Assembly: GCA_046290465.1 (NCBI GenBank) | Contig: JBKAGP010000001.1 | Span: forward strand, 4,768,001-4,832,000 | DNA: 64,000 nt | Direction: 5' to 3' | Origin: Planctomycetota bacterium | GTDB lineage: Bacteria > Planctomycetota > UBA1135 > UBA2386 | Shown here: positions 1 through 64,000 of the stretch, piece after piece | Layout: each line of letters starts with the position of its first letter | Numbering within the stretch: position 1 is the stretch's first letter | Made by a program: the position numbers and the translations under genes | The notes under the pieces: generated by a model | Databases searched by the model: none | What the model saw: the letters and a program-made list of their open reading frames with translations, nothing else | What the model was told of the DNA's origin: nothing

Positions 1-363
1 ATCGTCGGGCTGCTGGCGACCGTGTTCCTGCTGTTCGGCTTCCAGGCGCAGCGAGTGGTCGAGGATCCGCTGCTCATCGCGCTGATCGCGGTGCCGCTGA
101 CCGTGCAGACCTACCTGGTGTTCGCGGTCGCGTTCTTCTGGATGAAGGGCTGGCGGCAGCCGCACAGCATCGCCGCTCCGGGCGCGATGATCGGCGCGTC
201 GAACTTCTTCGAGCTCGCGGTCGCCGTCGCGATCAGCCTGTTCGGACTCGAGTCGGGCGCCGCGCTCGCGACGGTCGTCGGGGTGCTGGTCGAGGTGCCG
301 GTGATGCTGTCGCTGGTCGCGATCGCCAACCGTTCGCGCGCGGCGTTCGGCGGCGATCGGTAG
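1..363 (+). CDS. acr3: Acr3-family arsenite efflux transporter (3' part, runs off window start)
   Basis: Hydrophobic ORF with the Acr3 signature [16 protein letters not shown]...[17 protein letters not shown]. Confidence 0.92.
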
Positions 364-423
364 CGACGCCTGGGCGTCGGCGCGGTCGCGCTGCGCGGTC
401 GTAGCGCCTACGATGGGCAGAGC

Positions 424-783
424 ATGGCGAAGCTCTCCTCCGACGAACGCATCGCAAAGATGACGTTTGCCAGCGTCTATCCCTACTACGTCGACAAGGT
501 GGTCAAGAAGGGGCGCACCGAGCAGGAACTGCGTGAGGTGATCACGTGGCTGACCGGATTCACGGATGCGCAGATCGACGAGCAGATCGCCAGGCAGTCG
601 ACGTTCGCGCAGTTCTTCGACGAGGCCGAGCTGCACCCCAACGCGTCGCAGATCAAGGGCGTCATCTGCGGCTACCGCGTCGAGGAGATCGAGAACGAGC
701 TGACGCAGAAGGCCCGCTACCTCGACAAGCTGGTCGACGAACTCGCCAAGGGCAAGAAGATGGAGAAGGTGCTGCGCTCGTAG
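424..783 (+). CDS. DUF2200 family protein
   Basis: MTFASVYPYYVDKVVKKGRT...WLTG...IKGVICGYRVEEIE...RYLDKLVDELAKGKKMEK matches DUF2200 as recalled. Confidence 0.88.
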   Translation: MAKLSSDERIAKMTFASVYPYYVDKVVKKGRTEQELREVITWLTGFTDAQIDEQIARQSTFAQFFDEAELHPNASQIKGVICGYRVEEIENELTQKARYLDKLVDELAKGKKMEKVLRS

Positions 784-859
784 GACCGTTCCGAGCTGGC
801 GCGCGGATGGTGGGACTACGTCTCGGTCCCTGGCCTTGCAGATTCTTCAATCGGACCGC

Positions 860-875
860 TGGTACGGCGCTTGCA
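860..875 (+). promoter_or_regulatory. Sigma-54 (-24/-12) promoter candidate
   Basis: TGGTACGGCGCTTGCA = GG-N10-GC, near consensus TGGCACGNNNNTTGCW; predicted +1 near 886, ATG at 888. Confidence 0.6.
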
Positions 876-887
876 CCCGAGCAGGGC

Positions 888-1787
888 ATGAGACCTACCG
901 TTGCATGTCTTGCCATCGCTGCGCTGCTCTCGGGCACGTCCCCTGCTTCGGCGCCGACCGCGGCCGAAGACCGGCTACCGCGAGTTCAGGGCGACCTGTC
1001 GATCGCGATGTCGCTGGAGGATGCGTCCGCATCATCGGGCGGCAACTTTTCACTCGACTACACCGTCTGGAACACGAGTTCCGAGGAGGTCGAGACGGAG
1101 GTCGCGTTCTACCTGTCGGCAGACCCGGTCTTCGACAGCGGTGACACGTTCCTCGAGGATGAGGGCATCTCGATCGACGAGAACGACTCCGAGAGCGACA
1201 GCGAGCAGGTGACGCTGCCGCCGGTCGCGAACGGGGGCTACTATGTGCTCGCGTTCGTCGACCCATACCATCAGGTCTCGGAGAGCAACGAGAACAACAA
1301 CGTCGCCGCCGACTCGTTGTTCGTCGGTCCCGTGATCTCGGCCTCGACGGCAGTTCGGCTGCCGTGTACCGGCACGGTGTTGGCCAATGGCCTCCGGCCC
1401 TGGGCATCGACGCCAGAACTCGGGGACGACTTCGTGGTCGAGATCGATGACCCGTCGGACGCGGCCGGCCTCCCCACGGGAACGGCCACGCTCTGGCTCG
1501 TTACGACCCAGGCATTGCCCGGGCATCCCTGTGGCGTCGTGGTCGGCGGGCTCGGGCCGAACGGCGCCAACGCGGAAGTGATGATCCCGTTGGATCCGCC
1601 CCCGGTAATCATCCCGCCAACCATCCTGTTTGAGTGGGGTGGACCGGGCAACGGTGCGCTGCACGAACTCCTGATCCCCAGCACCATCGGCCTTGCCGGC
1701 GCCCAACTGTTCACCCAGGGGCTTTTCGTGGCGCCCGACGGTCGCGTCGTGCTGACCAATGGACTCGACGCGACGTTGGGCACCTGA
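888..1787 (+). CDS. Secreted CARDB-domain protein with shared C-terminal domain
   Basis: Signal peptide MRPTVACLAIAALL; FYLSAD and YYVLAFVDPYHQVSESNENNN (CARDB); C-terminus IPSTIGLAGAQLFTQ...LTNGL. The ORF-track start at 546 overlaps DUF2200 and is not used. Confidence 0.8.
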   Translation: MRPTVACLAIAALLSGTSPASAPTAAEDRLPRVQGDLSIAMSLEDASASSGGNFSLDYTVWNTSSEEVETEVAFYLSADPVFDSGDTFLEDEGISIDENDSESDSEQVTLPPVANGGYYVLAFVDPYHQVSESNENNNVAADSLFVGPVISASTAVRLPCTGTVLANGLRPWASTPELGDDFVVEIDDPSDAAGLPTGTATLWLVTTQALPGHPCGVVVGGLGPNGANAEVMIPLDPPPVIIPPTILFEWGGPGNGALHELLIPSTIGLAGAQLFTQGLFVAPDGRVVLTNGLDATLGT

Positions 1788-1852
1788 TCCACGGTGCGGC
1801 GTCGGGCCGCGAAGGAAGGGCAGGGCCCGCGGGTCCTGGCTACACTCTCGTC

Positions 1853-2164
1853 GTGACCGCTGACGACAGCTTCCAACGCGAATACGAGGAGGTCGCCGCA
1901 CCGCTGGCCGCGTGGGCGCACCTTCGCTGCCGCGGACCACTCGGACGCGTCGTCGACGCCGACGACCTGGTGCAGGAAGTGGTGCTCGCCGGGTGGCGGG
2001 CGCACGAGCGATTCGATCCGCAGCGCGGTGGCTTTCGGGCCTGGCTGTTCGGGATCGCCAGTCGCGTCGCCGCCGTGAGGCGATGGCGGCGGTCCTCGAT
2101 CGCCTCGACGAACTCGACGCCGAGGACCGCGATCTCGGACCTGCTGGCAGAGCACGGCGCCTGA
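1853..2164 (+). pseudogene. ECF sigma factor remnant (internal deletion plus frameshift)
   Basis: Region 2 (DADDLVQEV...FDPQRGGFRAWLFGIA) from GTG 1853; a pre-region-4 piece (EAMAAVLDRLDELDAEDRDL) continues in another frame from about 2077; no HTH follows. Confidence 0.7.
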
Positions 2165-2379
2165 ACGTGGTGCGCGTCGGCCGCATCAGCGATCGAACGG
2201 CGCGCCATGCCGAGCCAGCTCGGTCTCCAGTCGGGCGAGCGCGAACTGCCACACTTGACCTCGAGCGGTGCGCAGCCAGAGGGCGCCGTCGTCGTCGAAC
2301 GTCAGGTCACGCGCTGCGCGACCGATGCCAGTGACCTCGAGCGACGCAACGAACAAGGGACGTGCGGTCCGATGTGACC

Positions 2380-2627
2380 TACGCGGCGTTCACGCAGGAT
2401 TCAGCCTCGCCGGCGTCGGGGCGAGCGGGTGCTTCGCCCACATCAACGGCAACCTCGGTGACTTCCCGGCGCCCGTCGTCGGCGGCAACGCCACCTACGA
2501 TCCGCCGATCCCCGCAGACCCGGTGCTGTCCGGAGCGGTGTTCTTCGCCCAGCTGGTCGCATCGTCGCCGGCCACCCCGCTCGGCCTGGTCACCTCCAAC
2601 GGCTTCGCCGGCCCCCTCGGTCTCTGA
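2380..2627 (+). pseudogene. Orphan C-terminal-domain fragment of a secreted protein
   Basis: Only the tail (PIPADPVLSGAVFFAQL...LVTSNG) looks coding; no signal peptide or credible start; 5' boundary approximate. Confidence 0.55.
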
Positions 2628-2644
2628 CCCCGACGACCCACGAA

Positions 2645-2715
2645 CACCGCATACCGAACCGGGTTCATCCTGCGCCAGTTCCTGGCGCAGGATGAACCCG
2701 GTTCAGTATGCGGTG
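2645..2715. repeat. REP-like palindrome, copy 1
   Basis: 34-bp arms (CACCGCATACCGAACCGGGTTCATCCTGCGCCAG), one mismatch, 3-nt loop, between convergent genes. Confidence 0.9.
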
Positions 2716-2738
2716 CCGTACAGCGGGTCGGTATGCGG

Positions 2739-3290
2739 TCACGCGAGGGGGTGGAGGTGGTCGCAGCCGGCGGCGGTGAGTTCGGCCTGGGTGGGGACGA
2801 AGTCGACGATCAGGATGGTGCGCGGGGTGGTGCCCTGGTGGCGGACTTCGTGGGTGCATCGTGGGTCGAAGACCAGGCACTGGCCGTCGGTCCAGTGGCA
2901 CGGTTCACCGTTGACGCGCATCCACGCGCCGGCGTCGACGGTGATGCCGAGGTGGACGCGCAGGTGGTGTGGGCCGTCCAGGTCGCGGTGCGGGCGAACG
3001 TGGCAGCCGGGCTGCATGCGCGAGAACACCAGGGTCATCGCGTCGTCGGCAAGGTGCTGCCACGTGCCCGGGCACAGCGAACGCACCCGATCCTCGATCG
3101 CGGGCAGCGTCGGCGGGCGATGGCGCAGGTAGAGCGGCAGCACCCGGACGTCGCCGTAGACGTCGCTCTGGTTCGGCCAGCCGACCCACAGGTCATCGGG
3201 CACGCCGGCCAGTTCGTCGCGGATCGTCGCGTGCGCTGCGCGCAGGCGTTCGCAGATCGGAAACGCGTCGGCGGGCAGCAGGGCGGGCAT
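2739..3290 (-). CDS. Aspartyl/asparaginyl beta-hydroxylase family (2OG-Fe(II)) protein
   Basis: FSRMQPGCHVRPHRD...LRVHLG...WTDGQCLVFD...HEVRHQGTTPRTILIVD. Confidence 0.85.
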   Translation of the reverse strand: MPALLPADAFPICERLRAAHATIRDELAGVPDDLWVGWPNQSDVYGDVRVLPLYLRHRPPTLPAIEDRVRSLCPGTWQHLADDAMTLVFSRMQPGCHVRPHRDLDGPHHLRVHLGITVDAGAWMRVNGEPCHWTDGQCLVFDPRCTHEVRHQGTTPRTILIVDFVPTQAELTAAGCDHLHPLA

Positions 3291-3679
3291 GCGGTCAGGG
3301 CTGGTAGGTCTGCGGCAGCGTCAGGTCGGTGACGGGCCGGTCGTCGTCGGGGTGCAGCTCGAGTCCGCGCGCGAGCGCGCGGCACCGTTCGCGCGCCGCG
3401 CGCCGTGCGTCGCTGGTCGGCCGGCGGGCACGCGTGCGGGCCCGGATCATGGCCGAGCGGCAGCAGGTGGTCCGTCAACTGCAGCACCTCGCGCTCGCAG
3501 CTCGCGTCGAGCCACGGCATGGCGCGGTCTCGTTCGCCGAGGCGCAGGTCCTGCACGGCGGCGAGCTCGGTGGCCCCGATCGGGACGTTCGAGCGTTCTG
3601 GCTCCAGCGTGCCGGCGCAGGGGCCGAAGCACCGGATCGGTGAGGAACGAGGTCGGCCATCCCAACACGGAGAGGGACC

Positions 3680-4123
3680 ATGACCTTGATGCTCGAACCG
3701 GAACTTCATCCTGCGCCGCAAGACCAACTGGCGGACGGCGCGCTCGGCTGGGCCGCACCCGGCGCTCCGAACGTCCTGATCGTCGAGGACGACCACGACC
3801 TCCAGGAGGGGTGGTCGGTCTTCCTGCGGCATCGCGGCTACGGCGTGCAGACGGCGCTGGACGGATGCACGGGCCTGAAGGCGATCGAACAGGACTAGCC
3901 GGACATCGTGCTGCTCGACCTCGGGCTGCCCGGCATGCACGGCTTCAAGGTCCTGCACGAGGTGCGCATGCGACAGCAGCACGCGCGGATCCTGGTGGTC
4001 ACCGCGGAGTCGTCCCCCGAGGCGGACGCCCGGGCCCGGCGACTCGGCGCGGCCGCCGTGCTGTGCAAGCCGGTCGATCCGCGCGCGCTGTGTGCGACGA
4101 TCCAGGACCTGCTGGACGCGTGA
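3680..4123 (+). pseudogene. Single-domain response regulator interrupted by in-frame TAG (3896-3898)
   Basis: VLIVEDD...EQD*PDIVLLDLGLPGMHG...VVTA...KP is a continuous receiver domain in one frame. Confidence 0.85.
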
Positions 4124-4162
4124 GCCGCTGGCCGCGGGCCGCTCGTCCAGGATGGCGTTCGC

Positions 4163-7100
4163 TCAGCTGCCGATCTGCACGTGCAGGCCGCCGCTGAGCG
4201 AGAAGTCGCCGAGGAACGGTCCGCCCGGCGTGAACACCGCCCACTGGAAGAACACGCTGCCGCCGAGCAGCAGCGGGTCGTTGGGCACCGGGACCGGCGT
4301 CATCGCGCGGCCGGAGGCGTTGGTGAACGACGCGCTCAGCAGGATCGGCGGCGGCGCGATCCAGATGGTGCAGCCGTTCGCCAGCGGCAGCTGCGCCGGC
4401 AGGTTGGCGCCGGCGGGCACCGCGATCGTGCCGGCCGGGGCCCGCTCGACGGTCACCGCGAACGACGGGTTGGCGAGGGTCGGCATGCCGAGCGCGCCGA
4501 TCTTCGGCGTCGCCGTTCCGGGCGTGGCGCAGCCGTCGCCGAACGGCAGCACGAACGGCAGGTCCTCCTGCTCCGCGTCGAGCACCCACGGCTCGATGCC
4601 GGTCACGCCTTCGTCGCAGCCGAACACCGCGAACGTGCCGCTCGCGAGCAGTTCGCCGACGAAGCCCGCGCCGAAGCCGGTGCCGCCGAACGACGTGACC
4701 GGGACGGTGTTGGCGGCGGTGCCGTCCGAACGCCACAGCTGCAGGCCGTGGTGCAGGTCCGACGCGGCGAACAGCAGCTGGCTGCCGCCGAGCATCGGCG
4801 TCAGCGTGCCCTCGATCGGGCCGTCGACGAGGCCCGGCCCGATGTCGGCGACCATGGCGGTGCCGGCGATCGTGCCGTCCGAGAACCACAGTTCGAGGCC
4901 GCTGCCGCTGTCGTCGTCGTTGACGTAGAACACGCCGCCGGCGGCCGCGGCGATCGCGTGATCGTCCCAGGGCAGCCCGGAGAAGATGTCCAGTTCGGTC
5001 GCCGTGCTGCCGTCGAACCCGAACAGCCGGTGCGCGCCGCCCGGCGTGCCGACGAAGAACAGCCGGCCGTCGCCGACGGCGAGGTCCTCGGGCGACGACG
5101 ACGGCACGCCGGGGGCCACGTCGGCCGCCAGCATCGTGCCGGCCGCGGTGCCGTCGGTGCGCCAAAGTTCGCGGCCGTAGCCCTGCGCGTCGGCCGCGAA
5201 GTAGAGCACGCCGTCGAAGACGATCATCTCGTCGGGTTCGCTCGAGTCGATGCCGGGCTCGAGGTCGACGACCATCTGCGTGCCCGCCGGCGATCCGTCG
5301 GTCACCCACAGCTCGACGCCGTGCACGCCGTCGTCGGCGGCGAAGAACGTCAGGCCGCCGAGCGTGACCAGCACGGCGTCCTCGTCGATGCCGTCGGCGG
5401 GACCCGGCATCACGTCCAACACCTGGCTGGTGCCGGCGACCGTGCCGTTGCTGCGCCACAGTTCGCGGCCGTCGGGGCCGGCGGCGTGGAACAGCACGCG
5501 GTTGCCGTTGCGCACCAGGTGCCGCGGGTCGAGGTCGATCGCGGCGTTGGTCATCTGGGCGAACGTGTTGGCCAGCGTGTCGGCGACGAACAGCTGGTGC
5601 AGGCCCGCGACCTCCGCGGCGAAGAACACCTCGTCCCCGCGCGGCGTCAGCCACTCGGGGTTGCTGTCGGTCGGGCCGGTGACGACGTCGGCCACCAGCT
5701 GCGTGCCGGCCGAGGTGCCGTCGGTGACGTGCAGTTCGCGCCCGACCAGGCCGCCCGCGGCGGCGAACACGATCCGCCCGTCGTCGAGCCGGGTCCAGCC
5801 GCCCGGGTCCGAGTCGGTCGGGTTGCGCTGGATGTCGGCGAGCAGGAACGTGCCGGGGATGGTCCCGTCGCAGAAGGTGGGATCGTCGTTGTAGACGCCT
5901 GCGATCTCGCTCCAGCACAGCACCCCGTTGCCGAACGCGGCGAGCCTGCTGGCCCGCAGGCCCTGCGGGCCGATGAGGAAGTTCGCCAGCAGGAACGTGC
6001 CGGCCGCGGAGCCGTCGGTCTGGTAGATCTCGGTGCCGGTCACCGGATCGGAGGCGGTGAACCAGACGACGTTGCCGACCTGCACGAACTCGCCGGGGTA
6101 GCTGCTGCCGCCGGGCACGAGGTCGGCGATCAGGTAGGTGCCGGCCGTGGTGCCGTTGGTGCGGTACGGTTCGCCGCCGTCGGGGCCGTCAGCGTAGAAC
6201 ACCGCGTAGTTGCCGAAGCTGGTCAGGTCGCGCGGGCCGCTGCCGGCCGTGCCGGGGTTGATGTCGGCGAGCAGCGCGGTGCCGGCGGCCGTGCCGTCGG
6301 TGAGGTAGAGCTCCTCGCCGCTCGGGCCGTCGGCGACGAACAGGCAGTCGTTGCCGACCACGACCCACTGCTCGGGATCCGAACCGTTCGCGCCCGGCTC
6401 CAGATCGGCGAGACGGAACGTGCCGGCGGCGGTGCCGTCGCTGATCCACGGTTCGTGGCCGTCCTGCACGTCGGTGCTGAACACGAGCTTGTCGCCGAAC
6501 CTGCCGAGGTTCTCGAAGTCGGTGTCGGCCGGTCCCTGCGTCAGGTCCGCGACCAGGACCGTGCCGGCCGCCGTGCCGTCGGACACGTAGAGTTCGTCGC
6601 CATGGGTGCCGTCGTCGGCGACGAAGAACACGCGGTTGTCGACGGCGGTCAGGTCGCGCACGAAGAAGGCCCCCGGGCCCGGCGCGATGTTGGCGACCAG
6701 GAACGTGCCGGCGGCAGTGCCGTCCGAACGCCACAGGTTCTCGCCCTGACTGTCGTTGGCCGCGAAGTAGACGACGTTGCCGACGCGGCACAGGTCCGAC
6801 GGGTTCGAACCGCGCGAGCCCGGATAGATGTCCTTGACCAGCACCGTGCCGGCGGGGGTGCCGTCGGTCTTCCACAGCTCGTAGCCGAGTCCTGGCACCT
6901 TGGCGCGGAACAGCACCTCGTTGCCGAGCGCGCACATGTAGAACGGCAGGCTGTCGCCGTTGGGGGTCAGGTCGGCCAGCAGCACCGTGCCGGCGGGGGT
7001 GCCGTCGGTCACGTACAGCTCCTCCCCGTGGGCGCCATCGGCGCGGAACACGGCGCGCGTGCCGTTGGCGAACACGGTGAACTCGCTGCCGCCGGAGTTG

Positions 7101-7216
7101 ACGCCGGTCGATGCGGTCGGGAACAGGTCGGCGAGCTGGCTCTGGGCCGCGGCCGGGACCGCTGCGGCGAGGGCCGCGAGGAGCGGCGGGACGGTTCGTA
7201 GGAGCGTGCGGTACAT
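4163..7216 (-). CDS. Secreted ELWxxDGT-repeat protein (~1017 aa) with shared C-terminal domain
   Basis: Many ELW/Y-x-(T/S)DGTxxGT repeats; signal peptide from ATG 7216; C-terminus VPNDPLLLGGSVFFQW...LSGGL. Confidence 0.92.
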   Translation of the reverse strand: MYRTLLRTVPPLLAALAAAVPAAAQSQLADLFPTASTGVNSGGSEFTVFANGTRAVFRADGAHGEELYVTDGTPAGTVLLADLTPNGDSLPFYMCALGNEVLFRAKVPGLGYELWKTDGTPAGTVLVKDIYPGSRGSNPSDLCRVGNVVYFAANDSQGENLWRSDGTAAGTFLVANIAPGPGAFFVRDLTAVDNRVFFVADDGTHGDELYVSDGTAAGTVLVADLTQGPADTDFENLGRFGDKLVFSTDVQDGHEPWISDGTAAGTFRLADLEPGANGSDPEQWVVVGNDCLFVADGPSGEELYLTDGTAAGTALLADINPGTAGSGPRDLTSFGNYAVFYADGPDGGEPYRTNGTTAGTYLIADLVPGGSSYPGEFVQVGNVVWFTASDPVTGTEIYQTDGSAAGTFLLANFLIGPQGLRASRLAAFGNGVLCWSEIAGVYNDDPTFCDGTIPGTFLLADIQRNPTDSDPGGWTRLDDGRIVFAAAGGLVGRELHVTDGTSAGTQLVADVVTGPTDSNPEWLTPRGDEVFFAAEVAGLHQLFVADTLANTFAQMTNAAIDLDPRHLVRNGNRVLFHAAGPDGRELWRSNGTVAGTSQVLDVMPGPADGIDEDAVLVTLGGLTFFAADDGVHGVELWVTDGSPAGTQMVVDLEPGIDSSEPDEMIVFDGVLYFAADAQGYGRELWRTDGTAAGTMLAADVAPGVPSSSPEDLAVGDGRLFFVGTPGGAHRLFGFDGSTATELDIFSGLPWDDHAIAAAAGGVFYVNDDDSGSGLELWFSDGTIAGTAMVADIGPGLVDGPIEGTLTPMLGGSQLLFAASDLHHGLQLWRSDGTAANTVPVTSFGGTGFGAGFVGELLASGTFAVFGCDEGVTGIEPWVLDAEQEDLPFVLPFGDGCATPGTATPKIGALGMPTLANPSFAVTVERAPAGTIAVPAGANLPAQLPLANGCTIWIAPPPILLSASFTNASGRAMTPVPVPNDPLLLGGSVFFQWAVFTPGGPFLGDFSLSGGLHVQIGS

Positions 7217-7300
7217 GGGATCCCCGAGGCAGCGACCGGCTGCTGGACGCGTTACCGGGGAATCGCATTTCCGTCCCGGGCCCTGGGTAGGCTGTGCCGC

Positions 7301-8968
7301 ATGCGACGCCTCCTCGCTCGTCCCTCGGCCCTTGCCACCGCGATCTGGGCCATCTCGAACCTCGTTCCGGCGAACGCCCAGCAGCCCGGCTTCGCGCGCG
7401 TGTTCGACGACCACATGGTGCTGCAGCGGGGCGAGCCGTGTGCCGTCTGGGGATGGGGCACGGCCGGCGAGCAGGCGGTGGTGCGCTTCGGCGGGCAGGA
7501 GCACACCGCCACGGTCGACAGCGACGGTCGCTGGGCGGTGCGCCTCGATCCGCTGGCGGCCAGCGCAAAGGGGCGTGCGCTGACGCTGGCGCTGGGCGGC
7601 GCCCGGTTCGCGCTGCAGGACGTCGTGGTCGGCGAGGTCTGGGTCTGCGGCGGCCAGAGCAACATGGCCTGGACGCTGCGCAGCAGCCGCGACGCCGACC
7701 TCGAGCTGGCCTGCGCCGACGACCCGCTGCTGCGCTACGTTCGCCTGCCGCTCGAAGCGCGCGGCGAGCCGCGACGCGACTACGTGCGGCCGGAGCACGG
7801 CGGCCAGGGCAAGGGCTGGCGGGCGATCGACGCCGATGCCGCCAGGGACTGCACCGCGGTCGGCTACTACTTCGCGCAGCGGCTGCGCCGCCACCTGAAG
7901 GTCCCGGTCGGCCTCGTCGACGTGTCGTGGGGCGGCACGCTGGCGCAGTTCTGGGTGTCCAAGCCGCGGCTGCGCACGTTCGCGTCGGTGCAGCCGGAGT
8001 TCGAACGCTACCAGCGCGAGCTCGCCGCGTGGATCGAGGGCGGGCGCGAGCAGGGGGCCATCGGTCGCTACCAGGCCGCGCTCGCCGAGTGGGAACGCGC
8101 CTGCGCCACCGCGCGCGAAGCCGGCGAGCGCGAGCCGCGCAAGCCGGGCACCGGCGCCTTCGAGAACCCGGCGCACAAGCGCCATCCCGGCGGCGGCTAC
8201 GACGGCATGCTGGCGCCGCTGCGCGGGCTGTCGATCCGCGGCGCGCTCTACTTCCAGGGCGAGAACAACGCGTTCGGCGACATGTACCTGCCGTTCCCCG
8301 ACACGTATCCGGCGGTGATCGCCGAGTGGCGCGAGCTGTTCGGCGACGCGGCGCTGCCGATCGGCCTGATCCAGATCGGCGGCTGGAGCACGCGGCGCAC
8401 GATGACCTACGACATGAACCACCACACCAACGCGGTGCGCGAGGTGCAGTTCGACACGTGGCGGCGCACGCCGCACACCGGGCTGGTGGTGACGTTCGAC
8501 CTCAACTCCGACGCCAACATCCACCCCGGCCACAAGCGGCCGGTCGGCGAACGCGCGGCGCGCTGGGCGCTCGCGGAGGTCTACGCGCAGAAGGGCCACG
8601 ACGGCAAGCCGCTCCGGTGGCGTGGTCCGATCTACGCGTCGAGCGAGGTGAAGGGCGACCGCATCGTCGTGCGCTTCGAGGAGGGCACCGCCAACGGCCT
8701 GCGCCTCGACAAGTCGCAGGCGCTCGGCTTCTACCTCGCCGGCGAGGACCGCGAGTTCCACGTCGCCGATGCCCGGGTCGTCGACGGCTCGACGGTCGAG
8801 GTGTTCTGCGCGGCCGTGCCGGCGCCGATCGCGGTCCGCTACGCGTGGTCCAACCTGCCGCTCGGCACGCTGATGAACGGCAAGGAGTTGCCGGCCTACC
8901 CGTTCCGCAGCGACGACTGGCCGCTCCGGCCGCACCGGTCGGAGGGCAGCTACGTGCGACGCCGGTAG
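7301..8968 (+). CDS. Sialate O-acetylesterase family protein, secreted
   Basis: FDDHMVLQRG, VGEVWVCGGQSNM, YFQGENN, IHPGHKRPVGER, VRYAW. Confidence 0.9.
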   Translation: MRRLLARPSALATAIWAISNLVPANAQQPGFARVFDDHMVLQRGEPCAVWGWGTAGEQAVVRFGGQEHTATVDSDGRWAVRLDPLAASAKGRALTLALGGARFALQDVVVGEVWVCGGQSNMAWTLRSSRDADLELACADDPLLRYVRLPLEARGEPRRDYVRPEHGGQGKGWRAIDADAARDCTAVGYYFAQRLRRHLKVPVGLVDVSWGGTLAQFWVSKPRLRTFASVQPEFERYQRELAAWIEGGREQGAIGRYQAALAEWERACATAREAGEREPRKPGTGAFENPAHKRHPGGGYDGMLAPLRGLSIRGALYFQGENNAFGDMYLPFPDTYPAVIAEWRELFGDAALPIGLIQIGGWSTRRTMTYDMNHHTNAVREVQFDTWRRTPHTGLVVTFDLNSDANIHPGHKRPVGERAARWALAEVYAQKGHDGKPLRWRGPIYASSEVKGDRIVVRFEEGTANGLRLDKSQALGFYLAGEDREFHVADARVVDGSTVEVFCAAVPAPIAVRYAWSNLPLGTLMNGKELPAYPFRSDDWPLRPHRSEGSYVRRR

Positions 8969-9025
8969 CCCCGCGAACGCCCTCCGCCCCTGTTCAACCC
9001 GCCTGGACTGCGGTATCCCGTACGC

Positions 9026-10096
9026 ATGAAGCGGGTCTGCATCGTGTCGGGTCTGTGCCTGCTCGCCGCGGCGCTACCGTCGCAGCGACGGGGGGGCGAG
9101 CACTTCGAACTGACGCCGGCGCGGTTGGCGCAGCGGTTGACGCGCAAGCTCGAACTGCCGGACGCCTGTGGTGCTGCGTGGTGCGGGCTGCTCGAGATCG
9201 GACCGCCGGCCGTCCGGCCGCTGGTCGCGGCCACCTCGGATCCGCGCGAGGACGTCGCGATCCGCGCGATCTGGGTGCTCGGTCTGTTGCGCGAGGATGG
9301 CGACGCGGCGTTGCCGCACCTTCGCAAGCTCGCGGCGGGCGACGATGCGCCGCGCAAGGTCGCCGCGGAATGGGCGATCGACCGGATCGCGTTCCGCGGT
9401 CGCCTGCTGGCCGACTACTCCGACAACTCGGTCGTGCACCTGGGCGCCGACGGCGAGCAGGTTCGCAAGATCAAGGGGCTGAAGGGGGCGTGGCACGCCG
9501 AGCCGATCGGCGGTGGGCGGCTGCTCGTCAGCGAATACACCGGTGGCCGGGTCGTCGAGATCGACGCCGACGACAAGGAGGTCTGGAAGTTCGAGGACGT
9601 CGAGAACCCGTACGGCGCGCAGCGGCTGCCCAACGGCAACACGCTGGTCGCCGACGCCGGCAACCAGCGCGTCGTCGAGGTGTCGCGCGCCGGCAAGGTC
9701 GTCTGGGAGAAGACCAAGCTGAAGCGGCCGGTCTGGGTGCGGCGGCTGCCGGACGGCACGGTGCTGATCGCCGAGCAGAACGGCGACGCGCTCGAGTTCG
9801 GACCCGACGGCAAGCTGGTGCGCCGGATCACCAAGCTGGAATCGCCGATGTGCATCGAGCGGCTGTCGGACGGTGGCCTGCTGGTCACGGCGCACCGCGC
9901 CGGCAAGCTGTTCGAGTACGGCAAGGATGGCGCCGAGCCGCGCGTCGCGCGCGACTTCGTGCAGGCGCAGACCGCGCGGCGGCGCCGCGACGGGCACACG
10001 TTGATCGCGAGCACCACGCAGTGGATCGAGCTCGACGCCGACGGCAAGGAGGTCTGGCGGCGCAAGGGTTCGTACGCGGTCGGGGTGTTCTGGTAG
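9026..10096 (+). CDS. Secreted HEAT-repeat plus beta-propeller protein
   Basis: Signal peptide; short HEAT unit; repeated AQRLPNGNTLVAD...RVVEV...GKVVW blades. Confidence 0.75.
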   Translation: MKRVCIVSGLCLLAAALPSQRRGGEHFELTPARLAQRLTRKLELPDACGAAWCGLLEIGPPAVRPLVAATSDPREDVAIRAIWVLGLLREDGDAALPHLRKLAAGDDAPRKVAAEWAIDRIAFRGRLLADYSDNSVVHLGADGEQVRKIKGLKGAWHAEPIGGGRLLVSEYTGGRVVEIDADDKEVWKFEDVENPYGAQRLPNGNTLVADAGNQRVVEVSRAGKVVWEKTKLKRPVWVRRLPDGTVLIAEQNGDALEFGPDGKLVRRITKLESPMCIERLSDGGLLVTAHRAGKLFEYGKDGAEPRVARDFVQAQTARRRRDGHTLIASTTQWIELDADGKEVWRRKGSYAVGVFW

Positions 10097-10103
10097 GTCG
10101 TCG

Positions 10104-10916
10104 ATGAAGCGGATCTTCGAAGTCGACGGTGCGGCGATCGCCTGCGCCGAGGAAGGCGACGGCGACGCGTTCGTGCTGGTGCACGGCGCTGGCGCCAACC
10201 GCAACTACTGGCGGGCGCTGGCGACGCAGCTGGTCGCGCGCGGCCGCCGGGCGCTCGCGCCGGATCTGTATGGTCACGGCGAGACGGCTCCGTGGCCGCG
10301 TGCGGCAGAGCGGCCGTATTCGTACCTCGACGACGTCGCCGTGCTCGAACGGCTGACCGCGGAGTTGCCGGAGCCGTTCGTGCTGGTCGGCCATTCGAGC
10401 GGCGGCGCCGTCTCGCTCGAGTTCGCGGCGCGCCATCCGGAGCGCGTGCGCAAGCTGGTGGTCCTCGAGCCGATGCTGCCGACGGTGCTCGACGGTGTCG
10501 ACGACGCGGCGTTCGCCGAGGTTGCCGGGGCGTATCGGCAGGCACACGACGCCGTCGCTGCCGGCGACGACGAGCGGGCGGCGCGGCTGCTGTTCGAGTA
10601 CATCCTGGGCAGCGACGAGTGGCAGCGGCTGCCGTCGGCGACGCGCGCGTGGATGGTGGCGCACGCCGACTGCACCCTGTGCGCGCACAGCCGTGCGTCG
10701 CTGGCGCTGCGGCCGGAGGGGTCGCGCTACGAACGGATCCGCTGTCCGGTGCTGCTGCTGCACGGCGAGCACACGCGGGCTCCGTACCGTCGCATCTGCG
10801 AAGTCGTGGCCCGACGGTTGCCCGACGTGCGGGCGACGGCGATCGTCGGCGCGGCGCACAACGGACCGCTGACGCACACGCGGGAGTTTCACCGCTTGTT
10901 GTTCTCCTTCTGTTGA
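10104..10916 (+). CDS. Alpha/beta hydrolase
   Basis: LVHG, APDLYGHG, GHSSGG nucleophile elbow, C-terminal His (GAAHN). Confidence 0.88.
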   Translation: MKRIFEVDGAAIACAEEGDGDAFVLVHGAGANRNYWRALATQLVARGRRALAPDLYGHGETAPWPRAAERPYSYLDDVAVLERLTAELPEPFVLVGHSSGGAVSLEFAARHPERVRKLVVLEPMLPTVLDGVDDAAFAEVAGAYRQAHDAVAAGDDERAARLLFEYILGSDEWQRLPSATRAWMVAHADCTLCAHSRASLALRPEGSRYERIRCPVLLLHGEHTRAPYRRICEVVARRLPDVRATAIVGAAHNGPLTHTREFHRLLFSFC

Positions 10917-10929
10917 CAACGGGTTGTCA
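10914..10929. promoter_or_regulatory. Operator-like palindrome upstream of the lipid cluster
   Basis: TGACAAC-GG-GTTGTCA perfect inverted repeat, AT-rich relative to background. Confidence 0.45.
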
Positions 10930-11086
10930 CGGCGCGCGCGCCGACCGTTTTCCGTCGCTGCCGCCGTCGGAGACTCGTCGGTCGCGCCCTCTGCGGATCC
11001 GTCTCGGCGCATGGACATGGGGACAGGTCGCGACAACTGGCGGTTCGACAGGGAGGTACGCTAGTTGCTCTCCCGGACGTCTCGCC

Positions 11087-12880
11087 ATGGGAAGCAGGAA
11101 CCCCACAGAGCCGCGGCTCCGCCCCGCGACCGCTGACTCGATCGTGCATCGCCTGCGCCGACATGCCGTTGCGCGTGGCGGCGCGACGGCGTTCCGCCTG
11201 CTGCACGGCGCGTCCGGCGCGTTGTCGCAGCTGAGCTTCGGCCAGCTCGACCGGCTGGTCGACGCGGCCGCGGCCTGGTTGCGGTTCGAGCAGGGCGAAC
11301 GCGTGACGGGCCAACGGGTCGTGCTGCTGTTCGAGCCGGGGCTCGAGTTCGTGGTCGCGTTGCTGGCGTGCATGCGGGCCGGCTGCGTGGCCGTGCCGCT
11401 GCGGCCGCCGCGCACCGACGTCGAACATGCGGCGCTGCAGGGCATCGTGCGCAAGGTCGACGCGCGGCTGCTGCTGGTCGACGCGGCGACGCGCGTGCGC
11501 GGCGTGCATCGCGGTGTCTGCGACGAGGCCGGCTGCAGGCTGCGCGTGCTCGACTGGCTGCAGGATGCGAGCGCGGTCGCGACGATCCTGGCCTGCTGCG
11601 ACGCCGAGGATGCCGACGGCTCCGACGACGCGTTCCTGCAGTTCACGTCGGGCTCGACCGGCGACCCCAAGGGTGTGGTGGTCCGGCACGACCACATCCT
11701 CGCCAACCAGCAGGTGATCGAAGCGGCGTTCGGGCACGACCAGCGCACGACCACGGTCAGCTGGCTGCCGCACTTCCACGACATGGGGCTGATCGGCACG
11801 ATCCTGCAGCCGCTCTACCTCGGCCGCCCGTGCCACCTGATGGCGCCCGCGACGTTCTTGCAGCGGCCGCTGCGCTGGCTGCGCGCGATCGCCGACGCCG
11901 GCTGCGTGACCAGCGGCGGGCCCAACTTCGCGTTCCAGCACTGCGTCACGTCGATCACCGATCGCGAACTCGAGAACGGACCGCCGCTCGATCTGAGCGG
12001 ATGGCGGCTCGCGTTCGTCGGCGCCGAGCCGGTGCGCGCCGAGACGATGCGTCGGTTCGTCGAGCGGTTCGCGCGGTTCGGCTTCGACGCCGGCGCGCTC
12101 TACCCGTGCTACGGCCTGGCCGAGAGCACGCTGATGGTCACCGGCGGCGACGCAGGGCACGGGGTGCGCGCCCGTCTGCTCGATCGCGCGGTGCTCGACC
12201 AGGGGCGCGTGCAGCCGGCCGAACCTGGCGAAGGCTCGGTCGAAGTCGTGTCGTGCGGCCGCGTGCGCGGGGGGCAGCAGGTGGTCGTCGTCGACCCCGA
12301 TCGGCGCATCGCGCTGCCGGACGGTGAGGTCGGGGAGCTGTGGGTGCGAGGGCCGAGCGTCGCCGCCGGCTACTACCAAGACGAGGTGGCGACGCGCGAG
12401 CGCTTCGCGGCGACGCTGCGTGACGACGATCCGGCGCGCTACCTGCGCACCGGCGACCTCGGCTTCGTGCAGGACGGCGAGCTGTTCGTCACCGGCCGGC
12501 TCGGCTCGCGCATCATCCTCAACGGCCGCAAGTTCTACCCGCAGGACGTCGAGGCCGGCATCGCCGCGCTGCACCCGAGCTTCCGTGCCGGCGGCACGGC
12601 GGCGTTCGCGGTGGCGACCGAGACCGGCGCCAACCTGGTCATCGTGCAGGAGGTGCGCGGCCGTCAGGCCCGCGACCTCGATGCCAAGGCCGTGCTGCGC
12701 GCGGCGCGCGCCCAGATCAGTTCGCGGTTCGGCGTGCGGCTGCACGACCTCGTGCTGACCCGCGACTCCCTGCTCCGAACCAGCAGCGGCAAGTTGCGCC
12801 ACGCGCACAACCGACAGTGCTACCTTGGCGGGGGTTTCCGCCGCGTCGCCACCTCGCCTCCACGCGTCGAACATGCCTGA
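11087..12880 (+). CDS. Fatty acyl-AMP ligase (FAAL)
   Basis: FLQFTSGSTGDPKGV, SWLPHFHDMGLIG, GGPNFAF, YPCYGLAESTL, LRTGDLGF, RTSSGK; start at ATG 11087. Confidence 0.92.
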   Translation: MGSRNPTEPRLRPATADSIVHRLRRHAVARGGATAFRLLHGASGALSQLSFGQLDRLVDAAAAWLRFEQGERVTGQRVVLLFEPGLEFVVALLACMRAGCVAVPLRPPRTDVEHAALQGIVRKVDARLLLVDAATRVRGVHRGVCDEAGCRLRVLDWLQDASAVATILACCDAEDADGSDDAFLQFTSGSTGDPKGVVVRHDHILANQQVIEAAFGHDQRTTTVSWLPHFHDMGLIGTILQPLYLGRPCHLMAPATFLQRPLRWLRAIADAGCVTSGGPNFAFQHCVTSITDRELENGPPLDLSGWRLAFVGAEPVRAETMRRFVERFARFGFDAGALYPCYGLAESTLMVTGGDAGHGVRARLLDRAVLDQGRVQPAEPGEGSVEVVSCGRVRGGQQVVVVDPDRRIALPDGEVGELWVRGPSVAAGYYQDEVATRERFAATLRDDDPARYLRTGDLGFVQDGELFVTGRLGSRIILNGRKFYPQDVEAGIAALHPSFRAGGTAAFAVATETGANLVIVQEVRGRQARDLDAKAVLRAARAQISSRFGVRLHDLVLTRDSLLRTSSGKLRHAHNRQCYLGGGFRRVATSPPRVEHA

Positions 12881-13937
12881 GACCGTGTCCGATTCCATCG
12901 ACCGCCCCGTCGCCGGGCGCGGCGTCGACCGCCTGCTCGCCGCGGTCGTGACCTTCGTGCCGCCGCTCGGCGCGATCCTCGCGATCGTGCTGTGGACGCA
13001 GGGACTCGCGCCCGGCTGGGTCGAGATCGGCTCGATGCTGCTGATGCACGCGATCGCGCTGGTCGGCGTCGAGGTCGGCTTCCACCGCTTATTCGCGCAC
13101 CGGTCGTTCGAACCGCATCGCTACGTCAAGGTCGCGCTGGCAATGATGGGGTCGACCGCGTTCCAGGGACCGGTGATCTGGTGGGCGTCGATCCACCGCA
13201 AGCACCACCAGTACTCGGACCAGCCGGGCGACCCGCACTCGATGTACCTCGGTGGCCCCGGTCTGCTGGCGCGGCTGAAGGGCGCGGTGCACTCGCACAT
13301 CGGTTGGATCTGGCGCGCCGAGAGCGTCGGCCGCGGCGGCTTCCAGCGCTACGCCAAGGACCTGTATCGCGACGCCGACGTGCTCGCGATCCACATGCAC
13401 TACCTGCGCTACCTGGTGCTCGGCATGCTGATCCCGGCCGGCATCGGCGCGATCGCCTACGGCACCCTGCAAGGTGCGGCGCTCGGCTTCCTGTGGGGTG
13501 GTCTGGTGCGCGTGTTCGTGATGAACCACCTGACCTACTGGTGCATCAACTCGGTCACCCACGCGCTGGGCCGCCGGCCGTACCCGACCCGGGACCGCAG
13601 CACCAACTTCGCGTTGCTGAGCATCCCGACGCTCGGCCAGAGCTGGCACAACAACCACCACGCGGACCAGACCTCGGCGTTCATGAACCACCGTTGGTGG
13701 CAACTGGATCTCGGCGGCCTGTTGATCGGCGCGCTCGAGCGCGTCGGCCTGGTCCGCAACGCGCGGCGCCCCAACCGCGAGCGCCTGGCGGCTCTCGTCG
13801 GTGCACCGCACGCCGACCCCGACGAGACGTCCATCGACGGTTCGGCCCACCCCGGATCCGCGGTCGAGCCGACCGACCCGATCGCCTCGTTGCCGGGAGC
13901 AACGAGCGACCCCCGACTTCGCAAGCAAGCACGATGA
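12873..13937 (+). CDS. Membrane fatty-acyl desaturase, delta-9/JamB-like
   Basis: Three His boxes HRLFAH, HRKHH, WHNNHH; HSHIGW, FLWGGLVR, CINSVTH; overlaps the FAAL stop. Confidence 0.9.
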   Translation: MPETVSDSIDRPVAGRGVDRLLAAVVTFVPPLGAILAIVLWTQGLAPGWVEIGSMLLMHAIALVGVEVGFHRLFAHRSFEPHRYVKVALAMMGSTAFQGPVIWWASIHRKHHQYSDQPGDPHSMYLGGPGLLARLKGAVHSHIGWIWRAESVGRGGFQRYAKDLYRDADVLAIHMHYLRYLVLGMLIPAGIGAIAYGTLQGAALGFLWGGLVRVFVMNHLTYWCINSVTHALGRRPYPTRDRSTNFALLSIPTLGQSWHNNHHADQTSAFMNHRWWQLDLGGLLIGALERVGLVRNARRPNRERLAALVGAPHADPDETSIDGSAHPGSAVEPTDPIASLPGATSDPRLRKQAR

Positions 13938-14218
13938 ACCCCAACGACAACCAGAAGGACCAGACGCCGCTGCAGCAGTGGCTGATCGGCGAGGTGGCCC
14001 GCCGGCTCGAGGTCGGCCCCGAACAGATCGACGCCGACGCCGAGTTCGACGAGTTCGGCCTCGACTCGGTGCAGGCCGTCGCGCTGAGCGGCGCGCTCTC
14101 CGATCGCGTCGGCGAGGAGCTGCCGGCGACGCTGCTCTACGAGCACCAGAGCATCCGCGCGCTCGCCAGCCACCTGGCCGCGCAGTACCCGCACGCGTGC
14201 GGCGTGGAGCAGAACTGA
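13934..14218 (+). CDS. Acyl carrier protein
   Basis: 94-aa acidic protein with FGLDSV phosphopantetheine site; ATGA overlap with the desaturase. Confidence 0.92.
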   Translation: MNPNDNQKDQTPLQQWLIGEVARRLEVGPEQIDADAEFDEFGLDSVQAVALSGALSDRVGEELPATLLYEHQSIRALASHLAAQYPHACGVEQN

Positions 14219-15150
14219 TGGCTGCGCAGACTGATCCGCTGGGCGATCCGCAGGCTACCGGTGGCGCGCAGGCGCAGCCCGGCGCGACCGCGCGCGCCAT
14301 CCAGCAGCACTACGACCTGAGCAACGACTTCTACGCGCTCTGGCTCGATCCGGGCATGGTCTACTCCGGCGCCAAATGGGCCGAGGGCGACGACCTCGAG
14401 CGCGCGCAGGTGCGCAAGCTCGACCACCACGTGCGCGAGTCGGGGGCGCGCGGCAAGCGCCGTGTGCTCGACATCGGCTGTGGCTGGGGCACGATGCTCG
14501 AACACCTGACCGAGCGCAACGACGTGCAGCAGGCCGTCGGCCTGACGCTCAGCCAGGCGCAGCACGACTACATCGCGACCCGCCGGCTGTCGCGCGCCGA
14601 GGCGCGCGTCGAGAGTTGGGCCGACCACCAGCCGGACGAACCGTACGACGCGATCATCTCGATCGGCGCGTTCGAGCACTTCGCGCGGCTCGACATGGAC
14701 GAGCAGCAGAAGGTGCAGGCCTACGCCGCGTTCTTCCGCAAGTGCTGGCACCTGCTCGGGCGCGACGGGCGGATGAGCCTGCAGACGTTCGCCTACGGCT
14801 CCGGCCGGCCTCGCCAGCAGGCGATCGACGACCCGTCGACGCGCTTCCTGGCGGCCGAGATCTTCCAGGAGACCGACCCGCCGACGCTCGCCAACATCGC
14901 CGACGCCGCGGTCGGCACGTTCGAGGTGGTCGCGCTCGAGAACGACCGCACCGGCTACGCGCGCACCTGCAAGGAGTGGTCGGAGCGGCTGCGCAAGACC
15001 CGCGAGCAGGCGATCGCGATCGTCGGCGAGGAGGCCTACGAGCGCTACCAGCGCTACCTCAACTACGCGTTCGTCGGCTTCCACACCGGCAACCTCGACC
15101 TCTACCGGATCACGCTGCAGCGCACCCGTCGCCTGCGCGCCGAGGGATGA
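14218..15150 (+). CDS. CFA/mycolic-acid-synthase family SAM methyltransferase
   Basis: HYDLSNDFY, LDIGCGWG, GLTLS, SIGAFEHF, EEAYERY; short form lacking the N-terminal domain of E. coli Cfa; TGATG overlap with the ACP. Confidence 0.9.
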   Translation: MAAQTDPLGDPQATGGAQAQPGATARAIQQHYDLSNDFYALWLDPGMVYSGAKWAEGDDLERAQVRKLDHHVRESGARGKRRVLDIGCGWGTMLEHLTERNDVQQAVGLTLSQAQHDYIATRRLSRAEARVESWADHQPDEPYDAIISIGAFEHFARLDMDEQQKVQAYAAFFRKCWHLLGRDGRMSLQTFAYGSGRPRQQAIDDPSTRFLAAEIFQETDPPTLANIADAAVGTFEVVALENDRTGYARTCKEWSERLRKTREQAIAIVGEEAYERYQRYLNYAFVGFHTGNLDLYRITLQRTRRLRAEG

Positions 15151-16016
15151 TGGAACCGTCGTCCGGAGCGGAGGCGGCGGCGTTGCCGGAGCAGGTCGTC
15201 GGCGCCTACACGCAGCGCTACCCGCTGCGGCACGACGAGCTCGGCGCGGGCGGCTACTTCCTGCCAGCACCGCTGGTCGGCGTGCTGCAGGAGGCCGCCG
15301 TCGACGGTTCCGCATCGCGCGGCTTCCCGCTGCCGTACTACCACCGCGAACGGGCGTTCTGGATGCTGCGGCGGATCTCGTTCTGCTACCGGCGACCGCT
15401 GCGTCACGACGACCAGCTGATGGTGACGACGTGGGTCTCGCGGGTCGGCAAGACCAGCCCGACGCGCGAATACCGGATGCAGACCGCCAGCGGCGAGCCG
15501 ATCGCCAGGGTGCGCACGTTCTGGGTCTACGTCGACGTGACGACCGGCCGTTCGAAGGACATCCCCGACGACCTGCGCGCCGGCTTCGCGCCGACCGACG
15601 AGCCGCTCGAGCAGGTGCTCGACGTCCCCGGCGGTTCGCTCGACCCGGCCGCGCCGACGATCGAACGGACCTGCGACGCGAGCTGGAGCGATGTCGACTG
15701 GTCCGGCCACGTCAAGTGCTGCAGCTACGTGCGCTGGCTCGAGGACCTGCTCACCGACACGTTCGTGCGTGCGGGCGAACGTCCGGGGGTGACCGGCCTG
15801 ACCAGCTTCGACCTGCAGTTCCTGGCCGCGACCAAGGCGGGCGACCGGCTGTCGCTGCGCGCGCAGGCGGGAGCGGCGTGGAAGGCCGAACTCGCGACCG
15901 ACCAGGGACAGGTCGTCGCGCTCGCGACGCTGTGGCCGATGCAGGTGGACCGCCGCCTGACGACGTTCGCGCCGGTCGCGGCCGAACGGCTCGCGCAGAT
16001 CCGCGCCGCGACCTAG
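15147..16016 (+). CDS. Acyl-ACP thioesterase (double hotdog fold)
   Basis: LQEAA...W...RPL...VTTW...TFWVYVD; SDVDWSGHV...YVRWLED. Confidence 0.8.
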   Translation: MMEPSSGAEAAALPEQVVGAYTQRYPLRHDELGAGGYFLPAPLVGVLQEAAVDGSASRGFPLPYYHRERAFWMLRRISFCYRRPLRHDDQLMVTTWVSRVGKTSPTREYRMQTASGEPIARVRTFWVYVDVTTGRSKDIPDDLRAGFAPTDEPLEQVLDVPGGSLDPAAPTIERTCDASWSDVDWSGHVKCCSYVRWLEDLLTDTFVRAGERPGVTGLTSFDLQFLAATKAGDRLSLRAQAGAAWKAELATDQGQVVALATLWPMQVDRRLTTFAPVAAERLAQIRAAT

Positions 16017-16051
16017 ACCGACGACTCCAACAAGATCGAGACCGAGACCGC

Positions 16052-17053
16052 ATGCTTGCCCAGGGATACTGCATCCGCCTGTCGACCGACGACGACTGCG
16101 AGGCCATCTGCGAGCTGATGCGTCGCGCCTTCGACTACGGCGACGGCTCCAACGAGTCGCTCAACGCCGGCTGGTGGAACTGGAAGTACCGCGCCAACCC
16201 ACGCGGTCGCTACAGCATCGTCTGCGAAGGTCCCGAGGGCCGGCTGCTCGGCCACTACGGCGGCGTGCCGTCGCGGGTGTGGGTCGAGGGGCGACCGGTG
16301 ACCTTCGGCCAGAACTGCGATTCGTGCTCCGACCCCGAGGTGCGGCGCGGGCTGCGCAACCCGGGGCTGTTCGTGCGCCTGGCGCAGGCCTACGCGTCGA
16401 GCTTCTCCGGCCTCGAGGACAACTCGACGATGTACGGGCTGCCGATCCGCTCCGCGCACCGCATCGGGTCGAAGTACCTCGACTACTGGCTGGCGCGCAG
16501 CCAGCTCGGGTTCGTGCTCTCGGACACCAGCCGGCTGCCGGCGCGCGACGAACAGCTCGAGGTGCAGCCGATCGACGCGTTGCCCGACGACCTCGACGCG
16601 TTCCTGACGGCCAACCGCGAGCACCATCGCTGCCGCTCCGAACGTTCCGCCGAGTTCTACCAGTGGCGGTTCGTCAGCAACCCGCTGACGCGCTACCAGC
16701 TGGCGGTGCTGCGCGACCGCACCGGTGCGCTGCGCGGCGCCGCCGTCTACCGCAGCGCGCACTTCATGGGTCGCGACCTCGGCCTGCTGGTCGACCTGGT
16801 CGCCGCGCCCGACGACGACGCGGCGGCGGTCGAACTGGTGCGCTGGTCGACCGACCGCGCCGCGGCCGAGGGGCAGCAGGGCGTGTTCTTTCTGGCGGCG
16901 CCACCGTGGCCGTGGTTCGCGGCGATGCAGCAGTGGGGCTTTCGCGCCGAGACCACCGACTACGTGCTGGCCGCCCGGACCTACGCGAGCGTCGAGCCGG
17001 CGTTCCTGCGCGACCACTGGGTCTACACGCTGGCCGACTTCGACATCCTCTGA
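16052..17053 (+). CDS. GNAT-family acyltransferase (tandem GNAT)
   Basis: WWNWKYRANP, LLGHYG, DPEVRRG...GLF, YGLP, YQWRFVSNP...Y, C-terminal ADFD. Confidence 0.75.
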   Translation: MLAQGYCIRLSTDDDCEAICELMRRAFDYGDGSNESLNAGWWNWKYRANPRGRYSIVCEGPEGRLLGHYGGVPSRVWVEGRPVTFGQNCDSCSDPEVRRGLRNPGLFVRLAQAYASSFSGLEDNSTMYGLPIRSAHRIGSKYLDYWLARSQLGFVLSDTSRLPARDEQLEVQPIDALPDDLDAFLTANREHHRCRSERSAEFYQWRFVSNPLTRYQLAVLRDRTGALRGAAVYRSAHFMGRDLGLLVDLVAAPDDDAAAVELVRWSTDRAAAEGQQGVFFLAAPPWPWFAAMQQWGFRAETTDYVLAARTYASVEPAFLRDHWVYTLADFDIL

Positions 17054-17065
17054 TCCCGACACGCC

Positions 17066-18088
17066 ATGTATCGCCTACGTGACTTCGAAGCGGCCGACCT
17101 GTCGACGATCGAGCGCGAGCTGCCTTCCCACGCCGAGATCGCGCGCGAGCTGCGCGGCCAGCCGGCACCGCTGCACGGTCTGATCGTGCACGACCCGCGC
17201 GACCGCGTCGTCGGGCTGCTGGTCGCCGTGCGTCACGAGCTGGTGACCAACACGCGCACGATCGGCCTCGGCATCGTGCGGTTGGCCTACATCCAGGAGC
17301 AGGCGCGGATCGGCGGCGTGCACAGCATGCTGCACGAGCTGGACACGGCGTTCGCCGAGCGCTTCGAAGGGCCGGACAAGGTGTTCCAGGCGATGATCGC
17401 GCAGTGGCACGAGCAAGACGTCTGGTGCCTGCGGCGCCTGCGCAACTACGAACCGATCGCGCAGAGCCTGTCGTTCGTCGGGCGCGTGCGCGGCATCGAG
17501 GCGCCCGCCGACGTCGCGGTGCGCGAGCTGACCGCGGCAGATCTGGACGCCGACGGCGGCATCACCTTCGACGCAGGTCCCGACATGGGCATGCGGCGAA
17601 CGGCCGCGATGCTGCGCGCCGCGGCGGCGCGCGACGGTCGCCGCGCCTGGGTCCTGCAGCGCGGCCGGGCGGTGCTGGGCTGGGCGGCGCGGCGGCTCGA
17701 CGGCGCCGAGGCGGTGGTCGAGGCGCACTGGATCCCGTGGTACGACGCACCGCTGGCGGCGGCGTTGGTCGCGCCGATGATGGCCGACGCCGAGGCGCTG
17801 CGGGTCACGCGTTGGACGTCGGACCCCAACGAGTTCGCGGGCATGCAGGACGTCGGCCTGTGCGTGTCGGGGCCCGAGCGCGTCGTCAGCGCGCGGGTCA
17901 GCGCGTTCGGCATGGCGCCGCCGAGCCTGGCCGACTTCGCCAGCCTCGGGGTCGCCGACGTCGGCGACGAACCGCTGCCGCAGCTGTCCTACAACGAACG
18001 CATCACCACGCCGCCGCCGCCGGGCACGCCGAGCACGCGCGGCGACCACCGCCGCAGCACCGGCACCTGCAAGTTCGAATCCCGATGA
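17066..18088 (+). CDS. Divergent GNAT-like protein
   Basis: Same length and layout as the upstream GNAT (YRLRDFE, VVGLL, RRTAAML); motifs weak. Confidence 0.5.
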   Translation: MYRLRDFEAADLSTIERELPSHAEIARELRGQPAPLHGLIVHDPRDRVVGLLVAVRHELVTNTRTIGLGIVRLAYIQEQARIGGVHSMLHELDTAFAERFEGPDKVFQAMIAQWHEQDVWCLRRLRNYEPIAQSLSFVGRVRGIEAPADVAVRELTAADLDADGGITFDAGPDMGMRRTAAMLRAAAARDGRRAWVLQRGRAVLGWAARRLDGAEAVVEAHWIPWYDAPLAAALVAPMMADAEALRVTRWTSDPNEFAGMQDVGLCVSGPERVVSARVSAFGMAPPSLADFASLGVADVGDEPLPQLSYNERITTPPPPGTPSTRGDHRRSTGTCKFESR

Positions 18089-18618
18089 GCCAGCCAACCG
18101 AACCGAACCCAGCAGCACCGGATCCAGCAGAACCGGAGGATGGCGAGGAGCAGCGCCGGCGCGAGGTCGCCGCGCGCATGATCGTCACGCTCGACGGGCT
18201 GTGGTTCCGCAGCGTGCTCGAGGCGCTCGGGCCCGAGAAGACGCTGGCGATGGACATCCAGGTGTTCCAGCGCCAGTTCAAGATCGCGACGCGGGTGATC
18301 CGCGAGCGGTTCGGCCTCGATGGTGAGAGCCGCGCCGACAAGGCCAGGGTGTTCGAGGAGATGGCGCGCCTCTACGGCCACCGCTTCGAGGTGTTCGACG
18401 ACGGCGGTTCGGTCACGATGCGCCTGCACCGCTGCGGCTTCCTGCAGGCGCTGCGCGCGGCCGGCGTGACCGACCACGACTGCCGTGTCGTCTGCCGCGC
18501 GCTGCAGCCGGCCTGGTTCGGCGAGATGGAGCCGCGCACCAACGGCAAGGGCGAGCTTCGGCTCGGGTTGCCGGACGACTCGGGGCCGTGCGACTGGTCG
18601 ATCGAGCAGCCCGAGTAG
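18085..18618 (+). CDS. DUF6125 / V4R-like Cys-containing small protein
   Basis: TLDGLWF motif, four Cys (CGF, DCRVVC, PCDW); ATGA overlap. Confidence 0.65.
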   Translation: MSQPTEPNPAAPDPAEPEDGEEQRRREVAARMIVTLDGLWFRSVLEALGPEKTLAMDIQVFQRQFKIATRVIRERFGLDGESRADKARVFEEMARLYGHRFEVFDDGGSVTMRLHRCGFLQALRAAGVTDHDCRVVCRALQPAWFGEMEPRTNGKGELRLGLPDDSGPCDWSIEQPE

Positions 18619-18783
18619 TCGCTGGTCTTGTCGGGTGTGGGGGAGGGGCCGCCCGCTGCGCCGCGCTCCGTCCGCCCGGCGCGAGTCGACCGCGCGCGAA
18701 GGATCCGCGCGAAGGTCGACGGGGGCGAATCGACGGGGGGCGGTCGCGGCCCGTGCGGCCGCGACGTCGCTCGCGAAGATGGC

Positions 18784-19221
18784 CTACTTGGCCTTCTTCT
18801 TGAACGTCATCGTCATTTCCTTGCCGCCCTGCTTCTCGACGAGCGTCAGCGTACCGTCCTTGTAGGTCAGCGTGCGCGCATCGTCCTTGCCGTCTTCCTT
18901 CGCGACGATGGTCATCTTGTCGCCCTCGAGCTTCCAGGTGCCGGTCGTCTTGTCTTCCGTGGGTTCGCCGCCCGCCGGGTTCGGCATCATCATCGACATC
19001 TCGGCCGAGCCGTCGGCCTTGAGGGTCATCGTGCCCTTCATGCCTTCGGCCATCTTCTTGATCATCGGCTTCGCCGCTTCCGGCGCGCCTTCCAGCATCT
19101 GGGCTTCCATGGCCTTGGCGTCGAGCTCGTAGACACCGGTGCCGGCGGGCTCGCCCGCGCCACAGCTGGCGAGCATGGTCAGGGCGAGGGCAGTCAGAAT
19201 CGTCGTCAGGATCTTCTTCAT
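18784..19221 (-). CDS. Lipoprotein, small beta-barrel (lipocalin-like)
   Basis: MKKILT...MLASC lipobox; GTWKLEGDK. Confidence 0.8.
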   Translation of the reverse strand: MKKILTTILTALALTMLASCGAGEPAGTGVYELDAKAMEAQMLEGAPEAAKPMIKKMAEGMKGTMTLKADGSAEMSMMMPNPAGGEPTEDKTTGTWKLEGDKMTIVAKEDGKDDARTLTYKDGTLTLVEKQGGKEMTMTFKKKAK

Positions 19222-19358
19222 GCCGGAGAGCATGGCGAGGCGGCATGCCGCTCGCCACGAACGATCTGTCGGGTTCGGAAGAAACTCGATGAGGATTGCC
19301 GGTTTCGGCCTGCCGCGGGCCCGGGGGGGACGTTTCCGGCACAATGAACGGGCGCCCA

Positions 19359-19408
19359 ATCCCCAGCTCGTCGAACCCCAGCTCTGTGATCCCCAGCTTG
19401 TGATCCCC
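19359..19408. repeat. Imperfect ~15-bp tandem repeat between divergent genes
   Basis: A(T/A)CCCCAGCT...G three times plus a partial ATCCCC. Confidence 0.7.
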
Positions 19409-19424
19409 TGGGCGCCGCCCCCCC

Positions 19425-20360
19425 ATGCTGATCCTCGCCGCCGTCCTGTCCTCGTTCGCCACCGCCGTCGTCCCGCAGGACCCGACGCCATCCCGGCCGT
19501 CGCCAGCCACCGAGCTCCCGCGGCAACGCCGCCAACCGGAGGTCTACAAGCAGGTCGGCGACGTCGAGCTGCGCATCGAACTGGTCGCGCCCGACGGGCA
19601 CACCAGCAAGGACCGTCGCCCGGCGATCGTGTTCTTCTTCGGCGGCGGCTGGAACGGCGGCACGACCGAGCAGTTCCGGCCGCAGGCCGCCTACCTGGCC
19701 TCGCGCGGCATGGTCGCCGCGCTCGCCGACTATCGCGTCCGGTCGCGCCACGGGACGACGCCGTTCGCGTGCGTCGCCGACGGCAAGAGCGCGGTGCGCT
19801 GGCTGCGCACCAACGCCGCCCGGCTCGGCATCGACCCGGGCCGGATCGCGGCCGGCGGGGGTTCGGCCGGCGGGCACGTCGCCGCCGCGACCGGCGTGCT
19901 CGCCGGACTCGACGAGCCGTCGGAGGACCGCGCGGTCTCGTCGGTGCCCGACGCCCTGGTGCTGTTCAATCCGGTCTTCGACAACGGCCCGGACGGCTAC
20001 GGCCACGCGCGGGTCAAGCCGCGGTGGCGGCAGATCTCGCCGTTGCACAACCTCCGCAAGGGGGCGCCGCCGACCATCGTGTTCCTCGGCAGCAAGGACA
20101 AGCTGATCCCGGTCGCCACCGCGCGCGCCTACCGGAGCCGCATGCAGCAGGTCGGGAGCCGCTGCGACCTGCACGTCTACGACGGCCAGCCGCACGGCTT
20201 CTTCAGCCGGGCGCGCAGCGCGCGCTGCTACGCGTTGACCGTGCGCGAGATGGACCGCTTCCTGGCCTCGCTCGGATGGCTCGATGGCGAGCCGACCATC
20301 GAGGTGCCTGACATCGAGGTGCCCGACATCGAGGTGCCGAGGCCGCGCGGCAAGCGCTGA
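19425..20360 (+). CDS. Secreted alpha/beta hydrolase (esterase, BD-FAE-like)
   Basis: FFGGGW, DYRV, GGSAGG, GQPHGFF; C-terminal 15-bp repeat (IEVPD x3) at 20297-20338. Confidence 0.88.
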   Translation: MLILAAVLSSFATAVVPQDPTPSRPSPATELPRQRRQPEVYKQVGDVELRIELVAPDGHTSKDRRPAIVFFFGGGWNGGTTEQFRPQAAYLASRGMVAALADYRVRSRHGTTPFACVADGKSAVRWLRTNAARLGIDPGRIAAGGGSAGGHVAAATGVLAGLDEPSEDRAVSSVPDALVLFNPVFDNGPDGYGHARVKPRWRQISPLHNLRKGAPPTIVFLGSKDKLIPVATARAYRSRMQQVGSRCDLHVYDGQPHGFFSRARSARCYALTVREMDRFLASLGWLDGEPTIEVPDIEVPDIEVPRPRGKR

Positions 20361-20366
20361 CGCCGG

Positions 20367-22187
20367 CTACCGGAGCCGCACGTCCTGCGCGGGACCGCCG
20401 ACGCGTGCGTCCCTGCTGACGATCTCGGTCGGTGCGTCGACCCCCGCTTTGACCAAGAACGTGCGGCCCTTCGGCGCGCCAGGAGCAAAGGTCCGGCCGC
20501 GGATGCGCACGGTGTAGAGCACCTCATCGGTGTTGGCGTCGAGGACCTGCACGACCGGGTCGTCGACGTCGAAGCGCAGCTCGCCGAGCTGGCCCCACGA
20601 CGGCGGCGCGTAGTTGTCGAACTGCGAGATCGTGCGCGGCCAGCCGACGTACTGCCTGGCTGCCGGGTCGGTGACGTCGACGTTGCGCGGCCAGCACTCC
20701 ATCGTGATCTCGCGCGTCGCGGTGTCGAGCCTCACGATGCCGAACCCGGCTGCGCGCGTGTTGAGCACGTTGCCGGCGGGCTTCTTCTCGGGATTGGCGG
20801 CGGCGAAGTTGGTGACCTTGTTGGCGAAGCCGTCGAGGTGGTCGCCCGTGTATGCGGGTGCCCCCGGTTCGCGGTTGGCGCCTGACTCGAGCGGTTCCCA
20901 CCAGCGCAGGTAGAGGTTGGCGATCGACGGCACGCAGAACGACCAGATCGCGTCGCGGTGCTCGTCGATCCCGTGCTGGAAGATCGTCGCCAGGTGCTGG
21001 TCGCCGCCGCAGTGGAACGCGAACGCCTTGCGCAGCGCGGCGACGGCGCGGTTGCGGCCGGACTGCGGCCAGCCGTTGGAGTCCATGTCCGCGTGCAGGC
21101 GGCCGTTGGCGGTGCCGTGGATGTGGGCGCCGCCGCAGAAGATCGTCGCCGACAGCGCGACCTTCATCTTTGCGTGCCGCCAGTCCTGCGCCCAGCGATC
21201 GAGGAACGCGAGCTGCCGTTCGCCGAGCAGCACCGCGCCGTCGATGTCGACGCTGGCCGGGTCGTACTCGGGGTTGCGGATGTGGTCGGGTCGCGGCCCT
21301 TGCTTTGGGACCTTGCCGGCCGGGCCGGTCTTGAACTTGCGGTCCTCGAGGATCGCGAAGTCGACGTTGCCCCAGTTGAGGTTGGTGAACCAGACGCCGA
21401 TGCCCTGGCCGATCGTGTGCGGGTCGACCGGGTCGGGGAAGTGGCTGGTCTGCGCGCGCTCGACCTCCTGCACGTAGACGCCGGGGCGCTTGTAGCCGCC
21501 GTCGGCGGCGCCGCCGAGCAGCGCGACCTTGCCGCTCTCGCCCCACAGGTTGGGCTGGCCGGCGTCGTGGTCGTCGGGCAGGCACAGCGTCGGCCGGTCC
21601 TTGATGATCTCGCCGAACGCGCGGCCGAACGCGAGCCAGGCCGCGAGGTGGCGATGGTGGTCGTAGACCTGGTCCCCGGAGAAGAACAGCAGATCCGCGT
21701 CGACCTTCTTGACGTTGTCGATCAGGTCCTGGCGCGAGCGATCGCCGCCGTGCGCCGGGCGGATCGAGTTGCCGGTGAAGCATGCGACGACGACCTCGGC
21801 TTCGTCCTTCGGGTTCTTGCGCACGATGCCCTCGTAGGTCGCCTCGGTGCCGTGCGCGACGCGGTAGCGGCAGGCGCGGCCGTCGTCCCAGCCGTCGACC
21901 CGGAACGGCGCGGTGAAGCCCGGCTCGATCACCTGGGTCTTGGCGACCTCGACCCAGCCGCCGTCGCGTTCGACCTCGAGCCGGACGGTGCGCGGGGCCG
22001 TGTCCGCGAGCGGATACAGTTGGGCGGTCAGCTTGAGCGTGCCGTCGTGCACGGTGTAGAGCGCGAAGCAGATCGCGTCCTTGGCCGCGACCTCGGGGAT
22101 GCTCAGGTCGACGCGGCGCTGCGCGCGGGCGCCACCGGCGACGAGGAGGCCGACGGCCGCGATGGCCAGGGCTTGCGTGCGGATCAT
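20367..22187 (-). CDS. PhoD-like metallophosphoesterase, secreted
   Basis: FSGDQVY, PDDHD, EDRKFK, DSNGWPQSGR, GDQH; signal peptide from ATG 22187. Confidence 0.82.
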   Translation of the reverse strand: MIRTQALAIAAVGLLVAGGARAQRRVDLSIPEVAAKDAICFALYTVHDGTLKLTAQLYPLADTAPRTVRLEVERDGGWVEVAKTQVIEPGFTAPFRVDGWDDGRACRYRVAHGTEATYEGIVRKNPKDEAEVVVACFTGNSIRPAHGGDRSRQDLIDNVKKVDADLLFFSGDQVYDHHRHLAAWLAFGRAFGEIIKDRPTLCLPDDHDAGQPNLWGESGKVALLGGAADGGYKRPGVYVQEVERAQTSHFPDPVDPHTIGQGIGVWFTNLNWGNVDFAILEDRKFKTGPAGKVPKQGPRPDHIRNPEYDPASVDIDGAVLLGERQLAFLDRWAQDWRHAKMKVALSATIFCGGAHIHGTANGRLHADMDSNGWPQSGRNRAVAALRKAFAFHCGGDQHLATIFQHGIDEHRDAIWSFCVPSIANLYLRWWEPLESGANREPGAPAYTGDHLDGFANKVTNFAAANPEKKPAGNVLNTRAAGFGIVRLDTATREITMECWPRNVDVTDPAARQYVGWPRTISQFDNYAPPSWGQLGELRFDVDDPVVQVLDANTDEVLYTVRIRGRTFAPGAPKGRTFLVKAGVDAPTEIVSRDARVGGPAQDVRLR

Positions 22188-23083
22188 GGGTTCGTGGATA
22201 CCAGGGGGGCGGGCTTCGGGCGAGGGGCGGGCGCCGGCGTCGTCGCGTCGCGCGAGCGGGCCGGGCGCCAGTGGCAGAACAAGTACAGCGGGATCAGCGC
22301 GTGGGGGGCGCGCAGCACCGCTTCGTGCACGAACTGGTCGGCACCCCAGTGGTGCAGCGCGGTCGACATGCCCGCGACCGGGCGTGCGAGCGCGGTCAGC
22401 AGGCCCCAGAAGGCCGCATACAGCGCGCAGGGGCGGCGCAGCGCAGGCGCCAGCAGGCCGACGCACGCAGCGACGTCGAGCACGCCGGCGACGCGCAGGA
22501 TCGTCGTGGTCGCCTCGTGCGAGGTGCCGAGGATCACCGTGGTCATGCCGTGGAAGTTCGGCGGCGTCGGCCACAGACCGAGCGCGTAGACGCCGTGGCC
22601 GGCGAACACCGCGACGAACGCGAGCATCGCGACGGCGACGGTCACCTGGTGGCGCACACCGATGGTCAGCGCGAGCACCAGCAGGACCGGGCTCAGCACC
22701 TGGCCGCCGTGTTCGACCAGCGTCGGCAGTTGGCGCAGGTCCTGCACGTAGTTCGCGAACGCGACGGTCGCGAGGCCGCAGGCGCCGATCAGCAGGGCCG
22801 CCTGCTGCAGCCGCGCCCTCGGGGTGACGGTCAGCGACAGCACCGTGCACGCCAGATACGGCCAGAACATCGCCGCGATGCAGCGCTGCACCCAGCCGTC
22901 GTTCGAGCCCGATCCGACGAACGCGTCCCAGTCAGCGTCGACCAGCGCGTAGGTCGACTCCTGCCACAGCAGCACGCCGTACGGGCCTTCCCAGTAGTAG
23001 TGCTGCCAGGTCCAGCCGGCGAAGCACAGCAGGGCGGCGAAGCGCAGCAGGAGCAGCAGCAGGTTGTCGCGGTCGGGCTTCAC
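22184..23083 (-). CDS. Integral membrane protein, unknown function
   Basis: About 7 hydrophobic segments; 4-nt overlap with the phosphoesterase gene; start uncertain (GTG 23083 or ATG 23152). Confidence 0.7.
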   Translation of the reverse strand: MKPDRDNLLLLLLRFAALLCFAGWTWQHYYWEGPYGVLLWQESTYALVDADWDAFVGSGSNDGWVQRCIAAMFWPYLACTVLSLTVTPRARLQQAALLIGACGLATVAFANYVQDLRQLPTLVEHGGQVLSPVLLVLALTIGVRHQVTVAVAMLAFVAVFAGHGVYALGLWPTPPNFHGMTTVILGTSHEATTTILRVAGVLDVAACVGLLAPALRRPCALYAAFWGLLTALARPVAGMSTALHHWGADQFVHEAVLRAPHALIPLYLFCHWRPARSRDATTPAPAPRPKPAPLVSTNP

Positions 23084-23291
23084 GAGGACGTCGGAGAACG
23101 TCCAGGATCCGGCCGCGGCCGGCTGCAGGCACGGATTCCATCCGAAATCCACGGGACGGTCCCCGTCCGTTCGCGGCCGGTGCCGGGCGGCAGGCCATCA
23201 CGCGCCGGCTGTGCTTCGTGTCGTCCTTGCAGGGGCGCGAACGTCGCGGGATTCGTGGATACCCTGCGGTCGTTCCGGCAGGTAGGTCTCC

Positions 23292-23825
23292 ATGCACAGC
23301 ATCGCAGCATCCGCGGACGACTGGCCTGCGGCCGAGACCGGCGGGGTCGCCGCCGCCGCCGTCGTTCGCGAACAGGCGCGGCCGCTGTTCCGCTACGCGC
23401 GCATGCTCGGCGCCGACGCGGAGCTTGCCGACGACCTGTGCCAGGAGGCGTTCGTCATCGCCTGGCAGAAGGGCAAGCAGGAGCTGCCGGCGGCGGCGTT
23501 GGCGACGTTCTTGCGGCGCGCGGTCCGCAACCTCTGGCTGCAGCAGCGGCGCAGCGATCGGCGCAAGGAGCGCGCGATCGCGGCTGCCGCCGAGCGGCTG
23601 TGGTCGCGCGAGGGCGGCGACGAAGGCGGCGAGCTGCTGGCGCGCACGAAGGCGTGTCTGGCGCGGCTCGAGGGGCGCGCGGCGCGCGCGATCGACCTCG
23701 CATACGGCGAAGGCGCGAGCCGGGAGCAGATCGCGACCGCGCTCGCGATGAAGCCGAACGGCGTCAAGACCTTGCTGGCGCGCACGCGTCAATGGCTCGA
23801 ACAATGCATCCGGAGGCAGTCGTGA
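23292..23825 (+). CDS. ECF sigma factor
   Basis: ADDLCQEAF (region 2); EQIATAL...VKTLLARTR (region 4). Confidence 0.9.
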   Translation: MHSIAASADDWPAAETGGVAAAAVVREQARPLFRYARMLGADAELADDLCQEAFVIAWQKGKQELPAAALATFLRRAVRNLWLQQRRSDRRKERAIAAAAERLWSREGGDEGGELLARTKACLARLEGRAARAIDLAYGEGASREQIATALAMKPNGVKTLLARTRQWLEQCIRRQS

Positions 23826-25012
23826 ATCCCATCGAAACAGCCCGTTCGCGTCGTCTGGACGCGGTCTTGACCGAGGCGGTCGGTCGCGACGTTCCGTCCG
23901 ATCTCGAAGCGCGCATCCTGGCGCGTCTGGGCACGACCGGCGGCGCGCGCTCCCGTGCGTCGCGCTGGCTGGTCGCCGCCGCGCTGCTGCTCGGCGGTGG
24001 CATCGTGCTCGCGACCGCGAGCCTGCAGGGTGGCAGCCGCGGTGCCGCGCAGGACCCCGAGGCCGTGCTGGTGACGACCGCCGATGTCGCGGCGTCGATC
24101 GAGCCGGTCGACGCGCCGGCGGCCGACGAGGTGCAGGCCCGCCTGCTGCTGCTCGCCAAGGCGAACGACGCGAATCTCGCGATCGCGAACGGGGTGCAGG
24201 GGCATTCGCAGACGGTCGTGACCGGCATGAGCCTGCAGACGGCGCTGCGGGCGATCGCGCGCGACGTCGGGGCGCCGGTCGCGGAATGCGACGGCATCTT
24301 CGCGGTCGGCGTCGGCGCGAAGCTCACGGCCGGGCAGGCGCGCGTGACGCTGCACACCGGCGAGGTGTCGGTGCGCGCGTTCTTCAAGCTGCTGCACGCG
24401 CGCTGTGGGGTCGGCTTCGTCGTCGGCGACGATGTCGTCGGCCGCGTCAAGGTCGACGTCGACGACGTGGCGTGGCGCGACCTGCTCGACCTCGTCGCGA
24501 AGCGGTGCAACTTCGGCGTGGTTGGTCGCGGCAGCGTGCTCGCGATCACGAGGCGGCAGGCCAGGGTCGAGCAGCGCGTGTTCTTCCACTTCGAGGACAC
24601 GTCGATGACGAAGATCGTCACGACCTGTTCGAAGATCGCCGGCCTCAACACGATCATCGATGCGGGCGTCGACGGCCGCCTGACCCTGCTGACGCGAAAC
24701 GCGGACGCCCGCGAGGCCTTGCGCGTGGCCGCCGCCTGCGTCGGCGCCGACGTCGACGCCGGCAAGCTGGTGCGGATCCAGCCGCGGCCGGCAGACGCCC
24801 GGACCGTGTCCGCGACTGCCGAGTCGTGCCAACTGGCGACCGAGGCAAAGCGCTGGGTCCAGCAGCTGCCCGACATCGACCTCACCTGCACCGCCAAGGC
24901 CACCATGTCCGTCTTCGTGCACCAGGCCGACATCCGCGAACTGCTGCGCGCTGCCGCCACCGCCACCGGCCACCACCTCCAGTTCGACGACACCACCTTC
25001 ACCCTCCACTGA
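23822..25012 (+). CDS. Putative anti-sigma factor: single TM plus repeated secretin-N0/STN-like domains
   Basis: GTGA overlap with the sigma gene; DLEARILARL then a TM helix; GFVVGDDVVGRVKVDVDDVAWRDLLDLV and related repeats. Confidence 0.65.
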   Translation: MNPIETARSRRLDAVLTEAVGRDVPSDLEARILARLGTTGGARSRASRWLVAAALLLGGGIVLATASLQGGSRGAAQDPEAVLVTTADVAASIEPVDAPAADEVQARLLLLAKANDANLAIANGVQGHSQTVVTGMSLQTALRAIARDVGAPVAECDGIFAVGVGAKLTAGQARVTLHTGEVSVRAFFKLLHARCGVGFVVGDDVVGRVKVDVDDVAWRDLLDLVAKRCNFGVVGRGSVLAITRRQARVEQRVFFHFEDTSMTKIVTTCSKIAGLNTIIDAGVDGRLTLLTRNADAREALRVAAACVGADVDAGKLVRIQPRPADARTVSATAESCQLATEAKRWVQQLPDIDLTCTAKATMSVFVHQADIRELLRAAATATGHHLQFDDTTFTLH

Positions 25013-25106
25013 CCAACTGGCGCAACATGAACCCGGTTCCGTATGCGCCACTTGGTGCCGCATACGGAACCGGGTTCATGTTGCGCCAGTTGGTCAGTGG
25101 AGGGTG
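25000..25106. repeat. REP-like palindrome, copy 2 (arms in opposite arrangement, variant sequence)
   Basis: Perfect 48-bp arms 25000-25047 and 25059-25106. Confidence 0.9.
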
Positions 25107-25109
25107 GCG

Positions 25110-25125
25110 CGGTACGCGGGTTGCA
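25110..25125 (+). promoter_or_regulatory. Sigma-54 promoter candidate
   Basis: CGGTACGCGGGTTGCA = GG-N10-GC; predicted +1 near 25136, ATG at 25141. Confidence 0.45.
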
Positions 25126-25140
25126 TATCGGATGCACTGC

Positions 25141-27165
25141 ATGTGCCCTCTGTCGCTCGTCCGCTGCACGCTGGTGCCGCTGGTTCTCGTCGTCGTCGCG
25201 GCGGCGCAACACGACGAACCCCGATTGCTCGACCTGCGCGCGCCGGCGGGGGATGCGGTCGTCGATCCGGAGGGGACCACCGAGCGGTGGCTGAACTGCC
25301 GGATCGTCGACGCGATCACCGGGGAGCCGCTGCCCGATGCGGAGGTGCTGCTGATGGCCGAACAGAACACGCCGATCGCCGGCGAGTTCGCGCCGGCGAT
25401 GCGCCTCGAGGCCGACGACGAGGGCTTCGTCAGCGCTCGCATCGACGAGGGGGTCGCCGGCTACCGGCCATGGAACTGGCTCTGCGTGCGCGCCCCCGGC
25501 TACGGCCAATACATGCAGATGGGCGTGCTCGACCCCGAGATCGTGCGGCTTGCGCCGGCGATCCCGGTGCCGGTGCAGGTGCGCGACTGGGCGGACCGGC
25601 CGGTCGAGAACGCGCTGGTCGGCTTCTGCGCCGGCTGCGGCCACACCCAGGACCTCGTGCACGGCCGCACCGGTGCCGACGGTGTGCTGACGATGACCGG
25701 CATCGACCTCTGGAACGGCATCGCCGACTTCTACGTCGTGCACCGCGACCTCGCGCTCGGCTACGACAGCCCGGAGTGGTTTCCCGGGGCGCAGCCGATG
25801 GTGCTGCGCGTCGGCGCCGGGGTGCCGCACGAGGGTATGCTGGTCGGCGCCGACGGCCAGCCGGTCGCCGGCGCGACGGTCGGCATCTCCGGCGTGCACC
25901 GCGGCCCGTGGGCGCGAACGGCCGCGGACGGCACGTTCCGTCTGTATGGACTCGAGAGCCGCAGCGACCTCTGGGTGCACGTCGACGGCTGGCGGCTGCT
26001 GTTCGAGGAGGATGGGGTGCAGCACATGCGCTTGAAGCTGCCACCGACGCCGGACCGGCTGCCGGACGACGACCGTGCCGAGGTGCTCGAGCTGACCGAC
26101 GACCGGCGCGAGGCGCGCGATCGACAGCGCGAGCACGAACGCGAACTGCAGGAGCGCCGTGAGCAGGCGTGGCCGCGTGTGCCGGTGCGCGTCGTCGGCC
26201 TGCCGCAGGACGGCGGCGTCACGCTGCGCACCCGTCGCCAGAGCTGGGATCTCGACGACGCGATCGAGGTCGGCGAACCGGTGGCGCTGCCGGACGAGCC
26301 GTTCGTGTTCGAGCTGGCCACCGAGGGCCGCTCGCGCGTCGTGGCCGTGGACCGTTCCGACGCGCTTGCCGACGGCGTCGTGCGGCTGCACTGGTACCGC
26401 CCGACCATGGTCGAAGGCAGGATCCTCAACTCGGCCGGCTGGCCGGCGCCGGTGCGGGTCGCGGTCACGCGCCCCGGCTCGACCGCACCCGAGCGCGGCG
26501 CGGGCTGGCACGCGAGCAAGGGGGCGCTGTCGCTGCCGACCGCCGAGTGCGGCACGCGCTGGCTGGTGATCGAGGAGCAGATGACCGACGTGCGCGTGAT
26601 CCTGACGATCGAGCTGCCAGAACGCGGCGACGACGCCTGCTTCGACATCGGAACGATCACGATGCCCGAGGAGCCGGCGCACCGGTTCGAGCGGCCGGAC
26701 GGCACGCCGCTGGTCGACGGATCGGTGCGGCTGCTGCGCGCCGGCTGGACCGATCTCGATCGCGGTTGGGCGTTCGAGGCCGGACCCGACGGCAACTTCT
26801 GGCTGCCCGAACTGCTGCCGGGCGACGCGCTGCTGGTGCGGTCGCGGCTGCCCGAGGCCGCCGACCTCGACGGCGCCGGCGTGGTCGACCTGCCGACGCG
26901 ATTCGTGATCGGGCACGACGCGCCCGTCGTGTTCCGCATGCACGGCGGCGAGCTGCGCTTCGACGTCGACACCGGCGGGGGCACGGCGTATGCGACGCTC
27001 GGCGACCGCGTGGCGCCGTTGCGCGGCGCGACCGTCGTGCGCGGGCTGCAGGTCGGCCGGCACGACGTCTTCCTCGCCGCCTACGGACGTCGCTCGGCGG
27101 CGCTCACGGTCGACGTGGTCGCTGGCGAACGCCGACGCGTGCGCGCGGTGCTGCCCAAGCGCTGA
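25141..27165 (+). CDS. Secreted protein with carboxypeptidase-regulatory-like (Ig-like) repeats
   Basis: Signal peptide; repeated VDAITGEPLPDAEV / VRDWADRPVENALV / GADGQPVAGATV...TAADGTFRL; start 25132 or 25141. Confidence 0.75.
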   Translation: MCPLSLVRCTLVPLVLVVVAAAQHDEPRLLDLRAPAGDAVVDPEGTTERWLNCRIVDAITGEPLPDAEVLLMAEQNTPIAGEFAPAMRLEADDEGFVSARIDEGVAGYRPWNWLCVRAPGYGQYMQMGVLDPEIVRLAPAIPVPVQVRDWADRPVENALVGFCAGCGHTQDLVHGRTGADGVLTMTGIDLWNGIADFYVVHRDLALGYDSPEWFPGAQPMVLRVGAGVPHEGMLVGADGQPVAGATVGISGVHRGPWARTAADGTFRLYGLESRSDLWVHVDGWRLLFEEDGVQHMRLKLPPTPDRLPDDDRAEVLELTDDRREARDRQREHERELQERREQAWPRVPVRVVGLPQDGGVTLRTRRQSWDLDDAIEVGEPVALPDEPFVFELATEGRSRVVAVDRSDALADGVVRLHWYRPTMVEGRILNSAGWPAPVRVAVTRPGSTAPERGAGWHASKGALSLPTAECGTRWLVIEEQMTDVRVILTIELPERGDDACFDIGTITMPEEPAHRFERPDGTPLVDGSVRLLRAGWTDLDRGWAFEAGPDGNFWLPELLPGDALLVRSRLPEAADLDGAGVVDLPTRFVIGHDAPVVFRMHGGELRFDVDTGGGTAYATLGDRVAPLRGATVVRGLQVGRHDVFLAAYGRRSAALTVDVVAGERRRVRAVLPKR

Positions 27166-27242
27166 TCGCTGCGGTTCGAACGCGATCCGACGATCCGCCG
27201 GATTTCGCGACCCCTTTGGCGCCGCCCCGGCCATGGTCTTGC

Positions 27243-27797
27243 ATGATCGACCAGATCGTGCAGAGCCGCGGCGAACCTTCCGGAGCGCAAGGCGTAGCGC
27301 CGGCCGACGGCACCGCCGCCGGCGAACTGATCCGCCGCCACTGGCAGTCGGTGCGCCGCTACCTGCGCGTGCTCGGCGCCGAGGCGGCGACCGCCGAGGA
27401 CCTCGCCCAGGAGGCGTTCGTCGTGGCGCTGCAGAAGGGGATCGAAGACCGTGGCGCGGCGACGGCGGCATGGCTGCGCCGCACCGCCCGTAACCTGTTC
27501 TGCAACCAACTGCGTCGCCGCAGCCCGGTCGCGATGGAGGTGGCCGAAGCGGTCTGGGAGGAGCACGGCGACGACGACGAACGCCAGCAAGCCTTGCGCG
27601 ACTGCCTGCCGCTGCTGACCGAGCGCAGTCGCATGGCGCTCGACCTGGCCTACGGCAAACGGCAGTCGTGGGCGCAGATCGGCGCCGTGCTCGCGATGCA
27701 GCCGGGTGGCGTCAAGACGCTGCTGCGGCGCTGTCGCGAGACCCTGCGCGCATGCATCGAACGGGCGACGCAAGCCGGAACGGAGGACGAACGATGA
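27243..27797 (+). CDS. ECF sigma factor (paralog of 23292)
   Basis: AEDLAQEAF, WLRRTARNL, QIGAVL...VKTLLRRCR. Confidence 0.9.
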   Translation: MIDQIVQSRGEPSGAQGVAPADGTAAGELIRRHWQSVRRYLRVLGAEAATAEDLAQEAFVVALQKGIEDRGAATAAWLRRTARNLFCNQLRRRSPVAMEVAEAVWEEHGDDDERQQALRDCLPLLTERSRMALDLAYGKRQSWAQIGAVLAMQPGGVKTLLRRCRETLRACIERATQAGTEDER

Positions 27798-29389
27798 GCG
27801 AATGTCACGACGAGGATCGCGCGCGCGAGCTGGAGTCCGCGCGAATGCGCGAGTTCGAGGCGCGGCTCGAACAGGAATATGCCGGCGAGCCACCAGTGGC
27901 GGCCATCCTTCGACGCGCGGCCGACGGCCCGCGGCGCCGGTCGCAGGCGGTCGTCTGGCTGACGGCGGCGGTGGTGCTGCTCGCGTTCGGCGTGACGCTC
28001 GCGATGGCGTTCTACTCGCGCGGCGAGGACGACCAGGTCGACGCCCCCCAGGACCGCGAGGCGCCGATCGAGCTGCGTTGGCCCGAGGGCGTGCCGCGTG
28101 TGTATCGACCGGAGCAGCTGCCCGAGGTGCCAGCCGACGTGCCGATGCTCAGCATCGGCATGCCGGTCTACACGGCCGCCGACCTGTCGCGGTTCTCGGC
28201 GCTGCGGCAGCTCGACGTGCGCCTGACGGTGAAGACCCTCGGCCGGCTGATGCGCGAAGGCGAGCCGCCGGCCGGCACCCGTCTGCAGGCGCTGGCGACC
28301 GCACCGCAGCTGCGCCGGGTGTCGTTCGACTTCTACTCGCTCGTGCCGGCGGACCTCGAAGCACTGCGGCACCTCGAACGGCTGCAGGTCCTCGAGCTGT
28401 CGGGCATCGTCGAGATCAACGACGCGCTGCGGGCCGCCGCACAGCGTGGTGGTGCGGTGGAGTGCTCACCGTTCGACGCTGCGTTCGGACGTGCGGTCGC
28501 TGCGCACAGCCGCGCACGCACGCTGCGGACCTCGGGCATGCCGATCACCGCCGCCGGCATCCGTGCACTCGCGGACGCCGGCCTGCACACGTTGACGCTC
28601 GACGCGTCGGGCGGGGTGACCGCCGCGGCGCTCGAGGCACTCGCCGAACTCCGCACGCTGCGACGGCTGACGCTGCGTTCGGTGCACGGCGCCTCGATCG
28701 ACGAGCGTGCCGCCGGCATGGTCACGCGCACCGGCTCGCGCGTCTGGTCGCGCGCAGCGATGCAGCGCATCGCGGAGCTGCCCAACCTCGAGTCGCTGAC
28801 GCTCGACACCTGCTACCTCGACGACGAAGTCGTGGCCGCGCTGCCGCGCACGCTGCTGCGTCTGGACCTGAGCACCTGCTTTGGTGTCGACGCCCGCCTG
28901 GTCGACGTGGTGGCCCGGATGGAACGGCTGCACACCATCGGGTTGCCGCTGCGCATGGCCGAAGCCAAGGACTACACCGGCAGCTGGCGACCGTGGGCGC
29001 GCGATTCGGACCTGCACACGCGCCGCCTCGACGGTGAGGCCGCCGCCGCGATCCTGCGCTCGCGCCCGTGGCGCGAGCTGCTGCTGGACGGGCGCATCCC
29101 CGACCGCGTCGCCGACGCGCTGCGCAACCAGGACGCCCTGCAGTCGCTGATCCTCAACCCGACCGACGGCAGCGCATCGCTGTCGTTCGTGGCGTCCATG
29201 CCCAAGCTCGAGCAGATCTGGTTCGTCGAGTCGGACCTGCTCGAGGACGAGCTGAAGCCGATCAACGCCTGCGCGTCCCTGCAGCGGGTCGTCTTCGAGG
29301 ACTGCACGCACAATCGCGTGATCGGCGTGCCGGTGGACGTGCTGCGCGAAGGCCTCGAGGTGCGCATGGTCACGCGGATGATCAACTGA
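27794..29389 (+). CDS. Putative anti-sigma factor: single TM plus leucine-rich repeats
   Basis: ATGA overlap with the sigma gene; TM WLTAAVVLLAFGVTLAMAF; LxxLxxLxL repeats. Confidence 0.72.
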   Translation: MSECHDEDRARELESARMREFEARLEQEYAGEPPVAAILRRAADGPRRRSQAVVWLTAAVVLLAFGVTLAMAFYSRGEDDQVDAPQDREAPIELRWPEGVPRVYRPEQLPEVPADVPMLSIGMPVYTAADLSRFSALRQLDVRLTVKTLGRLMREGEPPAGTRLQALATAPQLRRVSFDFYSLVPADLEALRHLERLQVLELSGIVEINDALRAAAQRGGAVECSPFDAAFGRAVAAHSRARTLRTSGMPITAAGIRALADAGLHTLTLDASGGVTAAALEALAELRTLRRLTLRSVHGASIDERAAGMVTRTGSRVWSRAAMQRIAELPNLESLTLDTCYLDDEVVAALPRTLLRLDLSTCFGVDARLVDVVARMERLHTIGLPLRMAEAKDYTGSWRPWARDSDLHTRRLDGEAAAAILRSRPWRELLLDGRIPDRVADALRNQDALQSLILNPTDGSASLSFVASMPKLEQIWFVESDLLEDELKPINACASLQRVVFEDCTHNRVIGVPVDVLREGLEVRMVTRMIN

Positions 29390-29464
29390 GCCGCAAGTCC
29401 GTCCGCGTGACCCTCCCGCGTCGGGGCTTTCGCATCCCGACGACCGCCCCCCTAGACTCGCGGC

Positions 29465-31252
29465 ATGAAGAAGGCCGCGCTGTGCGCGCTGACCCTGTCG
29501 CTCTCGTGCCTGCTCGCTGCGCAGCAGCGGGATCCTCTGTTCGGTACCGTGCTCGGTGACGACGGCGCGCCGATCGCGGGCGCCACGGTGACGATCGTCG
29601 AGGACGACGTCGATCTGGTCGGCATCGACCCGGTCGACGTGATCACCGTCACCGCCGACAAGCGGGGGCGCTTTGCGGCGCAGGCGCTCCGTGGCGTGCG
29701 CTACTCGGCGTTTGCGGTCGGGCCGGTCGTCGACGGGCGGGCCAGGGTCGGCAAGGCGGTGGCCGACCTCGCGTGCGGCATGCAGGTCGAGCTGCTCGCG
29801 GACTTCACCGGCCATGCGCGGCGGGTGCAGCTGCCGTCGGTCGCGGCGTGGGGCGACCGCGACGACCTGCGTGTGCGGCTGCGTTGGGACCACTGCCCGG
29901 GCCACGTCGTCGATCTGCCGATCGACGAGCGGGGGGGCGTCGACGTGCCGGTCGCGAGCGTCACGGCCGCGGCGTTCCTGGTCGACACGTCCGGGGCTCG
30001 GCTCGGCCGCGTCTGGATTCCGCCGGACCCCGATCGTGGCGAGGCCGTCGTGCCGGAGCGGCGCGTCGTGCCGGTCGAGGTCGTCGACGCGACCGGGCAG
30101 CCGGTGGTCGGTGCCAGGGTCACGCACATCGGCCGGGAGAGCCATCAGGACGCGTGGGGGCTGGTCGTCTACGAGCACTTCCGCGGGGCCTCGGCGACGA
30201 CCGACGCCAGCGGCCGCGCCGGCATCGGCGTCGAGATGTGGAGCGATCCGTTCGCGCAGAAGCCCGACACGTATGTGTTCGTCGCGCACCAGGCCGGCTT
30301 CGGCGAAGGCGCATCTGGCTGGCTCCATCACGAGGCGTTCGTCGACCACGAGGTCGTCGAACGTCACCAGAAGGGCCGGCTGCGCATCACGATGCCCGAG
30401 GCCTCCCAATACGAGGTCGAGCCGCTGCCGACGGCGTTGCGCGGTCGCGAGCTGCGGTTGTTCGCGGCCGGCTACGTGACGCAGAACCAGGGTGGCTTCA
30501 ACATGCACCACTACCTGTTCCGCGACCATGCGATGCAGGTCGCGGCGGACGGCGCGTGGACGATCGCCGCGCCGATGGCTCGCAGCGATCGGTTCGTGCT
30601 GCGCGTTCCGCCGATCGACGGCCGGCCGGTGCTGTTGCTACCCGCCGCCACGCCCAACGTGCTGGCCGAACAGGATCGGCTCGAACCGCTGTCGGTCCGG
30701 CTGCGCGACGCGTCGGGTGGCCCCGCGGTCGGCGCGCAGGTGCTGGTGGTGCCGGACGACCCGCACACGCTCGACTTCGAGCACGCGGTGCGCCTGGTCA
30801 GTGACCAGGCCGGGCGCGTGCAGGCGCTGCTGCAGCAGGGGCGATGGAACCTGATCGCGATGACCGACACGGAGTGGATCGCGACCGGGCTGGAGCAGTG
30901 GCCGCCGCCAAAGGAGCTGCCGCTGCAGCTGCAGCCGAAGCCGTCGCGGGTCGTGCGCGTGCTCGACGGCGACGGCGCGCCGGTGCCGGGGGCGAAGTTC
31001 GAGCCCGGCAACTTCCGAACCGGACCCGGCGGGCGCGGCATCTCCGGTATCCTGAGCCAGCTCGGCTGGAACTCGGTCGGCCAGCACGTTCGCCGTGCGG
31101 TGACGGACGCCGATGGCCGGGCGACGCTGCGGTTCCTGCCGTGGCCGGGAACCGAGGTGAAGGTGTTTGCGTGGCGCGGCAACTTCCGCAACCGTACGGA
31201 CGACCACGCGCTGGCCGAAGGCGACGAGCCGCTGGTCCTGCGGTTGCGATGA
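29465..31252 (+). CDS. Secreted protein with carboxypeptidase-regulatory-like repeats
   Basis: Signal peptide MKKAALC; DDGAPIAGATV, DATGQPVVGARV, DGDGAPVPGA...TDADGR. Confidence 0.78.
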   Translation: MKKAALCALTLSLSCLLAAQQRDPLFGTVLGDDGAPIAGATVTIVEDDVDLVGIDPVDVITVTADKRGRFAAQALRGVRYSAFAVGPVVDGRARVGKAVADLACGMQVELLADFTGHARRVQLPSVAAWGDRDDLRVRLRWDHCPGHVVDLPIDERGGVDVPVASVTAAAFLVDTSGARLGRVWIPPDPDRGEAVVPERRVVPVEVVDATGQPVVGARVTHIGRESHQDAWGLVVYEHFRGASATTDASGRAGIGVEMWSDPFAQKPDTYVFVAHQAGFGEGASGWLHHEAFVDHEVVERHQKGRLRITMPEASQYEVEPLPTALRGRELRLFAAGYVTQNQGGFNMHHYLFRDHAMQVAADGAWTIAAPMARSDRFVLRVPPIDGRPVLLLPAATPNVLAEQDRLEPLSVRLRDASGGPAVGAQVLVVPDDPHTLDFEHAVRLVSDQAGRVQALLQQGRWNLIAMTDTEWIATGLEQWPPPKELPLQLQPKPSRVVRVLDGDGAPVPGAKFEPGNFRTGPGGRGISGILSQLGWNSVGQHVRRAVTDADGRATLRFLPWPGTEVKVFAWRGNFRNRTDDHALAEGDEPLVLRLR

Positions 31253-31295
31253 ACCACGTGCGCGCGGCGCCGTTGAAGCGGCCGCAATGGATGCG

Positions 31296-32465
31296 ATGAA
31301 GATGCGACCTTGGCAGCAGGTGGCCGTGGCGGCGGCGCTCGCGGCAGGCGTGCCGCTGCGCGGCCAGGATCTGGTCGAGGCCGTGCGCGCCGGCGATGCG
31401 GCCGCGGTCTCGGCCGCGGCCGATGCGGTCGATGCGCCGTCCGTCGGCGACGTCAACGGCCTGCTCGCCCTGCTGCAGGCGGGCAGTGCGGCCAAGGCGA
31501 CCGCGGCGCAGCGCGTCGCGGCCGAACTCGCGTTCTCGCTGATCGGGTGGTGGTCGCTGCAGGACGTCGATGTAGCCAGCGGCCTCTACGACCGCTTCGA
31601 GGCGCGGGACTGGCCCCGGCTCGACCAGCAACTGCTCGAACTCGCCGCGCTGGGCGGTGCCGACGGCACCGAGCGCGCGGCGCGGTTGCTCGGCAGTGAC
31701 GATCGTGGCAAGCGGCGGCAAGGCGCGCGCATGCTGCGGCTCGTGGGCGGCGACCGGGCGACGCTCGAGGCGGCGATCGCCGGCATGCTGGATGGCGACG
31801 ACGCCGAGTTCGTGCTCGGACTGGAGCTGGTCTGGGAGTTCGAGATCGCCTCCGAAGACCTGCGGCGCCGGCTCGAGCGACGCTACGAATCGTCCGCTTC
31901 GCACGCAGAACGTCTGCAGGTGCTGCGGGCGATGGTGCGTGGCGGTGGCTTCACGACCGCATGGCTGCTGGCGCAACGTGCCGAGCTGTCGGGGGACGCG
32001 CGGAAGCGTCTCGACTATTTCGTCGGCCAGGCCGCGGATCGCGTGTTCGCGCGCTGGCGGCGGGAGCAGGCCAAGATGACCGACGACGCGATGCTGGCCG
32101 TCGTGAACGGCTGGCTCGAGGCGCACGCGGCGACGGCGGTCGCCGGCGACGTGGCGGCGAAGGCGGCCGATCCGGTGGCGCTGCTCGCCGACCGCGCGGC
32201 GCAGCCGCTGGCGACCGCGCGCCGCTGGAGCGCGGTCCAGGGCGATGCCGGCGCGCTGCTGCTGCCGCGGCTGCTGGTCGGGTGGCTGCGGCCCGACCCG
32301 AGGATCGCCGGTGCCGACAGCTACGCAGCGGCGCTTGCGATCGAGATGCGCGCGGCCGACCGCGCTGGCGCGCACAGAAAGCTCGCCCTGCCGCTGCTGC
32401 AGTGGCTCGCGCCGCGGCGGCCGGCGTCGTTTCGCGCCTGGATTCGGCGCGCTACGGGACGGTGA
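31296..32465 (+). CDS. Secreted alpha-helical (HEAT-like) hypothetical protein
   Basis: Signal-like N-terminus, Ala/Leu-rich helices; start among 31287, 31296 and 31302. Confidence 0.6.
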   Translation: MKMRPWQQVAVAAALAAGVPLRGQDLVEAVRAGDAAAVSAAADAVDAPSVGDVNGLLALLQAGSAAKATAAQRVAAELAFSLIGWWSLQDVDVASGLYDRFEARDWPRLDQQLLELAALGGADGTERAARLLGSDDRGKRRQGARMLRLVGGDRATLEAAIAGMLDGDDAEFVLGLELVWEFEIASEDLRRRLERRYESSASHAERLQVLRAMVRGGGFTTAWLLAQRAELSGDARKRLDYFVGQAADRVFARWRREQAKMTDDAMLAVVNGWLEAHAATAVAGDVAAKAADPVALLADRAAQPLATARRWSAVQGDAGALLLPRLLVGWLRPDPRIAGADSYAAALAIEMRAADRAGAHRKLALPLLQWLAPRRPASFRAWIRRATGR

Positions 32466-32572
32466 TCGGCGAGGCCTGCAGAACACGCCGCGCACGACGA
32501 ACCTTGGTTCGGCGCGCTACTGGACGGTGATCGGCAGCGCCTTCGGGAACACCGTGCGCACGAACGAGAACC
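32443..32572. repeat. Imperfect ~65-bp tandem duplication spanning two convergent gene ends
   Basis: TTCGGCGCGCTAC(G/T)GGACGGTGATCGGC at 32443 and 32508 (27/28 identical), followed by gapped similarity. Confidence 0.8.
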
Positions 32573-34403
32573 GCGGGATGTCGAGCGTCACCGCCGTCGC
32601 GTAGAGCGTCGTGCCGGGCAGGCCGGGGACGACCGGCATGAACAGCGGCGACGATCCGGCGCCGTTGGCGTCGAGCACGCCGACCGAGTTGGGCAGCAGC
32701 TGGTTGCCGACCGACAGGGTCAGCGAGCACAGGCCGTCGAACCACAGCGGCAGGAACTTGTTGTCGGGCAGCGGCGTGACCGGGTTGTCCGAGAACGACA
32801 GCATCATCAGGTAGAGCAGGCCCTGGTCGCCCGGGATCGACACGTCGAGCGTGGTCGTCTGGCCCATCACGACGGGGCCGCCGACGGTCAGTTCGGGCTC
32901 GACCAGATCGACGATCTGGTTGGCCGGCACGTCGTGCAGGTACTGCACCTGGCCCGACGGCCAGCGAACGGTCACCAGGTCCGCCTGCGTCGCCTGGCCG
33001 AGGCCGAAGTTGAGGCGCGGGTCGGAGCTGCTCTGGTAGCCGACGCCGTTGCGCACCCACTGGCGCTGCACGTGGCTGCCGGTCTCGACGACGACGCGCG
33101 TGCCGAAGCCGTTGCGGTTGCTGACGCGTCCTTCGGCCGCGAACTTGATCCAGTTGCCGCCGACGACCTCGTTGCGATAGACGGCGGTGCCTTCGGGCGC
33201 CATCAGCGTCGGGAAGCCGGTGCTGAAGCGCTCGAGGATGTCGATGCGGCCGTCGTCGTCGAAGTCCGCCATCACGTTGGTGAACTGGAACGTGTCGTGG
33301 TCGAGGCCGAGCGTCGGCGCGACGTCGGTCCACGGCACCTGCGCGGCGGCCGGCTGTCGCGGGTTGCGGTAGAGCAGGTTGAACCAGCCGTTCTGCACGA
33401 CGTGCAGGTCCTGCCAGCCGTCGTTGTCGTAGTCGAGCCAGTTGCACGCCCAGCCGACCGCGCCGCCCTGCAGGCCGTAGGTGTAGGTCGCGTTGAGGTA
33501 GGCGTTGGTGTTGGGGTCCCAGAGCTGGAACAGGTGGTCGATCGGCAGGTCGGTCACGTAGAAGTCGACGCCGCCGTCGCAGAACACGTCGGTGAAGTCG
33601 ACGCCCATGCCGTCCACCGCGATGTTGGTGCCGGTCTGCACGCTGACGTCCGTGAACGTGCCGTCGCCGTTGTTCTCGTACAGCTCGTTGGGGCCGAACG
33701 TCAGGCCCTTGTCGTTGCACAGGATCAGGTCGACCCAGCCGTCCTCGTTGTAGTCCATCCACGCGCTGACGAGCGTCGGCCGGGCGCTGCCGACGCCGGC
33801 GATCGCGGTCGTGTCGAAGAACCAGCCGCCGCCCTGGTTGTGGAACAGGCGGTTGGCGTCCGGCTGGCCGGTCGTCGCGTCGGTGCGCACGCTGAGGTAG
33901 AGGTCGAGCCAGCCATCGTTGTCGTAGTCGCCGAAGGTGGCGCCGTAGACGCGGTCGTCGACGAGGATGCCGCGCATCTGGGCCTGTTCGGTGAACGTCA
34001 TGCCACCCTGGTTGACGAACAGCTGCGTGTTGGCGTCGTCGTTGCCGATCAGCAGGTCCTGGTCGCCGTCGTTGTCGATGTCGGCCGCGACGCAGCAGCG
34101 CACCTCGTTGCAGATGCCGAGCCCCGAAGCGGCCGACACGTCGGTGAACTGCATGCCGCCATCGTTGCGGAACAGGAAGAACGAGCCGCCGACGGGCGAT
34201 GGCACCAGCGCGTCGATGTCGCCGTCGCCGTCGAAGTCGGCCGCGCACAGGCCCGAGCCGTTGCCCATCGTGGCGTGCGGCACGGTCGAGATGCCGAGCG
34301 GTGCGCTCTGCTTGGTGAACTGCTGGCCGGGCAGCGTCGCGGCCAGGCACAGGCTGGCGCCGAGCATGGCGCCGGCGAGATCGGAGGTTGGGAGACGTTG
34401 CAT
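32517..34403 (-). CDS. CRTAC1/ASPIC-UnbV FG-GAP repeat protein with shared C-terminal domain
   Basis: DFDGDGDID, DYDNDGWLDLY repeats; LNFGLG...VRWPSG; start 34403 or 34367. Confidence 0.88.
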   Translation of the reverse strand: MQRLPTSDLAGAMLGASLCLAATLPGQQFTKQSAPLGISTVPHATMGNGSGLCAADFDGDGDIDALVPSPVGGSFFLFRNDGGMQFTDVSAASGLGICNEVRCCVAADIDNDGDQDLLIGNDDANTQLFVNQGGMTFTEQAQMRGILVDDRVYGATFGDYDNDGWLDLYLSVRTDATTGQPDANRLFHNQGGGWFFDTTAIAGVGSARPTLVSAWMDYNEDGWVDLILCNDKGLTFGPNELYENNGDGTFTDVSVQTGTNIAVDGMGVDFTDVFCDGGVDFYVTDLPIDHLFQLWDPNTNAYLNATYTYGLQGGAVGWACNWLDYDNDGWQDLHVVQNGWFNLLYRNPRQPAAAQVPWTDVAPTLGLDHDTFQFTNVMADFDDDGRIDILERFSTGFPTLMAPEGTAVYRNEVVGGNWIKFAAEGRVSNRNGFGTRVVVETGSHVQRQWVRNGVGYQSSSDPRLNFGLGQATQADLVTVRWPSGQVQYLHDVPANQIVDLVEPELTVGGPVVMGQTTTLDVSIPGDQGLLYLMMLSFSDNPVTPLPDNKFLPLWFDGLCSLTLSVGNQLLPNSVGVLDANGAGSSPLFMPVVPGLPGTTLYATAVTLDIPRFSFVRTVFPKALPITVQ

Positions 34404-34576
34404 GAGGCGGAGGCGCCGTCGCGAGCGGGCGCCAGGGCGAGGCTTCGCCGGAGAAGTGTAACGCGGATTCACCGGCGCACGCCGTTGCTGACGCGCGCGA
34501 CGCGCCGAGTGTTCCGTCGCAGCGAATGTCGGCCGCCGTCTCGTTGTGGGACCGCCTCGTCGCTACCGTGGCGCGC

Positions 34577-35944
34577 ATGAACGGCACTCCATGCACGTCT
34601 CGCCCGTTCCGCGCCGTCCTCGCTCTCGGACTGCTGTCGCTCGCCGCCGCGCGCGCGCAGGAAGCTGCCGACGCGCAGCCGGCGTGGATGCAGTTGTTCA
34701 ACGGCAAGGACCTCGTCGGCTGGACGCCGAAGATCAAGGGCTACGAGGTCGGCGAGAACTTCGGCAACACGTTCCGCGTGGTCGACGGCCTGCTGACGGT
34801 CTCCTACGACCAGTACGAAGGCGGCTTCCGCAGTCGCTTCGGCCACCTGTTCCACGAGATGGAGTTCGCCGACTACCGGCTGCGCGTCGAATACCGCTTC
34901 ACCGGTGAACAGATCCAGGGCGGCCCCGGCTGGGCCTGGGCCAACAGCGGCCTGATGCTGCACGGCCAGCCGGTCGCGACGATGCAGAAGGACCAGGACT
35001 TTCCGGTGTCGGTCGAGGTGCAGCTGCTCGGCGGTCGCGCCAAGGGGGAGCGGTCGACCATGAACCTGTGCACGCCCGGCACCAACGTCGTGCGCGACGG
35101 CAAGCTGTTCACGCAGCACTGCCTCAACTCGCGCTCGCAGACGTTTCGCGGGGACGTCTGGGTGACCGCCGAGGTCGAGGTGCGCGGGGACACGATCCGC
35201 CACTTCGTCGACGGCCACACGGTGCTGATGTACGACGACCCGCAGCTGGATCCGCGCGACGGCGACGCCAAGCGTCTGCTCGCGGACGGTCGCGGCAAGG
35301 CGCTGCGTCGCGGCACGATCTCGCTGCAGTCGGAGAGCCACCCGGTGCAGTTCCGCAAGGTCGAACTGCTGCCGCTCGAAGCGCCCGGGCAATGGCTCGA
35401 GCCGCTGTCGGCGGAGAGGCTCACGGACCACTTCGCGACCGAGGGCAACTGGAGCCTGCAGGACGGCGTCGCGACGCTGACGCCGAGCGAGGGCCAGCGC
35501 GGTTGGCAGCGCTACGGCCACTACCTCTGGCTCGAAGGCGACTACGCCGAGTTCGAGGCGGAGTTCGAGTATCGCCTGCAGGACAAGGGCAACAGCGGCT
35601 TCTACTTCCACGTCGGGGACCGCGCGCAGCCGGTCGGCACCGGCGTCGAGGTGCAGCTCTACGCGACGCCCGAAGGCAAGCAACGCCTGACCGACCACGA
35701 CGCTGGCGGCATCATCCCCGGCGGCCCGCCGAGCGAGAACGCCGCCAGCCCGGCACCGGCGTGGAACCGCATGCACGTTCGCTGCGAGGACGGCGAGATC
35801 CGCGTCACCCTGAACGGCCGCCTCGTGCACGTGATGCCGCTCGACCACGACGCCATCAAGGACCGCCCCGCCACCGGCGCGATCGGCTTCCAGGACCACT
35901 CGCTGCCCCTCGACCTGCGCCGCCTGCGCGTTCGCAAGCTCTAG
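34577..35944 (+). CDS. Tandem DUF1080 (3-keto-disaccharide hydrolase-like) protein, secreted
   Basis: LFNGKDLVGW, NSG, EVQL, SLQSESHPVQFR; second domain GNSG...GAIGFQDH. Confidence 0.88.
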   Translation: MNGTPCTSRPFRAVLALGLLSLAAARAQEAADAQPAWMQLFNGKDLVGWTPKIKGYEVGENFGNTFRVVDGLLTVSYDQYEGGFRSRFGHLFHEMEFADYRLRVEYRFTGEQIQGGPGWAWANSGLMLHGQPVATMQKDQDFPVSVEVQLLGGRAKGERSTMNLCTPGTNVVRDGKLFTQHCLNSRSQTFRGDVWVTAEVEVRGDTIRHFVDGHTVLMYDDPQLDPRDGDAKRLLADGRGKALRRGTISLQSESHPVQFRKVELLPLEAPGQWLEPLSAERLTDHFATEGNWSLQDGVATLTPSEGQRGWQRYGHYLWLEGDYAEFEAEFEYRLQDKGNSGFYFHVGDRAQPVGTGVEVQLYATPEGKQRLTDHDAGGIIPGGPPSENAASPAPAWNRMHVRCEDGEIRVTLNGRLVHVMPLDHDAIKDRPATGAIGFQDHSLPLDLRRLRVRKL

Positions 35945-35962
35945 CCCCGACGAAGTTCCCCG

Positions 35963-36034
35963 CAACCACCGCACGACCGGGCTCCTGCGCCGCGAAGCGG
36001 CGCAGGATGAACCCGGTTCGGTATGCGGTGGTTG
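35963..36034. repeat. REP-like palindrome, copy 3 (left arm eroded)
   Basis: Intact right arm GGCGCAGGATGAACCCGGTTCGGTATGCGGTG; left arm has deletions; between convergent genes. Confidence 0.85.
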
Positions 36035-36043
36035 GGTTTGCGA

Positions 36044-37702
36044 TCAGTCGTCGAAGGCGGTCTGGGCCTTTTCGAGGTCTTCGACGCTGCCGATGTCGAG
36101 CCAGCGGCCGGTCAGGGGCGTGGCTTCCAGCGGCAGGCGCTGCGAGAGCCAGGCGAGGAAGTGGCCGGGCGCGTCGGGGTTGCCCTCGTCGCTGAGGTAG
36201 TCCTTCACCAGTTCGGGCAGCGTCGGCGGCAGCAGGTAGACCGCGATCGCGGACCGGTCCGACTCCGGCTGCTGCGGCTTCTCGCGGAAGCGTGCGACGC
36301 GGTCGCCGTCGAGCAGCACCTCGCTGTAGCGGCCGGGCGGCACCGGGCTCGGCACCTGGCGCACGATCAGCTGGCCAGAGGACGCGACCCGGAACCGTTC
36401 GACCAGCTGCGACAGGTCGAAGTCGAACAGGTTGTCGCAGGCCATCACGAGGTAGCCGTCGATGCCGTCGGGTGGCGGCATGCGCTCGAGGGCCAGCATC
36501 AGGTCGCGGATCGCGCCGAGCCGCGTGTCGTTGCTCATCGCGCCGTCGTTGACGACGGTGATCGGCAGCGGCGCACGCGGCGAGCGTTCCCACGCCTCGA
36601 AGTCCGCGTGGAACTTGCCGTTGGTCACGACGACGCCGTCGACGACCGCGCCGGTCTTGACGACCTGCGAGACGATCCGGGTCAGCATTGGCTTGCCGTT
36701 GACCTCGAGCAGCGGCTTGGCCTGCTTCTCGGTCAGCGGGTAGAGGCGCGTCGCGAAGCCGGCGGCGAGGAACACCGCGCGGACCTGCGGCGACGGCGCC
36801 TCGACCTCGGGGCGCAGCGTTTCGCGCCTGGCGTCGCGGCAGGCCTGCTCGACCTGCTCGCGATGTTCGTCGTCGCGGCAGACCATCAGCACGCAGCCGC
36901 CCGAACCCGGCAGCTTGCACGCCGCACCGGCGTTGCGGCCGAGGTTGACGAGTTCGCGGTCGGCCTCCGCGATCGGGAACACGCGCGCGCGCAGTTCGAA
37001 GTTGCGGTCGATGCAGGCGCGGAACGCGTCGTGGTCGCCGGCGAGCAACGCTGCGCGGCCGGTGTCGGCGTTGCGCGCCAGCTCGTCCATGGTGGCGTGG
37101 ACCAGCTGGTCGCCGGCCTCGAACCGCGCGAACACCGGCCCGTGCACGTCGCCGGAGCTCTCGCCGGGCACGCCGTGCCACGCGAGCAGCAGCGGCGGCA
37201 GCAGCGCGGGATCGAGCCGCTGCGCGGCGCCCGCTTCGAACGGCCGCGCGAAGTCCATCACCAGCAGGCCGTCGTGCGCCTGCACCACGCGATCGAGCGG
37301 CCCGGCGCGGATGCCGAGCACTTCGTTCTCGACGTCGAAGGCGAGCTTCGCGATGCGGCGCGCGCCGAGCGGCAGGCCGAACCAGCGGCTCCACGCGCGG
37401 AAGGCGGCGATGACCAGCGCGCTCGAACCCGACAGCCCACCCTGGAACGGGATGTTGCTCCAGAACGTCAGCTCGAACGGTCGGCTGCCGCCGTCGATCC
37501 CGGCCTGCTCCAGTTCGCGCTGCATCAGCGACCACGACGCCTTGAACAGGTCGTTCGGGAACGTGCTCGCGTCCGCCTCGTCGAGGCGCACGGTTGCGGT
37601 CAGGCGGGCCACGCTGAAGCCGAGGCCTCGTCCACCGTATCTGTCGGACGGGTTGCCGAGCAGGCCGACGCGCGCCTGCGCGGTTGCGGTGAGGGAGCTC
37701 AT
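36044..37702 (-). CDS. Glucuronokinase-like GHMP kinase fused to a sugar-1-phosphate nucleotidyltransferase
   Basis: N-terminal ARVGLLGNPSD, NIPFQGGLSGSSAL, KLPGSGG; C-terminal LAAGFATRLYPLT...KPLL, FREKP, WLDIG. Confidence 0.88.
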   Translation of the reverse strand: MSSLTATAQARVGLLGNPSDRYGGRGLGFSVARLTATVRLDEADASTFPNDLFKASWSLMQRELEQAGIDGGSRPFELTFWSNIPFQGGLSGSSALVIAAFRAWSRWFGLPLGARRIAKLAFDVENEVLGIRAGPLDRVVQAHDGLLVMDFARPFEAGAAQRLDPALLPPLLLAWHGVPGESSGDVHGPVFARFEAGDQLVHATMDELARNADTGRAALLAGDHDAFRACIDRNFELRARVFPIAEADRELVNLGRNAGAACKLPGSGGCVLMVCRDDEHREQVEQACRDARRETLRPEVEAPSPQVRAVFLAAGFATRLYPLTEKQAKPLLEVNGKPMLTRIVSQVVKTGAVVDGVVVTNGKFHADFEAWERSPRAPLPITVVNDGAMSNDTRLGAIRDLMLALERMPPPDGIDGYLVMACDNLFDFDLSQLVERFRVASSGQLIVRQVPSPVPPGRYSEVLLDGDRVARFREKPQQPESDRSAIAVYLLPPTLPELVKDYLSDEGNPDAPGHFLAWLSQRLPLEATPLTGRWLDIGSVEDLEKAQTAFDD

Positions 37703-37749
37703 TGGGGCGGGCAGGATACCGCGCGATCCAGCGTCTACACTCTTTCGCC

Positions 37750-38928
37750 ATGAATCGCCCCCTCACCGTCGCCGTCGTCGGCACCGGGTTCCTCGCGCGC
37801 ACCCGCCTGACCTGCTGGCGCAAGGTCCACCACGCCAACGTCGAGACCGTGATGGTCTCGCGCGAACGCGACAAGGCCGAGCAGTTCGCGCGGGAGCACG
37901 GCGCGCACCGGGCCGCGTCGTTCGACGAGGCGATGGCCGATCCGTCGATCGCGCTGGTCGACCTGTGCGTGCCCAACCACGCGCACGCGCCGCTGTGCGA
38001 ACGTTCGGCCAAGGCCGGCAAGCACGTGCTGTGCACCAAGCCGCTGACCGCGTTCTGGGGGCAGGGCCTCGCCGACGGCGCGAGTGCCGACGAGGTCGCC
38101 GCGACCGACCGCAAGCAGATGCTCGATGCCGCAGTCGCCGATGCGACGACGATGGTCGATGCGTGCGCGCAGGCCGGCGTGCAGCTGTTCTACGGCGAGA
38201 ACTGGATCTTCGCGCCGACGATCGAACGCGCCGCGTCGCTGGCCGCGGCGTCGAAGGGTGTGGCGCTCGAGATGCGCGGCTGGGAGAGCCACTCCGGCTC
38301 GCACGCGTCCTACGCCCGCGATTGGCGCTTCGCCGGCGGCGGCGCGCTGCTGCGCCTCGGCGCGCACCCGATCGGCACGATGATCTGGTGGAAGCGCCGC
38401 GAAGGCCTGCGTCTGCGCGGCAAGCCGACCAACGTCGTCGCGGTCACCGCCGAGGTCGCCGACCTGTCGGCCGCGGTCGGGGACGCAGCGTGCGAGGTCG
38501 CCAAGGGCTGGGATCCGGTCGAGAACTGGGGCACCTGCGTGCTGCAGTTCGACGACGGCACGCGCGGCACCTGCTTCGGCAGCGACAACATGCTCGGCGG
38601 CATGCAGAGCCACCTGACCGTGCTGGCCAGCGACCACCGCTTCGAGTGCTCGCTGTCGCCGGTCGACACGCTCAAGTCGTATGCCGTGCACGAGGGCACG
38701 TTCGGCGACGAATACATGATGGAGAAGCTGCACGGCCAGGCCGGCTGGTCGACGCCGCTGCCCGACGAGCTGTGGCTGTCGGGCCAGCAGGGGCTGCTGC
38801 AGTCGGTGTCGGACCACCTGCGCGACGGCACGCGCTCGGACGTCGACGGCGACCTCGGCCGCGAGGTGGTGCGCGTCGTCTACGCGTCCTACGTCAGCGC
38901 CGTCGAGGGGCGGCGCGTCACGCTCTGA
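37750..38928 (+). CDS. Gfo/Idh/MocA oxidoreductase
   Basis: VAVVGTGF, CVPNHAH, GKHVLCTKPL, GGGALLRLGAHP. Confidence 0.9.
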   Translation: MNRPLTVAVVGTGFLARTRLTCWRKVHHANVETVMVSRERDKAEQFAREHGAHRAASFDEAMADPSIALVDLCVPNHAHAPLCERSAKAGKHVLCTKPLTAFWGQGLADGASADEVAATDRKQMLDAAVADATTMVDACAQAGVQLFYGENWIFAPTIERAASLAAASKGVALEMRGWESHSGSHASYARDWRFAGGGALLRLGAHPIGTMIWWKRREGLRLRGKPTNVVAVTAEVADLSAAVGDAACEVAKGWDPVENWGTCVLQFDDGTRGTCFGSDNMLGGMQSHLTVLASDHRFECSLSPVDTLKSYAVHEGTFGDEYMMEKLHGQAGWSTPLPDELWLSGQQGLLQSVSDHLRDGTRSDVDGDLGREVVRVVYASYVSAVEGRRVTL

Positions 38929-38934
38929 CGTTCG

Positions 38935-40008
38935 CTACTTCGCGGCGGCCGCCCGCACGAAGGCCTGCACGGCGCGGTCCATCGGCACGCCCTGCGCGAC
39001 CGGCCACGCCTTCTTCGGCGCCTTGCGGACCTGCTCCAGCCACTGCAGCTGTCGCGGCGACAGGTGGCTCCGCCAGTTGTCGCCGCGCATCGCCGCGTTG
39101 ACGCGCGTCGCCTGCGCCCTCGTCATCGGAACGTGACGCAGCGGGCTCTTGTAGAGGTAGTACTGCTGCTCCTTGTCGAGCCGCGCCAGCTCGCGTTCCT
39201 TCGTGTTCGCGTAGAGCCGGGCGCGGTCGCCGATGACCTTGCGCGCCTTGGCCAGCTGCGCGTCCGTGCTGGTCCACACGAACAGGTCGCACTGCTTGTT
39301 GCCGGCGACTCGCAGCAGGTCGTCGAACGAGATCTGCGCCCGGTCATAGGTGACGCGCACGCCTTCCTTGCGGCCGAACCACAGCGACTCGGTCGCCAGC
39401 ACGCCGTCGAGGAGGCCGAACTCGGCCTCGCCCTCCCAGAATCATGACATGCCGAAGATCGCCGTTTCGGTGCGCTTCATCGGCACGTCGCTGGTGGTCG
39501 CGAGCAGCGACAGCCACGCCGGCACGTCACGCTTGCTCGCCTGCAGCGCGCGCACCATCAGCTTGCCGATGCCGGCGACGGTCCACTCGCGAGTCAGGCC
39601 CTCGGTGAGATCCTTGCGGTCGGCGTCGACGACCCGCACGACCGGGTTGTTCCAGGTGCGTTCGCCGTAGGCGTCGAGGGTCGCACGGTCGCGATCGCCC
39701 TCGGTGTTGTTGTAGATGCACAGCGGCGTGAACAGCGTCTCCGCGGCTTCGACGACGAGGGGGTGACTCAGAACCTGAGCACCGAAGTCCTTGCACGTGC
39801 TTCAACCGGGCACTTCCTGGAACAGGATCAGCAGCGGCTTGCCGGTCGCCTTGGCCGTGAGCCTGGCGGTCGGTTCCGAGCGGTTCCAGCGGACCTCGCC
39901 GAGCTCGCCGGGCTGGTCCTGTTGCTGGCACGGCACGGGGGTGGCGAGGGCGAACAGGGCGGCGGCACCGAGGCCGCCGAGCCGACGCGGAAGGTCTGGT
40001 CGCGACAT
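38935..40008 (-). CDS. Exported thioredoxin-like/MsrA-like fusion selenoprotein with two Sec (UGA at 39802-39804 and 39442-39444)
   Basis: Three ORF-track pieces share one frame: LFQEVPG-U-STC and IFGMS-U-FWEGE; MsrA-like EGVRVTYD...ISFDDLL and QQYYL; a hairpin follows each UGA. Confidence 0.88.
39409..39435 (-). promoter_or_regulatory. Bacterial SECIS-like hairpin for UGA 2
   Basis: GAGGCCG-AGUU-CGGCCUC starting 13 nt after the UGA, extendable by GAG/CUC. Confidence 0.65.
39762..39783 (-). promoter_or_regulatory. Bacterial SECIS-like hairpin for UGA 1
   Basis: GGUG-CUCAG-GUU-CUGAG-U-CACC starting 19 nt after the UGA; G in apical loop, bulged U. Confidence 0.7.
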
Positions 40009-40062
40009 GCGCGCATGCTACGCGCTCGCGGCGGTGAGTTGCGCGCGATCCGTTCGGCCGGG

Positions 40063-41037
40063 TCAGTTCTGGACGCGCGCGCGGTCGCCGCGGCTGCCCG
40101 GCACCTTGGCCAGTGCCTTGCGCCACGCGTCGTCGTCGAGGATCAAGCCTGCGGTCGCCAGCGGGTCGGTGTCGACGCCGCGCCTGCCACGAACGCAGGT
40201 GACGCGACGGTCGGTGACGCCGAGGCCGGTGCGCGGGTCGATGACATGGGCGTAGCGCACTCCGTCGATCTCGACGAAGCGGTAGACATCGCCGGAGACC
40301 GACGCGGCGCCGTTGGCGATCACGAACGTCAGCGGCTTGCGTTGCTGGTCGGCGCCGCCGACCAGCAGGTCCGGCACCGTCACCCGCCAGCCCTGCTCGC
40401 CCGGCGGCGCGTCGCCGAACACCATGTCGCCGCCGGCGCGGTAGCGGCAGCGCGCCACGCCGTGGGCCTTCAGCAGCGCGACCACCTCGTCGCCGATCAT
40501 GCCCTTGGCGAGCCCGCCGAGGTCGAGCCACATGCCCTGCTTCTTCAGCTGCGCCGTCGACGCCTTGCCGTCGAGCACCAGCGCCCGGACGTCGACGTAG
40601 CGGCGTGCGTTGGCGAGCCGGTGCTTCGGCGGCAGCTTGCCGACCTTGCGCGACGAGCGCCACATCTGCACGAACGGCTTCGCGGTGACGTCGAACGCGC
40701 CGTCGGTGATCGCGTGCATCGCGACCGCGCGTTCGAGTGCGGCGAACAGCTCGTCCGGCACGGCGACCGCCTGCGGGGATTCGGCGGCGATCCGGTTGAG
40801 CGGGCTCGGCGGCTCGAACGCGTAGTCGTTCATCATCGCCGACAGCTCGGCGACCCGCGCGAACGCCGCCTGCGCCGCTGCGTCGGCGGTCTCGGCGTCG
40901 TCGGCGTAGAGGGTCAGCTCGACCGGGATGTTGCCGAAGTGCACCTTCTGGTAGGTGAACTTGCGCGGCTGCTGTGGCGCCGCCGCCAGCGCCTGCGTCG
41001 CCAGCAGCAGCGCGGCCGCGGCGCGCGCGCGGCTCAC
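40063..41037 (-). CDS. apbE: FAD:protein FMN transferase (ApbE family)
   Basis: TDGAFDVT, LDLGGLAKG, AGGD, SVSGD.YRF, YAHVIDPRTG; GTG 41037 overlaps the upstream stop. Confidence 0.9.
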   Translation of the reverse strand: MSRARAAAALLLATQALAAAPQQPRKFTYQKVHFGNIPVELTLYADDAETADAAAQAAFARVAELSAMMNDYAFEPPSPLNRIAAESPQAVAVPDELFAALERAVAMHAITDGAFDVTAKPFVQMWRSSRKVGKLPPKHRLANARRYVDVRALVLDGKASTAQLKKQGMWLDLGGLAKGMIGDEVVALLKAHGVARCRYRAGGDMVFGDAPPGEQGWRVTVPDLLVGGADQQRKPLTFVIANGAASVSGDVYRFVEIDGVRYAHVIDPRTGLGVTDRRVTCVRGRRGVDTDPLATAGLILDDDAWRKALAKVPGSRGDRARVQN

Positions 41038-42737
41038 TTCGCCCCGGGGATGTTGACCGGGTCGCAGACCAGGCGGAAGCCCATGTCGAAGCGGTCGCGA
41101 TACCACCACAGGCTCTTGGGCAGGTTGGGGTAGGTCTCGTTCCAGATGTCCTGGCTCTCGGTCTCGCGCCAGTCCATCGACAGCTGGTCCTTGGTCACCA
41201 GGTACGAGCCGCCGCGGATGAACACCTCGTCGTCCATGACCCACTCGGCGACGTTGCCCCAGAAGTCGTGCAGGCCGAACTCGTTGGCCGGCTTCTTGCC
41301 GACCGGCATGGTCATCTTGGCGCCCCACTCGTCCTCGCGGCAGTTGCCGTCGAGCCACGCCACCGCGTGCGGATCCTTCGGCACGCCGCCGGTCGCCTCG
41401 GCGACGTAGCGCCATTCGGCGTCGGTCCACAGGCGGTAGGGGCGGCCGGTCAGTTCGCTGACGTGCTTGCAGAACGCGAGCGCGTTGCGGCGCGACACGC
41501 CGAGCACCGCGGTGCCCTCGAAGCCGTGGCCGCGCGAAGCGTCCTCGTAGCACGGCGTCGGGCGCAGCAGCTCCTCCTTGAGCTTGGCGGCGTAGGCCGG
41601 GTCCTTGAGGTCGGTGCAGTAGGACCACGCGTTGAACATGCGCCACGTGACCTCGGTGGTCTGCGCGTAGAACGGCGCGATGCCCTTGGCCGGGTCGCCC
41701 GGGATCAGCACCATCTCGAACGGCGCCTGGTAGCCGAGGTCGAGCACGTTCTCGTCGCCGCGCTCGTTCTGGTAGTCGACGTAGTCGGTGAAGCGCTCCG
41801 GCAGCTTCGACACGTCGACGCCACCCGCGGCCGCGGCGGGCCCCGCCGTCTTGACCGCCTGCAGCTCGCGCTGCAGCTCGGCCTGGCCGGATTCGAGCCG
41901 CTCGAGGCGCGCCGCCAGCGTCGTGACCTGCTCGCCGAGCACGCCGTTCCGGGCCTGCTGCGCGACGATCTGTCGGTTGAGCTCCGCGATCACGGTCAGC
42001 GGGTCCGGCGTCGCGTGGATGCGCACGTCGACCAGCACCTGGTCGTCGACCTCGGCCGGCGGTTCGAAGCCCTGGCGCTTGGCCACCGCGAACGCCGAAC
42101 GCGAGATCGGGAACGTCGCGTCGAGCTTCAGGCTCTGCTCGGTCACCTCCATGCGCGCGTAGATGGTCAGCTCCTGCTCGATGCCGTTCAGCTGCAGCTT
42201 GCAGGCGAGCGCGTGGGTCCAGCCATCGATCGCGCCGGCGAACTCGGCCGTGTCGTCGCCGCTGCGCGGTCGCGCCGCACGCGTCGTCAGCACGGCCGTC
42301 GGGTGCTCGGGCGCAAACCACTGGTTCTCGCGCACGGTGTTGATCATCGCGTTGGGCGCCGGGTGGTCACCGTGGCCGCGCATCGCCTGGACCTGCACGT
42401 GCAGTTCGCCGGCGCGCAGGCTGCGCGACTTCGGGTCGAGCAGGGCGCGGCCGTGCAGCTGCGTCCAGGCGCCGCCGTAGTCGTGGCGCGCGCCGGCGAG
42501 CACCTTGCCGCAGCGCCACAGCATCTGGGTGTTGCCGCCGGCGTCGAGCGACGTCAGCTCGAGCGTCACGTCGGCTTCGTTGGCGGTCACCCCCGCGACG
42601 TCCACGATCTCGGCCTTCGGTGCGGGATCGGTGCCTTCGAGCGGCTGGTTGAGCCAGGCCTGGTAGTAGGCGAAGCCGGCGACGCCGAGTGCGGTGATGG
42701 AGAGCAGGGTCGCAATCGCGACGAAAAACTTGGACAT
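41034..42737 (-). CDS. Membrane-anchored YceI-like + coiled-coil + FGE-sulfatase (SUMF1)-domain protein
   Basis: N-terminal TM; LQLNGIEQ...ATFPISRSAF (YceI); TEVTW, NEFGLHDFWGNVAEW, RGGS, GFRLV. Confidence 0.8.
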   Translation of the reverse strand: MSKFFVAIATLLSITALGVAGFAYYQAWLNQPLEGTDPAPKAEIVDVAGVTANEADVTLELTSLDAGGNTQMLWRCGKVLAGARHDYGGAWTQLHGRALLDPKSRSLRAGELHVQVQAMRGHGDHPAPNAMINTVRENQWFAPEHPTAVLTTRAARPRSGDDTAEFAGAIDGWTHALACKLQLNGIEQELTIYARMEVTEQSLKLDATFPISRSAFAVAKRQGFEPPAEVDDQVLVDVRIHATPDPLTVIAELNRQIVAQQARNGVLGEQVTTLAARLERLESGQAELQRELQAVKTAGPAAAAGGVDVSKLPERFTDYVDYQNERGDENVLDLGYQAPFEMVLIPGDPAKGIAPFYAQTTEVTWRMFNAWSYCTDLKDPAYAAKLKEELLRPTPCYEDASRGHGFEGTAVLGVSRRNALAFCKHVSELTGRPYRLWTDAEWRYVAEATGGVPKDPHAVAWLDGNCREDEWGAKMTMPVGKKPANEFGLHDFWGNVAEWVMDDEVFIRGGSYLVTKDQLSMDWRETESQDIWNETYPNLPKSLWWYRDRFDMGFRLVCDPVNIPGAK

Positions 42738-42939
42738 GCGGACGGTGGAGCGGGCGAACGGTGCAGAAGCGGCCCCGCAGCATAGCTGCGGTGGATCGAC
42801 GCTCCCAGGGTCGGTCGCGTCCGTCGGCACGTTCGCCAGCGATGTCGAGGATTCCTCGTGACGACGAGCCGTTCGTTCCGCCTTGCTCCGGTGTGGGCCC
42901 GGGCCTTCCGGGCCGTCCATTACCTGCACCTCGCTATCG

Positions 42940-43347
42940 ATGATCCACCGAACCACGTTCGCGCTCCTCGCCCTCCTGTGCCTTTCCGTGTCGGCGCTCG
43001 CGCACCGCCCCGCCGCGATTCCCTTGGCCCCGATCACGTCGGGAGTGCCGGCGTTGGGACCGGCCGGCTACGAACTGCAAGAGGAGGACGGTACGCCGAT
43101 CGGCGATCCTGGTCGCTACGTCGTCTGGGCGGTGCCGACCGCCATCCGTGGCGTGTATTCGCTGACCACCGTCTACATGCCCGAAGAAGGGCCTTATGTG
43201 ATCCTCTACAACGAGTCGGGTTTCGCGGTGAAGACCGCCACCGGCTACGACACGTCGACGTCGACGACGACCGGTACCCTCGAGCTGCAGAACGACGGTC
43301 GTTGGAAGGAGACGCTGTCCAGCGGCAACACGTCCTACTGGGGCTGA
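42940..43347 (+). CDS. Small secreted hypothetical protein
   Basis: Signal peptide (TTFALLALLCLSVSALA); beta-rich; GC-rich third positions. Confidence 0.65.
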   Translation: MIHRTTFALLALLCLSVSALAHRPAAIPLAPITSGVPALGPAGYELQEEDGTPIGDPGRYVVWAVPTAIRGVYSLTTVYMPEEGPYVILYNESGFAVKTATGYDTSTSTTTGTLELQNDGRWKETLSSGNTSYWG

Positions 43348-43374
43348 GCGGTCGCCCGGTGCTGCGCTGCGTCG

Positions 43375-44514
43375 TCAGCGCAAGACCTTCTGCAGCAGCG
43401 CGGCGACGTGGCGGGCCTGCCGCAGCATGCCGAGGTCGTTCGGGTGGCTGCCGTCGGTGGTGCCCTCACCGTCGTCCCCGAGCAGGTTGGCGCCGGCGAG
43501 CAGGTGCACGTGCGCGGCTTCGCGCGGCCGCAACTGCGCGTGCGCGTCCCGCAACGCCTGCCGGCGCTGCTCGTGCGCGCGCCGGACCGACGGCCGCAGC
43601 CACGCGTTGGCGAACGTGCGATCCTCGACCAGCACGACGTCGGCCTGCGGGCGCGCTTCGCGCAGCATCGCGACCAGCGCGCCGGTCCGTTCGCGGACCT
43701 GCTCGGCCTTCATGTTGGGCAGGCAGTCGACGACGAACGTGGCGGCGTCGATCGTCGCCAGCGGCGCGCCGACCTCGGCCTCCATGCGGCCGTTGCCGGA
43801 GAAGCCGAGGTTGACGACCTCGCGGTCGAGCATGCGCGACAGGATCGCCGGCCAGGCCATGCCGGGACGACTGGCGCAGGCGCCGTGTGCGATCGACGTG
43901 CCGTAGACGACCACCGGCTTGCTGCGCCGCGGCGGTGCCGGCCGCAGCGTGGCGCCGGCAGGCACGCCGAGTTCGAGCCGTTCGATGCCGTTGTAGAGCG
44001 GCAGGTAGAGCACGAACGCGCGGCCGCCCTCAGGAGCGTCGGCGAGGCCGCTGGCGAGTCGCTGGCTGACGTCACGCGCGGTCGGTCGCGAGACCGCGAC
44101 CCACCGCAGGGTGCCCGCGTCGTCGCGGGCGTAGAGGTCGACACCGCTGACGCCGGTCGCCGGCATGTGGTACATCGCGAGCTGCGGGCTCGTCAGCCGG
44201 TAGCGCACGTGCAGTTCGGTCGCGTCACTGACGAACCGCACCGCCATCCCGGCGCTGTGACGCGACAGCCGCCAGACCGCGGGCCGCACCTCGGCCTCGG
44301 CGGACGCGGGCAGGCGGTCGAACGGCGCCTTGCGCTCGGCGAACGCGCGGCCCTCGATCGGCCAGTCGGCGACGTCGGTCCAGCGCACGCCCTCGTCCTG
44401 GGCGGACTGGGTGCGTGGCGCGGCCAGGGCGCGTGGTGCGGCCAGGGCGCGTGGTGCGGCCAGGGTCGCGGCGAGGCTGCAGGCGATGCAGAGGGCGGAG
44501 CTGAGGGGGCGCAT
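43375..44514 (-). CDS. SGNH/GDSL hydrolase with GxDLY N-terminal domain
   Basis: SGVDLY, YGTSIAHG, NLGFSGNG, DGSHP; 18-bp tandem repeat (AAPRAL x3) at 44413-44465 after the signal peptide. Confidence 0.9.
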   Translation of the reverse strand: MRPLSSALCIACSLAATLAAPRALAAPRALAAPRTQSAQDEGVRWTDVADWPIEGRAFAERKAPFDRLPASAEAEVRPAVWRLSRHSAGMAVRFVSDATELHVRYRLTSPQLAMYHMPATGVSGVDLYARDDAGTLRWVAVSRPTARDVSQRLASGLADAPEGGRAFVLYLPLYNGIERLELGVPAGATLRPAPPRRSKPVVVYGTSIAHGACASRPGMAWPAILSRMLDREVVNLGFSGNGRMEAEVGAPLATIDAATFVVDCLPNMKAEQVRERTGALVAMLREARPQADVVLVEDRTFANAWLRPSVRRAHEQRRQALRDAHAQLRPREAAHVHLLAGANLLGDDGEGTTDGSHPNDLGMLRQARHVAALLQKVLR

Positions 44515-44796
44515 GGTCGGCGAGATGCTAGGGCCCCGCGGATCCTGATGGCATGGGCCGTTGCGGGGCGATCGCCGCGTCGACCGACGGCGTTGTTTCG
44601 AAAAGTCGCTGACGCTCACGCCCGCCTGCCGCCCGTAGCCCAGCCGGGATCTCCCGGATTCTCCATGACGAACGAGCCCGCTTCCGTCCTTGCGTCACCG
44701 GCAGCCGATTCCGGTTGCCGCGCAGTGGTTGTGCCGTCGCGCGACCCTGCGGCACAATACCGGCGACCAAGATCTCGCCGCTTGGGGCTTCGCCAC

Positions 44797-45417
44797 TTGG
44801 AGACGGACTTCGCACAGACGATCGCCGCGGCCCGCGACGGCGATCAGGACGCGCTCGACGAGCTGTTCCGTTCGTTCTACACGCGCGTGTCGACGATGGT
44901 GCACCAGTCGCTGGCGGCGGACTTCCGCGCGCAGCGGCCCTGGCTCGGCGCGATGCTGAGCACGGGTGACGTCGTGCAAGAGGTGTTCGCGAGCGTCATC
45001 AAGGACATCCGCGACTTCGAAGGCACGACCGAAGGACAGTTCGTCAAGTACCTGACGACGCTGACGCGCAACCGGCTGATCGACGCGGTGCGCTTCCACG
45101 AGGCCGTGCGACGCGACCGGCGTCGCGTGACCGGCGGCGACACCGTGCTGGGCAACCAGTCCGTCGACGTCGGCGACCAAGCCGCCGCGCGCGACGAGCT
45201 GACCCGCTACACGCGGGCGCTGTCGTCGTTCCGCGACCGTGAGCGCGCGCTGCTGCGCGGCCGGCTCGAAGGCGGCGAGCAGCCGCCGACGTTCGAAGAG
45301 CTGGCTGATCAGCTCGGCTACGCATCGGCTGGCGCGGCGCGGCAGGCGTTCTTCACGTGCAAGGCGCGGCTGTTGATCAAGCTCGGCAAGCCTCGCGATC
45401 AGGATCCGGCGCGGTGA
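44797..45417 (+). CDS. ECF sigma factor (kinase-associated)
   Basis: ARDGDQDALDELF, STGDVVQEVF, RNRLID, TFEELADQLG; start uncertain (TTG 44797 or ATG 44665). Confidence 0.85.
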   Translation: METDFAQTIAAARDGDQDALDELFRSFYTRVSTMVHQSLAADFRAQRPWLGAMLSTGDVVQEVFASVIKDIRDFEGTTEGQFVKYLTTLTRNRLIDAVRFHEAVRRDRRRVTGGDTVLGNQSVDVGDQAAARDELTRYTRALSSFRDRERALLRGRLEGGEQPPTFEELADQLGYASAGAARQAFFTCKARLLIKLGKPRDQDPAR

Positions 45418-47912
45418 GGCCGGAGGACGATCCGGAGCTCGAACGGCTCGTCGTGCGCGCGCTCGAGCTGGAGGCGAGCGGCGACGCGGTCGACATCGAG
45501 CAGCTGTGCGCGCACCGTCCCGACCTGATCACGCTGGTTCGCGATGCCCTGGGGCACTCGGCCAACCTGTCCGGCATCGACGAGGCGGCGCAGGGCTTCG
45601 ACCCCAACGAGCACGCCGTGTTCGGCGATCGTTACCGGCTCGATCGCCGCCTCGGGGCCGGCGCGATGGGGGTCGTCTACCTGGCGACCGACCTCGAGCT
45701 GCAGCGGCCGGTCGCGGTCAAGGTGCTGCGCTCGGTCCTGCTCGACGGCGACGAGGCGGCGGCGCGGTTCGAGCGCGAGGCCGAGGTGCTGGCGGCCGTG
45801 CAGCACCCGGCGGTGGTCACGGTGTTCGACCGCGGCAGCACCGCGGACGGGCTGCGCTACCTGGTGATGGAGCTGCTCGACGGCGTCTCGCTGGGCGAAC
45901 TGCTGCAGCGCGCCGAGGAGCGCGCGCGCGAGCACGGGCCGAGCGACGACACCGCGTGGCTGCGCGAACACTTCGCGGCCGACGTGCAGCTCGACTCGAG
46001 CTTCCTGCGGCAGTCGGTTCGCTGGATCGCGCAGCTGTCGTCGGGGCTCGAAGCCGTGCACGAGGCGGGCGTCTTCCACCGCGACATCAAGCCGTCGAAC
46101 GTGTTCTTGCGGCGCGACGGTTCGCCGGTGCTGCTCGACTTCGGCATCGCCACGCGTAGCTCGGAGGAGACGCTGTCGAGCAGCGAGAGTCCGGTCGGCA
46201 CGCCGGCCTACATGGACCCCAACCAGCTCGAACGTCGCGGCGAGCCGGGGCCGGTGGTCGACGTCTACGGCCTGTGCGGCACGCTCTACCACATGGTCAC
46301 GCTGCGGGCGCCGTTCCGCGGCACGCCGCAGGAGATCCTCGCCGACCTCAAGACCAAGGAGCCGCCGCCGGCCAGCCAGGTGCGGCCGGGGCTGCCGCGC
46401 GACCTGCAGGCGGTGCTCGACTGCGGCATGGCGCGGCGTGACTCGAGGCGCTACCCGAGCGCGCGGGCGTTGCGCGACGACCTGCTGGCGATGCTCGAAT
46501 ACCGGCCGGTGTCGGTGCGGCCGGTCACGTCGTTCGAACGGCTGGCGCGCCGCGTCGCGCGGTCTCGGGAGTTCCGCGCCGCGGTCGTGGTGCTGGTGCT
46601 GGTGGCCGCCACGTTCGGCGTGTGGCAGTGGCGGCAGAGTGGCCTGGATGCGCGCGTCGACGCGTGGCGTGTCGACTGGGCCGGCATCGGCCCGACGCAG
46701 TTCGACGCGCCGCTGGTGATGCGCCGGATCGCCGTCGACGAGGTGCGCGCCGCCGAGACCGCGCGGTTCGACCGCATGGTCGACAGCGGCGTCGAGCCGA
46801 TCACGTCGCGCCTGGTGCGGGCCGCGTGGCGGCTCGACAACGGCATGCCGAAGCTGGCTGCCGACGACATCGCGGTGGTCGCGTCGCTGGTCGATTCGGA
46901 CTATGCGCGCGCGCTGCTGGCGAGCTACCGCGCGCTGCCGGCGGACGCCCAGGATGCGTCGTCGCTGCAGATCCCGGAGCTGCCTCGTGGCGCGTCGCAG
47001 ACCGACACGTTCTTGGCGGCGTTCCACCTGACGCGCACCGACGACGAGGACTACGACCGCGCGGTGGAGCTGATGCGCGAGGTCGACAGCGACGATCCGG
47101 GTGTGCGCCACCTGCAGCTGCGGCTGACGATGGCGAGCTTCCGCAACGTGACCCGCATCGAACGCCACGAGATGATCCGGGTGATGCTTGACCGGGCGAC
47201 GCGCGAGGAAGAACGGCTCGGGCGGCCGACCGCGATGACCGCGCAGGTCGCCGGGATCGCGCTGCAGATGCAGGACTACGACGAGCAGGCGCTCGCGATG
47301 ATGCGGCGAGGCGTCGCGCTGGCGCCGGGTGACCACGGTCTGCACATCAACCTCGGCAACCTGCTGTCGGCGATGGGCGACTACGACAGCGCGGTGGTCG
47401 AGTTCGCCGAGGCCTCGCGCCTGCGTCCGAAGAGCATCGGCGCCGGCCGCGCGTGGGTCATCAGCCTCTACCGCGTCGAGCGCTTCGACGAGGCGCGCGA
47501 CGTGCTCGCGCAGATGCCGTTCCAGCAGACCGACTACGACCAGGGGGAGCGCGTCTACCTGCAGGCCGCGATCGACCTCGCCGAGTCGATGGCGCGGACC
47601 GATGCGGGCGAGGTCGACGAGGCCCAGGCGCTCGCGCGGCAGGCGGTGGCGGCGCTCGACCGTTGTCGCCAGCTCGGCACGCAGGTGCGGGAGAGCAAGT
47701 ACTTCCTGGCCAAGGCCTATGCGGGTGAGGTCGAGGACCGCGCGACCTACGTCGCCGGCCTGCTGTCCGACGATCCGTCCGACGCCAGCCTGCTCGGACT
47801 GTTGCTGCAGACGATGCCCGACGACCTCGACGCGAAGCAGACCAAGGCCGTGCGGCAGTTCCTCGAGGCGCTGCAGCTGGCGCTGGCGCCCCGGCTCGAA
47901 GAAGGCAAGTAG
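45414..47912 (+). CDS. Ser/Thr protein kinase with TM and TPR-like C-terminus
   Basis: [34 protein letters not shown] overlap with the sigma gene. Confidence 0.93.
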   Translation: MRPEDDPELERLVVRALELEASGDAVDIEQLCAHRPDLITLVRDALGHSANLSGIDEAAQGFDPNEHAVFGDRYRLDRRLGAGAMGVVYLATDLELQRPVAVKVLRSVLLDGDEAAARFEREAEVLAAVQHPAVVTVFDRGSTADGLRYLVMELLDGVSLGELLQRAEERAREHGPSDDTAWLREHFAADVQLDSSFLRQSVRWIAQLSSGLEAVHEAGVFHRDIKPSNVFLRRDGSPVLLDFGIATRSSEETLSSSESPVGTPAYMDPNQLERRGEPGPVVDVYGLCGTLYHMVTLRAPFRGTPQEILADLKTKEPPPASQVRPGLPRDLQAVLDCGMARRDSRRYPSARALRDDLLAMLEYRPVSVRPVTSFERLARRVARSREFRAAVVVLVLVAATFGVWQWRQSGLDARVDAWRVDWAGIGPTQFDAPLVMRRIAVDEVRAAETARFDRMVDSGVEPITSRLVRAAWRLDNGMPKLAADDIAVVASLVDSDYARALLASYRALPADAQDASSLQIPELPRGASQTDTFLAAFHLTRTDDEDYDRAVELMREVDSDDPGVRHLQLRLTMASFRNVTRIERHEMIRVMLDRATREEERLGRPTAMTAQVAGIALQMQDYDEQALAMMRRGVALAPGDHGLHINLGNLLSAMGDYDSAVVEFAEASRLRPKSIGAGRAWVISLYRVERFDEARDVLAQMPFQQTDYDQGERVYLQAAIDLAESMARTDAGEVDEAQALARQAVAALDRCRQLGTQVRESKYFLAKAYAGEVEDRATYVAGLLSDDPSDASLLGLLLQTMPDDLDAKQTKAVRQFLEALQLALAPRLEEGK

Positions 47913-47937
47913 CCGGTCCGTCAGGTCTGCTCCCCCG

Positions 47938-47980
47938 AAACCGACCTTACGAAGCCGACCTTACGGAACCGACCTCAACG
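47938..47980. repeat. 14-bp tandem repeat x3
   Basis: AAACCGACCTTACG, AAGCCGACCTTACG, GAACCGACCTCAACG; the third unit includes the stop codon of the convergent gene. Confidence 0.7.
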
Positions 47981-48604
47981 ATCTGGGGCGTCGGCGTGCT
48001 TCGAGAAGCGGGGGAGGAACAGCTGTACGAACGGGCCGATGCTGATGGCGAACCAGGCCGTGCCGAAGCCGAGCGAACCGCCGAGCAGGATGCCGAGCAC
48101 GAGCACCGTCAGCTCGATCCCGGTGCGCACCGTCCAGATCGTGAAGCCGCGGCGGCCGATGCCGGTCATCAGGCCGTCGCGCGGGCCGGGGCCGAGGCCG
48201 CCGCCGAGGTAGAGCCCCGAGGCCAGGCCGACGATCGCCGGGCCCGCGGCACACATGGCGATGCGCAGCCACAGGTGGCCGTCGTCGGGCAGCCACAGCA
48301 GCGTGGTGTCGACCGAGATCCCGATCAGCAACGCGTTGAGGATCGTGCCGAGGCCGAGCCGTTCCTTCAGCGGCACGAACGCCAGCACCAGCACGACGCC
48401 GGTGGCGATGATCACGGTGCCGAGGCTGACGCCGACGGTCTGCGCGACGCCCTGGTGGAACACGTCCCACGGTGGCAGGCCGAGGTCGGCGGCCACCATC
48501 GCGGCGATGCCGGCGCCGAACAGCCACAGGCCGAGCACGACCTGGGGCAGGCGGCGCAGCGTCTCGCGCCAAGGCAGGACCAGCAGCAAACCGTCCGACG
48601 TCAT
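47975..48604 (-). CDS. YczE/YyaS/YitT family membrane protein
   Basis: ADLGLPPWDVFHQG, GLGTILN, LGPGPRDGLM, LLGGSLGFGT. Confidence 0.88.
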   Translation of the reverse strand: MTSDGLLLVLPWRETLRRLPQVVLGLWLFGAGIAAMVAADLGLPPWDVFHQGVAQTVGVSLGTVIIATGVVLVLAFVPLKERLGLGTILNALLIGISVDTTLLWLPDDGHLWLRIAMCAAGPAIVGLASGLYLGGGLGPGPRDGLMTGIGRRGFTIWTVRTGIELTVLVLGILLGGSLGFGTAWFAISIGPFVQLFLPRFSKHADAPDR

Positions 48605-48636
48605 CTGCGGGACACGTTACGCGGTAGCATCCGGGC

Positions 48637-51276
48637 GTGACCAAGCCCTCGATCACGTTTGCGTTGTTCGCGGTGGCCGCGCTGTGCGGCTGCTCCTCCG
48701 AGACCGGCGGCACCCCGCCCGCACCGCAGGCCGCGCGGCTGCCGGCGCAGCCGGAGCTCCGCTACCACCTCGACGAGGACACCGGCATCACGCTGCCCGA
48801 GGGCTTCGACGCCGACCTCGTCTACGACGTGCCCGAAGCGCAGGGCTCGTGGGTCGCGATGGACTTCGACGGCAACGGCCGCCTGCTCGTCTCCGACCAG
48901 GACGACAAGGGCATGTTCCGGGTCACGCTGCCGGCGGTCGGCGACGCCGACGGCGAGGTTGCGGTCGAGAGCCTGAGCGGCTTCCCGCAGGAGCCGGTCA
49001 AGTGGGGGCGTCGCACGGTGTGGGGTGCGCTCGGGTTCCTGTTCGCGTTCGACAGCCTCTACATGTCGACGATGAAGGGCTTCTATCGCGTGCGCGACAC
49101 CGACGGCGACGACCAGTTCGACGAGTTCGTGCTGCTCAAGAAGCTGCACCCGGGCTGGGAGCACTCGGCGCACACGATCGTGCTCACCGAGGACGGCGAG
49201 GGTCTCTACCTGATCTCGGGCAACCACTCGCGGCTGCCCGACGGCGTGCGAACGCTGCACCCGCAGGTCTACGCCAACGACACGCTGCTGCCGTCGATGC
49301 CCGATCCGAGCGGCCACGCGCGCGGCATCGGCCCGCCGGCCGGCTGGATCGCGCGGGTCTCGCCGGATGGCGAGGACTGGACGATGATCGCGCACGGTCT
49401 GCGCAACGGCGTCGACCTCGCGATCAACCGCGAGGGCGAGCTGTTCACGTGCGACTCCGACCTCGAGTTCGACGTCGGCAGTCCGTGGTACCGTCCGACG
49501 CGCGTCAACCACGTGACGTCGGCGAGCGAGTTCGGTTGGCGGACTGGCAGCGCCAAGTGGCCGGACTACTACGCCGACAGCATGGGCTCGGTGTGTGACC
49601 TCGGGCCCGGTTCGCCGACCGGCATCCAGTTCGGCCATCACTCCGACTGGCCGTCGGCGTTCCAGGACAAGCTGTTCGTCTGCGACTGGACCTTCGGCAC
49701 CATCTACACGGTCGAACTGCACGAGGACGGTTCGAGCTACCGCGGCACCAAGCGCGAGTTCCTGCACGGCGAACCGCTGAACATCTCGGCGATGCGCTTC
49801 GGTCCCGACGGCCACATGTACTTCCTGATCGGCGGCCGCAACACCGACTCCAAGCTCTACCGGGTGCGCTACGTCGGCCAGCCGGAGCAGGGCGAAGGCC
49901 GGCAGCTGGCGGCCAACCAGGAACTGCGCGATCTGCGCCACTCGCTCGAACGGTTCCATGGGGATGCCACGGCGGGCAAGGCTGCGGTCGATGCGGCGTG
50001 GCCCCACCTCGGGCACGCCGACCGCGGCGTGCGCTATGCGGCGCGGCTTGCGATCGAGAGCCAGGACGTGGCGCTGTGGCGGGAGCGCGCGTTGCAGGCG
50101 CGGGAGCCGCGCACGCTGGCGCACGCGGGGATCGCGCTGGCGCGTCACGGCGACGCGGCGCTCGGTGGCCGCGCGTTCGCGGCGCTGTCGACGGTCGACT
50201 TCGCCGAGCTGCCGCGCGAGGACCAGCTCGCGGTGCTGCGCGCCTGGGGGCTGTGCCTGATCCGCCTGGACGACCCCGGCGCCGCGGCGCGGGAGGCGCT
50301 CGCCGAGAAGCTGCTGCCGTGCTACCCGTCCGGAGACGAGGACCTCGACGCCGAGCTGTGCCGCCTGTTGTGTCGCATCGACGCCCCCGCGGTCGTCGAG
50401 AAGACCGTCGCGTTGATGAAGACGACGCAGACGCGGGCGTTCGACTACGACGCGACGCTGCTGGCGCGGCACGAGTACGGCAAGCCGATCCTCGAGGCGA
50501 TGGCGAAGACGCCCAACAGCCAGAACATCCACTACGCATACTGCCTGCGCGGCGTGCAGCGCGGCTGGACGCGCGAGCTGCGCAAGGACTACTTCGGGTG
50601 GCTCAACCGCATGCTGCAGACCAGCGGCGGCAAGAGCTTCTCCGGCTACATCCGCGCGATCCGCGAGGATGCGATCGCGGCGCTGCCCGACGACGAGGCC
50701 GCGGCGGTCGCGTGGCTGATCGGCGACGTCGAGCCGATCGACGTCGCGGCGCTGCCGCAGGCCAGGGGGCCCGGGCAGGCGTGGACGCGGCAGCGCACCA
50801 TGGCGCTGTTCGACGGCGAACTGCGCGGCCGTGACTTCCAGAACGGCAAGAACATGTTCCAGGCCGGGCAATGCGTGCTGTGCCACCGGTTCGCCGGTGA
50901 GGGCGGTCGCTGCGGTCCCGACCTCGGTTCGGTTGGCCGCCGCTTCTCGATCGAGGCGATCGTCGCGTCGATCTGCGAGCCCAACGACACCATCGCCGAG
51001 CAGTACCAGGCGAGCATCGTCAGGCTGAAGGACGGCAGCGAGCTGCAGGGTCGCGTGATCTGGCGCGACGACCAGGAGATCGCCGTCGCCACCAACGCCT
51101 ACGACTTCGCCGACCTGAGCAAGGCGCCGAGCGCCGACGTCGCGGCCATCGAGCTGTCGCCGCTGTCGATGATGCCGCCGAACACGATCGGGCAGATGAA
51201 CGCCGATGAGGTGAAGGACCTGATCGCCTACCTGATCTCGGGCGGCAACAAGCGGCACCGCGTGTTCCGGAAGTGA
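48637..51276 (+). CDS. PVC-type heme-binding (CxxCH) dehydrogenase-like lipoprotein
   Basis: Lipobox LCGC; propeller motifs GLRN, WYRPTR, GPGSPTG; CVLCH, GPDL. Confidence 0.88.
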   Translation: MTKPSITFALFAVAALCGCSSETGGTPPAPQAARLPAQPELRYHLDEDTGITLPEGFDADLVYDVPEAQGSWVAMDFDGNGRLLVSDQDDKGMFRVTLPAVGDADGEVAVESLSGFPQEPVKWGRRTVWGALGFLFAFDSLYMSTMKGFYRVRDTDGDDQFDEFVLLKKLHPGWEHSAHTIVLTEDGEGLYLISGNHSRLPDGVRTLHPQVYANDTLLPSMPDPSGHARGIGPPAGWIARVSPDGEDWTMIAHGLRNGVDLAINREGELFTCDSDLEFDVGSPWYRPTRVNHVTSASEFGWRTGSAKWPDYYADSMGSVCDLGPGSPTGIQFGHHSDWPSAFQDKLFVCDWTFGTIYTVELHEDGSSYRGTKREFLHGEPLNISAMRFGPDGHMYFLIGGRNTDSKLYRVRYVGQPEQGEGRQLAANQELRDLRHSLERFHGDATAGKAAVDAAWPHLGHADRGVRYAARLAIESQDVALWRERALQAREPRTLAHAGIALARHGDAALGGRAFAALSTVDFAELPREDQLAVLRAWGLCLIRLDDPGAAAREALAEKLLPCYPSGDEDLDAELCRLLCRIDAPAVVEKTVALMKTTQTRAFDYDATLLARHEYGKPILEAMAKTPNSQNIHYAYCLRGVQRGWTRELRKDYFGWLNRMLQTSGGKSFSGYIRAIREDAIAALPDDEAAAVAWLIGDVEPIDVAALPQARGPGQAWTRQRTMALFDGELRGRDFQNGKNMFQAGQCVLCHRFAGEGGRCGPDLGSVGRRFSIEAIVASICEPNDTIAEQYQASIVRLKDGSELQGRVIWRDDQEIAVATNAYDFADLSKAPSADVAAIELSPLSMMPPNTIGQMNADEVKDLIAYLISGGNKRHRVFRK

Positions 51277-51301
51277 CGCGGCCCTCCCCGGGGGCTGCCC
51301 C

Positions 51302-51341
51302 GGAGAGAGCCAGAGGAGAGAGCCAGCCCGGAGAGAGCCAG
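51302..51341. repeat. 12-bp direct repeat x3
   Basis: GGAGAGAGCCAG at 51302, 51315 and 51330 between convergent genes. Confidence 0.75.
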
Positions 51342-51431
51342 GTCGATGCTAGCGGGCAAAGCCCGGTCCGCACGCGAACACGCCGCTTCCGCGATCACGG
51401 TCGGCAGCGCGTCCACTACATGGACGCGCTC

Positions 51432-52961
51432 CTAGCGGTGGAACATCGACTGGAGGTTCGTCAGCGTGCGGGTCGTCGTTCCCTGGAACGGGAGCGCCTG
51501 CCAGTTCATCTGGGTGACGACCGGCGGGTTGCCGAGGACCGAAGGCGGCAGCAGGTAGGGGATGGAAGGCTGCGTGAAGACGCTGTTCACGTCGTCCCAG
51601 AAGCCGATGGTCGGGTCGATCCACATCAGCAGGTCCCCGTACGGCGGCTGCGGGGTCGGCGCACTCGAGAGGCCCGGGCGCACGTTCTGGATGCTCGTCG
51701 GCGTCCATTCGCGCCAGAACGGGATCACGTTGTTCGGCTCCATGAAGTTGATCGCGAACAAGCCGGAGTAGTTGCCGGTGAAGCCGACGACCGGGTTCAG
51801 GAAGAACGCGAGGTCGCCTCCGAACGGTGAGTTGCCCATGCCGGTGTAGTCGGTGGTGCCGTACTCGTAGCCGGCCAGGATGAACTCACCGGACTCGTCG
51901 GCGCCGATGTCGATGGCGGCGCGATCGACGCGAGCGTTGCCATAGCCTTCGCAGTCGGTGTCGAAGATGTCGACGTTGCAGCCGAACGTCTGCTTGCCCG
52001 AAGTGCCGTTGTTCCACACCAGCGCCGGCATGGTGCCGGCGTCGATCGCCGGAGAACCCGGACGCAGGCGCAGGTCGAACGGCGTCAGCGCCATCCCGAC
52101 GTTGGCCTGGATGTAGGTCGGGTGGCTGAGCAGCGTGTTGAAGACCGGGATCGGGGGGAGCCCGGCCTTGATCGGCGACACGCCGGCAAGATCGGTGGTG
52201 GCGAACGCCGAGCTGATCACGTCGTCGGCGTCGATCCCCTCGAGGTCGCTGACCGAGTTATCGGAGAACAGGCAGTTCAGCAGCCCCGGCTCGCTTTCCC
52301 CGTTGCTGTTGGCAACGTTGTCCACGCGGTTGAGGATGCCGATGGTCGCGGTGATCACGGTGCAGTTGATGAACTTCGGGCGGTTCTCGACGATCCCGTT
52401 GTTGTCGGCGTCGTGCCCGGGCCATGGGGTGCCGGGGCGTACGACGATGTCGACGGCCGCGACCTGCGAGTCGATCAGGAAGCAGTTCGCGAACGTGGGG
52501 TTCGCACGGACCTGCTTCTCCGCGACCTGTCCGTCGGAGATCGTCACGCAGCGGTTCTTGCCGACGATGGTGACCCCGTCGACGACGGCGTTGTCGTAGG
52601 CGTTGACCTGCTCGGGGATGAACTCGAGCACGGTCGCAGCCGAGTCCGTGATGAGCACGGTGTTCAACGCGTTGGTGCCCTGGATGCAGGTCCGGGGCGG
52701 AACGAGCAGCGGCCAGCTCTCGCTGGTCTGGTCGTACTCACCGGGCAGCAGGACGATCGTGTCGTCGGTGCCGGAGTTTCGGGCGAGTTGCGCGGCTTGC
52801 CGCAGAGTGCGCAGCGGTTGCGCGAGCGTGCCGGCGTTGTTGTCGTTGCCGTTGGCCGGGTCGACGTAGAAGGTGCCACAGTCGATGGGCTGTGGATCCT
52901 GTGCCGCGACGAACGCGGGCAGCAGCAGGGCTGCGAAGAGGACGGGATTGCGAGTCTTCAT
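51432..52961 (-). CDS. Secreted DUF1565 / right-handed beta-helix protein
   Basis: YVDPANGNDNNAGT...PLRTL, LLPGEY, LRLRPGSPAIDAG, DIGADE. Confidence 0.82.
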   Translation of the reverse strand: MKTRNPVLFAALLLPAFVAAQDPQPIDCGTFYVDPANGNDNNAGTLAQPLRTLRQAAQLARNSGTDDTIVLLPGEYDQTSESWPLLVPPRTCIQGTNALNTVLITDSAATVLEFIPEQVNAYDNAVVDGVTIVGKNRCVTISDGQVAEKQVRANPTFANCFLIDSQVAAVDIVVRPGTPWPGHDADNNGIVENRPKFINCTVITATIGILNRVDNVANSNGESEPGLLNCLFSDNSVSDLEGIDADDVISSAFATTDLAGVSPIKAGLPPIPVFNTLLSHPTYIQANVGMALTPFDLRLRPGSPAIDAGTMPALVWNNGTSGKQTFGCNVDIFDTDCEGYGNARVDRAAIDIGADESGEFILAGYEYGTTDYTGMGNSPFGGDLAFFLNPVVGFTGNYSGLFAINFMEPNNVIPFWREWTPTSIQNVRPGLSSAPTPQPPYGDLLMWIDPTIGFWDDVNSVFTQPSIPYLLPPSVLGNPPVVTQMNWQALPFQGTTTRTLTNLQSMFHR

Positions 52962-53061
52962 GGGTTCTGGAGACACGCCCGCGGACCATCCGCGATGCGT
53001 GTCCACCAGAGGGGGACGGCGGGCCGCGAACGCGTAATGCGCTTTCTCGCGATCTGCGCGA

Positions 53062-55857
53062 TCAGCGCTGCGAGCGGGCCGCGGGCCAGGCGGTGCCGTC
53101 CAGCTCCTGCTGCGCCATGTCGAGCAGTTGCACGGGCAGGCCGCGGCGCGTGACCTCGACCGCGGGCAGGTCGCGGATCCAGGCGTTGGCGATCGCGCCG
53201 ACCTGCAGCGCCGTGTGGTCGTCGCCGACGACAGCACACAGGTAGGCGGCAAACAGCGCGAGCTCGACACGGCGTGCGTGCGGTTCGTCTTCGCGCCACA
53301 TCCGGCGGGCGAGCGCGACGCAGCGACGCCGCGCCTGCTGGATCAGATCACCGAGTTGTACGGCCTCCCGATCGGCCCTGCTGCCGTCGCGTGCCAGCCA
53401 CCGCTGCACGACCAGCAACGCCGTCACCGCCGTGGCCTCCGGGTGCAGGTCGTCGGCTTCGAGCGTCGCCATGGCGGCCTGCCAGGCCCGGTGCTCCCAG
53501 TCCTGGTGTTCGCGCGGCCGCGCGGGACGGCTGCGCCCCGCGGCGTCGGCCACGATTCGGGCAACGACCATGGCCTGCGCGTGCGCGCTGGCCACGTGCT
53601 TGGCGTCGCCGACGTGCGCGGCTTGGGCACGGATCCTGTCGCAGCGGTCGAGGAGCGCGGTGGCGGTGTCGATGAGCTCCGATTGGAACGGGCTCGCTGC
53701 AATCTCGATGGAGTCGAGCTGCAGCAACGCCAGCTCGGCGCGCCGCCGGTTCCACGGGTGGTTGCCGGCGGCCGAGCCGCGGCGCAGCAGGCGACGGGCG
53801 CGCTCGAGATCTCGCGCCTCGAGGGCGAGGTTGGCCTCGCACATCCCCAGCCACTCGTCGTCGGCATACCGCTCGCGGGCTTCGGCCAGCCGTTGCTCTG
53901 CCCGTTCGGTCTCGCCTCGCCGGGACATCAGGTTGATCCGGGCGACTGCCATCCGGACGTGCTCTTGCCTTCGCTGGCTTCGGAGCTGCTGTTCCGCGAG
54001 TTGCAGGTGCCGCGCGGCGCGCTCGAAGTGTCGGCGCAGGGTCGCCAGCCGTCCGATCACGATGTGCAGCTCCGGTCGCGGGCGGCCGGGCTCCCAGAGC
54101 ATCGAGAGCGTCTCGTCGGCTCGCTCGGCATCGCCGCGCAGCTCGTAGACCAGCCCGTGCATCATCCGGGCCCGCAGGTGGGCGCCGTCCAGCGTCCGCG
54201 CTGCCCGCACCTCGTCCGCGATCCTGTCGAGCGGTGCGTGTCGGGCGTGCCAGAAGGCCGCGGTGTAGACGTGGTCGCTCGCGTCGTGGGCCTCCGCCGA
54301 CAGCTCTTCCGTGAACCGTCCGTCCCGGGCGGCAGCGACGGCGGCGCAGAGCCGCGGGAATCGGCCCGTGCCCTGCAGTTTGCCGAGCGGTTGGTCGACC
54401 TGCTCGATGCCGGCATGCAGCGCGAGGAACAGCTCCGCGACGATCGTCTCGGGATCTCCGGCGATCTCGGGGTGCGCGGCTACGAGCTCGGCGCGGATCG
54501 CGGCGTCGCGGGTCGTGAGTTGGTAGCGGCCGTCGAGCGTGATGCGGTCCAGCAGCGCCTCGCGGGCCAGCAGCGACCGCGCGTGCCATGCGTGGTCGTG
54601 CAGCTCGACGTCCTGCTCGTCGGCGTCGAGCGCAGCGATCTGCGCCAGCGCGAGGTCGGGGCGCCCGTCCGCGATCAGCCGGTGGATCGCCACGACCTGC
54701 CTTTGCCGCTGTTGCCGCTCGTGCTGCGCGGCGCGCCAGAGCTGGATCGCAAAGACGGCGCTGAGCACCAGCGCGGTCGCGAGCGCAACGGTCTTGAGGC
54801 GGTGGCGCCGGGCGAGCTTGGCGACCTTGGCCAGGGTGCTCGGCGGGCGCGACAGGATCGGCTCGCCGTTGAGGAACCGGTCGAGATCGTCTGCCAGTTC
54901 GCGTGCATTGGCGAAGCGGCGCGCCGGCAGCTTGTCCATCGCGCGTTCGACGATGGTCACCAGGTCGCGTTCGCTATGGTGCAGTTCGAGCCTCGGTGGG
55001 TCTTCGACGAGCACCTTGCGCACCAGCTCGTGCGGATGGTTCTTCGGGAACGGCGGGTGCCCCGCAAGGCACTCGTAGAGGGTCGCACCGAGCGAGTAGA
55101 TGTCGCCGCGCGGATCGATCACCGCCTCGTCGCTGCGGAAGTTCTCGGGCGGCATGTAGGCGAGCGTGCCCGGCATCTGCCCGGTGCCGGTGACCGTCAG
55201 GTCGGCGTCCGCGCGGGCGAGGCCGAAGTCGAGCACGTAGGCGTGGCCGTCTTCGATCTGGATGTTCGACGGCTTGATGTCGCGGTGGACGATGCCCACC
55301 TCGTGGGCCGCGTGCAGCGCGCGTGCGACCTGCGCGCCGGTGCGCGCGACCTCCTGCGCCGGCATGTCGGCCATCGCTTCGGCGAGGGTGCAGCCGTGCA
55401 GGCGCTTCATGACCAGGTAGACCTGCCCCTCGGTCTCGCCGGTGTCGTAGACCGGCACGATGTGGGGGTGGTCGAGAGCGGCCGTCAGCTGCGCTTCGCG
55501 CGTGAACCGCAGGCGTCGCATCGGATCCTCGACGAACTCCGGACGGAGGATCTTGAGCGCGACCTGCCGGTTGAGCGAGCGCTGGCGCGCCAGGTAGACG
55601 CTGCCCATGCCGCCGCTTCCCAGCAATGCGAGGATGTCGTAGTCGGCGATCGACTCGGGCGCGATGTGCTCGACCCGGCTGGGCGGACCCGAGCCGAGCA
55701 CGAAGTCCTCGAGATCGAGGCGTGCGGCGACTTCGGCAGCCAGTCCGTCATCGCCGTCACAGAGTTCGAGCAGGTCCGGGTCCGAGCCCGAGTAGTGGGC
55801 CTCGAACCAGGCGGTCAGCACCTGCTCGATGCGATCGTCCGGCGGCGCGCTGCTCAT
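53062..55857 (-). CDS. Ser/Thr protein kinase with TM and TPR-like repeats
   Basis: [33 protein letters not shown]. Confidence 0.93.
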
Positions 55858-57012
55858 CTACAGAGCCTGCAGGCCGAACGGCAGGAACCCGAACGTCGTC
55901 ACGACGCCGTTGGGTCCGGCGAGGCTGATCGGCTGTCCCGTGTTCATGTCGAGCAGCGCGGCGTAGCACGGCACGGCCCATGCCGGACACGTGAACTCGA
56001 TGCCGAGGTCGGGCGCGGTCGCCGGAGCGGCGGGGACCAGGCTGTAGGTGTTGTCGGCCCGCATGATCATGACCTGGTAGTCCGGCGTGTAGCCGACGGG
56101 GGGCAGCACGGCGGGCTCGATGTAGACGCGGTCGTCGATCACCCCGGGGTAGAAGTAGTCGTCGCCGATCGCGTAGCGAAAGTAGAAGTCCGGCGAGTTG
56201 CCCTGGCCGGACAGCTGCAGCTGCACGGGCGTGGTCGCCGACATCGTGATGCGTTGGTTGGTCACGGGCGAGCCGGGGAGGCTCTGGTATTCGATCGCCG
56301 CGAGGTGCAGTTCGAACAGTGCGATGCCGTCGGTGATCATCTGGATCAACAGGTTGATCCTCGGATCGTCGGCGAACGTCGTCTGCTGCGTCGCCACCGT
56401 GAACTGACGCGCCAGCAGGTTGCGCAGGAACGTCTCCGTGTCGAACGCGTCCATGGTCAGCGGCTCGGCGCTTGCATGCCAGTTCATCAGGCTGCCGTTG
56501 GCCGTCCAGCCGCTGTCCGGCCACGTCGCGAACACGGTCTCCGGCGAGCCCGTCGCGACATACATCGGCCGCGTGTATTGCGACAGCGCCGGTTGGTTCA
56601 TCGTCGAGGACTGGATCTGGGCGATCGCATCGATCACGTAGGTGGTCGGGATCGTGCACGTCGCGCCGTCGATGTGGATGTCGGAGTTGCCGACCGCATC
56701 GCGAACCGTCGTCAACCACGATGCGCTCGCTTCGCTGCTCGGGGTGACGCCGGGGAGCACGGACTTCGCCAGGTTCGCCCAGTCGGTCTGGTCGGCCGCT
56801 GCAACGCAGACGTAGCCGACCAGCATGGTCTCGCGGTTCTGGCCGAGAACGCTCGGACGAACCCCGAACGTGACGAAGTCCCCGCCGATCGGTTGGTCGA
56901 CGTAGACGTTGGCTCGGACCTTGGGGTGGCCCTGCGCGGCGAGGGGAGCGGACAGGCTCGTCGCGAGCGTCAGCAGGGCTGCGGTCGCGACTGGGAAGCT
57001 ACTGTGGTTCAT
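55858..57012 (-). CDS. Secreted hypothetical protein
   Basis: Signal peptide ending APLAAQ; its stop codon abuts the kinase ATG; no family recognised. Confidence 0.75.
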   Translation of the reverse strand: MNHSSFPVATAALLTLATSLSAPLAAQGHPKVRANVYVDQPIGGDFVTFGVRPSVLGQNRETMLVGYVCVAAADQTDWANLAKSVLPGVTPSSEASASWLTTVRDAVGNSDIHIDGATCTIPTTYVIDAIAQIQSSTMNQPALSQYTRPMYVATGSPETVFATWPDSGWTANGSLMNWHASAEPLTMDAFDTETFLRNLLARQFTVATQQTTFADDPRINLLIQMITDGIALFELHLAAIEYQSLPGSPVTNQRITMSATTPVQLQLSGQGNSPDFYFRYAIGDDYFYPGVIDDRVYIEPAVLPPVGYTPDYQVMIMRADNTYSLVPAAPATAPDLGIEFTCPAWAVPCYAALLDMNTGQPISLAGPNGVVTTFGFLPFGLQAL

Positions 57013-57128
57013 GGTCTTGCGGATTCGTTTGGTTGGCGATTCGTTGACCGTGAGGGTTGAACCCGACTTGTGCGTAACGCGCTTTCGAAGAATAATCGCG
57101 CCGCGCGGCTCGGTCCGGGCATCCGGGT

Positions 57129-57743
57129 ATGAGCTCGCCGATCACACCTGATGATTCGTTCGATGCAGACCTGCAGCGGGCCCGTTCCGGAGACCGGAAG
57201 TCGCTCGACAGGCTGCTCCAGATGCTGGAAGCGCGGTTTCGGCGCGATGCGGAGCGACGGGTGGGGACCGCGCTTCGCGGGCGCACCCGGGTCTCCGACG
57301 TGCTGCAGGACGCCTACCTCGAAGTCGTGCGCGGGATCTCCAGGTTCCAGGGCTCGGGCCAAGGGGAGTTCTACGTGTGGGTGACCACCATCGTCGAGAA
57401 CACGGCGCGCCGCCTCCACCGGCAGTTGACCGCCCAGAAGCGCAAGCCTCCGAGCCGCACGACGGAGTGGAATGCGCTGGCGGCGGCGATCTTCCCGTCC
57501 GTCTCGTCGCCGCTCTCCGAGTTGGAGCATTCGGAGAATGCACGGCTCCTCCACGACGCGCTGCAGCAGCTGACCGATGACCATCGTCAGGTGCTCGAAC
57601 AGTGCGTGCTGCTCGGCCGACCCTTCGCAGAGTTGTGCGAGGAGATGGGGCGCAGCGAACCTGCACTCCGGATGCTCGCTGCCCGTGCTCGGGCAGCCTT
57701 GACCAGCAAGCTCTACCAGCTGCGTTCGGACCAGAGTCGCTAG
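57129..57743 (+). CDS. ECF sigma factor (kinase-associated, divergent)
   Basis: ARSGDRKSLDRL, RVSDVLQDAY, FYVWV, LQQLTDDHRQV, MGRSEPALRML. Confidence 0.88.
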   Translation: MSSPITPDDSFDADLQRARSGDRKSLDRLLQMLEARFRRDAERRVGTALRGRTRVSDVLQDAYLEVVRGISRFQGSGQGEFYVWVTTIVENTARRLHRQLTAQKRKPPSRTTEWNALAAAIFPSVSSPLSELEHSENARLLHDALQQLTDDHRQVLEQCVLLGRPFAELCEEMGRSEPALRMLAARARAALTSKLYQLRSDQSR

Positions 57744-57825
57744 GCGGCGCGCTTCACCGGGGCGGCAGCGGGCGCGACCTCGACTACGTCGCCGTATGGG
57801 TCGACTACTGGTTCTGAGCGCGCCG

Positions 57826-58464
57826 TCAGCGCCCGCCGAGCATGTTGTAGACCGCCTCGTAGAAGCTGCGTGCGCCTTCCTGGTTGGGGATCGTTCCGGA
57901 GAACCACGGCCGATCCCAACTCCCTGGCAGCCAGCCGAAGAACGGGCGGATGTACCAGCAGACCTGGCCCCCGACCGCGAGCGACGTGAGCATCCACAGG
58001 GTCAGCAGGACGGCGCGGCGACGGCCGTCGAGCACGGTGGCCGGCAGGTCGCGGCGGGCGCGCAGCGTCACCGACAGGCAGCCGGCCAGCACGATCGCGA
58101 AGAAGTTGAAGCGCAGGAATGCCGGGTAGCCGCCGAGGTCGCCTTCGACCGGATCGACCATGGTCCACGCCATGTAGAGCACGATTGGCGTCAGCGACAC
58201 CAGCAGCACGCTGATGTCGTGGAACACCCCGAGCACGATGCGCTGCACGTTCACGAAGCCGAGCGGTGCGCCGAGGAAGCGCGCCAGCACGTGGTAGCAC
58301 ATGGCGCAGGTGGCGGCGGTGACCGCGATCAGCAGCGGGAACTTGACCAGGTTGCGTACGCCGTAGACCCAGCTGTTGGCGATCCCGATGCCGAAGCCGT
58401 AGCCCGCCGACGCGAGCGTCAGCGTCGCGAACCGGCGCAGCACCGAGGCGCGCGACGTGTTCAC
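57826..58464 (-). CDS. Multi-pass membrane protein (Yip1-like)
   Basis: Five TM segments; QVCWYIRPFFG; GTGA overlap with the upstream partner. Confidence 0.72.
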   Translation of the reverse strand: MNTSRASVLRRFATLTLASAGYGFGIGIANSWVYGVRNLVKFPLLIAVTAATCAMCYHVLARFLGAPLGFVNVQRIVLGVFHDISVLLVSLTPIVLYMAWTMVDPVEGDLGGYPAFLRFNFFAIVLAGCLSVTLRARRDLPATVLDGRRRAVLLTLWMLTSLAVGGQVCWYIRPFFGWLPGSWDRPWFSGTIPNQEGARSFYEAVYNMLGGR

Positions 58465-59111
58465 GACAGCAGCCCGAGCGTCTCGGCCATGCGCCACGTC
58501 AGGAACACCAGCAGCAGCTGCCAGCCGGCCCACAGTGCCCAGTTCTGCCGCAGCGGCGTCAGCCGCGCGTCGCCGTAGAGGCAGCGATTGACGTGGCTGA
58601 GTGCGAGGGCGAGCGACAGCACCAGCAGCAGGATGCGGGTGACGTTGCTGCCGGCGACGCGCTCGGGCATGGTCAGTTCGAGGAACCAGTAGATCGGAGC
58701 GAAGCCGAGCGTGAACAGCGCCGCGGCCGACGGGATCACCAGCGCGATCGCCAGGCACTGGGCCGGATGCAGGCCGATGCCGAGGTAGGCGCCGAACACC
58801 TGCAGCGACGGGTAGCACAGCAGCACCGAACCGAGGAACAGCATCGCGATGTGCGCGATGCGATCGAGGCCGTCGACCGCGGCGAACGGCAGCGCCCCGA
58901 CGAAGCTGCACAGCAGCAGCGCACCGAGCAGCGCCGGGATCGCGACGCCGCCGCGCAGGTTGGCGGCGAGCCGCTGCCGTTCGCCGAGCACGACGTCGAG
59001 CAGGCGGTAGGGCCGCCGCAGCGTCTCGGCCAGCTCGGCGTGCGCGAACGGCTCGGAGTGGATCTGGGGAGGGATGGGCTGCTCGGGCCCCTGAGTGGTC
59101 GATTGGGTCAT
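58461..59111 (-). CDS. Multi-pass membrane protein (Yip1-like), probable partner of 57826
   Basis: Five TM segments; LCYPSLQVF, GFAPIYWF. Confidence 0.72.
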   Translation of the reverse strand: MTQSTTQGPEQPIPPQIHSEPFAHAELAETLRRPYRLLDVVLGERQRLAANLRGGVAIPALLGALLLCSFVGALPFAAVDGLDRIAHIAMLFLGSVLLCYPSLQVFGAYLGIGLHPAQCLAIALVIPSAAALFTLGFAPIYWFLELTMPERVAGSNVTRILLLVLSLALALSHVNRCLYGDARLTPLRQNWALWAGWQLLLVFLTWRMAETLGLLS

Positions 59112-59124
59112 GGGAATCTGCCGA

Positions 59125-59176
59125 CTTTGCTCCGCAAAGCCACCGAGCGACAGCTTGCCCGCTTTGCTGTGCAAAG
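59125..59176. promoter_or_regulatory. Twin palindromic operator CTTTGC-N3-GCAAAG
   Basis: Copies at 59125-59139 and 59162-59176, directly upstream of ATG 59111. Confidence 0.7.
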
Positions 59177-59188
59177 TCGACCCCCGAG

Positions 59189-59289
59189 CACCGCATACCG
59201 AACCGGGTTCATCCTGCGCCACTTGTCGCGCAAGGCGCGCAGGCGCGCGCGACAAGTGGCGCAGGATGAACCCGGTTCGGTATGCGGTG
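59189..59289. repeat. REP-like palindrome, copy 4
   Basis: Perfect 43-bp arms 59189-59231 and 59247-59289. Confidence 0.92.
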
Positions 59290-59323
59290 TGGGCGAGGGG
59301 TTCGCGTCTGCGAACGGCCGGTG

Positions 59324-62488
<3,165 letters not shown>

Positions 62489-62544
62489 GGGGCGAAATGT
62501 AGCACGGCGGCGCGGTCGTCTGCCGCGTCCGCTAGCATCGACCC

Positions 62545-63117
62545 GTGGCCGAGGACCTCGACCAGCCAGCGGATGGCGGCGCGCCCGACCTCGACGAGGT
62601 GGTTGCGCGCTACCTGCCCCGACTGCACGCCTACGTGCGGCTGCACATGGGCGGCGCCCTGCGCGCGCGCGAGCAGTCGCTCGACGTGGTGCAGTCGATT
62701 TGTCGCGAGGTGCTCGAGGAGCGCGGGCGGTTTGAATACCAGGGCGAAGGCCAGTTGGTCAGCTGGCTGCTCACCGCCGCCACCAACAAGCTGCGCGAGC
62801 GGGCGCGCTTCCACGGCCGCCAGAAGCGCGACGCCGATCGCGAGCAGGCCGCGGACCGCGTCGACAGCCGCGTCTACGCCTCCCTGGTCACGCCGAGCCA
62901 GGACGTCGTGCGTGCCGAACGGATCGAGGCGCTCGAGCAGGCGCTGCAGCGCCTGCCCGACGAATACCGCGAGGTCATCGTGCTCGCGCGCATCGTCGGC
63001 CTGTCGCACGCCGAGATCTCGCAGCGCATGGGCAAGGAGGGCTCCGCCACGCGCAACCTGCTCGGCCGCGCCCTGACCCGCCTCGCCGACGAACTCGGCA
63101 GCGACTCGACCGCCTGA
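62545..63117 (+). CDS. ECF sigma factor (kinase-associated, divergent)
   Basis: EQSLDVVQSICRE, WLLTAATNKL, LPDEYREVI, GLSHAEIS. Confidence 0.92.
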   Translation: MAEDLDQPADGGAPDLDEVVARYLPRLHAYVRLHMGGALRAREQSLDVVQSICREVLEERGRFEYQGEGQLVSWLLTAATNKLRERARFHGRQKRDADREQAADRVDSRVYASLVTPSQDVVRAERIEALEQALQRLPDEYREVIVLARIVGLSHAEISQRMGKEGSATRNLLGRALTRLADELGSDSTA

Positions 63118-63162
63118 CCGAGGCCGCCACGACCGCACCGAGCCGCGCGCTTCGCGCGCGCT

Positions 63163-63198
63163 AAGTGGCGCAGGATGAACCCGGTTCGGTATGCGGTG
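63163..63198. repeat. REP-like element, copy 5 (single intact arm)
   Basis: AAGTGGCGCAGGATGAACCCGGTTCGGTATGCGGTG between convergent genes. Confidence 0.85.
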
Positions 63199-63213
63199 TC
63201 AGGGGTGCTGTGG

Positions 63214-64000
63214 TCAGGTGGGGAGGAGGCCGCGGCGGGCGAGGTTGTGCATCAGGGCGGTGAGGCCGAAGCGCCACGGTGGGATGGTGTGGCAGTGCTG
63301 CACGCGGTTCTGCAGGGTGCCGAACTTCGGGGACGAGATCCGCACGAGGTCGCCGAGGTGGTGGGTGAAGCCCTGGCCCTCTTTGTCGCGGTCGGCGGTG
63401 GGGGCGAACAGCGTGCCGGTGAACAGCGCGATGCCGTCCGGATACTGGTGGCTGGCGTGGATCGTCTGCGCGACCAGTTCGGTGACGTCGCGGCTGATGC
63501 TGCTCATCGGGCTGACCTCGCGCAGCGTGAAGCCGTCGTCCCCGGTGATCTCCAGCGAGACCTCGGCGCGGCGCACGTCGTCGAGCGTGAACGTCTCGTC
63601 GAACAGCCGCACGAACGGGCCGATCGCAGCCGAGCCGTTGTTGTCCTTGGCCTTGCCCAGCAGCAGAGCGCTGCGCCCTTCGATGTCGCGCAGGTTGACG
63701 TCGTTGCCCAGCGTCGCGCCGACGATCTCGGCCGCGGGGTCGACGATCAGCACCACCTCGGGCTCGGGGTTGTTCCACGACGAGATCTCGAGGATGCCGA
63801 CGTCGTCACCGGTGCCGACGGCCGACAGCGCCTGCGCCTTGGTGAACACCTCGGCATAGGGCCCGATGCCGACCTCGAGGTATTGCGACCACAGCCCCTC
63901 CTGCTGCAACACCTGCTTGACCTGCTCGGCTTCGGGAGACCCCGGCACGACGCTCGACACCTCCGCGCCGATGCGCTCCTTGATCTGCGTGCGCACCGCC
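63214..64000 (-). CDS. Fumarylacetoacetate hydrolase family protein (5' end outside window)
   Basis: WNNPEPE, GATLGNDVNLRDIEGRSALLLGKAKD, FTGTLFAP. Confidence 0.92.
   Translation of the reverse strand, partial: AVRTQIKERIGAEVSSVVPGSPEAEQVKQVLQQEGLWSQYLEVGIGPYAEVFTKAQALSAVGTGDDVGILEISSWNNPEPEVVLIVDPAAEIVGATLGNDVNLRDIEGRSALLLGKAKDNNGSAAIGPFVRLFDETFTLDDVRRAEVSLEITGDDGFTLREVSPMSSISRDVTELVAQTIHASHQYPDGIALFTGTLFAPTADRDKEGQGFTHHLGDLVRISSPKFGTLQNRVQHCHTIPPWRFGLTALMHNLARRGLLPT

Follow-up and report, generated by a model that had tools for sequence, protein, structure and literature searches.

A nine-gene, PKS-free cluster in a planctomycetotal genome joins a widespread FAAL-desaturase-ACP-CMAS module to a GNAT pair

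The window analysed here is a stretch of 64,000 nucleotides from a Planctomycetota bacterium (contig JBKAGP010000001.1 of assembly GCA_046290465.1), and all positions refer to it. Eight of its ORFs follow each other in one direction, with five overlapping junctions (8, 4, 1, 4 and 4 nt) and two gaps (35 and 12 nt), as a preliminary description of this DNA had reported, and their GC3 lies between 0.91 and 0.97. While these eight genes are real, that description overlooked an alpha/beta hydrolase gene upstream; the cluster has nine genes and begins with this hydrolase (Table 1). An in-frame TTG at 10913 was considered as the start of the fatty acyl-AMP ligase (FAAL) and rejected, since the FAAL of relatives begins at the position corresponding to 11087. 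Positions 7000–21000 are covered without a break by a contig from another public run, with 174 mismatches, and the two insertions listed within cluster genes (15 and 12 nt) are both in frame. A promoter and terminator scan of positions 7000–19500 returned 0 sites, and one RNA run yielded short contigs both on and off the cluster, which has no bearing on transcription. Profile searches gave matches to AMP-binding/FAAL, FA_desaturase, PP-binding, CMAS, acyl-ACP thioesterase and DUF6125, plus a weak Acetyltransf_9 match. The claim that the cluster is PKS-free holds: no PKS was found in it, no KS lies in the window, and the one type I KS of the genome is 1.6 Mb away.

Table 1 Genes of the cluster, with the evidence on which each assignment is based.
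Feature	Position	Strand	Basis
Alpha/beta hydrolase, 270 aa	10104..10916	+	Pfam Abhydrolase_1, E 5e-24
Fatty acyl-AMP ligase (FAAL), 597 aa	11087..12880	+	NCBIfam FAAL models, solved relatives
Membrane diiron desaturase, 354 aa	12873..13937	+	Pfam FA_desaturase, trees
Stand-alone ACP, 94 aa	13934..14218	+	Pfam PP-binding, E 2e-17
CMAS/CFAS-family SAM methyltransferase, 310 aa	14218..15150	+	Pfam CMAS, E 4e-58
Double hot-dog acyl-ACP thioesterase homologue, 289 aa	15147..16016	+	Pfam; alignment to 4gak, 5x04
GNAT1, 333 aa, tandem GNAT	16052..17053	+	Structure model, fold match, family C-terminus
GNAT2, 340 aa, degenerate GNAT1 paralogue	17066..18088	+	hhalign, modelled fold
DUF6125 / ATC_hydrolase-like protein, 177 aa	18085..18618	+	Profile match, position after GNAT2

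The gene order is shared with relatives, as the preliminary description had anticipated, and is kept in 3 of the 90 other genomes of the family (G011, G024 and G106), which represent three genera and in which the cluster flanks differ. In G106 the series hydrolase-FAAL-desaturase-ACP-CMAS-thioesterase-GNAT1-GNAT2 lies on a single contig, and in G011 and G024 the order from hydrolase to GNAT2 is kept across contig breaks; dN is smaller than dS in 21 of 21 pairwise comparisons. The hydrolase adjoins the 5' side of FAAL in all three relatives (at 52–56%), and in G024 and G106 the end of its reading frame overlaps the beginning of FAAL. Its GxSxG serine (Ser98) and His252 are intact, with the motifs kept in 4/4; it is a candidate release enzyme. 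The DUF6125 gene directly follows GNAT2 in the window genome and in a further genome, G066, and comes after three inserted genes in G106. G066 (82% complete) carries thioesterase, GNAT1, GNAT2 and DUF6125 at 52–68%, and no FAAL, CMAS or close desaturase was found in it; because the back half of the cluster can thus stand without the front half, we infer their coupling rather than observe it. Divergently upstream of the G066 genes is an unrelated desaturase-like gene.

A dedicated FAAL/ACP loading route, one of the earlier proposals, is supported. The best NCBIfam matches of the ligase are FAAL models, every one of them under its cut-off, its best solved relatives are FAAL-type chains (7r7f, E 3e-126; 3pbk, E 6e-72), and it is the sole FAAL-level match in the genome; the attachment residue of the ACP is Ser45. 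Moreover, the FAAL-desaturase-ACP-CMAS series has a published precedent. In the fischerazole cluster, FshA, FshD, FshE and FshF are a FAAL, a desaturase, a free ACP and a CMAS-type enzyme in the identical order. Fatty acid activation and ACP loading by FshA/FshE were shown in vitro, as was methylation of ACP-tethered cis-hexadecenoate by FshF to vinyl-branched and cyclopropane products, the vinyl branch being ascribed to a 1,2-alkyl shift; the authors were unable to show that FshD makes the alkene, and the main text gives no residue rule for the vinyl vs. cyclopropane outcome (PMC13548996). Compared with L277, a stand-in for fsh chosen by its published gene order only, the window proteins have identities of 38% (FAAL), 44% (desaturase), 44% (ACP) and 42% (methyltransferase). 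The two systems differ in what follows: fsh has CylC-type and Fe/aKG halogenases, PKS, NRPS and P450, none of which occurs among the nine window genes or their flanks, whereas the window cluster has the hydrolase, the hot-dog thioesterase, the GNAT pair and DUF6125. The statement that this combination is not a characterised pathway therefore stands for the back half only, the front four genes being those of fshA/D/E/F (PMC13548996). Besides the fischerazole paper and one review, our literature search turned up no publication on these genes as a set.

The same four genes recur widely. The desaturase-ACP-methyltransferase module is present in 35 of 301 genomes of one cyanobacterial family, on 19 plasmids and on many metagenome contigs, and the full set of four is common across phyla. 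Cyanobacterial loci chosen by their CMAS alone carried FAAL, desaturase and ACP in 20 of 20 cases, as did all four plasmid loci opened (of the 19 found). The best desaturase matches pair with the best CMAS matches by length of the longest contig in 43 of 120 cases, compared with 0/120 for a control list. Distances among the desaturases rise with those among the CMAS enzymes (Spearman 0.62, the highest value in 2000 shuffles being 0.21; 42 pairs, with kin not independent). A CMAS homologue at 44% in another genome (G971) has no desaturase, FAAL or ACP within 20 kb. In many taxa the front half occurs with a P450, a hydrolase, a PaaI thioesterase, FabH or PKS and without GNAT; in one genome (G234) it is followed by a FabH-like gene. 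Among 33 listed CMAS loci of at least 8 kb, GNAT1 is present only in the 2 from family relatives. The front of the cluster is thus found widely and follows a published precedent; what is new is the back half.

That the cluster encodes a methyltransferase adding a SAM-derived carbon, as proposed earlier, agrees with our analysis, which assigns it to the form without an N-terminal lipid-binding domain (in the alignment its residue 29 falls opposite residue 118 of 6bqc). Among solved structures, mycolic acid methyltransferases come closest to it. It belongs to the fold family of CmaA1, CmaA2, MmaA2 and the E. coli CFA synthase (E 1e-39; PMC11387697, PMC9821293), is short like the mycolic enzymes and keeps the Glu and Tyr bicarbonate ligands (here E153 and Y247). 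In contrast to CFAS/CMAS, the His ligand is a Gln (Q189), a Cys is replaced by G51, and the enzyme sits in a clade apart from CFA-like enzymes. This clade (49 rows, SH-aLRT 100) includes the fsh-order enzyme, which has the same E/Q/Y residues, and within it the window enzyme forms a well-supported subclade of its own. The Gln is present in 118 of 118 best CMAS matches, and other active-site changes are near-fixed among them (G51 in 88/118, F191 in 116/118). Cotton CPS enzymes also carry Gln in place of the His ligand (PMC3132707), so Q189 is compatible with cyclopropane formation.

The desaturase, with His boxes at 71, 108 and 259, is 40% identical to a pgn-order polyyne desaturase. Trees were built with FastTree on 119 rows and with IQ-TREE on 48 hand-picked rows of 255. 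The enzyme falls in a 34-row FAAL/ACP-linked clade together with pgn-order polyyne enzymes (support 92/98) and not among stand-alone desaturases, a point on which the preliminary description is supported. Within this clade it forms, like the methyltransferase in its own tree, a well-supported subclade apart from the fsh-order enzyme, and also apart from the polyyne desaturases; the branching order among the ACP-linked subclades is unresolved. The six sequence motifs previously quoted as JamB-type are indeed present, but 28 of 167 stand-alone desaturases (no FAAL, ACP or CMAS nearby) contain all six as well, compared with 0/4 polyyne desaturases. Because they are this generic, they do not mark the enzyme as specifically JamB-like. 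No protein named JamB or TtuB was present among 120 homologues of the fsh-order desaturase or in a cluster look-up of 10 of these; among the matches listed in scans of genome and metagenome contigs with generic desaturase patterns, most were 35–45% relatives, which serve as background only.

At the start of the back half, the thioesterase homologue keeps D184 and H188, but its N-Q-H-V-N-N stretch reads S-G-H-V-K-C in the alignment to 4gak and 5x04, and K-C is conserved in 5/5 orthologues. These changes fall within the D-x-N-x-H-V-N-N positions of the C-terminal, FatB-like hot-dog, which we take to be acyl-ACP thioesterases' catalytic residues. The last gene product, the DUF6125 protein, has four conserved Cys (117, 133, 137 and 169) and may have a lipid-binding role like that of V4R/Bet3 proteins.

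That GNAT1 is built like NMT and Eis, and that GNAT2 is degenerate, had escaped the preliminary description. GNAT1 matches Acetyltransf_9 at 21.9 bits, below the cut-off of 25, and a single-sequence search of the PDB gave no genuine match. Its model (pLDDT 95) consists of two GNAT domains only, with Z scores of 22.4 to 2hv2, 20.7 to yeast NMT (2p6e) and 20.4 to Eis (3sxn), i.e. the tandem GNAT fold of Eis-type GNATs and eukaryotic NMT (Z 20–22), at 10–14% identity; against 2p6e the rmsd is 4.8 Å over 305 residues at 10% identity, and Eis-like rows score at least as well as NMT. In the model, residue 331 aligns to the last residue of Eis (402) and of NMT, so that GNAT1 ends where Eis F402 and NMT L455 lie; in these two enzymes (PMC4964394, PMC8556138) the last residue acts as the base (PMC4964394). 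In GNAT1, however, the conserved residue is an Asp two positions before the end, and the chain ends in DxDxx in 107 of 122 family rows. Whereas Eis has a third, C-terminal domain and ~400 aa, GNAT1 leaves no room for one; unlike Eis and NMT it is also paired with a degenerate paralogue. NMT itself takes its acyl group from a long acyl-CoA and passes it to an N-terminal glycine. From the modelled fold, GNAT1 is likely an amine acyltransferase.

GNAT2 has no Pfam or NCBIfam match but is a GNAT1 paralogue by hhalign (99.4%, E 5.5e-22), with a tandem GNAT fold, Gly300 at the position of GNAT1 Asp331, an altered CoA loop and a disordered tail of ~40 residues. The GNAT1-GNAT2 complex model scores 0.79, the best of 3 controls reaching 0.17. 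Of 157 solved complexes 116 attain that mark, but only 2 of 215 mismatched pairs do; the model runs share at least 59% of contacts, with partner pLDDT of at least 81. GNAT2 is a predicted dimer partner of GNAT1, although the score may reflect a homodimer surface of the family, as pairings with near relatives of a genuine partner pass too. Of 61 related genomes searched, 57 contain GNAT1 homologues, in most cases without the cluster, and the window genome has 3 further copies; the family thus has a job independent of the module. A related GNAT pair comes after a FabF-type ketosynthase gene in three genomes (G030, G023 and G033), where a methyltransferase gene and a B12 radical-SAM gene are close by and, in G030, an AMP-binding enzyme was identified as well; the pair therefore recurs beside acyl chemistry. 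In a fourth genome (G018) the pair lies among housekeeping genes, and a PKS link considered for it was rejected, as ~10 kb of unrelated genes intervene and the like PKS of the window genome is far from its GNATs.

Two other known systems bear on the interpretation. The FAAL-desaturase-ACP order is common to the jamABC/ttuABC cassettes, which feed a PKS-NRPS line and have no methyltransferase (PMC8341276, PMC8406139); by the three-domain rule of PMC8406139, the window cluster would be called as having alkyne potential. The polyyne clusters pgn, cay and ccn likewise use PKS-free FAAL/ACP chemistry, thioesterase release and related desaturases, but their cassettes have three desaturases and a rubredoxin (PMC8406139, PMC9828172), whereas the window cluster has one desaturase, no rubredoxin, and the methyltransferase and GNATs in addition.

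Taken together, the reading we favour, tentatively and at a little under an even chance, is that the nine genes, without a PKS, build a fatty acyl chain on a dedicated ACP and give it a ring or branch carbon derived from SAM, and that GNAT1-GNAT2 moves it to an amine. The FAAL would activate a medium or long fatty acid and load it onto Ser45 of the ACP, as expected from the family and from FshA/FshE; the desaturase would introduce a mid-chain cis double bond, as its tight pairing with the methyltransferase suggests; and the alkene, still bound to the ACP, would receive the SAM carbon from the CMAS enzyme and so gain a cyclopropane or a vinyl/methyl branch, by extension from FshF at 42% identity. 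GNAT1, with GNAT2 as non-catalytic partner, would then acylate an amine with its C-terminal acid serving as the base, much as in Eis and NMT, as its fold and conservation suggest. Release or editing of the chain may fall to the serine hydrolase or to the hot-dog thioesterase with its altered motif. We regard loading, desaturation and SAM-carbon addition as probable; given these, it is roughly a coin toss whether the GNAT step acts on this chain. The product is best read as a fatty acyl amide with a cyclopropyl group or a branch, or as the free acid, made via a PKS-free route. With two genes of hydrolase type in the cluster, the chain could leave more simply as free acid, which counts against an amide.

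A less likely but serious alternative is that two modules lie side by side, with the front five genes making and releasing a free cyclopropyl or branched acid as a signal or defence compound, and thioesterase, GNAT1, GNAT2 and DUF6125 forming a separate unit with a substrate of its own or a protective function for the cell. The solitary back half in G066, the GNAT-free front halves of many taxa and the intact Ser and His of the hydrolase all favour this separation, but the CMAS and thioesterase genes overlap by 4 nt, the halves remain joined in G011, G024 and G106, the front half could have been lost from, or missed in, the incomplete G066, and the thioesterase motif is altered in 5/5.

It is improbable that the desaturase goes beyond an alkene, with an alkyne closed by the methyltransferase to a cyclopropene, or a cyclopropane oxidised to one, as proposed for plant sterculic acid. 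Its clade does include pgn-order enzymes, a type described as JamB-related (PMC9828172), both it and the methyltransferase have their own subclades, the latter with the near-fixed G51 and F191, and few residues distinguish acetylenases from desaturases according to a review (PMC8341276). However, the quoted motifs are not acetylenase markers, FshF, the sole tested enzyme of the methyltransferase clade, uses cis-alkenes, one desaturase would need to act twice, and no paper came up when the literature was searched for a cyclopropene cluster in bacteria. Alkyne formation, as first proposed, is thus unsupported, the motifs being generic and the enzyme lying in a clade of its own, and the alkyne and cyclopropene readings are possible but unsupported. 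Equally doubtful is the idea that the cluster stands in for a housekeeping desaturase and CFA synthase by supplying unsaturated and cyclopropane chains to membrane lipids: the genome contains neither another CMAS-level match nor a second OLE1-like desaturase, and 53 other family genomes carry a separate, ~35% similar desaturase, but the methyltransferase is missing the lipid-binding domain that membrane CFA synthases have at the N-terminus (PMC11387697), G011 has both desaturases and many relatives neither, the genome has 2 further FA_desaturase genes, and the cluster is patchy with differing flanks.

Returning to the acyl chain with a ring or branch carbon that is moved to an amine, the desaturase-ACP-CMAS module is common, yet we found one characterised case, and what the desaturase does was not settled there. 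A small PKS-free cluster makes it testable whether this desaturase class supplies the alkene, and how ring vs. branch is controlled. The GNAT1 family has no solved close relative, and the operon is a first lead to its acyl donor; use of an NMT-like C-terminus by a bacterial long-chain acyltransferase would surprise specialists. As a long shot, GNAT1-GNAT2 could be a bacterial counterpart of NMT, a dimer of enzyme and pseudo-enzyme that lipidates a peptide or protein amine from a dedicated ACP with a strained or branched chain (cyclopropyl, vinyl-branched, perhaps cyclopropenyl), helped by DUF6125 as a lipid-binding protein. If true, proteins would here be lipidated in a new way, with a fatty acid made for the purpose.

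We tentatively read the nine-gene cluster as a route, independent of polyketide synthases (PKS), that would make a fatty acyl amide with a cyclopropyl or branched chain. It resembles the fischerazole (fsh) pathway in its first steps and the tandem-GNAT acyltransferases Eis and N-myristoyltransferase (NMT) in its last, but belongs to neither pathway family. The eight genes placed here by the preliminary description were confirmed at the positions it gave, five junctions overlapping and the other two leaving 35 and 12 nt; their GC3 (0.91–0.97) is of coding type, and the entire stretch recurs on a single contig of another public run at ~99% identity. Pfam and NCBIfam name seven of the eight, and GNAT2, which has no family match, is a GNAT1 paralogue by profile comparison and fold. 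Because an alpha/beta hydrolase gene precedes FAAL in all three relatives with the front half (FAAL, desaturase, ACP and CMAS-type methyltransferase), its stop overlapping the FAAL start in two, the cluster comprises nine genes. The inverted repeat at the hydrolase stop was absent from five relative loci checked, and may be an operator or chance.

Features with coordinates, in the window or in the loci of other genomes
Feature	Location	Strand	Remarks
Alpha/beta hydrolase	window 10104-10916		Ser98 and His252 kept
FAAL to DUF6125, eight genes	window 11087-18618		
Inverted repeat TGACAAC-GG-GTTGTCA	window 10914-10929		perfect; directly 3' of hydrolase stop; single copy genome-wide
Repeat protein	window 4163-7216	-	1017 aa; signal-peptide-like start; many ELW/RSDGT-type repeats; outside cluster
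Transposase-like gene (by look), G011	L052:263-1645		~2 kb upstream of cluster
Extra hot-dog thioesterase, G024	L051:514-1280		usual H-V-N-N motif; between methyltransferase and K-C thioesterase
DUF6125 remnant, G009	L298:6764-6949		last 60 codons; beside genes flanking DUF6125 in G011 (L299)
Desaturase-like gene, G066	L297:3224-4147		other-type His-box membrane protein; divergent, upstream of TE-GNAT1-GNAT2-DUF6125
Tandem CMAS-type genes	L067:9394-12179		three, after one desaturase and ACP
Tandem CMAS-type genes	L280:8461-11285		three, after one desaturase and ACP

Synteny in relatives, on which the earlier proposal depended, was borne out: the gene order from hydrolase to GNAT2 is present in G106, G011 and G024, genomes of the same family. 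A single contig of G106 carries all nine genes, DUF6125 being separated from the others by an insert of three unrelated genes; in G011 and G024 the cluster is split over contig breaks, and DUF6125 was not found in G024 (69% complete). Among 90 other family genomes, a close desaturase occurs in three, the thioesterase (TE) in four, GNAT2 in four as a close and four more as a distant form, and DUF6125 in four, once as a fragment. The cluster flanks vary between genomes, and dN is below dS in 21/21 pairwise comparisons. The remnant in G009, a member of the same genus as G011, looks like a cluster deletion.

The back half (TE-GNAT1-GNAT2-DUF6125) is the new part of the cluster. The preliminary description had called the whole combination uncharacterised, which holds for the GNAT pair but not for the front half, which has a fischerazole precedent. 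GNAT1 is modelled confidently as a tandem GNAT fold, its best structural matches being Eis-like proteins and NMTs (Z 20–22, 10–14% identity). In the structural alignment its residue 331 coincides with the chain ends of Eis (402) and yeast NMT (455), residues proposed as catalytic base (PMC4964394, PMC8556138). The family C-terminus has a fixed register, D-x-D-x-x in 107/122 rows and, with Asp or Glu, in 115/122, and D331 is nearly invariant. From this fold, register and conserved chain end we infer that GNAT1 would acylate amines, with an acid at its C-terminus serving as base. In GNAT2 the D331 position is Gly, the CoA loop is altered and a tail of ~40 residues is disordered, suggesting a non-catalytic partner. 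The GNAT1-GNAT2 complex model scored 0.79 versus 0.17 for the best control (the mark for such scores was reached by 116/157 solved complexes and 2/215 mismatched pairs), with at least 59% of contacts in common between runs and partner pLDDT of at least 81; as GNAT1 and GNAT2 are paralogous, a dimer surface common to the family may be all that the score reflects. In more distant genomes of the order (loci L010, L012, L014, L015, L019), tandem GNAT pairs keep the D-x-D-x-x end in both copies. GNAT1 homologues are fused to glycosyltransferases in three of the 11 scanned proteins (one below the cut-off). Proteins P0292, P0333, P0377 and P0321 join GNAT1-family domains to family 2 glycosyltransferases and an Asp/Asn beta-hydroxylase-like domain; amino sugars or envelope lipids may be acyl acceptors of the family. 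The thioesterase keeps Asp and His, with N-N replaced by K-C in 5/5 orthologues; the additional H-V-N-N enzyme beside it in G024 hints that the K-C protein might be something other than an ordinary thioesterase. Four cysteines are conserved in DUF6125, which in one Atlas cluster occurs as a fusion with a methyltransferase.

The strongest alternative, which we consider less likely than the acyl amide route, is that the cluster yields a free acid and the back half works independently. In its favour, TE-GNAT1-GNAT2-DUF6125 is present in G066 (82% complete), where FAAL, CMAS and a close desaturase were not found; GNAT1 homologues occur in 57/61 genomes searched, and no GNAT1 match was seen at loci outside the cluster's family among the 33 listed CMAS loci of 8 kb or more. 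Coupling of the halves is favoured, on the other hand, by the CMAS/TE gene overlap, by the same joined order in three genera and by a related GNAT pair after a ketosynthase in three other genomes. The desaturase-like gene in G066 may replace the front half there. Loci L054, L055 and L056 (G030, G023, G033) hold a further uncharacterised cluster: genes for a B12 radical-SAM protein, a methyltransferase, an AMP-binding enzyme (recognised in G030), a FabF-type ketosynthase and a GNAT1-GNAT2 pair.

The front half of the proposed acyl amide route is a known, common module. A literature search for clusters that combine a FAAL, a desaturase and a cyclopropane synthase yielded one paper, on the fischerazoles (PMC13548996): FshA loads C12–C16 acids on the ACP FshE, FshF attaches a SAM-derived carbon to cis-hexadecenoate on the ACP to give a vinyl-branched and a cyclopropane product, and whether FshD makes the alkene its authors could not tell. 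The methyltransferase occurs in 35/301 genomes of one cyanobacterial family, its opened loci holding FAAL, desaturase and ACP in 20/20 and a ketosynthase match in 9/20; one of the cyanobacterial loci, L277, has the published fsh order and serves as our stand-in for fsh. Nineteen plasmid records match, and all four opened carry desaturase-ACP-methyltransferase and FAAL, continuing with PKS or with P450 and hydrolase. PKS-free forms are thus not rare. Of the best desaturase matches, 43/120 lie on contigs equal in length to that of a methyltransferase match, versus 0/120 in the control, a pairing confirmed in Pendulispora brunnea by consecutive accession numbers. Distances of the two enzymes correlate (42 pairs, kin not being independent), although the sole methyltransferase match in 401 Acidobacteriota genomes stands alone. 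In 400 other genomes sampled from the phylum, the methyltransferase turned up in G234 alone, where it accompanies FAAL, desaturase and ACP and a FabH-like gene comes next. A PKS-free cassette, desaturase-ACP-CMAS-P450-(hydrolase)-FAAL-(PaaI thioesterase), recurs in Actinomycetota, Alphaproteobacteria and cyanobacteria (L232, L233, L093, L278, L279, L282); a literature search did not find it described. Loci L067 and L280, together with L266, L267 and L283 (three desaturases and one CMAS), are candidates for poly-cyclopropane or polyene chains.

The analysis does not establish the cluster as a jamABC cassette. As anticipated, the desaturase falls among FAAL/ACP-linked enzymes (34 rows, 92/98; same picture on 119 rows), away from stand-alone ones, but within them it forms its own clade (100/100), its branching relative to pgn-order polyyne and fsh-order enzymes being unresolved. 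The motifs previously cited as JamB-type, loosened slightly before counting, were all present in 28/167 desaturases without FAAL, ACP or CMAS nearby, in 14/43 that have CMAS together with FAAL or ACP, and in 0/4 polyyne desaturases; they do not mark acetylenases. An alkyne is unsupported, and we regard an alkyne or cyclopropene product as improbable; the desaturase pairs with an enzyme class needing a cis-alkene, so that its product is likely an alkene. The methyltransferase is a short form without lipid-binding domain (compare PMC11387697), which would fit an ACP-bound substrate. It falls with the fsh-order enzyme in a clade of 49 rows, separate from CFA-like proteins, and there belongs to a distinct subclade of 24 rows (66/77 rows after near-duplicate removal). 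We give membrane supply as the cluster's role little chance. Of the bicarbonate ligands that PMC9821293 names for CmaA1, Glu and Tyr are conserved; Gln takes the place of His, as in 118/118 best matches and 38/38 subfamily loci. Cotton cyclopropane synthases share this change (PMC3132707), and therefore ring and branch cannot be told apart from sequence. With the nine-gene cluster, the question whether FshD is an alkene maker becomes easy to test.
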